From: Myxococcota bacterium
GTDB taxonomy: Bacteria > Myxococcota > XYA12-FULL-58-9 > JALHOP01
Assembly: GCA_041288095.1 (NCBI GenBank)
Contig: JBGGMJ010000067.1
Span: 1-43,480 of the forward strand
Length of the DNA: 43,480 nt
Direction of reading: 5' to 3'
In this document: in pieces, positions 1 through 43,480 of the stretch
How the letters are laid out: every line of letters begins with the position of its first letter
How positions within the stretch are numbered: position 1 is the stretch's first letter
Made by a program: the position numbers and the translations under genes
Notes under the pieces: generated by a model
What the model was told of the DNA's origin: nothing
Seen by the model: only the letters and a program-made list of their open reading frames with translations
Databases searched by the model: none

Positions 1-32
1 GTGAGACCGTCGATGACACGGGTCGAAAGCAT
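1..32 (-). CDS. possible 5' start of a gene running off the left edge (MLSTRVIDGL...)
   Basis: ATG at 32-30 opens a frame with high-GC3 codons that runs to the window edge, divergent from the HIT gene. Only 10 codons are visible. Confidence 0.25.
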   Translation of the reverse strand, partial: MLSTRVIDGL

Positions 33-76
33 GATGTCGCTTTATGCAGCCCGGGTCTGACGTGTTATGCGGCGGC

Positions 77-505
77 ATGGCCGAAACCATCTTCTCGAAG
101 ATCATTGCCGGCAGCATCCCGTCGCACAAAGTCTACGAAGACGAGCACGTGCTGGCCTTTCTCGACGTCGGCCCCTTGTCGCGGGGCCACACCCTCGTCA
201 TCCCGAAAGAGCCGGCGGTGACGCTCGACGAGCTCTCCGACGAAGCTTCGGCGGCCATTGGCCGCGTCTTGCCGCGCATCTGTCGCGCCGTGAAGAAGGT
301 CACCGGTTGCGCGGGCTACAACATCCTGCAGAACAACGGCAGCATCGCCCATCAAGTGGTGATGCACGTCCACTTCCATATCATCCCGAAGAGCGATGGC
401 GGCAGCGGCCTCGGCATCTCGTGGCCCGCAAAGCCAGTCGATCACGACGACGCGAAGAAGCTAGCCGAAGCATTGCGGGCGGCGACCGCTACCGGCGCCA
501 GCTAG
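77..505 (+). CDS. HIT (histidine triad) family nucleotide hydrolase, Hint-like
   Basis: N-terminus MAETIFSKIIAGSIPSHKVYEDE, AFLDVGPLSRGHTLVIPK, and the histidine triad HQVVMHVHFHIIP. ATG at 77 chosen because it matches the family N-terminus. Confidence 0.93.
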   Translation: MAETIFSKIIAGSIPSHKVYEDEHVLAFLDVGPLSRGHTLVIPKEPAVTLDELSDEASAAIGRVLPRICRAVKKVTGCAGYNILQNNGSIAHQVVMHVHFHIIPKSDGGSGLGISWPAKPVDHDDAKKLAEALRAATATGAS

Positions 506-741
506 CCCTGGTTCGCAGGCAGCATCTGCTTCATCCACTCGTGGACCTGGGCGCGAAGAACAGGCTCGCTCACCCCGGGATTTAGTCGCCGAAGCTCAGC
601 TAGGTACTCGCTCGGCTTCATCGGCAAGCTGCCACCAGCGACACGTTGTTGTCCCGCTTGCGGCGTGACGAGACCCGCCGAGCCAGTCGCTGCGCCCGTT
701 GCCACTTGGTTCGGAAGACTACCGCCGGCCACTCTGCTCAT
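502..741 (-). CDS. small protein (79 aa) with a duplicated RVAGGSLP motif and a helical C-terminus
   Basis: GGGGAG RBS just upstream of ATG at 741. The 8-aa repeat is encoded by different synonymous codons in its two copies. Stop overlaps the convergent HIT stop. Confidence 0.6.
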   Translation of the reverse strand: MSRVAGGSLPNQVATGAATGSAGLVTPQAGQQRVAGGSLPMKPSEYLAELRRLNPGVSEPVLRAQVHEWMKQMLPANQG

Positions 742-785
742 GACGCTCCCCAATAGCAGGAAGCGTGAGTTTACCCGAACCGCGC

Positions 786-810
786 TGGGGGTGAATCCGC
801 GTCACCCCCA
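786..810. promoter_or_regulatory. perfect 9-bp inverted repeat TGGGGGTGA-N7-TCACCCCCA, candidate operator in a divergent intergenic region
   Basis: Read directly from the sequence. Lies between the divergent genes at 741(-) and 1008(+). No U-tract follows the stem on either strand. Confidence 0.45.
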
Positions 811-1007
811 AAAGCGAAAAAAGTTTTGGCTGGCCGCGTCAAAGGTTTCTTCAAGTACCTCAAACACCTGCGGAATCTAGGCGCCGCCTACATCACCCAC
901 ATGCCCCTCCTACCCCCTACTCTTTTAGTGACAAGGGGATTCCCCTGGGTTACATCGCCGCGCCGTTCGACGCTTCCACCAGGGCCGAGAACCCAAAGCC
1001 AGCCGCC

Positions 1008-3248
1008 ATGTTCGAGACCGATAAGCCCACCGACAATTCCTCCGAGCCCAGTCCCATGGGCAGTTTTTCGCAAGCGCTCCCCGAGCGCTTTGCCTCTCAG
1101 ATCTCCGTCGTGGACCGCCCAGCGGAGCACATCTGGGCCACGCCCGCCGATAAAGTGCGCACCATGGTCGATTCCTTCCCCGTACAGCCTGTGGCTCTGC
1201 CAAAGGCGCCTGTTGCTTTGGCCGGCATCCCGGCGACAGCCCTCATCGAAAACGCGGGCGATGTCGCGGCTTTAGTCGGCGAGCGCCTGACGCTCCAAGC
1301 CTTCGCGCAGCTCTGCGGCACCCTCGGCGGCTACCCCTTCGTAAAGGTCGTCGTCGACCGCCCGACCCGCACGGTCCACTTCCTCAACAACGCCAAGTAC
1401 CCCTTCCACGCCGACTACATCGGCGAGCGCCTCCTGGGTCTGTCGCCCGGTGAGATTGACGCCAACATCGACCAGTACAACGAGTCGTTCTATCTGACGC
1501 GCGACCGCCGCTTCTTCTTGGGCATCCTCGCCCTGCACAAGCGCCGCGACAAGAACACCGACCGCCGCTTCTTCACGCTCGAGACCGTCGAAGTCGACAC
1601 CATGGACGGTCCGATGTTGCAGTCGTTCTTCGACATCGTGAAGGAGAACCTGGATCCGAGCTCACCCGTGCTCGTGAAGCCGGCGAACCACCTCCAGGAA
1701 TCGATCGTCACGACGATTCCGCGCGAGCAGATGCCGCGCGTCTTCTCGCACGAGCTCTTCGCGACCTCGCGCTTCATCGCCTTGAACGCCGGCGAGTCTC
1801 GCGGTCGCCTTCGTGCTTTCCGCAGCGAAGTCGAGTACCGGTCACAAGCGCACACCATCGAGTGGTACGACATCCTCGTGATGCACCGCGTGCCCGACGA
1901 CATCCCGCGCGTCTCGGGCATCATCAACGCGCACCACACCACTCCGCTATCGCACACAAACGTGCTCGCCTCCGGTTGGGGAATCCCCAACTGCGTGCAG
2001 CTCGGCATCTTCGACCGCATCGAAAAAGACCGCTTGGACGGACACTGGGTCCGCTTCCAGGTGGAGATGAACGCCACCGAGCCGGTGCTCGAGCCGGCGG
2101 AGAAGCCCGCCGATCTCGCCAAGCGGCCGATCTGGAGCGTGCAGAGCATCAAGCTCGAGGCGCCAGAGACCGCGAACATCCCCATCGTGGCGCTCGACCG
2201 CCTGCGCATGAGCGACCGCTACAAGTACGGCACCAAGGCCGCGAACTTGGGCGAGCTCAAGTACGTCCTCGAGAACGGCTCGGAGCGCATGCTCGGCTTC
2301 TATCGCGTACGCCGCCCACCGCGCGCGAACCTGCTGCCCTATCTCGCGCGCTTCCTGAACGTCCCGGCGAACTTCGCCATGGAAGGCCGTGGCGCCACCC
2401 TGGGTCGCGCCGCCTGGGAATTCCTGCGTGAGAACTTCCAGGTGCCGCGCGGCATCGCTATCCCCTTCGCGGTGCAGCAAGAGTTCCTCGAGTCGTCGGC
2501 GCCGATTCAGCAAGCCATCGGTAAGCTGAAGATGGCGCTCGAGCTCAAGGCTCGCGAGATCGATCCGCTGTGCGTCTCGTTGCAGCAGATGATCCGCCAG
2601 GCGCGCATGCCGGAGCACCTGCGCAACGCCATCGACGATCAGATCGCCGAGCACCTCTCGGGCGTCTCCTCGTTCGTCGTGCGCTCGTCGTCGAACGCCG
2701 AGGACCTGCAGGGCTTCTCCGCCGCCGGCATCTACGAGTCGATCAACAAGGCGCGCACCGCCGACGACGTCTTCCAGTCGATCAAAGAGGTCTGGGCGTC
2801 ACTGCTCTCGCCTCGCAGCGTCCGTCTGCGCAACGACGTCGGCATCTCGCTCGACGACTGCTGGATGGGCGTCATCGTCCAAGAGAAGGTGCCTTCGGGC
2901 ATGGGCGGCGTGCTGGTCACGACCAACCCGATGTCGCGCGACGACTTCCGCAACGTCTACGTCAACGTCTCGCCGAAGAGCGTCGAGAACATCGTCGACG
3001 GCTCCGAGCTGCCGATGCAGTACCTCTACAACGTCGTCGAGGGCGGTGGTCGCACCCTGTCGATCGGCGACGCCAAGGAGGACCTCTCCGACGAGCGCAA
3101 GGTCGTCCTGCAAAAGCTGGGTCTCGCGGGCCGCTTGCTGCAAGCACACTTCTCGCCGGACTACACCTTCGCGCAGCCCGTCGATATCGAGTGGCTGGCC
3201 AACGACGAAGGCATCTCGATTCTGCAACTAAGGCCGTACGCCAAGTAA
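1008..3248 (+). CDS. PEP-utilizer/dikinase family phosphotransferase with permuted domain order (unknown N-domain, phospho-His swivel domain, C-terminal PPDK_N ATP-grasp domain)
   Basis: TTPLSHTNVLASGWGIPN resembles the TSHAAIxAR..GIP phospho-His motif (His about residue 316). ATP-binding domain motifs: YGTKAANLGEL, VPRGIAIP, VVRSSSNAEDLQGFSAAGIYES, IKEVWASL, MGVIVQE, GVLVTTNP, PVDIEW, ILQLRP. Confidence 0.85.
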   Translation: MFETDKPTDNSSEPSPMGSFSQALPERFASQISVVDRPAEHIWATPADKVRTMVDSFPVQPVALPKAPVALAGIPATALIENAGDVAALVGERLTLQAFAQLCGTLGGYPFVKVVVDRPTRTVHFLNNAKYPFHADYIGERLLGLSPGEIDANIDQYNESFYLTRDRRFFLGILALHKRRDKNTDRRFFTLETVEVDTMDGPMLQSFFDIVKENLDPSSPVLVKPANHLQESIVTTIPREQMPRVFSHELFATSRFIALNAGESRGRLRAFRSEVEYRSQAHTIEWYDILVMHRVPDDIPRVSGIINAHHTTPLSHTNVLASGWGIPNCVQLGIFDRIEKDRLDGHWVRFQVEMNATEPVLEPAEKPADLAKRPIWSVQSIKLEAPETANIPIVALDRLRMSDRYKYGTKAANLGELKYVLENGSERMLGFYRVRRPPRANLLPYLARFLNVPANFAMEGRGATLGRAAWEFLRENFQVPRGIAIPFAVQQEFLESSAPIQQAIGKLKMALELKAREIDPLCVSLQQMIRQARMPEHLRNAIDDQIAEHLSGVSSFVVRSSSNAEDLQGFSAAGIYESINKARTADDVFQSIKEVWASLLSPRSVRLRNDVGISLDDCWMGVIVQEKVPSGMGGVLVTTNPMSRDDFRNVYVNVSPKSVENIVDGSELPMQYLYNVVEGGGRTLSIGDAKEDLSDERKVVLQKLGLAGRLLQAHFSPDYTFAQPVDIEWLANDEGISILQLRPYAK

Positions 3249-3261
3249 CGGGAGCTTCGTG

Positions 3262-4467
3262 ATGTCGACGAAGCGCCTCGTCTTTCTCTACTACGCCTTC
3301 CAGTTCTTCTTCTCACTGCTGCTGTGGGTGCCGATCTTCTACGCCTACCAGCAACAGCTCGGGCTCTCCGACCCCGAGATCTTCAAGATCCAGAGCATCT
3401 ACTACATCGCGTTCTGCGTGCTCGAGATCCCGACGGGGATGATGGCGGACGCGATTGGCCGGCGACGCTCGATGCGCTTCGGCGCCGCGGCGCTGGTGGG
3501 CGCGAACCTCCTGGTCGTCGGCATCCCCACGTTCATCGGCCCGTACATGGGCTTCGTGGTGCACTGGCTCTTGATTGCGCTATCGCGGTCACTCATCTCG
3601 GGCGCCTCGAGCGCCTATTTGTACGATGCGCTGCAAGACCGCGGCGACAAGGAGATCTACAAGCAGGCCGAGGGCAACGCGCGCGCCTACGGGTTGGTGG
3701 GCAAGGTTGCCTGCTGGGCTGGTATCGGCTTCCTCATGCAGTGGCACTTCACCCTGCCCTATTGGCTCACTGCCTTCTCCGCCCTGTGCGCTTTCGCGGT
3801 CGCCATGATGTTGCCGCAAGACTCGGGAGCGAAGCGCTCCTCACCGCTGCTGCTTTTGCCGCGCGCCTTCGCCATCGTCCGCGGCTCGCCGAAGCTCGCG
3901 CTGCTCATGGTGCAAGGCATCGGTTTGTTCACGCTCGTTCGCCTCGTACAGGTGAACCTGTTCCAACCGATCCTCGGCGCCAAGGGCTTCGGCGTCGAGA
4001 CCTTCGGCATCATCCTCGCCGGCTCGTCGATCTTCGAAGCGGTCGGCTCGGCCCGACCCGCATGGATGCGCCGCTTCGTCGGTGACTTCCACGCGGTGAC
4101 GCTGCTCACAGTGGTAATGGCGGCGGCCATGTCCGTGATGGCGGTCGGTAACGCCTGGATAGCGGTCGCTGCCTTGGCGGTCTTCTCGTTCATCGCCGGC
4201 ATCTCGTTCCCGATTCAACGGCAGGTCTTCAACGACGCCATTCCGGAGCCGTCGCTGCGCGCGACCCTGCTGTCGATGGAGTCGATCGTCGACCGTTCAG
4301 TGTGCGCTTGGGCGGCTCTGCAGCTCGGCGACTACCTGGCGGCAGGCCGTCTCAATCACTTCCTGCACGGGGCGGCGGTCGTCGCGGCCATCGTCACGCT
4401 CGCGGTCGCAGTCGCTGTCGGTGCCATGAAGTCAGGCCGACAGGATGTCAGGCAACCGGCCGTCTGA
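3262..4467 (+). CDS. MFS transporter (probable exporter)
   Basis: About 12 hydrophobic segments; MFS motif A-like EIPTGMMADAIGRRRSM; SGASSAYLYD; RATLLSMES. GGGAG RBS 13 nt after the kinase stop region. Confidence 0.9.
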   Translation: MSTKRLVFLYYAFQFFFSLLLWVPIFYAYQQQLGLSDPEIFKIQSIYYIAFCVLEIPTGMMADAIGRRRSMRFGAAALVGANLLVVGIPTFIGPYMGFVVHWLLIALSRSLISGASSAYLYDALQDRGDKEIYKQAEGNARAYGLVGKVACWAGIGFLMQWHFTLPYWLTAFSALCAFAVAMMLPQDSGAKRSSPLLLLPRAFAIVRGSPKLALLMVQGIGLFTLVRLVQVNLFQPILGAKGFGVETFGIILAGSSIFEAVGSARPAWMRRFVGDFHAVTLLTVVMAAAMSVMAVGNAWIAVAALAVFSFIAGISFPIQRQVFNDAIPEPSLRATLLSMESIVDRSVCAWAALQLGDYLAAGRLNHFLHGAAVVAAIVTLAVAVAVGAMKSGRQDVRQPAV

Positions 4468-4478
4468 CGCGCCGAGAA
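4452..4478 (+). promoter_or_regulatory. sigma28/FliA-like promoter GCAA-N15-GCCGAGAA
   Basis: Matches the TAAA-N15-GCCGATAA architecture and ends 8 nt before ATG 4487. The same motif occurs at 5471 and 26384. Confidence 0.5.
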
Positions 4479-4486
4479 CCGACTCA

Positions 4487-5449
4487 ATGCCCATCACGCC
4501 GGTCCGTTTCGGCGAGCGCCTAGCGCTCGCGAGGGACGAGTCTCCCTTGGGCACCGGTGTGTCCCGCGAGGCGCCGGCGCCGCTCGACAACGAGGCGAGA
4601 GCACGCCGTGTCGTGCGAGCCGTCGCTAATCCGATGCCGACTCTGGAGCAGGTGTCCGAGCTCGACGCCGGGAGCATCGTCCGCCGCAGCATCCCCAACG
4701 GCCGGTTGTTCGTGGACGGGGTGCGGCCCTTCGACATCACGCAAGGTCTCACCGGCGACTGCTGGCTCGTGGCGTCGCTCATCGCCATCGCCGCGACTCG
4801 CCCCGAGCTCATCGAGAACGCGGTCACCGACAACGAGGACGGCACCTTCACCGTACGTCTCTACGAGGCAGGCGCGGCCCGCGACGTCACGGTCAACGGC
4901 GAGCTCTACATGCACGCAGCCATTCGCAAGCCGGTTTACATGCGCTCGCGCAACGCCACGGAGCTGTGGGGTCCGATCATCGAGAAGGCCTACGCGGGGC
5001 TCCACGACGACGGTTACCAAGGCGTGCACAGCGGTTGGCCGGCGGACGCGCTACGAACCTTGACCAACCTCGACAGCGACCTCCTCGCCCACGCGTCGTC
5101 GAGCGACGATGCTCTCTATGCGACCATCGAGCAGGCCCTGCGTGACCGGCGGCCGACGGTTGCCGATATCGGCATAGACGATGTCGCGGCGGCCGAAGCA
5201 GCCGGCTTGCTGCCCCTCCACGCGTACGCGGTGCTGGGCACCCAGATCGAGGATGGCCAGCGCTATCTCGTGTTGCGCAACACCACTGACTCGCCCGAGT
5301 TCGAGACGTCCGCGTACATCGCGGCGCTGCCGCCGTTCGTCCAGCGTGAGGACCATGGCTCGCCGTTCGGGCTCGACGGGGCCTTTCGCATGCGTATCGA
5401 CGACTACCGGCGCTGGTTCCGGCAGACGACCGTCCTCAAAGCAGGCTGA
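4487..5449 (+). CDS. calpain-like cysteine protease (peptidase C2 catalytic domain), no signal peptide
   Basis: DITQGLTGDCWLVAS (catalytic Cys), ELWGPIIEKAYA, GWPADALRTLT, HAYAVLG (His), YLVLRN (Asn), DGAFRM. Low-complexity N-terminal extension. Confidence 0.85.
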   Translation: MPITPVRFGERLALARDESPLGTGVSREAPAPLDNEARARRVVRAVANPMPTLEQVSELDAGSIVRRSIPNGRLFVDGVRPFDITQGLTGDCWLVASLIAIAATRPELIENAVTDNEDGTFTVRLYEAGAARDVTVNGELYMHAAIRKPVYMRSRNATELWGPIIEKAYAGLHDDGYQGVHSGWPADALRTLTNLDSDLLAHASSSDDALYATIEQALRDRRPTVADIGIDDVAAAEAAGLLPLHAYAVLGTQIEDGQRYLVLRNTTDSPEFETSAYIAALPPFVQREDHGSPFGLDGAFRMRIDDYRRWFRQTTVLKAG

Positions 5450-5470
5450 TTTCGTTGCGCTTCGAGACAC

Positions 5471-5497
5471 GCAACTTCAGCGGAGGTGCGCCGATAC
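5471..5497 (+). promoter_or_regulatory. sigma28/FliA-like promoter GCAA-N15-GCCGATAC
   Basis: GCAACTTC-N11-GCCGATAC in the intergenic region, 38 nt upstream of ATG 5536. Confidence 0.5.
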
Positions 5498-5535
5498 TGC
5501 GTGAGTCAACCGAGGCGTCGATAAGGGAAGTGTCC

Positions 5536-5910
5536 ATGTCCGTCAACCAGCCAAATCGCCTACATGACCTCGCGCGAGGCCTTCAGGCCTGGAGCACGCG
5601 GCCTGACGGCTATAACTACCAGCTGGTCGACCAAGGCTTCGTCGACCGGATGCGTAGCGGGACCCCGACCGTCGCCGACTACCAGCACATCGAAGCAGCC
5701 GCCAAAGACCGCGCTCGTCAGGTCGGCTTCTGCCCGCCCGATAGCCTCGACCCGGACTACGGCGTTCGGCTCGGGGTAGCGCGCGATCTCGAAGCGATGC
5801 GCAAGGCCCTGGCCGAGCACCCCGGCATCAAGGAAGCGATCGCCGCCGCGCCGAGCAAGGTCTCTCAAATCTGGGCAGGCCTCCGCGCCTGTTTGCCCGG
5901 TGGCCGATAA
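5536..5910 (+). CDS. hypothetical protein (124 aa, helical)
   Basis: AAGGGAAG RBS before ATG 5536, genome-like codon usage, fills the gap between two real genes. No recognisable motif. Confidence 0.6.
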   Translation: MSVNQPNRLHDLARGLQAWSTRPDGYNYQLVDQGFVDRMRSGTPTVADYQHIEAAAKDRARQVGFCPPDSLDPDYGVRLGVARDLEAMRKALAEHPGIKEAIAAAPSKVSQIWAGLRACLPGGR

Positions 5911-6346
5911 ACTGCGCTTCGAGAAGTTCGCCCGATTCGTGGCCGACCGCTTCAGCGGAGCACGGCGTGTCTACGACATCGCCGGCGGTCAGGGCCGCTT
6001 GAACGAAGAGCTGACCAAGCTCGGCCGCGAGACCACGACCTTCGATCAGCGCCACAAGCACCTCGAGGTGCGCTACGAGCAGCGCCGCTTCACCGTCGAC
6101 GAGCCATGCGCCTGCGACGTCGTCGTCGGCATGCACCCCGACGGCGCGACGCGCGTCATCATCGAGTACGCCGCGGCGCACAGGGTCCCTTTCGCCATCG
6201 TGCCGTGCTGCTCGGACAACGGCATGTCCTACAAGCCGTGGATGCGCCACCTCGCCGAGCTCGCCGCGACCCACGGCATGAGTGTCGAACATCACACATT
6301 GGAAATGCAGGGCCGCGCCGCGGTCATCGTCGGAGTTCCCCCGTGA
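5900..6346 (+). CDS. small class I SAM-dependent methyltransferase-like protein
   Basis: Motif I VYDIAGGQGRL, acidic residue after strand 2 (TTFDQR), VVGMHPDGAT and AIVPCC motifs. Confidence 0.65.
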   Translation: MADKLRFEKFARFVADRFSGARRVYDIAGGQGRLNEELTKLGRETTTFDQRHKHLEVRYEQRRFTVDEPCACDVVVGMHPDGATRVIIEYAAAHRVPFAIVPCCSDNGMSYKPWMRHLAELAATHGMSVEHHTLEMQGRAAVIVGVPP

Positions 6347-7692
6347 GTGAGCCACAGATCATCCGTAGAAGCGGACAGCCGCGTGCTTCACAGACAGCCG
6401 AAGCGGGCAAACCACGTGACGTCGCCATAGCGGACGTTCCCGCGGGCCCGCGGCACGTCATGTGGCGCGCGGCGCCGCAGCCCGACAGCAACGCCGTCGT
6501 CCGTGCGACCCCGGCCGCGGTAGCTCCGGTCATCAGCGGGCCGATGATCGCGACGAAGCCCGAGCCATGGGCCTCGAAATGGGTCAAGCGACCCGCCGTC
6601 GCCTTCTTCTCGATGCTTTTTGCGCTGTGGCAGAAGCGCATCACCCATGAAGTCCACATCAAGGGTGGCGAGTGGACGCAGACGCTCGAGCCCGGACGCC
6701 CGTTGGTCTGGCTTGCGACACATCAGACCTCGCTCGACTTCGTGAACCTCTTCCCCTTGCAACGCCGCATTCCTGGAAAGCCCGACTTCAAGATCGCCGC
6801 GCGCACCTTGAAGGGTGGCGCCTTCGCGAAGATCGGCAACTGGGTGATGCAGAAGACGATCTGCTTCCAGCTCCATCGCACCAAGATGGGCGAAGGCGGC
6901 ACCGAGGCGCAGCAAGCGGCAATGCGCGCCGCGAATGCCGAGACCATGGCCGCGATTCGTGACCGCTTCGGCTGGGGCGGCCACGTCCTGGTGTTCCCCG
7001 AAGGCACGACGATGACCAATGGTCGCATCGTCGAGGTGAAGAAGGGCTTCATGTCCCTCATCCGCGTGCCGCAGGCCGACGGCACGGAGCGCGTCGTCTC
7101 CGTGGCCCCGGTCGGGTACACCCTCGACCTGCTGGCCGGCCCGCGCGGCAAGTACTTGAACTTCATCAACTCGGGCGCGCCGATGACCTACACGCCGGTC
7201 GACCCGCTTCCGGGCGAGTCTGCCGAAGCGTACAGGCGACGCGACGCGGAAGACTTTGCCGGCAAAGTGCACGCACGATTGCTCTCGCTCACGACGGTGA
7301 CTGCTTCCCAGCTCGCCGGCGTATATCTCATGGACAGGACCGAGCTCTCACCCGACGCGTTGTTCGGCTTCTTGCACGGCAAGGCACTGGCGGCCGCGGC
7401 CGCGGGCTACCATGTCGACGACGCCCTGCTCCACCTTGGCGCGTGCCGCGAGCGCTTCGAGCAGCTCTGGAAGAACCTGGTGCGCGAAGGCTACGTGAAC
7501 CAGGGCGACGACGGCCGCTGGTGCGTCAATCAAGAGCGCTATCGCCGCGAGAAGCTCAACATGAAGTTCGAAGCCGACAACCCCTATCGCTACAAGGGCT
7601 ACAAGCAGGACAACCCGCTGCGCTACTGCGCGAACCGCCTCCTCCAGGTGATGGAGAGCGATTCGCGCATGCGGGACATCGTGCGCGCCTAA
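6343..7692 (+). CDS. PlsC/GPAT-like glycerolipid acyltransferase with C-terminal extension
   Basis: HxxxxD motif ATHQTSLD and VLVFPEGT. GTG start at 6343 overlaps the upstream stop (GTGA). Confidence 0.8.
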   Translation: MSEPQIIRRSGQPRASQTAEAGKPRDVAIADVPAGPRHVMWRAAPQPDSNAVVRATPAAVAPVISGPMIATKPEPWASKWVKRPAVAFFSMLFALWQKRITHEVHIKGGEWTQTLEPGRPLVWLATHQTSLDFVNLFPLQRRIPGKPDFKIAARTLKGGAFAKIGNWVMQKTICFQLHRTKMGEGGTEAQQAAMRAANAETMAAIRDRFGWGGHVLVFPEGTTMTNGRIVEVKKGFMSLIRVPQADGTERVVSVAPVGYTLDLLAGPRGKYLNFINSGAPMTYTPVDPLPGESAEAYRRRDAEDFAGKVHARLLSLTTVTASQLAGVYLMDRTELSPDALFGFLHGKALAAAAAGYHVDDALLHLGACRERFEQLWKNLVREGYVNQGDDGRWCVNQERYRREKLNMKFEADNPYRYKGYKQDNPLRYCANRLLQVMESDSRMRDIVRA

Positions 7693-8345
7693 AAGGCGAA
7701 GCGGTAGCCGAGCGCGATGGCGAGCGTGCCGGCGCTCGCGTCCCCGGTGCTTTCGAAGGCGTAGCTCGCGTACTGATAACGGAGCTCGCCGAACACATCG
7801 CCGGGGCCAACTTGGTATCCGAGGCCGCCGCGAAGCTGCAGCCCCGAGCGTAACTGCGTCTCGGTGGTCTCGATGGCGAAGGCCTCGGTCTTGGCTCTCA
7901 AGGCGACGAGTGCCCAACCCAGTGCCGCGTAGGGCTCGAGCCGCCCGAAGGAGCGCCGCGCCACGACCTCGAGCGCGACCGAAAGGATGCGCGTCTTCAA
8001 CTCGTAGTCGTAGGAGCCAACGCTCGGATCCTGAAGAGTGCCGCTGTCATTGGGGGCGGCGTAGCCGAGCTCCAGGCCAACACCGAGCAAGCGGCCGAGG
8101 ACGTCCGGCCGGTACTCCGCGTCGAGGCCGATGCCAACGGTCGCGCCCAGGCTCGAGGTCGGAAAGACCGGCCCCAGCTTGAGACCGAGCCGGATACCGT
8201 GCGCGCCATCGTGCGTCGTGTTGGTGAACGTCGATGGCGCCGTGGCGGTAGTGCCCGCCTCAGCGGACGGCTCCGCGGGTGGCGCCTCCAGCGGCGGAGC
8301 CTTCTCGGTGGCGGCGAGCAGGACGGCGAGAATGAGGCTGCTCAT
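7689..8345 (-). CDS. outer-membrane beta-barrel protein (small OmpA/OmpW-like barrel)
   Basis: Signal peptide MSSLILAVLLAA, Pro/Ala linker, alternating amphipathic strands, C-terminal LGYRFAF BAM-type signal. ATG overlaps the upstream stop. Confidence 0.75.
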   Translation of the reverse strand: MSSLILAVLLAATEKAPPLEAPPAEPSAEAGTTATAPSTFTNTTHDGAHGIRLGLKLGPVFPTSSLGATVGIGLDAEYRPDVLGRLLGVGLELGYAAPNDSGTLQDPSVGSYDYELKTRILSVALEVVARRSFGRLEPYAALGWALVALRAKTEAFAIETTETQLRSGLQLRGGLGYQVGPGDVFGELRYQYASYAFESTGDASAGTLAIALGYRFAF

Positions 8346-10837
8346 TGGTAGCTCCCTTGCTCGCAGCTCGCGAGCACGGTGGTGTCGTTCGAGCGGCCAC
8401 CGGTGAAGTAGAACAAGCCGCCCACGTAGACAGTGCCGGCGCGATAGCGAGCCGCCGAGAGCACGATGCCGCTGTCGCCCGCGCCCCAGTTGACGATCGG
8501 CGGATCGTCGGTGTCGCAGTTGGTGCCGGAAGGACAGACATCGGCCGTGAGACCACGATCTTGGTAGCCGCCGGAGCCGTCGCGGCCGCCGAGCGAGAAG
8601 AGCACGTTGTTCACCAGCGCGCTCGACGAGCCGTGACGCCGCTGGCTGGGCGTGCCGGCGTACGTGGTCCAAGCGCTGAGGGTGCCATCATCGCCGACGC
8701 TCGCGACCTCGATGTTCGAGAGCACGGTGCCACCGTCGAGGCCTTGCGCCACCGCGAGGTACGTTGTCGCGAGGCCCGCGACGATCGGGGCGCTGGCGGC
8801 GTCGATGACCGCGCCGATGTGCTCGCCGCGTGCGACGCTGAGATCGCCGCATGCGGAAAACGCTCCGATGCTCGCGACGCCCGCGGTGCTCGTAATCTCG
8901 GCGAGCTCGCAGTCGGTGACCGCGGCTTCGGGGGCGCCGGTGACGCCACCGAGCACGTAGACGAAGGTGCGACCGCCGGTGGCTTGCGCCGCGACGGCGA
9001 CGCCGTTCGCTCTGCCGGCGGCGAGATCGGGCTGATCGGCCCACACGCCCAGTGCACCGGAAGGTAGCGGTTCCTCCGCGCCGACCACGGCGGTGCCGTC
9101 ATCGGTGAAGCTCGTGCCGGTGGGCGCGGCAATACGGCGCTCGGTGCCCGCGAGAGAGTTGGGCAACGGCGAGCGATAGACGCGATAGCCGGTGGCGCCG
9201 GGCACAGCCGCCCAGCTGATCGCCACGCGACGCTCGGTGCCGATGACGATGGTCTCGGCGTCCGAGGGCAAGGTCTCGCCGCCTGGGTTGTCGCCGGTGC
9301 CGTCCATCACGGCGGACACGCGATATGAATAGGTGCCGGGGAGCAAGGCGCTGGCGGCGAATTCCTCGGCTGCGGGCGCGGCAATCACCGGGACGGTGTC
9401 CGTTCCCAGGACGCGCGCGCGCACCGTGTCGGCGAGCAATGCACCGGCTCCGTCATGACCGCCGCTGAGGAAGACGTATTGTCCATTGCCGAAAGCGCTC
9501 GCCTCGGCGGTCGCGCGCGGAAGGCGCGTCGTCAGCGTGCGCCAACTACCGAGCTGTCCGAAGCGCGACAGCGCCGCCACCTCGACGGTGTCGAGCGCGG
9601 TGGTGTTGCGACCACCGATTGCATAGACGAAGCGATTGCCCGAGTCGTCGCGCGCGCTGATGGCCGCGTGCGCGTAGCGGCCGGTACCGAGCGCCGGCAA
9701 GGCCGTGGTGCTCTGCGCGAGATTGCCCGCCGGATTCGTGACCGCGAAAGCGGAGAAGTCGGAGAACGAGCCGTCATCCGTGTGCTCGAAGCGCACCACG
9801 TAGCTGCCGGAGCTCATCGTCGAGCTCGGAGCCATGCATGTCGCCTGCAGCGCCGAGCCAACCACGAGGGTCCCACAGAGGTAGCAGTTGGGAGCCGTGC
9901 AAGCGGCGCCCGAGGCCTGGTCGGCACGCAACAACATGACGCGGGCCGTGGTCTTGAAGCTCTCACCGTCGATTGTGAGCTCGACGTCGTCTTGAGTGTC
10001 GGCCTGCTCCGGACTCACCGCGGTGATCTTTGGCGGCGGGTCGGCAAGCACCTCGAAGGCGTCGACGATGATGCCTTCACCGCCGTCCGGGTTCACCACC
10101 CTGATGTCATAGGGTCCGCCAACGACGATGCCGGCGCCGCGCGGCTCGGTCGAGGCCGGCACCACGGCGGTCATGACCGACGCATCGGCGAAGCCGTGAA
10201 CGCTGGAGTGCTCGATCGTGAAAGCCTCGCGGATGAGCGGCACCTCGGTGACGCCGAGGCCGTCGCCATCGGCGTCGACCAGCAGGAACACTTGCGGCAC
10301 CGGCAGCAAGCCCCTGCCGGCACCGTTGTCGGCGCAGATTTCGATCGTGGTCCGGCCGCCAATCCATCCATAGGCGGGGTCGACGCTATTGCAGAGATCG
10401 ATGCGCAGACACGTGGCGCTCACCTCGAGGCCCGCCGGCAGCGTCACTTGCTCACCGGTCGGCGACTCCACGGTCACGTCGCAGGTGCCGACGGCCAGTC
10501 CCTGCGGTACCGCGGCGGTCAGCGAGTCGCTATCGAAGTGATATGCCACCTCACCGAGCTCCGTCGTGACGCCACCACAAACGAGCGTCACGTGTGCGTG
10601 CTCGAGCCTCGGCGTGTCGGTCAGCAAGTCGCGCGGTACGGGTGCGAGACCAGTTCCCGAGATGCGCACGACACCGGCGGCGGTGTTGCAGAATATCGGG
10701 TCGCCGTTGCCCACCGTGTTCACCGCGTTGACGGCGGTGATGGTGAGAGGCGGACCTTTTTGATCGACGCTATTGATCTTGCAGCTCACCGCCATGCCGG
10801 CGATGAGCAAGCAACAACGGGCCATGGAGGAACGCAT
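8342..10837 (-). CDS. large lipoprotein with Ig-like IPT/TIG domains and Kelch-like beta-propeller repeats
   Basis: Lipobox MAVSC. IPT-like segments (PPKITAVSPE..LTIDGESF; DVTVESPTG; DIRVVNPDG). Kelch repeats (RYAHAA..VYAIGG; YVFLSGG; VYVLGG; LFSLGG; FYFTGG). Several Cys pairs. Confidence 0.75.
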   Translation of the reverse strand: MRSSMARCCLLIAGMAVSCKINSVDQKGPPLTITAVNAVNTVGNGDPIFCNTAAGVVRISGTGLAPVPRDLLTDTPRLEHAHVTLVCGGVTTELGEVAYHFDSDSLTAAVPQGLAVGTCDVTVESPTGEQVTLPAGLEVSATCLRIDLCNSVDPAYGWIGGRTTIEICADNGAGRGLLPVPQVFLLVDADGDGLGVTEVPLIREAFTIEHSSVHGFADASVMTAVVPASTEPRGAGIVVGGPYDIRVVNPDGGEGIIVDAFEVLADPPPKITAVSPEQADTQDDVELTIDGESFKTTARVMLLRADQASGAACTAPNCYLCGTLVVGSALQATCMAPSSTMSSGSYVVRFEHTDDGSFSDFSAFAVTNPAGNLAQSTTALPALGTGRYAHAAISARDDSGNRFVYAIGGRNTTALDTVEVAALSRFGQLGSWRTLTTRLPRATAEASAFGNGQYVFLSGGHDGAGALLADTVRARVLGTDTVPVIAAPAAEEFAASALLPGTYSYRVSAVMDGTGDNPGGETLPSDAETIVIGTERRVAISWAAVPGATGYRVYRSPLPNSLAGTERRIAAPTGTSFTDDGTAVVGAEEPLPSGALGVWADQPDLAAGRANGVAVAAQATGGRTFVYVLGGVTGAPEAAVTDCELAEITSTAGVASIGAFSACGDLSVARGEHIGAVIDAASAPIVAGLATTYLAVAQGLDGGTVLSNIEVASVGDDGTLSAWTTYAGTPSQRRHGSSSALVNNVLFSLGGRDGSGGYQDRGLTADVCPSGTNCDTDDPPIVNWGAGDSGIVLSAARYRAGTVYVGGLFYFTGGRSNDTTVLASCEQGSYQ

Positions 10838-10885
10838 GCACCGCCTTACGGGGGCGCGTAGCGAAATGGATCGTCGAAAGTCCGC

Positions 10886-12064
10886 TCAGACGTACGCACG
10901 TAGCTCGATGTGGGTGAGCTCGGACGGCGCGCCAAAACGCATCGGCGGTCCCCAGAATCCCGTGCCCCGGCTCACGTAGATTTTCGTGCCGTTGTGATCC
11001 GCGAGCCCAGCGACGTACGGCTGCGCGAGACGCACGAAGATGCCGAACGGCCAGATCTGACCGCCATGGGTGTGACCGGAGAGCTGCACGCAGACGTTGC
11101 GCGCGGCGGCCTCGAGCACTTGTTTGGGCTGATGCGCGAGCAGCACGGTGCAGGCGCCGTCGGGGATGTCCGCTAAAGCGGCAGGCAGATCGGGCCCGTG
11201 GCCGCCGCCGAACTGACCCGCGGTCCAATCATCGACGCCGGCGATATAAAACGCGGCGCCGCCGCTCTCGATGCGGACGTTTTCGTTGCGCAGCACCCGC
11301 ACCCCGAGGGTCGGCAGGTGGCGCATCCAACCACCCACACCCGAGTAGTACTCGTGGTTGCCGGTCACGAAGAAGATCCCGAGACGCGCCTTGAGCTGGG
11401 AGAGCGGTGCTACGTCGTGCTCGAGCTCCTCGACGGTGCCGTCGACGAGGTCGCCGGTGATGACGATGACATCGGCGTTCAAGGCGTTGGTGCGATCGAC
11501 GACGTCCTGCACGTAGTCGCGCCGGATGGTCGGGCCGACGTGCAGGTCGCTGATCTGCACCATGGTGATCTTGTCGAGCTCCTTGGGCAGTTTCTTGAGG
11601 GCGATACTGACTTTGCGCAGCGACGGCGAGCCGAGGGCGCTGCGTGCCGCCATGACGGACGCGCCGATGGCACCGAGCATCGCGGTGCCGCCGAAGAAGC
11701 GCGCCAACGCGAGTCGGCGAGCCTCGTCGACCGGAGCGCCTACCATGAAGCGGCTACCCAGGTCGTAGACGACACGCCCGATGTCGAGGCCGCCAACGAC
11801 GACGAGCGCGATGACCACGAAGCCCATCCAAAAGTAGATGGCGGTCATGAGCACCGAGGGAATGACGCCTTCGACGAGGCGCCACATGATGGGCGTCGCG
11901 ATCAAGAGCAGCAACATCAACGCCATGCCGCCGGTCAGGATCTGGCGCCACGGCGCGGCGAGCTGGATGTCGCGCACGAAGCGCGTCCACAAGTACCAAT
12001 GCATGCTGCCCATCACCGCGACGACGATGAGCATGAAGACGAGGAAGCTGATGATGCGAGGCAT
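10886..12064 (-). CDS. membrane-anchored calcineurin-like metallophosphoesterase (YkuE/YaeI family)
   Basis: Motifs QISDLH, TGDLVD, TGNHEYY, LLAHQP, SGHTHGGQ, YVSRGTG, with N-terminal TM helices. Start taken at MPRIISFLVF (12064). Confidence 0.9.
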   Translation of the reverse strand: MPRIISFLVFMLIVVAVMGSMHWYLWTRFVRDIQLAAPWRQILTGGMALMLLLLIATPIMWRLVEGVIPSVLMTAIYFWMGFVVIALVVVGGLDIGRVVYDLGSRFMVGAPVDEARRLALARFFGGTAMLGAIGASVMAARSALGSPSLRKVSIALKKLPKELDKITMVQISDLHVGPTIRRDYVQDVVDRTNALNADVIVITGDLVDGTVEELEHDVAPLSQLKARLGIFFVTGNHEYYSGVGGWMRHLPTLGVRVLRNENVRIESGGAAFYIAGVDDWTAGQFGGGHGPDLPAALADIPDGACTVLLAHQPKQVLEAAARNVCVQLSGHTHGGQIWPFGIFVRLAQPYVAGLADHNGTKIYVSRGTGFWGPPMRFGAPSELTHIELRAYV

Positions 12065-12132
12065 ACGGGGGGACCTCTGCGGGGGCGAGCCAAGGAGATC
12101 TAAGCAGGCGCAAGCCTTTAGGCAAGCGGACG

Positions 12133-13206
12133 TCAGCCGAAGGCGGCCATACGGTCGAGTTGCTCGTCCACCGCGGCGAACACGGCCTTGTTGCCGTCCT
12201 GCCGATAGCTCTGGAGCGCCTGTTCGTGTGCATCCAAGCCGGCCACGAATTCGTGGATGGCGCCAGGATCCTCGAGGCTCGGGGCAAAGCGTCCATAGCC
12301 GAGCTTCTCGAGCCAGCGGGCGTTGAGCACTTGCTCGAATTGTCCCCCCACCGGCACGGACAGCATCGGCTTTCGCAGGTAGACGCACTCACCCATGAGG
12401 GTAAAGCCGCCGCCGGCGATGACGCCGCGCGCGCCCGCGACATCGTCGACGAAGGCCTGCTCGCTGAACGGGCGGTAGGTGAGGTTCTCGTCCTGCTCGT
12501 CTTTCTGGATGCTGCGGCGCATGCCGTAGATCTTGCACGGCAGCTTCGTCTGCTTGAGCGTCGCGACCAAGGCGTCGTTCCCCTCGGCGGTTTGATAGAC
12601 GAGCAGGTGCTCGCCGCGCTTGGGCTTGGCGGCGAGGATCTCGTCGCGAAGGATTGGCGGTACCAGCGTCGTCTTCTTGCGCGCGAGCGGTGGCTGGAAG
12701 AACGAGCTGACGATGTAGTGATCGCAGAATGGAAGCTTGGACTTCACGAAGGCACGCGCCAGCTCGAAGTCTTTCTCGTGGCCGGCGATGACTTCCTTCG
12801 GATGTTTGCAGCGGTTCAGCACCTGCATGTTGTCGATGGAGAGGATCGGCAGGCGCTTCGTTTTAGCGTACCAGTAGGTCCATGATTCGAAATCGCTGAT
12901 CACGCCCTCGGGTTTGAAATCGTCGATGAGGCCGAAGTAGGCGGCGATCTGGGTCGGGATGGCGGCTATGCCCTTCACCACATTGCTCGCGATGGTGCGG
13001 CGCAGGCGGACCCGATTCTCGTCGTAGATGATGTGGAAACCGTGGATGCGGTTGACGCCACTGAAGTGCTTGCCGAGGAAGTCGCAGGCGCGACCCGAGG
13101 CCATGATCTCGAGCTCGTGGCCTTGTTTGAGCAGGTACGAAAGAATGACCCGCGAGCGAATCGCGTGGCCCATGCCTTCCCCGACGACGCCGTAGAGTAA
13201 CCGCAT
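12133..13206 (-). CDS. GT-B glycosyltransferase, MJ1255/VC2487-like (GT28 related)
   Basis: MRLLYGVVGEGMGHAIRS, VISDFE, ILSIDNM, GGGFTLMGECVYLRKPMLSVPVGGQFEQVLNA. Confidence 0.85.
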   Translation of the reverse strand: MRLLYGVVGEGMGHAIRSRVILSYLLKQGHELEIMASGRACDFLGKHFSGVNRIHGFHIIYDENRVRLRRTIASNVVKGIAAIPTQIAAYFGLIDDFKPEGVISDFESWTYWYAKTKRLPILSIDNMQVLNRCKHPKEVIAGHEKDFELARAFVKSKLPFCDHYIVSSFFQPPLARKKTTLVPPILRDEILAAKPKRGEHLLVYQTAEGNDALVATLKQTKLPCKIYGMRRSIQKDEQDENLTYRPFSEQAFVDDVAGARGVIAGGGFTLMGECVYLRKPMLSVPVGGQFEQVLNARWLEKLGYGRFAPSLEDPGAIHEFVAGLDAHEQALQSYRQDGNKAVFAAVDEQLDRMAAFG

Positions 13207-13212
13207 CGCCGA

Positions 13213-13261
13213 TCGCATATCGGAAATCGGCTATCGGTTCTCGGCTATCGGCTATCGGCTA
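13213..13261. repeat. degenerate 7-bp tandem repeat (TCGGCTA)n, about 7 units, filling the obgE-glycosyltransferase gap
   Basis: tcgcata tcggaaa tcggcta tcggttc tcggcta tcggcta tcggcta; the last unit contains the obgE stop. Confidence 0.8.
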
Positions 13262-14350
13262 CTCGGCCGACTCGGCTTCCTCGGCCGTCGGCCCTTCCGA
13301 GCTCTCGGTCCGCAACCCCACCGGTGCAATCCCCGCCTGGCGCTCGCTCAACACCCCGTGCCCCAAGAACTTCACCAGCTCCGGCACCCCCTCGCCGGTC
13401 GCGGCGGAGATGGCGAAGAACGGCACCTTCTGCTTCTTGGCGTACTTCTCGACCTCGGCGCGCTTCTCGGCGACGAACGGCAAATCGATGCGGTTGAGCA
13501 CGAGGACCCGCGGCACCAACGCGAGGCGCTCGTTGTGCAGCGCCATCTCCTGCTCGATGGCCTCGAAGTCACGGATGGGGTCGCGGTCTTCGGTGTCGGG
13601 CTCGACGGTCACCAGATGCGCGATACGTCGCACGCGCTCGATGTGTCGCAGAAAGCGCGTGCCCAGCCCCTGGCCGGTATGCGCGCCGACGATGATGCCG
13701 GGGACGTCCGCTAAAACGAACGATTGTTCCGGCCCGAACGAAACGACACCGAGGTGCGGCTCGAGGGTGGTGAAGGGATAGTCGGCGATCTTCGGACGTG
13801 CCGCGGAGACCTTGGCGATGAGAGAGGACTTGCCGACGTTGGGGAAGCCGACGAGGCCGACGTCAGCGAGCATCTTGAGCTCGAGCCGGACCGTGAGCTC
13901 CGCGCCCTCTTCACCCGGCTGCGCGAACTTGGGCGCCTGCTGGGTGGAGCGCGCGAAGTGCTCGTTGCCCTTGCCGCCGCGTCCGCCACGCGCGAGCACG
14001 ACCTCGGTCCCGGGCTCCGCCATGTCGGCGATGAGCTCCTGGGTGTCGGCGTTGAAAATCATGGTGCCGACTGGCACCTTCAGGACCGAGTCGTCGCCGT
14101 CGCGACCGGAGCACTGCCGCCCTTGGCCGCGGTCGCCGTCCTTGGCGTGATGCTTTCGCTGGAACTTGTAGTCGAGAAGCGTCGACAGCTGTGCATCGGC
14201 GCGCACGATGACGTCGCCACCCTTGCCGCCGTTGCCGCCGTCGGGTCCACCGAAGGGGATGTATTTCTCACGACGGAACGACACCGCACCGGCGCCGCCG
14301 TGACCGGAGCGCACGTGGATGACGACTTCGTCGATGAAATTGGAGCGCAC
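13259..14350 (-). CDS. obgE: GTPase Obg/CgtA
   Basis: FIDEVVIHVRSGHGGAG, FRREKYIPFGGPDGGNGG, G1 GFPNVGKSS, G2 YPFTTL, G3 DVPG, G4 NRID. Conserved position after rplU-rpmA. Confidence 0.98.
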   Translation of the reverse strand: MRSNFIDEVVIHVRSGHGGAGAVSFRREKYIPFGGPDGGNGGKGGDVIVRADAQLSTLLDYKFQRKHHAKDGDRGQGRQCSGRDGDDSVLKVPVGTMIFNADTQELIADMAEPGTEVVLARGGRGGKGNEHFARSTQQAPKFAQPGEEGAELTVRLELKMLADVGLVGFPNVGKSSLIAKVSAARPKIADYPFTTLEPHLGVVSFGPEQSFVLADVPGIIVGAHTGQGLGTRFLRHIERVRRIAHLVTVEPDTEDRDPIRDFEAIEQEMALHNERLALVPRVLVLNRIDLPFVAEKRAEVEKYAKKQKVPFFAISAATGEGVPELVKFLGHGVLSERQAGIAPVGLRTESSEGPTAEEAESAE

Positions 14351-14391
14351 GAGGCACCTACTGCGCTAGGCGCGCGCCCGAAGGAGAGCTT

Positions 14392-14661
14392 CTACGCGCT
14401 CTCGACGACGACGCCGGGCGTAATCACCGCGCGGGTCCTGGCGCCGAAGGGCTTGTAGTGAACCACGCCGTCCGTCAAAGCGTACAGCGTAAAGTCACGG
14501 CCCATGCCGACGTTGCGGCCGGGGTGGATCTTGGTGCCCTTCTGGCGAACCAAGATGTTGCCGGCGACCACGATGCTACCGTCGTGCGATTTTACGCCGC
14601 GGTACTTCGGTTGAGAGTCGCGGCCGTTGCGTGTCGATCCTTGGCCTTTTTTGTGCGCCAT
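14392..14661 (-). CDS. rpmA: 50S ribosomal protein L27
   Basis: [24 protein letters not shown]...[34 protein letters not shown]. Confidence 0.98.
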
Positions 14662-14687
14662 GGCGTATTACCTCGTTCTGGTCAGCG

Positions 14688-14999
14688 CTAGGCGCTGATG
14701 CCGGTGATTTCGAGCTCGGTGAAGTCCTGGCGGTGGCCGATGAGCTTGTCGAAGCCCTTGCGGCGGCGCTTCTTGTAGACGAGCACCTTCGAGCCGCGGC
14801 CCTGAGCGACCACTTTAGCGGTCACCGATGCGCCGGCGATCGTGGGGACGCCAATCTTGGCTTCGCCTTCGCCGCCGACCATGAGGACGTCGTCGAGCTT
14901 GACGGTCCCGCCGACCTCGCCGAGGAGCATGTTGATGGTGAAACGCTCACCCTGGCTGACTCGATGTTGTTTGCCATCGGCGCGTACGACTGCGTACAT
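14688..14999 (-). CDS. rplU: 50S ribosomal protein L21
   Basis: MYAVVRADGKQHRV...KVLVYKKRRRKGFDKLIGHRQDFTELEITGI. Confidence 0.97.
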   Translation of the reverse strand: MYAVVRADGKQHRVSQGERFTINMLLGEVGGTVKLDDVLMVGGEGEAKIGVPTIAGASVTAKVVAQGRGSKVLVYKKRRRKGFDKLIGHRQDFTELEITGISA

Positions 15000-15046
15000 G
15001 ACAGGAACCTTCTCTTCGGGCCCGAGGGGGCCAAATCGGAGCGGCG

Positions 15047-15075
15047 CTTCTAAGGAATCGCACCTGAGTTGTCAA
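15047..15075 (-). promoter_or_regulatory. sigma70-type promoter of the rplU-rpmA-obgE operon
   Basis: Minus strand reads TTGACA-17 nt-TAGAAG, ending 47 nt upstream of the rplU ATG. Confidence 0.7.
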
Positions 15076-15219
15076 CAATGATCGCGCGCCTCATCCGCAC
15101 TGAACGTCGATTCAGCCCATTGGGCCGGCTTTCCCAGCGCTAGACGGGCTCCATCCATCCGCTCGCGGGCCGCCAAGGGTATGTCCTAGGCCGGTTCGAG
15201 CATTCTGGTGGGATGGAGC

Positions 15220-17106
15220 ATGACCGAGGTAAGAGCCGCACCTGTCGATTGGTCCAGGGTCAACTGGGCCACCGTCGACGTGCGCCAGCTCGACTACGCC
15301 AATATGCCGCCCGAGGCCCGCGCCGCCATCGCCAGCCGGATTGGTGAAATCCGCGCCGCTCCCGGCGAACGGCGCTCACGCTCCGGGACGCCCCTGCCCG
15401 CCGCCGCTGGGCGTGACGCCGGCGAGCACAACCGCGTGTTCCAGATCGCGGCCAACATCATCGCCGGCAGGCGCGTGCTCAACGAAGACGGCGTCGCCGG
15501 GCGCTACACGCGAGCCGCTATCCGCGACCTCCAGCGCGACCTTCTCCAACAGCGCCGGGGTGACGGTGTCGGCGGCGCCACGACCTACGACGCCGTGGCC
15601 CGCGCGTTGGTAAGCCCGCCGCAGCGGCCGCCCAGAATTGCCCGTGTCGAGCCCGACCGGCCTAACGCTCGCAATCGCGCGGACGCGTCACCACTCACGC
15701 GAGCCGAAGCCGCGCGTCCCACCGAGCCACGCGTCACCGAGCCCGGTCCCGCCGATCGGCTCATCGCCGGTCTCGGCGAAACCGATCGGGGGCGACGCAA
15801 CGAGGCGTTGCGAAGCGGCCTGCGCGATATCGGCACGCTGCCGGAGCGTGATCGCCCAGCCGCCATCGGCCGTGTCGCCGACAGCATTCTCAACACCGCA
15901 AATCCCGCCGACCGCATCGCGCGCGCCCGTGCCCTCCTGCACGACCCCAGCGGCGCGGTCACCCCGGAAGGCACGCAGGCGCGCAACGCCATCCTCGCGG
16001 CCTTGCGCACCGAGCGGCCTGGTGGCGCGGCGCCCATGAGCCCGGAGGATCGCTGGCGCGTCGCCAACGACATCCCTCTTGCCGATCGCGTGACGCAACC
16101 CGTGAGCCGCGACAGTCTCGCGGCGCTGGGCGATGACGTCCGAGCACCGGTCGAGATCACGGGCCGCGAGCTCGCCGGGCGCTTGGCCGACCGCGGCCGC
16201 GCCAACGCGGCGGTGCAGGAGCTCGGCGACCTCGCCACCGAAGGCGGCCGCGAGAGCCCACGCTATGGGCCAACCCTGGACGCCATCGCCGCCGAGCTGC
16301 GCGGTCGACCCGATGCGCTCCCCGACACCCTCGCCAACATCGGCGCGAGCAGCCCGCAGCTGCTCGGGGACATCGCCGGCCGATTGCATCCCGGCGACGA
16401 AGGTGCGCGCGACGCGGCCGTCGTCGCGGCACACGCCCGCGCCGCCACGCGCGTGCCGGACGCGGAGCGCGCTGAGCTCGCCCGCAGCGCCGCCGAGCGG
16501 CTCGCCGAGCTGCACGAGGATCGCCCCGCGTTCGAGCGCGCCCTGCCCCAGCTACGAGAGCGCTTCGCGAACGACCCGTCGGCGCTCGGCGCCTTGCTCC
16601 GCTATGGCGACCTGCCGGCGGACATGGCGAGTGACTTGGTCGGCGGCACCTGGGCACATCTGCCGCGCCCCGCGCAGCAAGCCGCCGCCCAGTGGCTCAT
16701 CGGCTCGGCACCCGGGAGCGTTCCCGAGAGCATGCGCGCGATGGTTCGGCAGCGCGCCGACTTCTCGTCGGGCCGGGTCGAAAACGCCGACGGGGTGTTC
16801 GCGCTCATCCCCGGCGGCGGTCTCGGCGTCGGCGCGTTGCGAGCGAGCATGGCACGCCTCGTCGCCGCTCGCGCGGTGCCGGCGGCCGCGGGGGCCATGG
16901 GGCGTTACACCATGACCGGCGCCGGTCGCACCGAGATGCCACGCATCCTCCAGGTCGGCGGCGAGCGCCTGACCGCGCTCGAGCGCGCGCAGTACTCGGA
17001 AATCCGGCGGGGCATCGGCCAGCTCATGGAGACGAACCGTGCTCTCGCGCTCCAGTTCCGCGAGCAGCTCAACACGTGGATGCGCGTCAACAATCGCCGT
17101 TTCTAG
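15220..17106 (+). CDS. hypothetical protein with N-terminal peptidoglycan-binding (PG_binding_1-like) motif, Arg/Ala-rich helical body and Gly-rich hydrophobic C-terminal segment
   Basis: GGAG RBS before ATG 15220. DGVAGRYTRAAIRDLQ...GDGVGGATTYDAVARAL fits DGxxGxxTxxA(I/V)xxxQ...DGxxGxxTxxAL. Confidence 0.6.
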   Translation: MTEVRAAPVDWSRVNWATVDVRQLDYANMPPEARAAIASRIGEIRAAPGERRSRSGTPLPAAAGRDAGEHNRVFQIAANIIAGRRVLNEDGVAGRYTRAAIRDLQRDLLQQRRGDGVGGATTYDAVARALVSPPQRPPRIARVEPDRPNARNRADASPLTRAEAARPTEPRVTEPGPADRLIAGLGETDRGRRNEALRSGLRDIGTLPERDRPAAIGRVADSILNTANPADRIARARALLHDPSGAVTPEGTQARNAILAALRTERPGGAAPMSPEDRWRVANDIPLADRVTQPVSRDSLAALGDDVRAPVEITGRELAGRLADRGRANAAVQELGDLATEGGRESPRYGPTLDAIAAELRGRPDALPDTLANIGASSPQLLGDIAGRLHPGDEGARDAAVVAAHARAATRVPDAERAELARSAAERLAELHEDRPAFERALPQLRERFANDPSALGALLRYGDLPADMASDLVGGTWAHLPRPAQQAAAQWLIGSAPGSVPESMRAMVRQRADFSSGRVENADGVFALIPGGGLGVGALRASMARLVAARAVPAAAGAMGRYTMTGAGRTEMPRILQVGGERLTALERAQYSEIRRGIGQLMETNRALALQFREQLNTWMRVNNRRF

Positions 17107-20100
17107 GCGTTCAGCAAGCGCAGCCGCTCGACGCTGAAGTTGCCGCGTAGCCGTCGGGCCAGCGGCGAGGCGAGCAAGACCTCCACCATGTCGTCGGGCA
17201 AGTCGGCGGTGACCGATTGCAGGAGCTCCATGGCGCCCGTGAGCTGCGCCGCGCCGGCGTCGGTGCCACGCTCCAGGCGGCCGAGCTGCAGCCGAGCCTG
17301 GACCACCAAGAGACGGGCGCCCTGCTCCTGCGCCCGACGCAACGCCCTCTCGAGGCACTCGCGGGCACGAGGCTCGTCGCCATGGGCGCGCAGCACCGAC
17401 GCCCCGAGCAGATCCATGGGCGCCTCGAGAAAAGCGAGGGCACCGGTGCTGACGGCGTTGCGCAAGGCGGTGTACAGCCCCAGCGCGTCGCCGTGGCGGC
17501 CGAGGGACAGGGCGCACTGGCCGCACAGCAGCAGCAGCACCGCCTCGTCGGCCGGATCCTCGAGGGTCTTCAAAAGCGGACCGACCCCTTCGAGAAAAGC
17601 GGCGGAGGACTCGGTTGCGCCGAGGCGGGCGTCGAGGCCGGCCTTGACTCCGCCGGCGAGGGCGGTCAGCACCGCGTCCGTCTTGGCGACAGGCGAGCCG
17701 AGGACGTTCTCGAGCGCGCTCGAAGCGCCCGTGAGGTCGCCCATCCAAGCGAGCGCGAAGCCGAGCGACGCCAGCGCCACCATCGCCGCGCGCACGTCGC
17801 CGCTCGCTTCGGCGGTGTCGATGGCTAGTGAAAGCGACATCTGCGCCGCGCGGAAATCCCCCAGCATGGTGCGCACGAAACCGATGTCGGCGAGGCACGC
17901 CGATTCGTGGGCACGGGCGCGCAAGCTGCGCACGATCTCGAGGCTCGAAGTGTAACGCTCGATCGCGGCATCGAAGTGGCCCTGGCGCAGGCGCAAGTGG
18001 CCGAGCTCGCGCAGCACGCCGGCTTCGCGGAGACGATCACCGCTCGAGCGGACGCCCTTCAGGCCCGCGAACAAGGCACGGCGCGCCGCGTTCATGCGGC
18101 CGGCGCGGGCGAATCCGCGCGCGAGCACGGCGCTCGCCTTGGCCACCGCCGACGGATCGCCGATGGCGCGAGCGAGCTGCAACGCACGCTTGGCGTGACG
18201 CACCGAGCTCGCGAGCTGGCCCATCCGACGGGACAGGCGCGCCTGCTCGAGCATCACCTCGACCGAAAGCGTGAGCGCCTCGTGCACCGCGGCGGTCGGC
18301 GCTTGAACGGCATCGGCGAGGTTCAAGCTCTTGTCGAGAATGGCCTGCGCCCGCGCCAGACGCTCGCCGGCGACGACGTGCTCGCCGGCCGAGATCGCCA
18401 CGGCGGCCTGGATGCGCAGGGCCGCGGCGGTGAACATCGGTGTGTCGTCATCCACCAGGCTCAGGGCGAGGGCCGCGTGGCGCGCGGCTTCCACGGTCTC
18501 CCCGGAGGCCAGGAGCGCCTGTGCCAAGCCCAAGCTCGCCTCGATGGAGGTGACGATGTCGCGGCCGCGCGTCTCGATCAGCGCGGCGCGGTACCAGGTC
18601 ATGGCGCGCTGGATGTCGCCCGTCCGCGTGAGCGATCGTCCGATACGCGCGGCGATGGTAGCCCCGCGCGGGTCACGCGCTCCTTCGAGTCGTTGGTAGG
18701 CATGGTTGTAGTAGTCGACGGCCCGCTTATCCGAGAAGACACGGGCAGCGCGGTCCCCGGCCTCGATGGCGATGGTGATGGCCTTGGCATTGTCGCTGCC
18801 GCGCAAGAGGTGCTCGATGAGCTCCGGCGTCGGCTCGCCGGCGGAGCCACCGAGCATGGCGGCGGCGCGGTCGTGCAGGCGTTGCAAGAGGTCGGCCGGC
18901 GCGACGTCATAGAGCATGTCGCGCAGGAACCGCCGCGAGAAGATGTAGGTCGGGCTCTGCGTGGCATGCGCGGCCGCGAGGAACCCCTGGTGCGACAGCT
19001 CGGCGAGCGCCTTCTGCGCCTCCCCGACGTCATCGCCGGTGAGCGCGGCGACGGCTCCGGCGTTGATGCGCTCCCCCAGCACCGCGGCGGCGGAGGCGAC
19101 CCGGGCGAGTGGCTCCCGCAGCGCCTCGGCGCGTGGACGCCAGGTAGAGCGCGCATCCGGTCGTCCGCGATAGCGACCGCCGGTGAACATCATCTTGCCG
19201 TGACGACGCGTCAAGAGACCGTCCATGAAGAAGCCCGCCAGCGTCCGCTCGATCAGCGTCGGCTCGCCACGGCCGTCGGCGAGCAGGCGCAGCAACGCCG
19301 GCTGCGGCAAGCGCAAACCCTGGACCCGGTGCGCCACCAACGAAGCCACGGACTCCTCGTCGAGGCGTTCGAGGCGCATCACGGTCGCTTCATCGCCGAG
19401 CGGCGATACGGCATCCTCGGAAGCGCAGACGATGAAGAGCGAGGTGCCGACCCGGTCGCGCGCCATCGCCTCGACGACCTGCAGCGCGATTGGCTCCGCG
19501 CGCTGAATGTCGTCCATGAGCAGCGCCGTCGGCTCGTCGGCGAAGGCGTCGACCAGGAGAGTCGAGAGCCGTGCCACGAACATCGAAGGGTCGCGGTTCG
19601 CGAGGCTGGTCAAGGCATCGCGGCCGCGCGTCCAATCGGACGTCACCTCGGCGACGACGTCGGGCCGCAGCGCGTGAGCCGCGCGCAAGATGCGGTCGAG
19701 CGGCGCATCGGGTGCCCGTGAGGTGCGAAAGTGCGCGACACGGAACCCTTCCGCGCAGAGCGACGCGCCGAGCTCGCGCAGCAAGGGTGTCTTGCCGGCG
19801 CCTTCGCGACCGAGGAGAGCCACGGCATGCGGCGTCCGCTTGCGCTTCACTTCGCGCGCCAGAGCCACGAGGCGGCCGAGCTCGCGTGGTCGGTGCGAGA
19901 CGGCGCCGCCGCGCAACATGCGCTCGATCGTCGTTTGCTCGTCACGCGGCGTGAGCCCCAACCCCTCGCAGCGCGCCAGAGCGGAAGCAGCCTCGAAGGC
20001 GCTGTTGTAGCGTCGCGCTGGGTCCGGCTGCATGAGGCACATGACGAAGTCGGCGAAGTCGCGCGGCACCAACGGGTTCACTTGCATCGGCGACACCGGC

Positions 20101-20738
20101 AGCGCCACGTGCCGGCGGGCGACCCGAGCGAGGTCGTCGTGCGTCGCGTCGGGCACGAGCGCTTCGTACAGCATGACGCCGAGGCCGTAGAGATCGGCGC
20201 GGCCGTCGACGATATCTCCACGCGCCACCTCCGGAGCCATGTACGGCAAGGTGCCGCCGGTGATGCCGGCGGTCGCTCCACGCGTGGCGAGGCCGAAATC
20301 GATGAGGCGCGCCACGCCCGCCTGCCCTTCACCCGCCACGAGCACGTTGCGTGGCTTCAAGTCGCGATGGACTATGCCGCGCAAATGCAGGGTCGCGAGC
20401 GCCTCGAGCACCTGCATGGCGACGATGGCGATGACCTCGGGCTGCTGGCGCCGAGCGAAGATCTCGAAGTCGACGCCGTCGACCAGCTCGAGCGTATAAT
20501 AAGGTAAGCCGACGCTGCTGACGCCGAAGTCGTAGGCGCGGGCGACGTGCGGATGCCGCACTTCGGTGAGCAGGCGGTACTCGGCCTCGAGCGCCCGGCG
20601 CGCGTTCTTGGAGTCGGCGATCTTGAGCGCCCGACGCACGTCATGGAGCGCGTCCCACACGTCGAGGACCCGGGACTTGCTGCCCCGGCCCAGCTCGCGC
20701 TGGATCCAGAAACGCGACTCGACGCCGAGCTCAGACAT
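17103..20738 (-). CDS. Ser/Thr protein kinase fused to a STAND/AAA_16-type NTPase and TPR-like (MalT-type) repeats
   Basis: Kinase motifs GRGSKS, RALK, HRDLKPRN, DFG, GTLPYMAPE, DLYGLG. Walker A GREGAGKT, Walker B LLMDDIQRAE. Ala-rich TPR helices at the C-terminus. Start placed at MSELG to avoid overlapping ileS. Confidence 0.88.
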   Translation of the reverse strand: MSELGVESRFWIQRELGRGSKSRVLDVWDALHDVRRALKIADSKNARRALEAEYRLLTEVRHPHVARAYDFGVSSVGLPYYTLELVDGVDFEIFARRQQPEVIAIVAMQVLEALATLHLRGIVHRDLKPRNVLVAGEGQAGVARLIDFGLATRGATAGITGGTLPYMAPEVARGDIVDGRADLYGLGVMLYEALVPDATHDDLARVARRHVALPVSPMQVNPLVPRDFADFVMCLMQPDPARRYNSAFEAASALARCEGLGLTPRDEQTTIERMLRGGAVSHRPRELGRLVALAREVKRKRTPHAVALLGREGAGKTPLLRELGASLCAEGFRVAHFRTSRAPDAPLDRILRAAHALRPDVVAEVTSDWTRGRDALTSLANRDPSMFVARLSTLLVDAFADEPTALLMDDIQRAEPIALQVVEAMARDRVGTSLFIVCASEDAVSPLGDEATVMRLERLDEESVASLVAHRVQGLRLPQPALLRLLADGRGEPTLIERTLAGFFMDGLLTRRHGKMMFTGGRYRGRPDARSTWRPRAEALREPLARVASAAAVLGERINAGAVAALTGDDVGEAQKALAELSHQGFLAAAHATQSPTYIFSRRFLRDMLYDVAPADLLQRLHDRAAAMLGGSAGEPTPELIEHLLRGSDNAKAITIAIEAGDRAARVFSDKRAVDYYNHAYQRLEGARDPRGATIAARIGRSLTRTGDIQRAMTWYRAALIETRGRDIVTSIEASLGLAQALLASGETVEAARHAALALSLVDDDTPMFTAAALRIQAAVAISAGEHVVAGERLARAQAILDKSLNLADAVQAPTAAVHEALTLSVEVMLEQARLSRRMGQLASSVRHAKRALQLARAIGDPSAVAKASAVLARGFARAGRMNAARRALFAGLKGVRSSGDRLREAGVLRELGHLRLRQGHFDAAIERYTSSLEIVRSLRARAHESACLADIGFVRTMLGDFRAAQMSLSLAIDTAEASGDVRAAMVALASLGFALAWMGDLTGASSALENVLGSPVAKTDAVLTALAGGVKAGLDARLGATESSAAFLEGVGPLLKTLEDPADEAVLLLLCGQCALSLGRHGDALGLYTALRNAVSTGALAFLEAPMDLLGASVLRAHGDEPRARECLERALRRAQEQGARLLVVQARLQLGRLERGTDAGAAQLTGAMELLQSVTADLPDDMVEVLLASPLARRLRGNFSVERLRLLNA

Positions 20739-20842
20739 GGGAGGGACGCATTGGGTAACACGTGGCCGGAAAAACGCCACGGGTATCGGTGACCACGCCA
20801 TCGTTGACCTCACGTGGCGCAAGTGCGCATAGGGACGGCCGT

Positions 20843-23662
20843 ATGTCGGACGCACAGTCGACCAAGTCGGATCCGTACCGCGCTACCCTGAACCTGCCGA
20901 CCACGACGTTCGCGATGAAGGCGAACCTCGCGACCAAAGAGCCGCAAATTCAGGGCCGTTGGCAGCAGCTTGGCCTGTACGAGACCTTGGTGCAGCGCGA
21001 AAGCCCGCGCGGCCCGTTCGTCTTCCACGACGGACCCCCGTACGCCAATGGCCCCATCCACATCGGCCACCTGCTCAACAAGATCTTGAAGGACATCGTC
21101 GTGCGCAGCCGCGTCATGCGCGGCCACTGCGTCGACTACGTGCCGGGGTGGGATTGCCACGGCCTTCCCATCGAGCACAAAGTCTTGAAGGAGCTGGGCG
21201 CCGAGGCCAAGAACCTCTCGACCATCGAGGTCCGCAAGCGCTGCCAAGAGTACGCGGCGAGCTACGTTCAGACCCAAGGCCAGCAGATGCAGCGCTTGGG
21301 AACGCTCGCGAACTACGCCCACCCTTACCTCACCATGGCGCCGGCCTACGAAGCCGGCGTCCTCGAGGTGTTCTCGACCCTCATCGAGCGCGGGCTCGTC
21401 TACCGAGATCTCAAGCCGGTCCACTGGTCGATTGCGAACCGCACCGCTTTAGCGGACGCTGAGCTCGAGTACATGGATCGCAAGGATCCGAGCATCTACG
21501 TCCTCCTGCACGCGAGCTTGCCGAAACACGGCGCCGTGGAGCTCATGATCTGGACGACGACGCCGTGGACGCTGCCCGCGAACCTCGCGGTCGCGGTGCA
21601 TCCTCGGGGCAAATACGGCGTCTACGACGTCGAGCTCGACGGCAAGCGACGCAAGATCGTGGTTGTGGAAGAGCTGGCCGAGAAAGTCTTCGCTCTGCGC
21701 TCGGTGGCGCACGACAAGCTCGAGACTCTCACCGGCGAGCAGCTGGTCGGCACCGAATACCAGCACCCGTTCGTCGAGCGGCGCGGCAAAGTGCTGCCCG
21801 CCGACTACGTCACGTTCGAAGACGGCACCGGGCTCGTCCACACCGCGCCGGGCCATGGTGTCGAGGATTACCAGACGGGCCTAAAGAACGGGCTCGACAT
21901 TTATTGTCCAGTCGGTCCCGATGGGAAGTACGACGCCACGGTCCCCGAATGGCTGCGTGGCGTCGACATCTGGAAGGCGAATCCGCAAATCGTCGAGCGC
22001 CTGAAAGGCTCGGGACACCTCTTCCACCACCTCGAGTTCACGCACAGCTACCCGCACGATTGGCGGAGCAAGACACCGGTGATCTTCCGGGCGACCGAGC
22101 AGTGGTTCATCGGCGTCGACAAGCCGTTCGATGCCGACGGCAAGAGCGCATCACTGCGCGAGCGCGCCATCACCGCCACCGAGAACACCATCCAGTTCGT
22201 TCCCGACTGGGGCAAGAACCGCCTGCGCGGCATGCTCGAGGCGAGACCCGACTGGTGCATCAGCCGCCAGCGGGCCTGGGGCCTGCCGATCCCGGCGTTC
22301 ATGACAGAAGACGGCAGGGTGCTGCTCACGCCGGCCACGGTTCGCACCGTCGCCGCCAAGATCCGCGAAAACGGATCCGACGCGTGGTTCTCACGGTCGG
22401 CGGAGGAGCTCCTCGCCGGCTACGACGCCAAGAACGACCCGCACGCGCCTGACTGGATGAAGAGCAACCCGCCGGCCTTGGCGAAGGGCAACGACATCTT
22501 CGATGTCTGGTTCGAGTCCGGCTCGTCTTGGAACGCCGTGCTGCGGCAGCGTCAAATCGGTTACCCAGCGCAGCTCTATCTCGAGGGCTCCGACCAGCAC
22601 CGCGGTTGGTTCCAGACCTCGCTGCTCCCGGCGCTCGGCGCGACCGGCCGCCCGCCCTTCCAAACCCTGCTCACGCACGGCTTCATGGTCGACGGCTCCG
22701 GTCACAAGATGAGCAAGTCGGCTGGTAACGCCCTCGAGGTCGACAAGCTACTTGCGCAGTTCGGCGCCGATATCTGCCGCTGGTGGGTCTCGAGCCTGAA
22801 CTACGCGCACGACATCAAGGTCGACCTCGAGTACTTCAAGACGGCGAGCGAGGAGTACCGCAAGGTGCGCAACACCCTGCGCTTCCTGCTCGCGAACCTC
22901 GACGGCTTCGATCCCGCGCAACGCCTGCCGGTCGCCGACGCCGACAAGCACGGCATCGACGCGTGGGCCATGCAGGAGCTCGACGCGCTCATCACCGCGG
23001 TTCAGGACGGCTACGACACCTACCAGTTCAAGAAGGTGCGGGAGTGCGTCTTCAACTTCTGCAACGACACGCTGTCCGCGGTCTACCTGGCCGCTATCAA
23101 GGACCGTCTCTACTGCGAAGCCAAGGACTCCCCGAAGCGCCGCCGCACGCAGACCGTGATCTACGACATCGTCGACGCGCTGGTGCGAATCTTGGCGCCG
23201 ATCCTCGTGCACACCGCCGATGAGGCGTATCTCGAGCTCATCCGCATGCCGACCGAGCATGCCACCGCCTGTGTCCACACCTTGGTGCTCCCGGAGCCGC
23301 TGGGCGGTCAGCGCAACCCCGCGTGGGACGAGGTCATGGCGCTGCGCCACCGCGCCCTGAAAGCGCTCGAGGACGCCAAAGCGGGCACCGGCATCGCCAA
23401 CCCTTTGGACGCCGGAATCTCCGTGAAGCTGTCCACCAAAGCACACGGTGTGCTCGCGGCCTACGGCGGCGACCTCGCCGATCTCTGCGGCGTCAGCCGC
23501 TTCACCCTCCTGGCCCACGACGGCGACGAGGTCATCGCCATCGAGGATCTGCGCAACGAGCCACGCTGCCAGCGCTCGTGGAAGCGCGACGGCACCGTGA
23601 AGCAGCGCTCGGACGGCGGTTTGTTGTCGCAGCGCGACGCGGAAGTCCTGGGCCTGCAATGA
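20843..23662 (+). CDS. ileS: isoleucine--tRNA ligase (type 1 architecture)
   Basis: YRATLNLPTTTFAMKANL, HDGPPYANGPIHIGH, PGWDCHGLPIE, IWTTTPWTLPAN, GTGLVHTAPGHG, DWCISRQRAWG, YLEGSDQHRGWF, KMSKS. Confidence 0.97.
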   Translation: MSDAQSTKSDPYRATLNLPTTTFAMKANLATKEPQIQGRWQQLGLYETLVQRESPRGPFVFHDGPPYANGPIHIGHLLNKILKDIVVRSRVMRGHCVDYVPGWDCHGLPIEHKVLKELGAEAKNLSTIEVRKRCQEYAASYVQTQGQQMQRLGTLANYAHPYLTMAPAYEAGVLEVFSTLIERGLVYRDLKPVHWSIANRTALADAELEYMDRKDPSIYVLLHASLPKHGAVELMIWTTTPWTLPANLAVAVHPRGKYGVYDVELDGKRRKIVVVEELAEKVFALRSVAHDKLETLTGEQLVGTEYQHPFVERRGKVLPADYVTFEDGTGLVHTAPGHGVEDYQTGLKNGLDIYCPVGPDGKYDATVPEWLRGVDIWKANPQIVERLKGSGHLFHHLEFTHSYPHDWRSKTPVIFRATEQWFIGVDKPFDADGKSASLRERAITATENTIQFVPDWGKNRLRGMLEARPDWCISRQRAWGLPIPAFMTEDGRVLLTPATVRTVAAKIRENGSDAWFSRSAEELLAGYDAKNDPHAPDWMKSNPPALAKGNDIFDVWFESGSSWNAVLRQRQIGYPAQLYLEGSDQHRGWFQTSLLPALGATGRPPFQTLLTHGFMVDGSGHKMSKSAGNALEVDKLLAQFGADICRWWVSSLNYAHDIKVDLEYFKTASEEYRKVRNTLRFLLANLDGFDPAQRLPVADADKHGIDAWAMQELDALITAVQDGYDTYQFKKVRECVFNFCNDTLSAVYLAAIKDRLYCEAKDSPKRRRTQTVIYDIVDALVRILAPILVHTADEAYLELIRMPTEHATACVHTLVLPEPLGGQRNPAWDEVMALRHRALKALEDAKAGTGIANPLDAGISVKLSTKAHGVLAAYGGDLADLCGVSRFTLLAHDGDEVIAIEDLRNEPRCQRSWKRDGTVKQRSDGGLLSQRDAEVLGLQ

Positions 23663-24894
23663 AGCGTCTCGCCTTGCTCGCCGTCCTGTCGGCGGCTTGC
23701 GCCGAGAAGCCCAAGCCCATCGAGCAGCCCGTCGCCGACCCGACGCCGCAGCCGGTCACCGCCCCGCCGTTCAAGGTGGGTAAGAAGAGTCTTCTCTTCG
23801 CGCAGGCGCAGTTCGAGTGGGTCGAGGAAAACGGCGAACGCCGCGCCAAGCCGGGCCCCGCGAAGCTCGTGGTGCTGACGCGTGCCGACGGCGGCTTCAA
23901 GAAGCGCGTCATCGAAGACCCTGAGAGCCGCGTCTTCCACAAGGCGGCGTGTGTCGAAGGCGGCGTGCTCACCATCGGTGCCACGCAAGCGAAGCTCAAG
24001 CTATGGGCACCCGATTTCGCGACTAGTCAGACCCTCTGGACCGTGAGCTTCGGTGGCAAGTGGGACCGGCTGCGCGACTTCGAGTTCGTCGATGCCGACA
24101 ACCTCGCCATCGCCACCCACGATCAAGGCGTGGTCGCTCTGCTAACGCGGACGAAAGAAGGCTGGGTCGCCAAGGAGCTGTCGCGCAAGGCCGACACCTT
24201 CGTGCACGAAATCGAGGTCGGAGACGTCGACCGCGACGGCAAGACCGAGATCTACGCCACGCCCTCCGACCCGAACAAGGTCAAGACCTCGCAGGGCGGC
24301 AGCATCGTCACCTTCACGCCGCCCGACTGGACGATGAGCCAGGTGGCCGCCTTCCAGGGCAGCCACGCCAAGGAGATCCTCGTCGCCGACCTCGACAGCG
24401 AAGCACCCGGGGTCGAGCTTTACGCCGCTGTCGAAGCCGAGCTGGCGGCGACTCCCGGCACCGGCCCTTCGCAACCAGTCGAGATCCGCCAGTACGTGAA
24501 GGGTGCCGCGGGCCGCTGGATCATGAAGCCAATCGCCAAGCTCGAGCGCGCCATTCAGGCGCGGGTGCTGCTCGCCGCCGATCTGATGCGTCACGGCCAC
24601 CCGGATCTGGTGGTCACCACCATGAAGGACGGCATCTGGCGACTCACCCCAACGCCGGGTGGAGCGGCCTGGAACGCGTCGCAGATCGACGCGGAGTCGA
24701 CCGGCTTCGAGCATGCCGCCCAGGCCTACGACACCGACAGTGACGGCCTCGCCGAGCTGTACGTCGCAGCGGACGACCAAGACGAGATCCGCGGTTATGT
24801 GTGGAACGGCGAGACGTTACAGCGCACGACCATCGCGACGCTCGAGAAGAGCGACATCACCTGGTCGATCATCGGCTGCGGTCGCGAGTACTGA
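23659..24894 (+). CDS. FG-GAP/VCBS-repeat beta-propeller lipoprotein
   Basis: Signal MKRLALLAVLSAAC (lipobox). Repeats VGDVDRDGKTEIY, VADLDSEAPGVELY, AADLMRHGHPDLVV, YDTDSDGLAELYV. ATGA overlap with the ileS stop. Confidence 0.8.
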   Translation: MKRLALLAVLSAACAEKPKPIEQPVADPTPQPVTAPPFKVGKKSLLFAQAQFEWVEENGERRAKPGPAKLVVLTRADGGFKKRVIEDPESRVFHKAACVEGGVLTIGATQAKLKLWAPDFATSQTLWTVSFGGKWDRLRDFEFVDADNLAIATHDQGVVALLTRTKEGWVAKELSRKADTFVHEIEVGDVDRDGKTEIYATPSDPNKVKTSQGGSIVTFTPPDWTMSQVAAFQGSHAKEILVADLDSEAPGVELYAAVEAELAATPGTGPSQPVEIRQYVKGAAGRWIMKPIAKLERAIQARVLLAADLMRHGHPDLVVTTMKDGIWRLTPTPGGAAWNASQIDAESTGFEHAAQAYDTDSDGLAELYVAADDQDEIRGYVWNGETLQRTTIATLEKSDITWSIIGCGREY

Positions 24895-25010
24895 CTGGCA
24901 CAGTCCTTTGACGAAACGCGTCAGGCGGCCTTGCGATAAGGCCCGGTAGCAGTACTCCGCAGTTTCTTCGTCTCAACCACCATACAATTTCATCCCAGTA
25001 GGTTTTCGTC

Positions 25011-25424
25011 ATGGAAATCCAGAGCCGTAGTGTCTCCACCAAGCCCCGTCCGGTCATCGCCGCGCCCATCCTCGTGGCTTTCCTCGAATGCAAAAAGGCC
25101 GGCCTCTTCGACGCCCAGGCTTCGGTCAACGGCGTCACCTTCCTCGGGGCGTCGACCAGCGCTTTGAACGGCATCGGCGCCGGCGGCGCGGCCGTGCTCG
25201 CGGCCCGTAACATCCGGAGCATCCGCGATCTCGTCGAGCTCCAGGACGAGCTGCTCGTCGGCATCGAGCCGCGAGTGGCCAAGATCGCCTACGCCGCGAA
25301 GCTCAAGATCACCGCTGCCCTCGAGAAGAACGGTATCGCCATCGAGCGCCGTTTCGAAGGCGTGCCCTCGACCACGCTGGCTTTCGCGATCGATCCGGTC
25401 ACCGGCATCAGCTACAGCACCTAA
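25011..25424 (+). CDS. hypothetical protein with RNA polymerase alpha-CTD/HhH-like segment
   Basis: VLAARNIRSIRDLVELQDELLVGIEP...KITAALEKNGI resembles the alpha-CTD pattern CLKxxNIxxIGDLVQxTExELLK...EIxxxLxxxGL. Confidence 0.5.
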   Translation: MEIQSRSVSTKPRPVIAAPILVAFLECKKAGLFDAQASVNGVTFLGASTSALNGIGAGGAAVLAARNIRSIRDLVELQDELLVGIEPRVAKIAYAAKLKITAALEKNGIAIERRFEGVPSTTLAFAIDPVTGISYST

Positions 25425-25429
25425 AAGCA

Positions 25430-26410
25430 GTGCGTTCCGGCGCCACCAAGAAGCAGCGCCGGAACGTGGCGATCATCGCCGCGCCGGGAGCCCCGCACGC
25501 CACCGCCATGGCGGACGCGTTGCGGGCTCTGGGCTGCACGCCGTTCATCTGGAACGTCGGGCACTCGCACGAGGTCGCCCCGCTGACCATCGGCTCCGAT
25601 GCGCCCGAGCCGGCGTTCGACGTTGCCTATGTCGACCTATTACCCCTCGCCGCGCCGCGCGCCTTTCGCGCCGAAGGCGCCTACTTCCTCTACGACGACT
25701 GGCAACGCGACTGGCAGGAAGCACGGGCGCGCCGCGCGGTCCTCGAGGCGACCTTCGCCGATCTCGAGCGTCGGGGCGTGACTCTGGTGAGCTCGCCGCT
25801 GTCCGCCACCGCGTACAACAAGCCGGCGCAGCTCGCCTGTCTCTCGCGCGCTGGGTTTTCGGTACCGCCCTTCGTCATCACCAACGACGCGAAGGTCGCG
25901 CGCGCCTTCCTCGGCGAGCACGACGATGCGGTGATGAAGCCGGCCATGGGCGGCGGCCATTGCCTGCCGGTGAACGCCGAGCAAGTGGATGACCTGCCGT
26001 TGCGGCGCGCGCCCATGATCTTCCAGAAGCGCGTGCGCGGCGACGACATCCGCGTCACGACGGTGCGCGGCGAGATGCTCTCCGCGGTACGCGTCGTCAA
26101 CGACGACGCCGACCCTTCCGTCGTGGATTTTCGTGCCCAACGTGCCTACCACCAGGGGACCACGCGGTATCAACCCGTGAAGGTCGACGCCAAGCTCACC
26201 CGCCTCTGCACGCGCATCCTCGAAAACTGCGGCATGCACTTCGGCGGCATCGACTTCAAACGCGATGCCAAGGGGAAGCTCCATTTGCTCGAGTGCAACG
26301 TTCAGCCCGGCTGGCTCGCCATCGAGGCAGCGACGGGCGCGCCGGTCTGCGAGGGGCTTGCCCGCTATCTTCTGGCGCTGCGGGCAACGTCTGGCCGCCG
26401 CCGCCGATAA
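25430..26410 (+). CDS. RimK/graspetide-synthetase-like ATP-grasp ligase
   Basis: AYNKPAQL, VPPFVITND, VMKPAMGG, PMIFQKRV, DIRVTTV, VDFR, FGGIDF, LLECNVQPGW. Confidence 0.85.
   Translation: MRSGATKKQRRNVAIIAAPGAPHATAMADALRALGCTPFIWNVGHSHEVAPLTIGSDAPEPAFDVAYVDLLPLAAPRAFRAEGAYFLYDDWQRDWQEARARRAVLEATFADLERRGVTLVSSPLSATAYNKPAQLACLSRAGFSVPPFVITNDAKVARAFLGEHDDAVMKPAMGGGHCLPVNAEQVDDLPLRRAPMIFQKRVRGDDIRVTTVRGEMLSAVRVVNDDADPSVVDFRAQRAYHQGTTRYQPVKVDAKLTRLCTRILENCGMHFGGIDFKRDAKGKLHLLECNVQPGWLAIEAATGAPVCEGLARYLLALRATSGRRRR
26384..26410 (+). promoter_or_regulatory. sigma28/FliA-like promoter GCAA-N15-GCCGATAA
   Basis: Consensus -10 GCCGATAA with GCAAC at FliA spacing. Overlaps the ATP-grasp stop and ends 27 nt before ATG 26438. 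Confidence 0.5.
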
Positions 26411-26437
26411 TCAGCGAGACCGATAAGGGGTGCGTGT

Positions 26438-26719
26438 ATGCAGGTTCGCGCCAAGCCCATGACTGTTCGCTTCACGCTCCACGAAGCCACCAAGCTGCCG
26501 GGCAAAACCAAGGTGCACCGGCCGCGCGATTTCGCCGCATGGAGCGCCCCACGCAATTGCAAGCAGCACCGGAGCGCCTACGTGCTCGGTGGTGGTCCGA
26601 ACGGCGAGAACGGCACCCAGACCTTTTGGATGAACAAGAAGATGGCCGGGGCGTTCGATGGCGCGGTCGACGCGGCGCTGCGTGCCGGCAACTACTACGT
26701 CGTCAACGTCGTCCGCTAG
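26438..26719 (+). CDS. hypothetical protein (93 aa, basic)
   Basis: AAGGGG RBS, high-GC3 codon usage, fills the gap to the convergent gene. Confidence 0.55.
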   Translation: MQVRAKPMTVRFTLHEATKLPGKTKVHRPRDFAAWSAPRNCKQHRSAYVLGGGPNGENGTQTFWMNKKMAGAFDGAVDAALRAGNYYVVNVVR

Positions 26720-26720
26720 C

Positions 26721-27536
26721 TCAGTCGTTCGGTGCCTGCGTGAGGTCACGCCCGTAGTTCCGCACCGACAGGTCCGTGAGCTCGCCGCTCGCGCGCATGT
26801 CCGCTAACGCGCCGTTAACCGCGTCCAAGAGGTCCTCGTCGTCGACCGTGGGACCGCGATCCGTCGCAACGGCCAGCTGCTCCGCAAACGAGGCACGCTC
26901 GAAGCGCGCAATGCCGGCGCCGGCGTCGTCGATGGTGGTTTGCGACGACATCATCACCTGGGCAACCGACGGCGTCTCGAGCAGCGCCGCTATGCAATCC
27001 GTGTCGGTGTCCATGATGATGAGCCCCATGGCCGGTGGCGGTGCCTCGTAGATGCTCGACGCCGACAGGCTCAAGCGGCCCGAGAGATAGTCTTCGTAGG
27101 TCGTGCCCGAGGCGACGCAGATGGTGCGGCCGGCGAGCTGCGCCGAGCTGGTGAGGCCACTGCCGGCGATGGCTCCAAAATATGCCGGCACGTAGTAGTA
27201 CGGCGTCGAGAAGTTGAGCACCGAGAGACGCTGGTTGGTGATCGTGACCGAGCCGACGGAGAGGTCCCAAGCCTCTTGCCAGCCACCGGCGATGACGTCG
27301 TCGAAGGGCGGCGTGACGAACGTGACCTGCACACCGAGGTGGTCGCCGATGGCGCGCGCGACGTCGATGTCGAAGCCGTACCACTCACCGTCGATGAGCT
27401 CGGACTGCGGTGGATACGCGGCGTCGGTCGAGACGCGCAGCTCGCCGCGCGAGAGGACGTCGGCAAGCACGCCGAAGGGCCTCTCCTCGGCACAGCCACC
27501 CACGAGCACCGTAAGAACGACGATCAGTCGCCGCAT
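26721..27536 (-). CDS. polar amino-acid type (family 3) substrate-binding lipoprotein
   Basis: Lipobox LVGGC; LRVSTDAAYPPQS, GFDIDVARAI, WDLSVGSVTITNQR, NFSTPYY, VNGALADMRASGEL. Confidence 0.88.
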   Translation of the reverse strand: MRRLIVVLTVLVGGCAEERPFGVLADVLSRGELRVSTDAAYPPQSELIDGEWYGFDIDVARAIGDHLGVQVTFVTPPFDDVIAGGWQEAWDLSVGSVTITNQRLSVLNFSTPYYYVPAYFGAIAGSGLTSSAQLAGRTICVASGTTYEDYLSGRLSLSASSIYEAPPPAMGLIIMDTDTDCIAALLETPSVAQVMMSSQTTIDDAGAGIARFERASFAEQLAVATDRGPTVDDEDLLDAVNGALADMRASGELTDLSVRNYGRDLTQAPND

Positions 27537-28885
27537 GGTCCCTCACTCACGCAGTCGAAGACGTCGGTCTCGACGAAGCCGTTGTTTTGCACCTCGAAGA
27601 CGGTAACGCGATCGCGGACGTTGCCTTCCCCGTCATAGTCGATGGGCCCGGAAGCGCCCGTGTAGTCGATAGCCATGCCCGCGGCGATGGCGAAGACGGC
27701 GGAGCGTAGCCCGTCCTCTCCAGCGCCGACGGGCACGGCCCCGACAGACCGACTGCTGGTACGCCCCATTGCATTATGCATCGTACCGGCCTCGGTCTCG
27801 GTTATTAGCGCCGCGAGCATGAGCGTCACGGCGTTGTCGTAATAGGTGCTGGCAAGCGCAGGCGGCGCGAAGCCGTAGGCGCGGGTGAAGTCTTTCGCGA
27901 AGACGTCGCCCGCGGCGCCGTCGGTGCCGATGAAGGAGACACCACGCGCGCCTTGGGCGATGCCTCCGAGCCGATAGAGCGACCCGCTCTGGCGGAAGCG
28001 ATAGAAGTGGAGCACGGGGACCGCCGACGCGGTCGCGTCGTAAGTGGCAACGAACGAAGCGTGATTCGCGGCATGGCTCGCGACGATGATCACGTCGGGC
28101 TCGCCAACGGCCTCCGAGCTGCCGCCGTCGACTGCCTCCGTCGAACCGTCCAGCAAACGCGAGACGTCACGACCGTAGTCGACGCGGTTAGGGTCGCCGG
28201 GACGATGCATGATCTGCTCGACCACGAAGACGCCCGGCCCCACGGCGATCACGTCACCCGCGAGCAGCGCCGCCGCGATGGCGTCGCTTGCCTCGCGGCC
28301 GAACGAGTCGTCGGCCGCGTAGATCGACGCCTTCCGCAGATTGTCGCGGTTGGCGTCGCCGAGCGACGTCGCGACGCGGCCCATGATCACCGCCAAGGAA
28401 TCAATGTCGCCGACGGTGCGGTAAAGCCAATTGCCGGGGTCGCGCCGCACGTCGCGCTCCACCGCGTCGTTGCTCATGAAGCTGGGCGTGGTGAGACGCG
28501 CGCTGGTGCAGCTCGAGCACTGCACCGGCAGCGCCGCCTCACCCGCGTACACCAACGCGAGCGCCGCGCGTGCCGTATCGGTGGTGTCGGTGATGAGCGC
28601 AACCGCGCCCTCGTCGCGCGCCAGCGACCGCGCTTCGTCGGCGGCGGCGCTGGCGATTCCTTGGGAATCACGAACCCGCAGAACGAAGCGCGCCCCGAGG
28701 TTGCTCTCCGCCTCGAGGGCCCCGTTCACCTGCGCGACCGCGAGGTCCATTGCCTGCGTCCAACCAGTGTCCGCTTCGGCGGTCGTCTGATCGATGACGG
28801 CGCCGAGCACGATGCCGTCGCGCAATACGTCGTCGGTGCAAGCCGCGAAGGCCGTGAGCGAGATCAATGTCGTGAAGATGCGCAT
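27524..28885 (-). CDS. LivJ/type-1 periplasmic-binding-fold substrate-binding lipoprotein
   Basis: Lipobox FAAC; IVLGAVIDQT, MDLAVAQVN, RDSQG, YRTVG, YYDNAVTLMLA, IDYTGASGPIDYDGEGN. Confidence 0.8.
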   Translation of the reverse strand: MRIFTTLISLTAFAACTDDVLRDGIVLGAVIDQTTAEADTGWTQAMDLAVAQVNGALEAESNLGARFVLRVRDSQGIASAAADEARSLARDEGAVALITDTTDTARAALALVYAGEAALPVQCSSCTSARLTTPSFMSNDAVERDVRRDPGNWLYRTVGDIDSLAVIMGRVATSLGDANRDNLRKASIYAADDSFGREASDAIAAALLAGDVIAVGPGVFVVEQIMHRPGDPNRVDYGRDVSRLLDGSTEAVDGGSSEAVGEPDVIIVASHAANHASFVATYDATASAVPVLHFYRFRQSGSLYRLGGIAQGARGVSFIGTDGAAGDVFAKDFTRAYGFAPPALASTYYDNAVTLMLAALITETEAGTMHNAMGRTSSRSVGAVPVGAGEDGLRSAVFAIAAGMAIDYTGASGPIDYDGEGNVRDRVTVFEVQNNGFVETDVFDCVSEGPCGD

Positions 28886-28897
28886 CGCGTTTCGCCC

Positions 28898-31108
28898 CTA
28901 GAAGGTCTGCGCCAAGCGCAGAAAGAGCTGCCGGCCGAGGTTCGGGAGATCGAAGCCACCGTGGCCCGGCTGCATGAAAGCGTTGTCGGTCACATTGTGC
29001 ACGGCGACAGTGAGCTGCGTCGGATGCGCCTCACCGAAGAACGCGAGGTTCATCGAGGTGAGCGCGACATCGACGGTGGCGTAGGGCGCGAGGAGGTAGC
29101 TCTGACGATCATTGAGCAGCGTGTTGCTCGAGGACGAGCCGCGCACACCGACGATGCGCCCGGTGACCGCGAGCGCCGCGAAGACCTCGGGCAAACGCAG
29201 CGTCGAGCCGGCGTAGATGGTGTACGACGGAAACTCAGCGGGCGCGGCGTTGCCGAAGAGACCGTCGGTGTTGCTGTCGTCGTTCGCGAGGAACTGTCCG
29301 CTGAAGCTGGCGAAGGCGAGGAGTCGCGCCGAGCTGACGCGCGCGCCGAGCTCGGCTCCCCAAAAGTCGCGGTCGTCGAGGTTGCGCGCCGCGAAGCTCG
29401 ACGACACCTGTGTGAGCTCGATGGGCCGGTGAAGATCTTGGTAATACAGCGAGCCGTCGACGACGATGCTGTCCGTGACGGCGAGCGTCGTCGCCCACTC
29501 GAGGCTGCGCGCCGATTGCGGCTGGATGGACGGCAGGCCCGGCAAGGCCGTCGAGCCAACGACGTTGTACGCGGAGCCGAAGCCCGGCTGCGCGAACAGT
29601 TGCACGCCCGAAGGGGTCTGGAAGGCGCGACCGGCGACGACCTTGCTGATGAGGTGTGGGCCGAAGGCGTAGGCGAGGCCGGCGCGCCAGCTCACCTGGG
29701 TGTCGAAGCGGTTGGGCTCGTCGACGCGGATATTGCCGAGCACGTAGAGGTTGGGGAGCGCGCCGATCGGGTTCCCGCCCAGCTGCGCGAAGACGCCGAC
29801 ATCGGAGAGCGTACGGTAGCGCGGAGTCGCCACGTCGATGCGGTCGAGCTCGTAGCCCGCCGGTCGCATGAGCAAGGGCACTTCGTAGATCTGCGTGAAG
29901 TAGAGGATGCCTTCGCGGTCGTGCGTGTAGTCGACGCCAACCTTGAGCTCGAGGTCCAAAGGCAGCTTGGTTTCGATGGCCGCGGCGAAGTCGAGCGCGG
30001 TGTACGAGAAGTTGCGACGGTAGCTGAAGTTGACGCTGTCATTGGCGAACAGGATCTCGTCGCTGGTCGGCGCACCGTGGCTCCAGCCGGCGCTCGCGGA
30101 CAGCGTCGTGCTGTCACCGAGTTGCTGCACGTAAGAGAGGCTCGCCCAGTTGTTCGCGACCGCGACCCGGCTCGCGTGCGTGAAGACCGAGCCCGGCTGG
30201 AGCTCGGCGACCGAATCGACTACCTGCCGACCGCCCTGCGCGGAGAGCTCGGTGCCACCGATGCGCAGCTTGCTCGCCGCGAAGAAAGACCGTGGTCGGG
30301 CCACGTCGTCGCGCGTCTCACCGTCGAAGAAGGTGCCGTATGCGGGCAGCTCGGGGTTCTGCGCCGGGAACGTTCTCCGTAGCGACAGCCCAGAACGGTC
30401 GATGCGGTCCGCCGAAGCGGCCACCATGACGTTGAAGCCGTCCATCGCGTAGGACAGTCGCAGGGCTCCGCCATAGCCCCCCCTGCCGTTGATCAGGTGA
30501 CCGCGGCCCGCGACCTCGGCGCCCAGGCCATCACCGGGTTCGCGGGTGATGACGTTGACCGTGGCGAGGAACGCATTCGCGCCATAGAGCGCCGAGAGCG
30601 GACCCTTGGCGATTTCGATGCGCTCCACCGTTTCGATGGGAATGTATTCGGGCCCCAGAAACGCCGTCAGGTCGGGCCGGAAGTTGACCTGGACCCCGTT
30701 GATCATGATGCGGACGATGCGCGACCCGGCGCGTAGGCCGCCGCTGACGCCACGCACGCTCACCGAAGGAATGACCTGGTCGTCGACCACGTACAAACCG
30801 GGAGTGTGCGACAGCACCTCAGCGACGCTCCGCCACCCGTAACGCAAGATGTCCTCGCGCTCCCAGGTGACGATGTTGGCGGGGGTTAGCGCGCGCGATT
30901 GCTCGCGACCCGTGGCGGTGATCACCGGCGCGTTGAGCAGGAGCTCGACGTCCAGCGACGTCGCGCCCTCGATGGGGCCGCGCGGCCCTTCATCCGCCAT
31001 GGCGGTCGCAGCCTGCTGCGCCATGACGGACTCGGCCATAAGCTCGGGACTCGCCGCGCGGGACACGCTCGCGAAGAGCGTACAGCACAGCGCCATGCGG
31101 ATTCGCAT
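28898..31108 (-). CDS. TonB-dependent outer-membrane receptor
   Basis: Signal peptide; plug motifs VITATGREQ, SVAEVLSHTPG, SVRG, ERIEIAKGPLSALYGANAFLATVNVIT; C-terminal GRQLFLRLAQTF. Confidence 0.92.
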   Translation of the reverse strand: MRIRMALCCTLFASVSRAASPELMAESVMAQQAATAMADEGPRGPIEGATSLDVELLLNAPVITATGREQSRALTPANIVTWEREDILRYGWRSVAEVLSHTPGLYVVDDQVIPSVSVRGVSGGLRAGSRIVRIMINGVQVNFRPDLTAFLGPEYIPIETVERIEIAKGPLSALYGANAFLATVNVITREPGDGLGAEVAGRGHLINGRGGYGGALRLSYAMDGFNVMVAASADRIDRSGLSLRRTFPAQNPELPAYGTFFDGETRDDVARPRSFFAASKLRIGGTELSAQGGRQVVDSVAELQPGSVFTHASRVAVANNWASLSYVQQLGDSTTLSASAGWSHGAPTSDEILFANDSVNFSYRRNFSYTALDFAAAIETKLPLDLELKVGVDYTHDREGILYFTQIYEVPLLMRPAGYELDRIDVATPRYRTLSDVGVFAQLGGNPIGALPNLYVLGNIRVDEPNRFDTQVSWRAGLAYAFGPHLISKVVAGRAFQTPSGVQLFAQPGFGSAYNVVGSTALPGLPSIQPQSARSLEWATTLAVTDSIVVDGSLYYQDLHRPIELTQVSSSFAARNLDDRDFWGAELGARVSSARLLAFASFSGQFLANDDSNTDGLFGNAAPAEFPSYTIYAGSTLRLPEVFAALAVTGRIVGVRGSSSSNTLLNDRQSYLLAPYATVDVALTSMNLAFFGEAHPTQLTVAVHNVTDNAFMQPGHGGFDLPNLGRQLFLRLAQTF

Positions 31109-31169
31109 GACGGAACTCCTGGCGCGCCCGCGAGCCCTACCGGCCGAGCGCGACGCAGGAGGTATCGGA

Positions 31170-33104
31170 TCAACCCACGATGGATAAACGCGATCTGGGC
31201 CCTGATGGCGCAGTCTTCGTGGGGCCGGGCTCGCCGAGGTCGTTCAGCACGTGTGCCGGCGACAACCGGACGCGCATGCCGATCTGCCGTCCGTCGTAAA
31301 AGACACGCCCTCCATGACTGGGACCGATCGCTTCAGCGGGCGCTTCTCGCGTGAGCCGCTCGCCGCGCAGGATCTCGGAATACGGCTTGGTGGCGGGCAG
31401 CTCCATGCGCCAACCCGGCCGCCAACGCGCTTTCGCGGGGTCGCCGACGAGCGCACGGAAGCTCGCATGCAAGCGCGCCGAACGCTCGGGATCCAACGGA
31501 ATGCGCCCGTGTGCCCGCGTGTCGACCGCTTGAGCGCACGCGAGGGCCAAAGCCGCGCGCGTCACTTGGATGTATTTCGGAGGAATCGGATCTTCCTCGT
31601 CCGTGAGATTCAACACGAAGCCGCTTTTGGCGAGGTAGATGTCCTTGTCGGCAAAGTGCAAGACACGGTCGCGCTGAGCGCGACGCGCGGCGTGGCCGAG
31701 TGGAACGATCTTTTGATCGAGCTCGCCCCAGATCCATCCGGTGGACGGCAAGACGTATTCACGGTCGGCGAGGAGGTCGGGCAACCCCGCCACGTATGCG
31801 GCTTTGTCGGACACGTCCGTCCGCCACCAGGCGCGCGGCGGCTGCTCGCGGCGCGCCTTGGCGATGGCCTCGAACGCCGCGACCTCGTCGTTCGACGAGG
31901 CGCCGTTCATGACCAGCGCGCGATGCGGCAAGAGGTCGTAGTCGTCGGCGGTCATCGGACGCGCCCCGGTGATCGGTAGGAGCATGTGCGCGCCGCGGAA
32001 AAACGCCTCGCGATCGCGGACGATGGTTACGCCCGGTGGCGGAGCAATGTCGCGCGTGTCGTACGCACGCACCGCGTAGCCGCGACTCGCGAAGTACGCC
32101 GCGGTCGGCCAGCCGAGCTTGCCAAGACCGATGATCGAGACTTCGCGCGGGACGTCGAAGCCGCAGCGGCGCAGATGCGTCCGCTTACGCGTCGTCTCGC
32201 AGTAGAGGGATATGGCGTCGAGCATCATCTCGTTGTCGAGCTTGAGCGGGGCGGTGGCGACATCGATGAGAGCGCAGCGCAGCGCCGGCAGCTTCTCCGC
32301 GCGCCGGATGCCGCGCGTGGTCTGTTCGACCGCGGTGACGCGCGGCAGGAGATCGGGGAACTCACGATGCAGCAGGTCGACGATGTGACCGCCTTCGTCG
32401 AGCACGAGCAGTTTCGCGGGCGCCTCGCCCTTAGCCACCGCGTCGCGATAGCGGACGAGCTCGCCGCGCACCACGCGCTCCATGATTGCGTCGTGATGTT
32501 CGACCGCTGATTGGTCGAGCTGCAAGGCGGGGATACGCACGCCCAGGTCGACCAGCGTCCGCGCCGCGCCGAAGCAGGTCGAATACGACTTGCCGATGAC
32601 CGTCATGTGGCCGTGCGCGAGGCCCTTGGACGCGAGCGCGTCGAGCATGCCCGCCGTGGACGCGAAGAGGTGCTGCACCGCGATCAACGCGTGCCCGGCG
32701 AAGTGGTCGTCGGGGAAGTCCGCCAAGGCCTCGTGCACCAGAGGCATGTCCGGGAGCTTGCTCGGAGCCGCCCGGCGCAGCGAAGCTTCGGGCGAAAAGA
32801 CGAGGAGTGTCTCGTCGAGCGCGCGCTCGCACTGGCGCCGCAGCTCGGGTGAGTCGGCGAAACGCGCGACCTCGCCGCGCGGCATGCCGGCGTGGATTTC
32901 CGGGACCACGAGGCGGAAGAATTCCGGCTCACTCGCGATCATGCGGGCCTCGCGAGGCGGGCGCGAGCTCGAGTACAGCGGCAGCGAATCGAGGGGCGGC
33001 GAAACCCGAACCACGGAGGTCGTCAGGTCGTAGGCGCGGTCCGTGGGCGTCGGCGGCAGGGCGAAGCCGCGAAAACCGACGTGCGCAACGCCGTAGGTGT
33101 CCAT
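31170..33104 (-). CDS. divergent adenosylhomocysteinase-fold NAD-binding enzyme
   Basis: AVQHL, GKSYST, LVLDEGGH, AVEQTTRGIRR, IDVATAPLK, Rossmann IIGLGKLG..YD, NGASSNDEV follow the AdoHcyase motif order. ATG overlaps the Crp stop (TGATG). Confidence 0.6.
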   Translation of the reverse strand: MDTYGVAHVGFRGFALPPTPTDRAYDLTTSVVRVSPPLDSLPLYSSSRPPREARMIASEPEFFRLVVPEIHAGMPRGEVARFADSPELRRQCERALDETLLVFSPEASLRRAAPSKLPDMPLVHEALADFPDDHFAGHALIAVQHLFASTAGMLDALASKGLAHGHMTVIGKSYSTCFGAARTLVDLGVRIPALQLDQSAVEHHDAIMERVVRGELVRYRDAVAKGEAPAKLLVLDEGGHIVDLLHREFPDLLPRVTAVEQTTRGIRRAEKLPALRCALIDVATAPLKLDNEMMLDAISLYCETTRKRTHLRRCGFDVPREVSIIGLGKLGWPTAAYFASRGYAVRAYDTRDIAPPPGVTIVRDREAFFRGAHMLLPITGARPMTADDYDLLPHRALVMNGASSNDEVAAFEAIAKARREQPPRAWWRTDVSDKAAYVAGLPDLLADREYVLPSTGWIWGELDQKIVPLGHAARRAQRDRVLHFADKDIYLAKSGFVLNLTDEEDPIPPKYIQVTRAALALACAQAVDTRAHGRIPLDPERSARLHASFRALVGDPAKARWRPGWRMELPATKPYSEILRGERLTREAPAEAIGPSHGGRVFYDGRQIGMRVRLSPAHVLNDLGEPGPTKTAPSGPRSRLSIVG

Positions 33105-33856
33105 CAGCCGGCTCGCGCGACCCAGGGCTCGTCGCTGGCGCTGACCGCGAGGTTCGGTACATGCGCGCCTGCGTGCTCGAGCAACGCCTCGACCGAGGCG
33201 ACGCAATAGCGACGTTTGACGCGCCACATGAGCTTCGCCGAGTACAAGTCCGCTAAAGCGCGCACGATGCTCCGGCGCCGGCAGTCGCTCTCGCGGGCCA
33301 GGATATCCTGCGTGAGCGTGTAGTCGATGAGCACGCCGCCATCCACCGGCCGGCCGAACTGAGACGCGTAGGCGGCGATGGTGGCGATGATGCGGGCCAT
33401 CGCCGACCCGGCGGCTTGCTCGTATTGGATGGCGACGCCGAACTGGCGCGCCACCTCGAGGTATTGGCGGAAAGAGAGCTGCGCGTCGTTGCGCAAGAGC
33501 TCGAAGTAGCGCTCGACCGGCGTGACCAATATCTGGCTGCGTACCAGCGCCTGGACATTTTCGTTCCAGGTGGTTTGGAGCACGCACTCGGCGTCGCCGA
33601 AGCTCGCGGGCGCGCCGAAGAGCTTCACGGTCAGGGCGCCACGCGCCTTGGTCGGCGGGTAGAAGACGCGTACCGCGCCGTCGAGGAGCAAGTGGATGTG
33701 TTTGGCTGGCTCTCCCGCCCGCACCACCATCGCGCCAGCTGGGCAATCGATGAGCGTCGAGCGGCGCAACAAAGCGCGGACGTCGTTTTCGTCGGCGCCT
33801 CGCCAGATCGGATGTTGCAGCACGCGTCGCTGCAGAACGGAGGAGCCTTCCGCCAT
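33104..33856 (-). CDS. Crp/Fnr family transcriptional regulator
   Basis: cNMP-binding-fold segment VVRAGEPAKHIHLLLDGAVRV...SFGD; C-terminal HTH LTQDILARESDCRRRSIVRALADL. Confidence 0.85.
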   Translation of the reverse strand: MAEGSSVLQRRVLQHPIWRGADENDVRALLRRSTLIDCPAGAMVVRAGEPAKHIHLLLDGAVRVFYPPTKARGALTVKLFGAPASFGDAECVLQTTWNENVQALVRSQILVTPVERYFELLRNDAQLSFRQYLEVARQFGVAIQYEQAAGSAMARIIATIAAYASQFGRPVDGGVLIDYTLTQDILARESDCRRRSIVRALADLYSAKLMWRVKRRYCVASVEALLEHAGAHVPNLAVSASDEPWVARAG

Positions 33857-33892
33857 GGTCCTAGCTTTTCGGTCAGCCGGGATGACGAGTTG

Positions 33893-36106
33893 TCAGGTGG
33901 GGAGTGACGCTCTGGCTCTCGCTATCAGTTTGAGAACGTTGACCAATTGAGCGGGCGTCGCGAGCCGGTAAGGCGCCAGGGTAACGGCGCGCCCGATCTT
34001 CACGGCGTACGCGGAGGCCGGCAGAGTCGCGAACAGATCCTCGTCGGTGCGGTCGTCACCCGCGGCGAAGAGGAAATCGAGCTCGCCGAACCGCTGCATC
34101 ACCGTCTTCAGTGCTCGACCCTTGTTCACGCCCAGCGGCCGGATCTCGATGACCTTGTGCCCGCGCACCACTTCGAGCGGTGATTTCGCGAAGGCCTCGT
34201 TGAGGTGGTTCACGAGCTCGCGCGCCTGCCAGCTCCCGAAGCCCGGCTCGACGTTGCGATAGTGCCAGGCGAGGCTCGCCGACTTCCGCTCGACGAACGA
34301 GCCCTTCGAGCGCAGCACGAAATCATCGAGAATGGCCCGCACCGCGTCGCGCCAACCGAGATCGAGATCCGGGAAGAGATGCTCCCAGGTCGTTGCTCCG
34401 GCCGCGCGGTACGACAAGCCGTGCTCGGCGATGAGGTGCACCGGCACGCCGGCGAAGAAATCACCGAGCGATTGATGCTCGCGGCCGCTCACCACGACGA
34501 CGTCGAGCCCGCGGTTCGAAGCGAGTGCCGAGAGTACTTCGATGAGGCGAGGGGTCGGCCGTGCTTCCTCGGGTGTGCGCGCCAGCTCGACGAGGGTGCC
34601 GTCGTAGTCGAGCGCCAAGAGCGCGTGCCGTGCCTTGGCGCAGCGCTCGACGCAGCCGCGCACCCACTCGCGCGACACTTCGGTCCTTGCCTCGCTCGCC
34701 CCGGCGAGAAAGTCATTGAGCTCGTTGGTGGCGGCGTCGAAAGCGGCGAGAAAGCGCCGGACCCACCAGTGAACGTCCGACGTCGCGACGCGATGGCGCA
34801 ATGCTTTCATGCGCAGCGCGGCTTCATCGGGCGCCATGGTGAGCGCGCGCTCGATGACGGCGGCGGTCCCTTCGACGTCCCAGGGGTTGTGCAGCAGTGC
34901 CTCGCCGAAGCCCGATGCCGCGCCCGCGAACTCGGAGAGCACCGCGACACCGCTGTCGTCGAGTCGCGAAGCAACGTACTCCTTGACGACGAGGTTCATG
35001 CCGTCGCGCACGGGTGTCACCAGCATGACGTCGGCCACGAGATACAGCGCCGACAGCTCCTCGGGGGTGACGGAGCGATGAAGATAGTGCACCGGCACCA
35101 TGCCGTTCTGCTCGAGCGCGCCGTTGGCGGCGCCGACCAGCCCCTCGACCTCTTCGCGCAGCGACTTGTACGCCTCGATGCCGTCGCGTGACGGCACCGC
35201 GAGCTGCACCAGCACGACCTTGTCGCGGAGCGCGGGCCGCGTTTCGAGCAAACGGCGGAAGGCGCGGATCTTGAGTGGAATGCCCTTGGTGTAATCGAGT
35301 CGGTCGACGCCGAGGACAATCTTGCGTTGGCGAAACTCCTTGCGCAGCTCGGTGACTCTCTGGGCGCGCTCTGGAGTGCTCGCGAGCTGTTGATGCAACG
35401 AGACGTCGACACCGAGGGGAAAGACGCCGATGCGCGACGGCTGTCCGCTTTCGCGGGTACCGTCGTCGTTGAACTCGAGGCCGATGATGCGGCGGAAGCT
35501 CGATACCAGATGGCGCGCGAAGTTGTACGTGTGCACGCCGATGAGGTTCGCGCCGGCGAGCCCGCGCAAGATCTCCTCGCGGCGCGGCAACATGCGGATC
35601 ACCTCGGACGAGGGGAACGGAATGTGCAGGAAGAAGGCGATCGGTACTTCCGGCAAACGTTCACGCAACAGCGCCGGCAAGAGCATCAGGTGATAGTCGT
35701 GCACCCAGATGCGGTCGCCAGGCCGTACGCGCGCGGCGATCACTTCGGCGAAGCGCTCGTTGACGCGACGATAAGCTTCGAAGTCCTCCGCGTCGAAGGC
35801 GACGTGATTCAGCAGGTAATGGAACAGCGGCCAGAGAACGTTGTTCGAGTAGCCTTCGTAATGACGCTTGGCTTCGTCGGCGTCCACCTCGACGGCGACC
35901 AGGCGTTGCTTGGCGAGCTCGGCCTGGACGTCCTCGGAAAGCGGACCACCGCCGAGGCTGCCGATCCACTCGCCTTCACCAGCGTCATGGACCGGGCCGA
36001 GACCCGCGATGAGGCCGCCGCTGCTGCGGACGAGCGTCGGCGGACCGCCGTCTTGGTGTTTGATCGACACTGGTAGCCGGTTCGACACCAGCAACAGTCG
36101 ACCCAT
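33893..36106 (-). CDS. otsAB: bifunctional trehalose-6-phosphate synthase/phosphatase (OtsA-OtsB fusion)
   Basis: [58 protein letters not shown] motifs LDYDGTL and AGDDRTDED. Confidence 0.95.
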
Positions 36107-36112
36107 GCGGAA

Positions 36113-36176
36113 CCCCTCCCCTACTCGCAGGCTAACTAGGATTAGCCCGCGAATGCAATTTGGGGAGGGTAGGGGT
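36113..36176. repeat. REP-like palindromic element / long hairpin filling the SDR-otsAB intergenic region
   Basis: Outer arms CCCTCCCC/GGGGAGGG; inner stem on the minus strand (AT)TCGCGGGCTAA-tcctag-TTAGCCTGCGA(GT). Confidence 0.65.
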
Positions 36177-36181
36177 GAAGC

Positions 36182-37024
36182 TTATTTGCCGCCGCCGCCG
36201 CTCTCGCTGTCAGCTCTTGCCGGCCGTGCGCGCACGTTTGCTATGGCGGTGTTCACGGCATCGTTGACCCAATCCGCGATCGCCGGCCACGGCTCTTCTT
36301 TCTCCTCGACCATCCAGCGCGCCTCGCCCGGTTGCTCTTCCCAACGCTCTCGCGCCAAGAGCCGCGTCAAGCGCTCGCCGCAAACCGCCGGGTCTTCCCA
36401 CCGCCGCTTCACCTGCCGGAGCAACCACCCCATGAAGCCGCGCCGCGCGCCGAGCTCGGTGCGCACGACGCCTGGGTGGACTACGAGCACGTCGATCTCG
36501 GGATGGGCCTTCGCGACCGTGCGCATCGCCACGGCCTGCCCCAGCTTGGTGTCGCAATAGGTGCGGATGCCGGAGAAATCGTCGCCGCGTGCCGTGCGAT
36601 CGGCGTCGAACCGACCCTTCACCATGAGCCCCGCCGCGTTCACCATGATGCGCTTCACGACACCTGCCCGCAAAAGCGGATCCTGCAAGACGAGCGGCGC
36701 CACCATGTTGACCATGTAGCTCATCTCGTAACCGTCGACGTTGAGAACACGCCGCGACGGCCAGAGGCCGGCGTTGTGCACGAGGGTCGCGCCCGGCCGC
36801 ACCGACTTGAGCAGGCGCTCGCCCAGGCTCCTCGCCGAATCGAGCGATGACAGGTCACCCGGAACGGCTTCGGCGGCCTTGCCCTGCTTTGCCAACTCGC
36901 GGACCACCCCACCCAGCGCCGGCACGTCTCGCCCGACGACCACCAGGCGATAGGTCTTCGGAACGGCTAGGGCGAGAGCCTTGCCGATGCCGCCGGTGGC
37001 CCCGGTAATCACCAAATCCTGCAT
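36182..37024 (-). CDS. short-chain dehydrogenase/reductase (retinol-DH-like subgroup)
   Basis: VITGATGGIG, LVHNAG, catalytic YCDTK, VHPGVVRTEL. Start at MQDLVITG (37024). Confidence 0.88.
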   Translation of the reverse strand: MQDLVITGATGGIGKALALAVPKTYRLVVVGRDVPALGGVVRELAKQGKAAEAVPGDLSSLDSARSLGERLLKSVRPGATLVHNAGLWPSRRVLNVDGYEMSYMVNMVAPLVLQDPLLRAGVVKRIMVNAAGLMVKGRFDADRTARGDDFSGIRTYCDTKLGQAVAMRTVAKAHPEIDVLVVHPGVVRTELGARRGFMGWLLRQVKRRWEDPAVCGERLTRLLARERWEEQPGEARWMVEEKEEPWPAIADWVNDAVNTAIANVRARPARADSESGGGGK

Positions 37025-37084
37025 ACGAGGGCGGGAGCCTACCAGCGTTTGACTGGCAACAGCCACGTGATACGAGTGCCGCCC

Positions 37085-37708
37085 ATGAGCCAGAGAGGCT
37101 TCGGGAAGACGGTTCTCGGGTGGTTCGTGGTCGACGAGGACGGCGATAAGTCGACCGACGCCGACGCCCTGATCGCGAAGTACGCCGCACAAGAGGTGCA
37201 GGCGCCGCCGGTAGAGCTCAAAGGTCCACTCCCCCAAGTCGTGGACGGCAACGTCGACTTCCAGAAGGTCTACGCCGCCGCCGGTCTCGCCGAGGACGAG
37301 CGAGGCCGCGTGGGCAAAGCCCAGGAGCTCCTGCGCTCGCTACCCGCCGAAACGTCGGCGCCGGTGAAGAAGCAGATCGTCGAAGCCTCCTTGAAAGCCT
37401 TCGGCGTCCCGACCGACAAGATCATCGAATCGGCGGTCTCGCAGATCGAAGCACTCGAAGCCTTCATCCGCGCCGGTCAGGCCGACACCCAGAAGATCTT
37501 GAGCGATGGCGCAACCCGCGTCGCCGACCTCGAGCGCGAGATCGCCGAGGTCAAGAAGGTCATGCAGCAGGCGGTCACCGATCAAGAGGTGCGCACCGGC
37601 AAGACGAACAACGAGAAGCTCGCGGTGCAGCAGGTCCTCGAGTTCTTCGGCGTCGATGCCGTCGCCAAAGTCGTCAGCGATTCACCCAAGCTTCATCAGC
37701 CTAGCTAA
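37085..37708 (+). CDS. hypothetical protein with N-terminal amphipathic helix and C-terminal coiled coil; first gene of the PspA operon
   Basis: MSQRGFGKTVLGWFVV amphipathic start; heptad region ADLEREIAEVKKVMQQAVTDQE; ends 15 nt before pspA. Confidence 0.8.
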   Translation: MSQRGFGKTVLGWFVVDEDGDKSTDADALIAKYAAQEVQAPPVELKGPLPQVVDGNVDFQKVYAAAGLAEDERGRVGKAQELLRSLPAETSAPVKKQIVEASLKAFGVPTDKIIESAVSQIEALEAFIRAGQADTQKILSDGATRVADLEREIAEVKKVMQQAVTDQEVRTGKTNNEKLAVQQVLEFFGVDAVAKVVSDSPKLHQPS

Positions 37709-37723
37709 TCAGGAGCACACGTC

Positions 37724-38431
37724 ATGGCCAGCGCTAGCGCCTTCGCCCGTCTCGCCAACTTGTGGCGCGGTTTCGTCAGTCTCTGGATCTCGGACGTCGA
37801 GAAGAACCATCCCGAGATCGCCTACGAGAACGCCATCAACGGCATGGTCGAGAAGTACGCCGCGTTGAAGCGCGCGACCGCCGCGATCATCCGCCGCCGC
37901 GAGGACATCGAAGAGCGGAACAAGAACGAGACCAAGGAGCTCGCTCAGGTGACCCTCGACCTGAACACGGCCGTCGAGACCGGTCAGGACGACCTCGCGC
38001 TCGTGCTCATCCAGAAGAAGAACGCGCTCGAGACGTCGATTGCGGAGCTGCAGGCCGAGCTCGGTGTCGCGGTGAAGGACGCCGACGGCGCCAAGGCTTC
38101 GCTCATGCAGGTGCAAGCCGAGATCAAGAAGCTCAAGGCCGAGAAGGACAACATGCTCGCCAAGATGCACTCGGCGCAGGCGCGCTTGCGCATCCAAGAG
38201 CAGCTCGAGGGCTTGTCGGTCGATGCCGAGGTCAAGGCGCTCGAGAACGTGCGCGACCACATCAAGAACCTCGCGTCCGAGGCAAAGCTCGGCGCCGAGC
38301 TCGGTGGCTCGTCCCTCGATCAACGCCTATCGCAGCTGCGCCAGCAGAGCGGTGACGTCACTTCGCGCCAGCAGCTCGAGCAGCTCAAGGCCGCGGCCGC
38401 CGCCAAAAAGGCCGGCACGCGGACCATGTGA
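37724..38431 (+). CDS. pspA: PspA/IM30/Vipp1 family protein (bacterial ESCRT-III superfamily)
   Basis: N-terminal amphipathic helix [26 protein letters not shown], then long coiled coils, [51 protein letters not shown]. Confidence 0.88.
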
Positions 38432-38477
38432 TTAGATTCGCCGTTTTTTGCGACATCAGGGGAACAACGAAAGCGCC

Positions 38478-40139
38478 ATGAAGCTCACTCCATTTGCCAA
38501 GTTCTTCGTCACCCTCATCGTCCTCGCCGTCGTCGGCTACACCGGCTGGCACTACTTCGGCGCGGAGATCCGCTGCTGGTCGTCGCCCGAGAGCTGCAAG
38601 CCCGCGACGCCGCCGACCAACGGCGGTCCGACCGCTAACGTGGACACCAATCACGTCGGCAAGGACGATTTCAGCGGCCTCGCCAACGCGCCAGCCGACC
38701 CATCGCGCAGCGCTCCGGTCGCCGCGGGCGCCAACGTCACCGGCAACCGCTGGCAGCGCCCGCTGGTCGTCGGCATCAACACCTGGGCGGGTCACGCGCC
38801 CGGTGTCGTCGCAAACCTTGGCTTAGCCGCCGGCAACGTGAAGTCGATCTACAAGAAGAACTACAACCTCGACGTCGTCTTCAAGATCATCGACGACCCG
38901 GCCGCCAAATTCGCCGCCTTCCAGGCCGGTCAAATCGACATCATGTGGGACACGGTCGACTCGTGGGCTCGCGAAGCCTCGATCCTGGCCGAGAAGAGCG
39001 TCGCCGCCAAAGCGATCATCATGCAGGACTGGTCGCGCGGCGGTGACGGCGTCGTCTCGCTCGCGTCCATCAAGAGCGTCGAGGATCTCGCCGGCAAGAA
39101 GATCGCGACCACCGAGTTCACGCCGTCGCACTGGCTGCTCCTCTATTTGCTCTCGCAGTCGGGCCTCACCCCCGACCAGAAGAGCGCCATCGAGAAGAGC
39201 CTGGTGATCACCCAGGACGCGCCCGCCGCCGCCGCCATGTTCAAAAGCGGTAAGGTCGACGCCGCCGTCACCTGGGAGCCGGATCTCTCGGGTGCGGTCG
39301 AAGCCCGCGGCGCGGAAGCGCACATCCTGGTGTCGACGACCGCCGCGACGAACGTCATCGCGGACTGTCTGGTTGCTCGCCAAGAGGTCATCGATCAGTC
39401 GCCGGGCAGCATCGCCGCCTTCGTCGCCGGCTGGCTCGACGGCATCGACTACATGAAGCAGGACCCCTCGGGCTCGAACGCCGTCGTCGGTGACGCGCTC
39501 AAGCTCGACAACGACACGGTATCCGGCATGCTGTCGGGCCTGAAGCTCACGCCCTTCGCGGACAACGCGTTGTTCTTCGGGCTGGGTGGCACCAAGGCGC
39601 ACGCCGAGACCTTGTTCGATACCGCCTTCCGCATCTGGCGCAAGAAGGGCGTGGTCACCCGCGCCGTCGGCGCCTCCGACTGGTTCGACTCGCGCTTCGT
39701 GGCCGCTTTGGCGGACAAGTACAAGTCACAGATGCAAGTGGCCGAGAAGGCGCTGCCCGCGCGCAAGGTGTCGGCCAAGGACACGCCGATCATCAACAAG
39801 ACCCTGTCGATCAACTTCACGCCGGGCTCGGACGAGATCATGCCCGGGTCGCTCTTCACCTTGGACTCACTCGGCGAGACCATGGTGTCGTTCGGCAACA
39901 CCTATCTGCGCGTCGAGGGCAACACCGACTCGACCGGCAACCGCCAGTCGAACATCGCTCTGTCGCAGAAGCGCGCGACCGCGGTGCAGGGCTACCTCGA
40001 GAAGACGTTCAACATTCCCAAGGAGCGCTTCCAGACGCAGGGCCACGGTCCTGACAACCCGGTGGCGGCAAACACCACCGAGGCCGGCCGCCAATTGAAC
40101 CGCCGCACCGACATCAAGGTGATCCTCGCTACGCAATAA
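38478..40139 (+). CDS. membrane-anchored NMT1/SsuA-type substrate-binding protein fused to a C-terminal OmpA-like peptidoglycan-binding domain
   Basis: N-terminal TM helix FFVTLIVLAVVGYTGW; SBP motifs INTWAGHAPG, DWSRGGDG, DLAGKKIA, DAAVTWEPD; OmpA motifs VEGNTDSTG, NIALSQKRATAV, GHGPDNPVA, NRRTD. Confidence 0.88.
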   Translation: MKLTPFAKFFVTLIVLAVVGYTGWHYFGAEIRCWSSPESCKPATPPTNGGPTANVDTNHVGKDDFSGLANAPADPSRSAPVAAGANVTGNRWQRPLVVGINTWAGHAPGVVANLGLAAGNVKSIYKKNYNLDVVFKIIDDPAAKFAAFQAGQIDIMWDTVDSWAREASILAEKSVAAKAIIMQDWSRGGDGVVSLASIKSVEDLAGKKIATTEFTPSHWLLLYLLSQSGLTPDQKSAIEKSLVITQDAPAAAAMFKSGKVDAAVTWEPDLSGAVEARGAEAHILVSTTAATNVIADCLVARQEVIDQSPGSIAAFVAGWLDGIDYMKQDPSGSNAVVGDALKLDNDTVSGMLSGLKLTPFADNALFFGLGGTKAHAETLFDTAFRIWRKKGVVTRAVGASDWFDSRFVAALADKYKSQMQVAEKALPARKVSAKDTPIINKTLSINFTPGSDEIMPGSLFTLDSLGETMVSFGNTYLRVEGNTDSTGNRQSNIALSQKRATAVQGYLEKTFNIPKERFQTQGHGPDNPVAANTTEAGRQLNRRTDIKVILATQ

Positions 40140-40145
40140 CGGGGG

Positions 40146-40949
40146 TTGGTAGTGGGCTACGAAGCGTTCGCACTGCGTGCGCCATTGCCTCGTGCATGGC
40201 GCACGCCGCTCGCCCTCGCAGCGCCGCTGCTCTTGCTCGGCGTCTGGTGTCTGCTCAGCTACACCGACATGGTCTCGTCGGCGTTTCTGCCCTCGCCGAC
40301 CGAGGTGGTGCGCGGGCTCTTGCAGCTCTTCTTCGAGAAGCAGCTCGGGCTCGCCATCGCGACGTCCACCAAACGCATCGTCATCGCCTTCCTGCTCGCC
40401 GCGGCGGTCGCCCTACCCTTGGGTGTCGCCATGGGCGCGTTCGAGCCGGTGAACCGCTTCTTCGATCCGGTGCTCGCGCCGCTGCGCTTCATGCCGATCT
40501 CGGCGTTCATCCCTCTGCTGATCGTTTGGTTCGGCATCGACGAGTCGCAGAAGATCGCCTTCTTGTTCCTCGGGGTGTTCGTCTACCTGCTGCCTGTCGT
40601 GGTCACCGCCATTCGGGCGGTACCACAGGAGTACGTGGACACGGCGTACACGCTCGGCGCCACGCGCTGGCAGGTCATCCGCACCGTGCTCCTGCCGTCC
40701 GCTTCCCCGGAGATCGTCGACTCGTTCCGGGTCATGAACGCCATCGCCTGGACCTACGTCATCTTGGCGGAGGCGGTGAATCCGGGAACGTCGCTCGGTT
40801 ATTTGATCCAGCTGGCGTACAGCCACTCGAAACCCGAGTGGAGCTTTGCGGGCCTCGTCGTCATCGGGGGCGTGGGTCTACTCACGGACGTCGTGTTGCG
40901 CGCGCTGTCCGCTGTAGCGTTTCGTTGGCGGGAGGACTCTCGTGGCTGA
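40146..40949 (+). CDS. ABC transporter permease (SsuC/TauC/NrtB type)
   Basis: FLPSPTEV, PLRFMPISAFIPLLIVWFGIDE, EAA-like loop EYVDTAYTLGATRWQVIRTVLLP, AWTYVILAE. Exact start (TTG or GTG) uncertain. Confidence 0.92.
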   Translation: MVVGYEAFALRAPLPRAWRTPLALAAPLLLLGVWCLLSYTDMVSSAFLPSPTEVVRGLLQLFFEKQLGLAIATSTKRIVIAFLLAAAVALPLGVAMGAFEPVNRFFDPVLAPLRFMPISAFIPLLIVWFGIDESQKIAFLFLGVFVYLLPVVVTAIRAVPQEYVDTAYTLGATRWQVIRTVLLPSASPEIVDSFRVMNAIAWTYVILAEAVNPGTSLGYLIQLAYSHSKPEWSFAGLVVIGGVGLLTDVVLRALSAVAFRWREDSRG

Positions 40950-41739
40950 TCCTCTCAAAATCGGCGTCAAGAACCTATCGATGTCGTACATGTCGCGCGC
41001 CGGCGATCCAGTGCACGCGGTCGACGACATCTCCTTCGAAATCGCCAACAAGCCGGGTGCCGGAGAGATCATCGTCTTCCTGGGACCCTCGGGCTGCGGC
41101 AAGTCGACGATCTTGAAGGCGTTGGCGGGGCTCGTCGCGCCGAGCAAAGGCAGCGTGCAAATCGACGGCAAGAACGTCGAGGGCACGAGCCGCGATCGCG
41201 GCATGGTCTTCCAGCAGTACACGTCGTTTGCCTGGCTCACGGTCCGCGAAAACGTCGAATACGGCATGCGCCTAGCGGGCGTGCCGGCCGAGGAGCGCAA
41301 GAAGCGCGCTCTGGAAACACTCGAGAAGGTCGGCCTGCGGGACTTCGCGGGGCGCTACCCCAAGGAGCTCTCGGGCGGCATGAAGCAACGCGTAGCCATC
41401 GCGCGAACGCTCGTGAACCGGCCGTCGCTGGTGCTCATGGACGAGCCGTTCGGCGCGCTGGATCCGCAGACCCGCTGGGGCATGCAGTCGCTGCTGCTCG
41501 ACATCTCGAAGACGCTCGACAACACCATCGTCTTCGTCACCCACGACGTCGCCGAAGCCGTTTACCTCGCCGACACCGTCTTCGTGCTCTCGTCACGGCC
41601 CGCCAAGATCTTGAAGCGCATGGACATGCCGCAGTTCGCGACGCGCGACATGGCGCTGAAGTCGACGAAGGAGTTCCGCGACCTCGAAGCGCAGCTCCTC
41701 ACGCTCCTCCACGGCCAAGGGAACGTGCGCATCTCATGA
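40942..41739 (+). CDS. ABC transporter ATP-binding protein (SsuB/TauB/NrtD type)
   Basis: GPSGCGKST, MVFQQY, LSGGMKQR, LMDEPFGALD, FVTHD. Confidence 0.95.
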   Translation: MADPLKIGVKNLSMSYMSRAGDPVHAVDDISFEIANKPGAGEIIVFLGPSGCGKSTILKALAGLVAPSKGSVQIDGKNVEGTSRDRGMVFQQYTSFAWLTVRENVEYGMRLAGVPAEERKKRALETLEKVGLRDFAGRYPKELSGGMKQRVAIARTLVNRPSLVLMDEPFGALDPQTRWGMQSLLLDISKTLDNTIVFVTHDVAEAVYLADTVFVLSSRPAKILKRMDMPQFATRDMALKSTKEFRDLEAQLLTLLHGQGNVRIS

Positions 41740-42521
41740 GCGCCGACGACGACGAGAAGCCGCCGTACTTCAAGTACGCGTTCTCGAACATCTACAACCT
41801 CACCATGCTTGGCGGCTTCGCCTCCGCGGCGGTGCTGACGCAGAACTGGTGGCTCGGCGTCGCGGGCGCGGGTGCCGAGGTCATTTGGATGCTCTTCGCG
41901 CCGGACTCGCGGCTGCTGCGGGCCAAGTGGTTCGACAAGCGCCATCAAGAGGAGCTGGCAGCCAAGGACAACGCCAAGTGGCAGGACAAGCTGCGCCGCT
42001 TGTCGCGCGACCATCACATGCGCGTCGCCAGCTTGCAGGCCAAGCGTCACAAGATCGTCGCGCTTGCGGGTGAGAACCAGGCACTGACGAGCAAACTGCT
42101 GAAGGCGGAGATCGCGAAGCTCGATACGCTGATGGGATCGTTTCTCGACCTCCTCATCTCGGTCGACCGCTACGAGAGTCACCTGCAGAGCTCGAACCTC
42201 GACAAGCTCGAAAAGCAGATCCGCGAAAACGAACGCCAGCTGGAGAAAGCCGAAGGCGTCGCCCGCGAGATGGCTCAGAAGAACCTCGCCATCCTGATGA
42301 AGCGGCGCGAGAAGCTCGGCGAGATCATGACGTTCGTGGCGCGCGCCCGCTCGCAGCTGCAGCTCATCGAAAACACCTTCGACCTCCTCGCCGATCAGAT
42401 CGTCACCATGCGCTCGCCACAGGATCTCGACGCCCAGCTCGACGAGCTGATGGATGGTGTCGAGGCGGTGAAATCGACGGCGCGTGAAACAGAGCACCTC
42501 CTCGAAGCGGTGGCACGATGA
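41736..42521 (+). CDS. two-TM-anchored coiled-coil protein (XpaC-like topology)
   Basis: Hydrophobic hairpin at residues ~20-55, then long heptad repeats. ATGA overlap with the ABC ATPase stop. Confidence 0.75.
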   Translation: MSADDDEKPPYFKYAFSNIYNLTMLGGFASAAVLTQNWWLGVAGAGAEVIWMLFAPDSRLLRAKWFDKRHQEELAAKDNAKWQDKLRRLSRDHHMRVASLQAKRHKIVALAGENQALTSKLLKAEIAKLDTLMGSFLDLLISVDRYESHLQSSNLDKLEKQIRENERQLEKAEGVAREMAQKNLAILMKRREKLGEIMTFVARARSQLQLIENTFDLLADQIVTMRSPQDLDAQLDELMDGVEAVKSTARETEHLLEAVAR

Positions 42522-43480
42522 ACCCAGTTTGGGCCGATGAGCTGAAGCGACGTTACCTGCGCGGTGAGTCCAGCCAATTCGTGCTGCACGGCAACGTTCA
42601 CGACCTGGTGCTGCACGGCGGCAAGCTCCACGATCTCGTCGACTATCTGGGCCGCGAGCTACTCGCGCCGTCGAAAGACGTGGTGCTCGAATACAACCTC
42701 TCGTCAGGCGTGCGCTTCATCAAGAAGGAAGCGCAGATCGACGGGCTCGAAGAGCTGTTCTTGCCGCGCTCGCCGGACAAGGTGCTGCCGGCGCTGGAGA
42801 AGCTCTTGCTCACCACGAACCGCGTCGCGGTGATCGTGAGCTACGCCGAGATGATTGCTCCGGCGGCCGATGTCTCTTTCTCCACGGAAACGGACAGGCA
42901 GAGCGTCATCACCCTGCACCGCTGGTCGCTCTCGCCCATTCTCGAGAAGAGCGACAATGTCGTCGTGCTGCTCACCGAGAATCTCTCGGAGCTGCACACG
43001 AAGCTCGTGGGCAACCCACGCACCGCGACGCTCGAGATCGGCATGCCCGACGAAGCGGCGCGCGCCGAGGTCATCGCGCATGTCGCGCCCTCGGCGGATG
43101 CCAAGTGGCGCCAGCGTCTCGCCGAGGTCACCGCGGGCTTGAAGGCCGTGCAGCTCAAAGCACTACTCGAGCCGCACGCCGAGATCCCCGACGATCCGAA
43201 GGCGCTGGAAGCGCGCGAGCAATACATCGTCACCTTGCTGGCCAACGCTCCCAACGCGGCGGCGCGCGCCAAGAAGATGGCGCAATTGACCGCGGGCATG
43301 AGCCACGACGAGATTCGCGAGCTCGTTGCGCCGGGCGTGACCGCGAAGGTCGACAACGACGAGCAAGAGCAGCTGCTGCGCCTCATCTACAAGCGCAAGC
43401 GCGAGATCATCGAGCGCGAATGCTTCGGCCTCATCGAGTTCGTCCAGTCGAATCACGACTTCTCGGTGGTCGGCGGCATC
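42518..43480 (+). CDS. AAA+ ATPase, Ycf46-like architecture (partial; runs off the right edge; not in the ORF track)
   Basis: Own translation from the ATG overlapping the previous stop: MNPVWADELKRRYLRGESSQFVLHGNVHDL...VIVSYAEMIAP...LEIGMPDEAAR...LAEVTAGL...KRKREIIERECFGLIEFVQSNHDFSVVGGI. This is open to the edge and ends at the F.xVGG motif that precedes an active AAA domain. Confidence 0.8.
   Translation, partial: MNPVWADELKRRYLRGESSQFVLHGNVHDLVLHGGKLHDLVDYLGRELLAPSKDVVLEYNLSSGVRFIKKEAQIDGLEELFLPRSPDKVLPALEKLLLTTNRVAVIVSYAEMIAPAADVSFSTETDRQSVITLHRWSLSPILEKSDNVVVLLTENLSELHTKLVGNPRTATLEIGMPDEAARAEVIAHVAPSADAKWRQRLAEVTAGLKAVQLKALLEPHAEIPDDPKALEAREQYIVTLLANAPNAAARAKKMAQLTAGMSHDEIRELVAPGVTAKVDNDEQEQLLRLIYKRKREIIERECFGLIEFVQSNHDFSVVGGI

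Follow-up and report, generated by a model that had tools for sequence, protein, structure and literature searches.

The stretch of DNA under analysis (hereafter the window) comprises the 43,480 nt of contig JBGGMJ010000067.1 from a Myxococcota genome. Close to its beginning it carries two neighbouring genes of the same orientation, the first for a 746-aa putative dikinase and the second for a 402-aa MFS transporter. The features of this gene pair are the following:

1008..3248, forward strand: gene of the putative dikinase, 746 aa, with GWD-type domain order (open reading frame; PPDK_N match; AlphaFold model with pLDDT 87; orthologs of 47–96% identity)
1008..1247, forward strand: residues 1–80, disordered genus-specific extension (pLDDT <50; in other genera the orthologs start near residue 75–90)
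1248..1760, forward strand: residues 81–251, compact α/β N-domain, presumed to bind the acceptor (pLDDT about 90–98; invariant residues)
1761..2114, forward strand: residues 252–369, phosphohistidine swivel domain (VIA-align Z 8.6–11.7 to four known swivels; Foldseek agrees)
1953..1955, forward strand: codon of His316, the presumed phospho-carrier, in the motif TPLSH (invariant in 50/50 aligned sequences)
2205..3245, forward strand: residues 400–746, ATP-grasp nucleotide-binding domain (PPDK_N, Pfam E 1.9e-34)
2268..2435, forward strand: residues 421–476, helical insert in the N-lobe of the ATP-grasp domain (ortholog alignment; helices 426–476 in the model)
3250..3254, forward strand: GGGAG, a likely ribosome-binding site within the 10-nt intergenic gap (reading of the sequence)
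3259..4467, forward strand: MFS transporter gene, 402 aa (MFS_1 E 5.4e-13; conserved partner of the dikinase)

The MFS gene starts 10 nt 3' of the dikinase gene and its GTG/ATG start is preceded by GGGAG, so that the two genes are probably co-transcribed. A terminator-like hairpin is present at 3267–3282, at the very beginning of the MFS coding sequence; 5 sites of this kind were found where 2.6 ± 1.6 would be expected, so that the hairpin is at chance level. At the other end of the pair, the ATG of the dikinase is conserved in four genomes of the genus and the indels of the extension keep the frame, which indicates that residues 1–80 are coding.

Judged by its sequence, the 746-aa protein is a member of an uncharacterised orthologous group of the PEP-utilising dikinase superfamily and appears to have all catalytic residues intact; its dikinase chemistry is assigned by analogy with the characterised members. 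Literature searches gave no paper on this dikinase family. The chain consists of the extension (1–80), the N-domain (81–251), the swivel domain (252–369) and the ATP-grasp domain (400–746). The order of acceptor domain, His swivel and ATP-grasp domain put forward in the original prediction is thereby borne out by Pfam, by the AlphaFold model and by structure alignment. In the HMMER check of this order PPDK_N (PF01326) was found at residues 461–744 (119.9 bits with a cut-off of 27, E 1.9e-34), and PEP-utilizers matched residues 298–334 below threshold (12.4–13.9 bits vs 23.1, E 0.04–0.13). The PEP/pyruvate-binding TIM barrel, which had been described as missing, is indeed not there: PEP-utilizers_C has no Pfam match in the protein, the chain stops at the ATP-grasp domain (residue 746) and Pfam finds no other family.

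The same modules are arranged differently in the known enzymes. PEP synthase and PPDK (EC 2.7.9.2 / 2.7.9.1) have the order ATP-grasp, swivel, barrel, and rifampin phosphotransferase (RPH) has the order ATP-grasp, rifampin-binding domain, swivel. GWD and PWD consist of a substrate part, a phosphohistidine domain and a C-terminal PPDK_N nucleotide-binding domain; the phosphohistidine domain of GWD1/PWD precedes the nucleotide-binding domain as it does in the present protein.

The dikinase contains the swivel motif TPLSHTNVLASGWGIPN, which includes His316, and this histidine is retained in all 50 sequences compared, at identities down to 23%. The AlphaFold model of residues 81–400, also submitted to Foldseek, recovers the swivel fold at 252–369 and places His316 within it, in agreement with the role of phospho-His residue claimed for it. 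The closest structure is the swivel of RPH (5hv1, residues 753–867; Z 11.7, rmsd 2.4, 99 aligned positions), followed by the C-domain of pyruvate kinase (Z 11.0), Enzyme I (Z 10.8) and the carrier domain of PPDK (Z 8.6).

The ATP-grasp domain resembles the ATP domains of RPH and PEP synthase in the PDB in both sequence and fold. Its residues G408, K410, R559, S561, E565, D566, E728 and Q740 are invariant in the 50-sequence alignment; all of them except G408 are taken as the counterparts of the residues that bind nucleotide and metal in PPDK. The insertion of about 50 residues noted earlier between GTKAANLGEL (408–417) and VPRGIAIP (479–486) is real, has a length of ~55 residues and is kept across the whole ortholog group, Streptomyces included. 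The segment MEGRGATLG inside the insert was aligned by phmmer as the canonical glycine-lysine motif; this assignment was rejected, as G408 and K410 are the invariant residues.

The N-terminal part had been described as an unrecognised domain of ~250 aa. It is unrecognised in that the Pfam search gives no family covering residues 81–251, but its size has to be corrected, as it is made up of the 80-residue disordered extension and a fold of ~170 residues. Searched as part of the larger model, the N-domain has as its only structural neighbours further bacterial members of the superfamily. His134 and Asp197 are invariant in the 50-sequence alignment, and Tyr162, Arg167 and Glu192 are nearly so; it is from these residues and from its position that the N-domain is taken as the probable acceptor site. 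Identity between the window protein and its Streptomyces orthologs is 44–47% in the N-domain, 43–47% in the swivel and 48–54% in the ATP-grasp domain. The N-domain is therefore as conserved as the swivel and nearly as conserved as the ATP-grasp domain, which argues for a similar acceptor in the window's organism and in Streptomyces.

The second protein of the pair matches MFS_1 (PF07690) with 49 bits at a cut-off of 33.4, residues 9–330 being aligned with positions 2–325 of the 347 in the profile. The profile spans both six-helix halves and matches 8/8 orthologs. A crude hydropathy scan showed 11 overlapping hydrophobic windows, where 12 transmembrane segments had been claimed. In a profile search with eight MFS proteins of this subfamily no subfamily model came near its curated cut-off. 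The weak matches point in both directions of transport: to the efflux pumps Tet(40), TetA(P) and HP1165, to symporters (metabolite/H+ symporter and RbtT/DalT/CsbX, each in 5/8 proteins), to galactoside permease (2/8, best 4.3e-8) and to LacY_symp (1/8). Export is the direction that we tentatively favour.

Of 103 loci with a dikinase ortholog 98 could be evaluated, and 85 of these have an orthologous MFS gene (37–100% identity) on the same strand at most 150 nt 3' of the dikinase gene, the median gap being 33 nt; in the other 13 evaluable loci the adjacent MFS gene is absent. The figures are 64/69 after clustering at 90% dikinase identity and 48/52 at 75%. The linkage, on whose conservation the original prediction had been staked beforehand, is thus kept far beyond chance. 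It ranges over genomes of Myxococcota/Bdellovibrionota type, Eremiobacterota type and Streptomyces. When the 911 neighbouring ORFs of 100 loci were clustered all-against-all, the MFS family was found in 75 loci and no other recurring family in more than 10. The trees of the dikinase and of the MFS protein agree in their four groups and, within the group of Eremiobacterota type, in every branching.

The Streptomyces cassettes contain further genes. Their order is the same in 3/3 records: a divergent PAS/HTH regulator, an ATP-grasp gene, the dikinase and the MFS gene. The ATP-grasp protein encoded upstream of the dikinase matches the alanine-anticapsin ligase BacD (E 2.6e-50), and in two proteins named as Streptomyces proteins (P0124, 1113 aa, and P0143, 828 aa) a BacD-type ligase is fused to the dikinase. 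The ligase occurs in 8 of the 103 loci, in one of them on the 3' side of the MFS gene. None was found at the loci of Gram-negative type among those compared, and two ATP-grasp queries detected none in the window's genome (90% complete). The absence of the ligase from most lineages means that the acceptor there would need to be a common metabolite.

The closest characterised parallel, compared by its published description and its gene set, appears to be the tal cluster of Streptomyces mozunensis for phosphoramidon/talopeptin. According to the published account, it includes the MFS protein TalB, the ATP-grasp dipeptide ligase TalD and the PEP synthase/PPDK-like kinase TalE, which phosphorylates the N-terminal amine of Leu-Trp with formation of an N–P bond (PMC6482885). 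The Streptomyces cassette resembles it in the combination of a PPDK-like kinase, an ATP-grasp ligase and an MFS protein, as well as in the position of the ligase gene before the kinase gene. This grouping of kinase, ATP-grasp ligase and MFS gene is seen in 3/3 Streptomyces loci; the window has the MFS gene, and the ligase, represented by TalD in tal, was not found at its locus. The tal cluster differs also by the rhamnosyltransferase TalC and a MerR regulator, neither of which occurs in the dikinase cassette. A second parallel is provided by bacilysin, in whose genes BacE is the MFS transporter partner of the ligase BacD. The ligase of the Streptomyces cassette is clearly homologous to BacD and is paired with an MFS transporter by the same logic, whereas bacilysin lacks the dikinase step.

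The original prediction had left a choice between inactivation with efflux and phosphorylation in a biosynthesis. The Streptomyces ligase context tilts the choice to biosynthesis and export, or to an action on the product of the ligase; in the window's genome two queries gave no such ligase. Because of the ligase neighbour and the fusions in Streptomyces we favour biosynthesis and export of a phosphorylated metabolite of amino-acid or dipeptide type, this class of acceptor being itself only the probable one. The dikinase and the MFS protein would then form a minimal two-gene "make and export" cassette for such a small compound, a reading that we hold tentatively and rate slightly short of an even chance. 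The 746-aa protein would act in the cytoplasm as a phosphohistidine dikinase whose ATP-grasp domain binds ATP and whose His316 takes the β-phosphate. By analogy with PEP synthase, GWD, RPH and PpsAB/HpeHI, the reaction would pass through a pyrophosphoryl-His intermediate with release of the γ-phosphate. The swivel domain may ferry the phosphate to the N-domain, where it would be transferred to a small acceptor of amino-acid or dipeptide type, and the MFS protein would export the phosphorylated product. In Streptomyces the added BacD-type L-amino-acid ligase would supply a dedicated dipeptide.

According to another explanation, which is rather unlikely, the pair serves detoxification: the dikinase would inactivate a toxic small molecule, incoming or self-made, and the MFS protein would pump it out, so that in Streptomyces the ligase would make a toxic dipeptide against which the pair protects the producer. 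The weak matches of the MFS protein to tetracycline-type efflux pumps, the occurrence of the cassette across several phyla and the presence of the dikinase and the MFS gene in most lineages with no biosynthetic gene suit this explanation. RPH is itself a small-molecule dikinase of the same superfamily, inactivates an antibiotic (PMC12167813) and gives the best structural match for both the ATP-grasp domain (5hv1, 5fbs; Foldseek E 4e-17) and the swivel. However, the domain order of RPH is permuted relative to the present protein, and the RPH model NF041857, whose cut-off is 999 bits, scores only 90.9 bits, within the ATP-grasp domain (residues 459–744). With the model of residues 81–400 RPH aligns over 99–119 positions, which belong to the swivel only; no match between the N-domain, included in this larger model, and the rifampin-binding domain emerged. 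The deep congruent groups of the two trees do not look like recent spread. The ligase–dikinase fusion would fit two successive reactions on the same molecule, but in self-resistance, too, the ligase product would be the target.

Uptake and trapping is likewise an unlikely explanation. Here the MFS protein would import a nutrient or a signal and the dikinase would phosphorylate it inside the cell, comparable to HpeHI, CreHI and PpsAB, which start catabolism. The same source describes these three as two-component small-molecule dikinases with a His swivel mechanism and HpeHI as a scavenging dikinase (PMC12167813). When their substrate-plus-swivel subunit is read before the ATP-grasp subunit, the domain order equals that of the present protein, and the ATP-grasp domain of HpeI (PDB 9goj) matches it in sequence and fold. 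They are built of two polypeptides in contrast to the single chain here, and HpeH (71 kDa) has a large substrate domain homologous to the rifampin-binding domain of RPH instead of an α/β domain of 170 residues. The symporter-, galactoside permease- and LacY_symp-like matches of the MFS protein would agree with import, but these lie far under the curated cut-offs. No catabolic gene accompanies the pair in the 100 loci clustered, and the Streptomyces ligase neighbour and fusions indicate synthesis. A HAD-type hydrolase adjoins the pair in 5 loci, which speaks for trapping.

It is quite improbable that the dikinase is a true functional analogue of plant GWD and phosphorylates a glycan polymer, for example glycogen or a polysaccharide of the cell envelope. 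It does share its domain order with GWD, whose phosphohistidine domain carries an essential histidine (PMC12892837). Below its cut-off of 27 bits GWD1_pHisD (PF22973) is detected in 9/50 relatives (best E 1.4e-4) vs PEP-utilizers in 4/50. In the ESM Atlas the best named cluster for residues 81–370 is GWD1_pHisD (score 0.93, 196 shared features), which serves as a lead only, and distant members of the superfamily carry the β-sandwich modules CarboxypepD_reg, fn3, Calx-beta and LTD. Yet GWD1_pHisD does not match the window protein, and sub-threshold matches to it occur also in 5/14 ordinary control genomes. Pfam finds no carbohydrate-binding family in the dikinase or its 50 relatives; unlike GWD1/PWD, the protein has no CBM45 or CBM20, it has half the size of GWD or less, and its partners, the MFS protein and the amino-acid ligase, suggest a small molecule as substrate. 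The evidence for a relationship to plant GWD that goes further than the domain order is weak. That the protein is a phosphoenolpyruvate synthase, as some databases name its homologues in line with the similar ATP-grasp domain, can be practically dismissed, since the PEP/pyruvate barrel is absent, the domain order is permuted and the PEP synthase equivalog models (NCBIfam) score 73–100 bits vs cut-offs of 598–976 over residues 458–744 only.

The preferred reading, a cassette for making and exporting a phosphorylated amino-acid or dipeptide-type compound, may be carried further. In a wider form, possible although on the doubtful side, the pair would be a minimal, ancient and widespread cassette secreting an unnoticed metabolite of this type, for example an N-phosphoryl metalloprotease inhibitor or a signal, in producers as far apart as Streptomyces (avermitilis, venezuelae, noursei, rimosus and others) and predatory Gram-negative soil bacteria, and the family would represent the bacterial stock of the catalytic half of the plant starch dikinases.

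Small-molecule dikinases are an emerging class with roles in rifampin resistance, in the catabolism of phenol and lignin monomers and in the formation of the N–P bond of phosphoramidon. In the family described here the dikinase modules are joined in a third order, which until now was known from plant starch kinases alone, and dozens of lineages couple it with a transporter of its own. The family occurs in well-studied Streptomyces species and is amenable there to direct testing. Identifying the product would bring to light a phospho-metabolite common in bacteria, together with the function of an unassigned MFS subfamily. A 2026 review states that no high-resolution structure exists for the GWD-type swivel mechanism (PMC12892837); once its product is found, the dikinase would be a tractable bacterial model for this mechanism.

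The dikinase and its MFS transporter partner are encoded by two consecutive genes in ordinary chromosomal DNA of high GC content (63-73%); Obg, L21, a class I tRNA synthetase, a TonB receptor and a trehalose-phosphate synthase/phosphatase are also encoded in the window.

1008-3248, + strand: dikinase, 746 aa, TAA stop
3259-4467, + strand: MFS transporter, 402 aa, GTG/ATG start

The 10-nt spacer between the two genes contains a GGGAG motif. Judging by sequence comparison, the ATG at position 1008 is the real start of the dikinase within the genus, since it is common to four genomes of the genus and is directly followed by in-frame indels of 12-18 nt. Differences among these genomes fall mostly on the third codon position (68, against 33 on the first and 25 on the second). 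The upstream non-coding DNA (~830-1000) contains several blocks that are nearly identical in the four genomes, with variable sequence between them. No promoter was found by a sigma-70 scan, nor any consensus in ~830-1000, and Rfam returned for 450-1100 only a sub-threshold match to DUF805b (17.2 bits against 35.6). A gene for a calpain-type cysteine protease (4445-5449, + strand; Peptidase_C2, E 9.9e-30) shares its first 23 nt with the MFS gene and may thus be on the same transcript; its position beside the pair is conserved only within the genus.

The sole Pfam family in the dikinase is PPDK_N (residues 461-744, E 1.9e-34). The NCBIfam models of PEP synthase, rifampin phosphotransferase (RPH) and PigC/RedH match the PPDK_N part only, with 53-100 bits against cut-offs of 598-1700. 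Annotation as a PEP synthase is ruled out by these scores and by the missing barrel. The AlphaFold2 model (50 homologues as input; pLDDT 87, pTM 0.84) divides the chain as follows:

residues 1-80: disordered region
residues 81-251: compact alpha/beta N-domain
residues 252-369: beta-rich domain with His316 at a helix start
residues ~400 to 746: ATP-grasp domain after a linker

Residues 81-400 were also modelled separately (pLDDT 91) and compared with solved structures by Foldseek and VIA-align; the matches listed are almost all to the swivel domain. Residues 252-369 match the swivel of RPH (Z 11.7; 99 aligned positions at rmsd 2.4), the additional C-domain in pyruvate kinase from Bacillus (Z 11.0), Enzyme I (Z 10.8) and PPDK (Z 8.4-8.6); Foldseek agrees on the swivel fold. 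A PDB sequence profile search with residues 81-400 gave no match, and the whole-protein model matched RPH and PEP synthase via the ATP-grasp domain. The original prediction of a His swivel placed before the ATP-grasp domain, with no barrel, is borne out by this arrangement. So is the predicted insertion between GTKAANLGEL and VPRGIAIP: residues 421-476 form an insert relative to canonical PPDK_N, and the alignment shows it kept throughout the ortholog group, Streptomyces included.

The residues invariant across 50 sequences (23-68% identity) are H134 and D197 in the N-domain, G266, L314, H316 and P327 in the swivel, and G408, K410, P486, R559, S561, E565, D566, A573, G574, V595, S598, G634, V635, E728 and Q740 in the ATP-grasp domain. 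With all of them present, the dikinase looks catalytically whole. A glycine-lysine motif placed by phmmer at 'MEGRGATLG' was dropped in favor of the invariant G408/K410. The hydropathy scan found no hydrophobic signal-like segment (19-residue maximum 1.57), and the protein is therefore taken to be cytoplasmic.

The dikinase belongs to a tight orthologous group with members of ~670 aa. The best 120 word-indexed matches are all PF01326-only proteins (646-781 aa, 60-96% identity), and their named sources are Bdellovibrionota, Oligoflexia or 'Deltaproteobacteria'. The orthologs in species-representative genomes come from MAGs with the labels Myxococcota or Bdellovibrionales (90-96%), Bacteriovoracaceae and Oligoflexia (58-64%), and Vulcanimicrobiota, Eremiobacterota or Xenobia (61-63%). 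The Streptomyces orthologs (47-50% identity, covering 88-90% of the length) are widespread; the many species that the sources name include avermitilis, venezuelae, noursei, lydicus, kasugaensis and rimosus. Only 5 of 40 relatives of the window's genome have an ortholog, three of the same genus as well as the genomes G004 and G015; many of the remaining ones carry paralogues of 25-32% identity and the same architecture. An exhaustive search with an E limit of 1e-10 yielded 1717 clusters; among those listed, most are 600-720 aa long and match in the N-terminal half as well as in the ATP-grasp domain. A search of the literature outside subscription journals brought up the tal, HpeHI and GWD papers and no paper that describes the family.

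A second, larger paralogue with the His-before-ATP-grasp order is found in the window's own genome (G000 contig C161, ~9541-10515, - strand, open frame of ~1006 aa; loci L002 and L031), with a sub-threshold match to GWD1_pHisD of 18.4 bits. More distant members of the superfamily with this order (the proteins P0154, 3227 aa, and P0265, 836 aa, and ESM Atlas clusters) carry additional modules in fusion (fn3, Calx-beta, CarboxypepD_reg, lamin-tail, EF-hand or Por_Secre_tail), which suggests surface or exported forms.

The transporter partner of the dikinase is remarkably constant. Of the 103 ortholog loci, 80 are from metagenomes, 22 are from genomes or plasmids and one is the window's own; 98 of the 103 are evaluable (at least 300 nt downstream, or an MFS gene detected). 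In 85 of these 98, an ortholog of the window's MFS protein (37-100% identity) is encoded on the same strand no more than 150 nt downstream, with a median gap of 33 nt. Counted by dikinase cluster, the figure is 64 of 69 at the 90% identity level and 48 of 52 at the 75% level, so the predicted linkage is upheld. All-against-all clustering of 911 neighbouring ORFs from 100 loci placed the MFS family in 75 loci and every other family in at most 10. Maximum-likelihood trees of 15 dikinases and of the 15 MFS proteins paired with them show the same four groups, and within the Eremiobacterota-type group the inner branching is alike in both; branches of the MFS tree are two to three times longer.

The 13 loci without an adjacent MFS gene comprise a Xenobia-type clade (L020, L021, L023, L024, L029, L050, L051, L100) and three further groups: L039, L052 (MFS at 2.6 kb, 35% identity) and L058/L059/L062. 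In seven loci of this clade (L021, L023, L024, L029, L050, L051, L100) a gene 1.5-3.5 kb downstream on the other strand encodes an 803-aa protein composed of an IQCH-like ATP-grasp, a PGM1_C domain and a WD40 propeller. It was set aside as an independent ligase link, as all seven loci come from a single clade whose dikinases share more than 90% identity.

Other neighbours are less frequent. Of the 100 clustered loci, 10 (L041, L043, L044, L049, L052, L061, L062, L068, L104, L110) have a gene for an H+-translocating pyrophosphatase (H_PPase, E 1e-181) downstream of the dikinase, mostly right behind the MFS gene on the same strand, with intervening DNA in L068 and L052 and without MFS in L062. 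The arrangement may reflect lineage synteny or hint at PPi as a product. A HAD-family hydrolase of ~210 aa, which may be a phosphatase partner, is encoded beside the pair in five loci (L019, L053, L057, L103, L105) whose dikinases are 49-62% identical to that of the window.

In all three Streptomyces records a 454-aa ATP-grasp gene precedes the dikinase and MFS genes, its stop overlapping the dikinase start, with a divergent PAS/HTH regulator further ahead. The product is homologous to the L-amino-acid ligase that acts in bacilysin synthesis, BacD (E 2.6e-50). Two proteins with Streptomyces as their named source, P0124 (1113 aa; N-terminal part against BacD, E 5.9e-28) and P0143 (828 aa), are ligase-dikinase fusions, and the ligase also occurs in five metagenome loci of the 48-49% identity class, once downstream of the MFS gene. 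No ligase is present in any Gram-negative-type locus. A search of the window's genome (90% complete, no positive control) with the N-terminal part of P0124 and the 803-aa protein found no ATP-grasp ligase.

We tentatively propose that the ligase, dikinase and MFS proteins form a cassette that ligates, phosphorylates and exports, and that in the window's lineage the dikinase and MFS proteins work without the ligase on a ready-made acceptor. By homology, the ATP-grasp domain and His316 would carry out a two-step dikinase reaction. The N-domain, with its invariant H134 and D197, is conserved like the catalytic domains and is the sole part without a known role; it would be the acceptor site. Because the Streptomyces ligase is fused or translationally coupled to the dikinase, with the transporter behind, the ligase would first make a dipeptide, the dikinase would then phosphorylate it, and the transporter would finally export it; where the ligase is lacking, a ready-made metabolite would serve as acceptor. 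Judged by its gene set, the phosphoramidon (tal) cluster of Streptomyces mozunensis is a characterised case of such logic: it encodes TalB (MFS), TalD (ATP-grasp ligase) and TalE, a PPDK-like kinase that transfers phosphate to the N-terminus of Leu-Trp, and the authors name protein breakdown as a possible further source of the dipeptide (PMC6482885). The same paper mentions PPDK-like genes in the phaseolotoxin and agrocin 84 clusters as well.

The transporter itself matches MFS_1; subfamily models assign it to none, the weak matches being scattered over efflux pumps and symporters, and PDB sequences contain no relative at E up to 1. Detoxification coupled to efflux by the pair is unlikely, and uptake by the MFS protein with trapping by the dikinase is just as doubtful. 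The earlier interpretation of the pair is partly supported: it stands in its GWD-order architecture and MFS linkage, and of its alternatives biosynthesis is more probable than inactivation with efflux.

The domain order of the dikinase is that of the plant alpha-glucan (GWD) and phosphoglucan (PWD) water dikinases, and relatives of the dikinase show weak similarity to the GWD phosphohistidine domain. Sub-threshold matches to PF22973 (GWD1_pHisD), which ordinary genomes also yield, occur in 9 of 50 relatives (PEP-utilizers, 4 of 50); the window's dikinase has no PF22973 match. In the ESM Atlas, the best named cluster for residues 81-370 is GWD1_pHisD (0.93). According to PMC12892837, there is no high-resolution GWD structure for comparison. 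A glycan as the acceptor is very improbable. RPH and the two-component dikinases HpeHI, CreHI and PpsAB have the same modules as the dikinase but in another order or on split chains, and they possess a large rifampin-binding-type substrate domain (PMC12167813).

Directly upstream of the dikinase in the window lies a HIT-family gene (44-505, + strand; Pfam HIT, E 2.1e-26), syntenic in two more genomes of the genus (L003/L014 and L004/L016); outside the genus the linkage is absent. HIT/Hint enzymes hydrolyse the P-N bonds of nucleoside phosphoramidates. The gene would be a curious neighbour if the product of the dikinase is a phosphoramidate.

Follow-up and report, generated by a model that had tools for sequence, protein, structure and literature searches.

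The seven-gene operon at the end of the window (the whole stretch of DNA analysed, 43,480 nt) is a real member of an operon type that was already catalogued from genomes, ESCRT/Vps4 analogy included, by Ravi et al. (2024; mSystems 9:e00847-23, PMC11237479), and we tentatively propose, with a probability of about 45%, that it encodes a self-contained module, built on PspA, that responds to envelope stress or repairs membranes and carries its own ATP-driven remodeller. The operons described in the available text of that survey contain PspA, a membrane-associated 'Snf7', an inactive AAA plus a classical AAA, an ABC ATPase, a permease and a PBPB-OmpA protein, and this gene content matches that of the operon studied here (g1-g7, listed below). 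The agreement extends to the tandem AAA protein, in which the N-terminal copy is inactive as in g7, to a binding protein that binds solute and peptidoglycan as predicted for g3, and to the suggested function, a remodelling of membranes that depends on ATP and is tied to solute transport. Relative to that text the g1 family, the TerB-like gene, the PspA tail and the counts are added here. The preliminary description of this DNA had suspected that such neighbourhoods were noted in comparative surveys, as they were, and knew of no functional characterisation; our literature searches found no bench experiment on this operon type.

Layout and products of the operon

The operon comprises seven co-oriented ORFs and a presumed promoter region:

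37025..37084, no strand: presumed operon promoter region, the 60-bp divergent intergenic stretch between an SDR gene and g1
37085-37708, plus strand: g1, 207 aa, no named family (ORF; homologue alignment A3)
37724-38431, plus strand: g2, divergent PspA/IM30, 235 aa (PF04012)
38448 (TTG) or 38478 (ATG) to 40139, plus strand: g3, TM-SBP-OmpA fusion (Pfam OmpA, NMT1, Phosphonate-bd)
40146-40949, plus strand: g4, ABC importer permease, TauC/SsuC-like (PF00528, BPD_transp_1, E 1.8e-19)
40942-41739, plus strand: g5, ABC transporter ATP-binding protein, TauB/SaoA-like (PF00005, ABC_tran, E 3.1e-34)
41736-42521, plus strand: g6, 261-aa membrane-hairpin protein (ORF; homologue alignment A1)
42518-43480, open at the contig end, plus strand: g7, first 321 residues, degenerate AAA module (orthologues, D1 profile)

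The ORF coordinates agree with the earlier account of seven same-strand genes with gaps of 46 nt or less, the last four overlapping: the gaps are 15 nt (g1-g2), 16 or 46 nt (g2-g3) and 6 nt (g3-g4), g4 and g5 overlap by 8 nt, and g5/g6 and g6/g7 by 4 nt each. The window is an entire contig of a soil bacterium, and its end falls within g7. The downstream sequence, which the preliminary description had wished to see, was retrieved from contig C109 of the same genome; it completes the ATPase gene with the rest of g7, including the active AAA domain, and carries two more genes, one TerB-like and one of 203 aa. Upstream, the SDR gene is divergent from g1, with its start codon at 37024 on the minus strand. 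A sigma-70 consensus scan of 36000-43480 gave 0 sites and an Rfam search of the promoter region matched no family.

The PspA protein g2 matches PspA_IM30 (PF04012) with E 2.1e-18 and 67.2 bits (cut-off 33.9), can be aligned with solved Vipp1 across residues 7-226 (E 2e-11), and has no second PspA_IM30 match beside it in this 90%-complete genome. PspA/IM30 proteins are bacterial members of the ESCRT-III superfamily. The N-terminal helix of g2 is amphipathic (hydrophobic moment 0.46-0.49), and at the other end the extreme C-terminal tail, RTM in g2, is conserved: [KR][TS][ML] stands at the very C-terminus of 49 of 50 intact cassette PspAs and is present in solo PspA orthologues too, with none among the 22 other PspAs of alignment A2 or among 361 control proteins. 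In an independent search 25 of 72 full-length-like representatives carried it, or 37 of 72 with a relaxed pattern. Judged from these alignments, the tail is a mark of g2's PspA subfamily. It is retained also where the cassette AAA gene is not adjacent, so that the tail alone does not discriminate, and PspAs of a second cassette type (see below) are without it, yet the AAA is present.

The two unnamed partners, which the preliminary description took for coiled-coil proteins, match no Pfam or NCBIfam family and appear from sequence to be two unrelated families. In g1 a conserved N-terminal motif (GWGKTVLGWFVV) is followed by a variable acidic linker, and the C-terminal domain is conserved and helical. 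Its homologues number at least 1747, none of them named; it lies behind TerB in two loci (L016/L133), reaches a probability of 0.5% against PspA by hhalign, and as a profile against the PDB returns coiled-coil noise only. For g6, the two membrane-spanning segments claimed earlier correspond to an N-terminal hairpin rich in Gly and Ala (roughly residues 17-55, Glu48 invariant), which is clearer in distant homologues; in g6 itself it is weakly hydrophobic and stays below 1.6 on the Kyte-Doolittle scale over 19 residues. The helical domain of about 200 residues that follows is probably cytoplasmic. All 445 homologues of g6 are unnamed, and hhalign shows g6 to be homologous to its positional counterpart in the second cassette type (99.1%, E 1e-18). 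Comparison with 32 PspAs by hhalign gave a probability of 1.4%, none of 51 g6 family members matched Snf7 or PspA_IM30 at E<=1, a Snf7 HMM run against the genome found nothing at E<=1, and no ESCRT-III family was among the Atlas structure neighbours of g6. The label 'Snf7' that Ravi et al. (2024) gave this protein in the text available thus appears unsupported by the Snf7 HMM, the family search and hhalign.

Between these genes lies an ABC module. The likely start of g3 is the ATG at 38478; orthologue alignments to g3 begin at residues 9-11. The protein runs from an N-terminal membrane anchor (a single hydrophobic segment, residues 13-31) through a Pro/Ala-rich linker and an NMT1/SsuA/TauA-type solute-binding domain to a C-terminal OmpA-like peptidoglycan-binding domain (59.2 bits, Pfam), and its PDB sequence matches are OmpA-like domains, TauA, SsuA and NrtA. 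With g4 and g5 it shares binding-protein fold, permease and ATPase families with the TauABC/SsuABC/NrtABC type-I importers. The set departs from them in having a binding protein with a membrane anchor and a fused OmpA-like wall-binding domain. Because all three proteins fall below the NCBIfam equivalog cut-offs (g3 against SsuA_fam, 85.9 bits for a cut-off of 163.5; g4 against TauC, 131.9 for 342; g5 against NF008421, 221.7 for 357), no known substrate can be assigned.

Like the classical Psp and Lia systems (E. coli pspF-pspABCDE; B. subtilis liaIH; M. tuberculosis clgR-pspA-pspM-pspN), the operon combines a PspA/IM30 effector bearing an amphipathic N-terminal helix with a small membrane partner encoded alongside. 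Unlike them, its seven products include no PspF, PspB or PspC match (Pfam, NCBIfam), as the preliminary description had observed; the genome's two PspC-domain matches lie elsewhere, on C112, nor did LiaI/LiaF or regulator genes turn up. PspF itself belongs to the bEBP-type AAA+ regulators and not to the classical-clade unfoldases. The HMM of the M. tuberculosis partner Rv2743c (PspM) does not match g6.

The tandem ATPase and its relatives

The identification of g7 as an AAA+ ATPase is right for the whole gene, while its 321 in-window residues match no Pfam or NCBIfam family. Orthologues are 600 aa long with PF00004 at residues 347-474, and PF00004 is likewise found in the continuation on C109 (L029:2-841), which encodes residues 331-600 with 96% identity to the G001 orthologue (321+279=600), so that the operon does have its own classical AAA ATPase. 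The protein is a tandem in which D1 lacks the P-loop and D2 is active. Classical AAA ATPases account for 26 of the 32 PDB matches of the D1 profile (best E 0.03), and D1 and D2 are motif-collinear by hhalign. D2 keeps Walker A, Walker B, the aromatic pore loop, sensor 1 and both arginine fingers; GPMGTGKT, KWVG, IIDEGD, TNRPD and RAGRLD are present in the host genome's g7 and conserved across 66 family members. With these motifs g7 looks like a competent translocase.

The likeness to ESCRT-III/Vps4 (CdvB/CdvC; Snf7/Vps4) consists in an ESCRT-III-superfamily polymer encoded beside a classical-clade AAA with intact pore loop, and in a conserved short motif on the flexible C-terminal end of the polymer subunit. 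Vps4 reads ESCRT-III through its MIT domain. No MIT or Vps4_C domain was found in g7, which has two AAA modules against one, with a D2 closest to the D2 of Cdc48/p97/VAT, and the CdvC model scores 46.8 bits for a cut-off of 650. In architecture g7 is thus no Vps4 homologue; without the MIT domain and with a Cdc48-like active module, the Vps4 analogy drawn in the preliminary description is functional only. Reviews, in the passages available, hold Vps4-type systems to be absent from bacteria. A comparable arrangement appears in the accessible part of Makarova et al. (2024, mBio), in which a haloarchaeal PspA-like gene lies directly 5' of an MIT-less, Cdc48/VAT-related classical AAA. That Vps4-like ATPase carries a VAT-type double-psi barrel N-domain where g7 has a degenerate AAA D1, and the haloarchaeal system, unlike g3-g5, is described without an ABC module or OmpA protein. 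The tandem AAA family is not exclusive to PspA: paralogues of the same architecture occur without adjacent PspA, beside PLD and SLT/LysM genes (L024) and beside a TonB receptor (L027).

Conservation and variant loci

A search with the g6 profile gave 259 loci, and the counts that follow come from the best 80, all selected for having g6; the kinship of the related genomes makes co-occurrence counts overstate independence. The order g1-PspA-TM-SBP-OmpA-permease-ABC ATPase-g6-AAA is found in Myxococcota and Acidobacteriota; 46 loci have both flanks, and 29 of these show it complete. Of the 66 loci whose downstream flank reaches 1.9 kb or more, 53 have the AAA gene directly 3' of g6; among the 52 with at least 5.6 kb upstream, PspA is upstream of g6 in 44, g1 (same strand) in 46, the ABC ATPase in 47, and the permease and SBP-OmpA in 46 each. 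A second, divergent cassette type keeps the order unchanged in four more families. The preliminary description had staked its proposal on the genes being co-conserved, and across two phyla they are.

Departures from this order single out two of the genes. Five genomes (92-100% complete) retain orthologues of PspA (identity 61-74%) and of the AAA (identity 45-63%), and queries with g6 and g1 found neither there (positive control for the g6 query, 5/5); at the loci examined no ABC-module gene stands beside PspA or AAA. In the five Polyangia genomes where the cassette ends at g6, the AAA is without exception encoded elsewhere; its identity is 61-63% except in G041, in which it lies in four frameshifted pieces (47-72% identity). 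Across a 41-genome sample the type-1 AAA occurs in 12 and the type-1 PspA in 11, all within those 12, and in one locus (L084) PspA, AAA and TerB are directly adjacent. What lasts, whether the other genes are not found or the cassette is dispersed, is thus the pair of PspA and the ATPase. The ABC genes are missing from three loci (L094, L102, L108) that keep g1-PspA-g6-AAA-TerB; the module is dispensable there, which counts against it as core sensor.

Function and alternative readings

In the proposed repair module, PspA would use its amphipathic N-terminal helix to polymerise on inner membrane under stress, with g6 sitting in the membrane and positioning PspA, the ATPase or both. The ATPase hexamer would thread PspA subunits through the D2 pore, probably gripping their flexible C-terminal linker with its terminal [KR][TS][ML], and threading would disassemble, recycle or reshape the polymer, as Vps4 does with ESCRT-III or Cdc48 with its clients. 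The wall-tethered ABC importer may be an accessory input or supply arm for a small solute imported or sensed at the membrane-wall interface, and in Myxococcota the ATPase would be followed by the TerB-like protein. An external motor is not strictly required, since solved PspA hydrolyses ATP weakly by itself, and this activity modulates the rods it forms (Junglas et al., 2024, in the part available). Of the earlier interpretation, the co-conserved cassette with its own AAA ATPase stands; the parallel with Vps4 does not extend to architecture, the ABC unit is less likely to be the core sensor, and the recruitment of PspA by g1 and g6 is conjectural.

Alternatively, though we consider it unlikely, the ATPase could be a motor for membrane-protein extraction or quality control (like Cdc48, Msp1, or FtsH without its protease), with g6 as adaptor or main client and PspA sealing the bilayer during or after extraction instead of being the substrate. 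The Cdc48/p97/VAT-like D2, the tandem paralogues without adjacent PspA, and g6 and AAA as the tightest pair (53/66 among the best 80 of 259 loci; 4-nt overlap in the window) speak for this; the persistence of AAA and PspA orthologues in the five genomes where g6 was not found (control 5/5), the phyletic match of type-1 AAA and PspA (11/12), and a cassette without protease or degradation partner argue against it. Somewhat less probable again is a cassette that primarily transports an envelope-derived or stress-protective solute, PspA and AAA serving transporter assembly, regulation or membrane protection. In its favour are a full TauABC/SsuABC/NrtABC-like type-I importer (SBP, permease and ATPase), each gene of which is retained in 46 or 47 of the 52 loci (best 80 of 259), and the presence of the ABC binding protein ProX in archaeal ESCRT loci (Makarova et al., 2024, accessible part), but the three loci without any ABC gene, the five genomes with none beside PspA or AAA, the sub-cut-off transporter scores, and a membrane- and wall-pinned binding protein atypical of a plain nutrient importer all weigh against it. 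Very improbable is a bolder version of the preliminary proposal, an ESCRT-like scission or vesiculation machine that buds or pinches membrane, in which g6, anchored in the membrane, joins the PspA polymer as another ESCRT-III subunit while the AAA drives constriction: the 'Snf7' name in Ravi et al. (2024) and the vesicle-like structures formed by PspA rods in vitro (Junglas et al., 2024), both from partial texts, favour it, against the Snf7, family, hhalign and Atlas results given above for g6.

Layout of the operon and its continuation on a second contig

The window spans contig C67 from end to end; the operon occupies its 3' end and continues, by collinearity with related genomes, on contig C109 of the same genome. 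Its seven co-oriented plus-strand reading frames within the window lie exactly where the preliminary description had placed them, and Pfam names families for four of the seven products (g2, g3, g4 and g5).

Genes of the operon on C67 and on C109 (locus L029)
C67 37085-37708, plus strand: g1, open reading frame, no Pfam or NCBIfam match
C67 37724-38431, plus strand: g2, PspA (Pfam PspA_IM30)
C67 38448/38478-40139, plus strand: g3, TM-SBP-OmpA protein (Pfam NMT1/Phosphonate-bd and OmpA)
C67 40146-40949, plus strand: g4, permease (Pfam BPD_transp_1)
C67 40942-41739, plus strand: g5, ABC ATPase (Pfam ABC_tran)
C67 41736-42521, plus strand: g6, membrane-hairpin protein, open reading frame, no Pfam or NCBIfam match
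C67 42518-43480, plus strand: g7, probable tandem AAA ATPase, 321 residues inside the window, which have no Pfam or NCBIfam match
C109 838-1296: TerB-like gene (PF05099, 41.4 bits against a cut-off of 24.4)
C109 1293-1904, plus strand: 203-residue reading frame of no family, following TerB with a 4-nt overlap

Gaps of 15, 16/46 and 6 nt separate g1 to g4, and g4 to g7 overlap by 8, 4 and 4 nt. None of the seven products matches the PspF, PspB or PspC families, in agreement with the earlier remark that no pspF, pspB or pspC is visible. Two adjacent PspC-domain matches lie on another contig of the genome, apart from the PspA operon (C112, 29405-29788), so the organism may also have a PspC-type partner. 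An Rfam search of 35500-43480 found no family, promoter and terminator scans gave no signal exceeding shuffled controls, and the PADLOC anti-phage models hit generic domains only (MotB/ZorB on the OmpA part; the ABC and AAA P-loops).

Divergently upstream are genes for a short-chain dehydrogenase (36182-37024, minus strand) and a 737-residue fused trehalose-6-phosphate synthase/phosphatase (33893-36106, minus strand; Glyco_transf_20 and Trehalose_PPase). These neighbors also flank the operon in three genus-mates, which may hint at an osmotic-stress context shared with it. Elsewhere in the window are a calpain-family (Peptidase_C2) cysteine protease gene (4445-5449, plus strand), a 632-residue Ala/Arg/Pro-rich reading frame in the most GC-rich stretch (15208-17106, plus strand; GC 0.70-0.75), which the GC3-based gene picker passed over, and a gene for a 1250-residue Ser/Thr kinase with AAA_16 and TPR domains (17103-20855, minus strand).

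In genomes of the same genus the last gene of the seven encodes a 600-residue protein, its PF00004 AAA domain spanning residues 347-474; a 152-residue TerB-like gene and a 202-residue gene of no family come next, each overlapping the one before it by 4 nt. The preliminary description had called for the downstream sequence to complete the ATPase and the operon; the start of C109 supplies ATPase residues 331-600 (96% identity to the orthologue of genome G001), the TerB-like gene and the 203-residue reading frame. We infer that the two contigs join within g7. Their ends share no exact suffix/prefix overlap and C109 departs from the orthologues in its first 10 codons, therefore the join rests on orthologue collinearity together with the lengths of the two ATPase pieces (321+279=600 residues). 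Two soil-metagenome contig sets aligned to 42000-43480 yielded short low-depth pieces, none bridging the contig end.

The 202-203-residue protein, which has a counterpart at locus L012 (5282-5890, minus strand), is 72-100% identical only within the genus, with weak matches of 28-32% in L103, L107 and L129. About 1.6 kb downstream of the last gene of the operon is a small PilZ-domain gene (C109 3548-3895, minus strand), and another lies directly upstream of PspA in genome G025 (L016 2873-3175, plus strand), which could be a c-di-GMP link or coincidence.

The ATPase and its possible membrane partners

The C109 part of the ATPase carries GPMGTGKT, IIDEGD, KWVG, TNRPD and RAGRLD, all conserved in a 66-member alignment, which we take to be Walker A, Walker B, the aromatic pore loop 1, sensor 1 and the second region of homology with its two arginines, respectively. 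By these motifs the second AAA module (D2) belongs to the classical AAA clade and is predicted to be an active unfoldase module. A PDB sequence search places the D2 modules of Cdc48/p97/VAT nearest (E 2e-39); the best 60 of 268 matches are to Cdc48/p97/VAT, NSF, AFG2/SPATA5, NVL and Rix7, with Vps4 not among these 60. Among NCBIfam models CDC48 ranks first and CdvC reaches 46.8 bits against a cut-off of 650. The Vps4/CdvC type combines a single AAA module with MIT at the N-terminus and the Vps4 oligomerization domain at the C-terminus; on the 600-residue orthologue Pfam finds only PF00004 and a weak AAA_16, with neither MIT nor Vps4_C. The proposal of a Vps4-like motor is thus upheld for a classical AAA motor of the operon's own and fails for the Vps4 type, to which the Cdc48-like ATPase does not conform.

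The N-terminal 310 residues, which lie in the window, show a conserved GNVhD at the P-loop position and no GKT across the 66 members. A profile of this region (D1) searched against the PDB at E<=10 gives 26 classical AAA ATPases among 32 matches (Rpt2, Rpt5, PAN, CdvC and others), all 26 aligning from the sensor-1 strand to the lid region, with a best E of only 0.03; hhalign places D1 and D2 motif-collinear, but with a probability of 1.7%. We read the N-terminal part as a probable degenerate D1, agreeing with the inactive AAA domain of Ravi et al. (2024).

The TM-SBP-OmpA protein g3 has a single N-terminal hydrophobic segment and an OmpA-like domain at residues 457-552 (PF00691, 59.2 bits against a cut-off of 27.2), whose PDB matches are PA0833-PD, YiaD and Pal, and this domain is predicted to bind peptidoglycan. 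The transporter parts are nearest TauABC/SsuABC/SaoAP in NCBIfam. They differ from the TauABC/SsuABC sulfonate importers in that binding protein, permease and ATPase all score under the equivalog cut-offs (SsuA_fam 85.9 vs 163.5, TauC 131.9 vs 342 and TauB 221.7 vs 357, respectively).

The g6 protein, with at least 445 homologues, all unnamed, contains a Gly/Ala-rich hairpin, weak here and more evident in its distant homologues. The membrane protein of such operons is called a membrane-associated Snf7 in the retrieved text of Ravi et al. (2024; PMC11237479), an identity that our sequence comparisons leave unsupported. The Snf7 HMM (PF03357) has no match in this genome at E<=1, none of 51 g6 family members matches Snf7 or PspA_IM30 in Pfam at E<=1 (scattered coiled-coil noise only), and hhalign of g6 against 32 PspAs gives a probability of 1.4%. 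The same method recovers the g6 counterpart of a second, divergent cassette type at 17-25% identity (99.1%, E 1e-18, 249 columns) and therefore works at that distance. Structure neighbors of g6 in the Atlas, based on the Atlas's own model and usable as a lead only, include no ESCRT-III family. A protein-atlas lead to Rv2743c/PspM (score 0.88) was dropped, as the Rv2743c HMM fails to match g6, and the small proteins encoded 5' of paralogous AAA genes (200 residues in L024, 174 in L027) are not g6-like. Profiles of g6 and g1 against PDB sequences return noise only, and hhalign relates g1 neither to PspA (0.5%) nor to g6 (0.6%). The g1 protein, with at least 1747 homologues, likewise unnamed, has a conserved N-terminal GWGKTVLGWFVV motif, an acidic variable linker and a conserved helical domain.

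Conservation of the cassette and of the PspA-ATPase pair

In a sample of 41 genomes of relatives, this one included, the N-terminal part of the ATPase occurs in 21 and PspA_IM30 in 26. All three genus-mates have the full seven-gene order, as do G025 (with g1 moved behind TerB) and G034 (in pieces). The second cassette type, much more divergent (PspA, SBP-OmpA, permease, ABC, g6-homologue and tandem AAA, often with a VWA gene before), occurs in families f9, f2 and f10 and as a variant in f17. In L023 (102-2753) and L025 (16-708) a VWA-domain gene precedes this cassette, and in L023 an extra 595-residue protein of no family is also encoded upstream. A wider scan with the g6 profile, taking one genome per species, gave 259 loci, of which the best 80 were kept (going by record titles, 38 from Acidobacteriota and 42 mostly from Myxococcota or 'Deltaproteobacteria' MAGs).

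Gene neighborhoods among the best 80 of 259 loci, counted where there is enough flank; the loci were chosen for g6 and many are kin
AAA gene directly after g6: 53/66
PspA upstream: 44/52
ABC ATPase: 47/52
Permease: 46/52
SBP-OmpA: 46/52
g1: 46/52
All seven genes in order: 29/46
TerB, Myxococcota side: 20/31
TerB, Acidobacteriota: 0/32

The counts show conservation of the neighborhood, not independent events, and the comparison across phyla asked for in the preliminary description finds the genes together, the cassette being co-conserved in Myxococcota and Acidobacteriota with all seven in order at 29 of 46 loci. In five Pyrinomonadaceae loci (L114, L122, L127, L136 and L146) a conserved 120-residue reading frame follows the ATPase, in the position that TerB takes in Myxococcota. 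In L081, L148 and L150, from MAG records with long contigs, tblastn finds the cassette genes split into several frame-broken pieces.

Three kinds of departure from the full order point to PspA and the ATPase as the core of the cassette. Firstly, L094, L102 and L108 have no ABC genes and the order g1-PspA-g6-AAA-TerB, and in L084 PspA, AAA and TerB are adjacent; we regard the ABC arm as accessory. Secondly, in three families there are five genomes, 92-100% complete, that encode at separate places a PspA of 61-74% and an ATPase of 45-63% identity, with no conserved neighbor of PspA, and g6 and g1 were not found in them with the queries used (5/5 in the control of the g6 query). Finally, in five Polyangia genomes whose cassette ends at g6 the ATPase is encoded elsewhere in all five, at 61-63% identity in four and as four frameshifted pieces of 47-72% in G041. 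Among the 41 genomes, an ATPase of the type found in the window (E<=1e-80) occurs in 12 and the corresponding PspA in 11, all of them among the 12; the remaining genome, G012, is 84% complete.

The PspA tail and a possible disassembly cycle

The PspA of the operon matches PF04012 (PspA/IM30, ESCRT-III superfamily) over residues 7-225 (67.2 bits against a cut-off of 33.9) and aligns with solved Vipp1 over residues 7-226 (E 2e-11). Its N-terminus, which aligns with the N-termini of other PspAs, has an amphipathic helix (alpha0) with a hydrophobic moment of 0.46-0.49 in windows starting at residues 4-10. What distinguishes the subfamily is its other end, where a variable low-complexity linker is followed by [KR][TS][ML]-COOH. 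Among the 80 loci, 49 of 50 intact PspAs end this way (20/20 in Acidobacteriota and 29/30 in others, the exception ending RTMG), as do solo PspA orthologues, compared with 0/22 canonical or second-type PspAs. Independently, 1.84 billion cluster representatives were searched, with 561 matches at E<=1e-3; among 72 full-length-like matches in the best 150 of these, 25 end in [KR][TS][ML] and 37 in [KR][TSNQ][MLIV], and none of 361 control proteins does.

The tail is a candidate handle for the motor, because only the ATPase persists together with the tailed PspA where g1 and g6 were not found. It could equally serve self-assembly of PspA, or be read by another protein encoded elsewhere. With the tail taken as a handle for the ATPase, we tentatively propose, at a probability of about 0.3, that bacteria have evolved an ESCRT-III/Vps4-like cycle of their own. 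The invariant [KR][TS][ML]-COOH end of the flexible PspA linker would be read by a tandem AAA motor derived from Cdc48, its D1 dead and its D2 active. This motor would pull PspA subunits out of membrane-bound polymers and recycle them, the hairpin protein g6 would mark the membrane site, and through the wall-tethered ABC module the cycle would respond to envelope state. The cassette is a direct candidate system for how bacterial PspA/Vipp1 polymers are disassembled, since a PspA subfamily travels in two phyla with what its motifs suggest is a competent classical AAA translocase, and it yields a testable prediction on the C-terminal tail. Were this prediction true, it would imply that ESCRT-III-type polymers became coupled to Cdc48-family motors by convergence, or very long ago, and provide a minimal system for reconstitution in vitro.

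The preliminary description had supposed that similar neighborhoods might figure in comparative surveys, and the operon type is indeed already in print. The portions of Ravi et al. (2024) available describe PspA with a two-AAA-domain protein whose N-terminal AAA is inactive, longer operons that add, besides the Snf7-labelled protein, an ABC ATPase, a permease and a PBPB-OmpA protein, and a proposed ATP-dependent remodeling likened to Snf7/Vps4. All components named there lie in one co-oriented cluster in this genome (C67 and C109) and its relatives, and the window is one more example of the type. New here are the extension of the operon onto a second contig, the counts in two phyla, the joint retention of PspA and the ATPase, the finding that the Snf7 label is unsupported by sequence, and the conserved PspA tail, a feature without mention in those portions of Ravi et al. 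(2024). Full-text literature searches listed no experimental study of the operon, in keeping with the preliminary description, which knew of no functional characterization. The cassette is not mentioned in Popp et al. (2022), where 'OmpA' has 0 occurrences and AAA appears in the reference list only, in neither entry concerning the cassette. As far as the retrieved passages go, a 2025 review (PMC7619361) says that bacteria appear to lack a Vps4-like ATPase, Makarova et al. (2024) restrict Vps4-containing ESCRT systems to archaea and eukaryotes, and Junglas et al. (2024) appeal to unnamed chaperones or PspF for the disassembly of rods. The earlier interpretation is partly borne out, in that this is a strongly conserved PspA module carrying a classical AAA motor of its own, a putative partner of PspA; the motor is Cdc48-like, not of the Vps4 type. 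In archaea, the same passages of Makarova et al. (2024) report a haloarchaeal PspA-like gene adjoining that of a VAT-like ATPase which lacks MIT, and in some ESCRT loci a ProX binding protein.

Where the ATPase orthologue stands alone (L019 in G033 and L020 in G024), it is followed by genes for a cyclopropane-fatty-acyl-phospholipid synthase-like protein, a Ser/Thr kinase and an MscS channel, all membrane-related.
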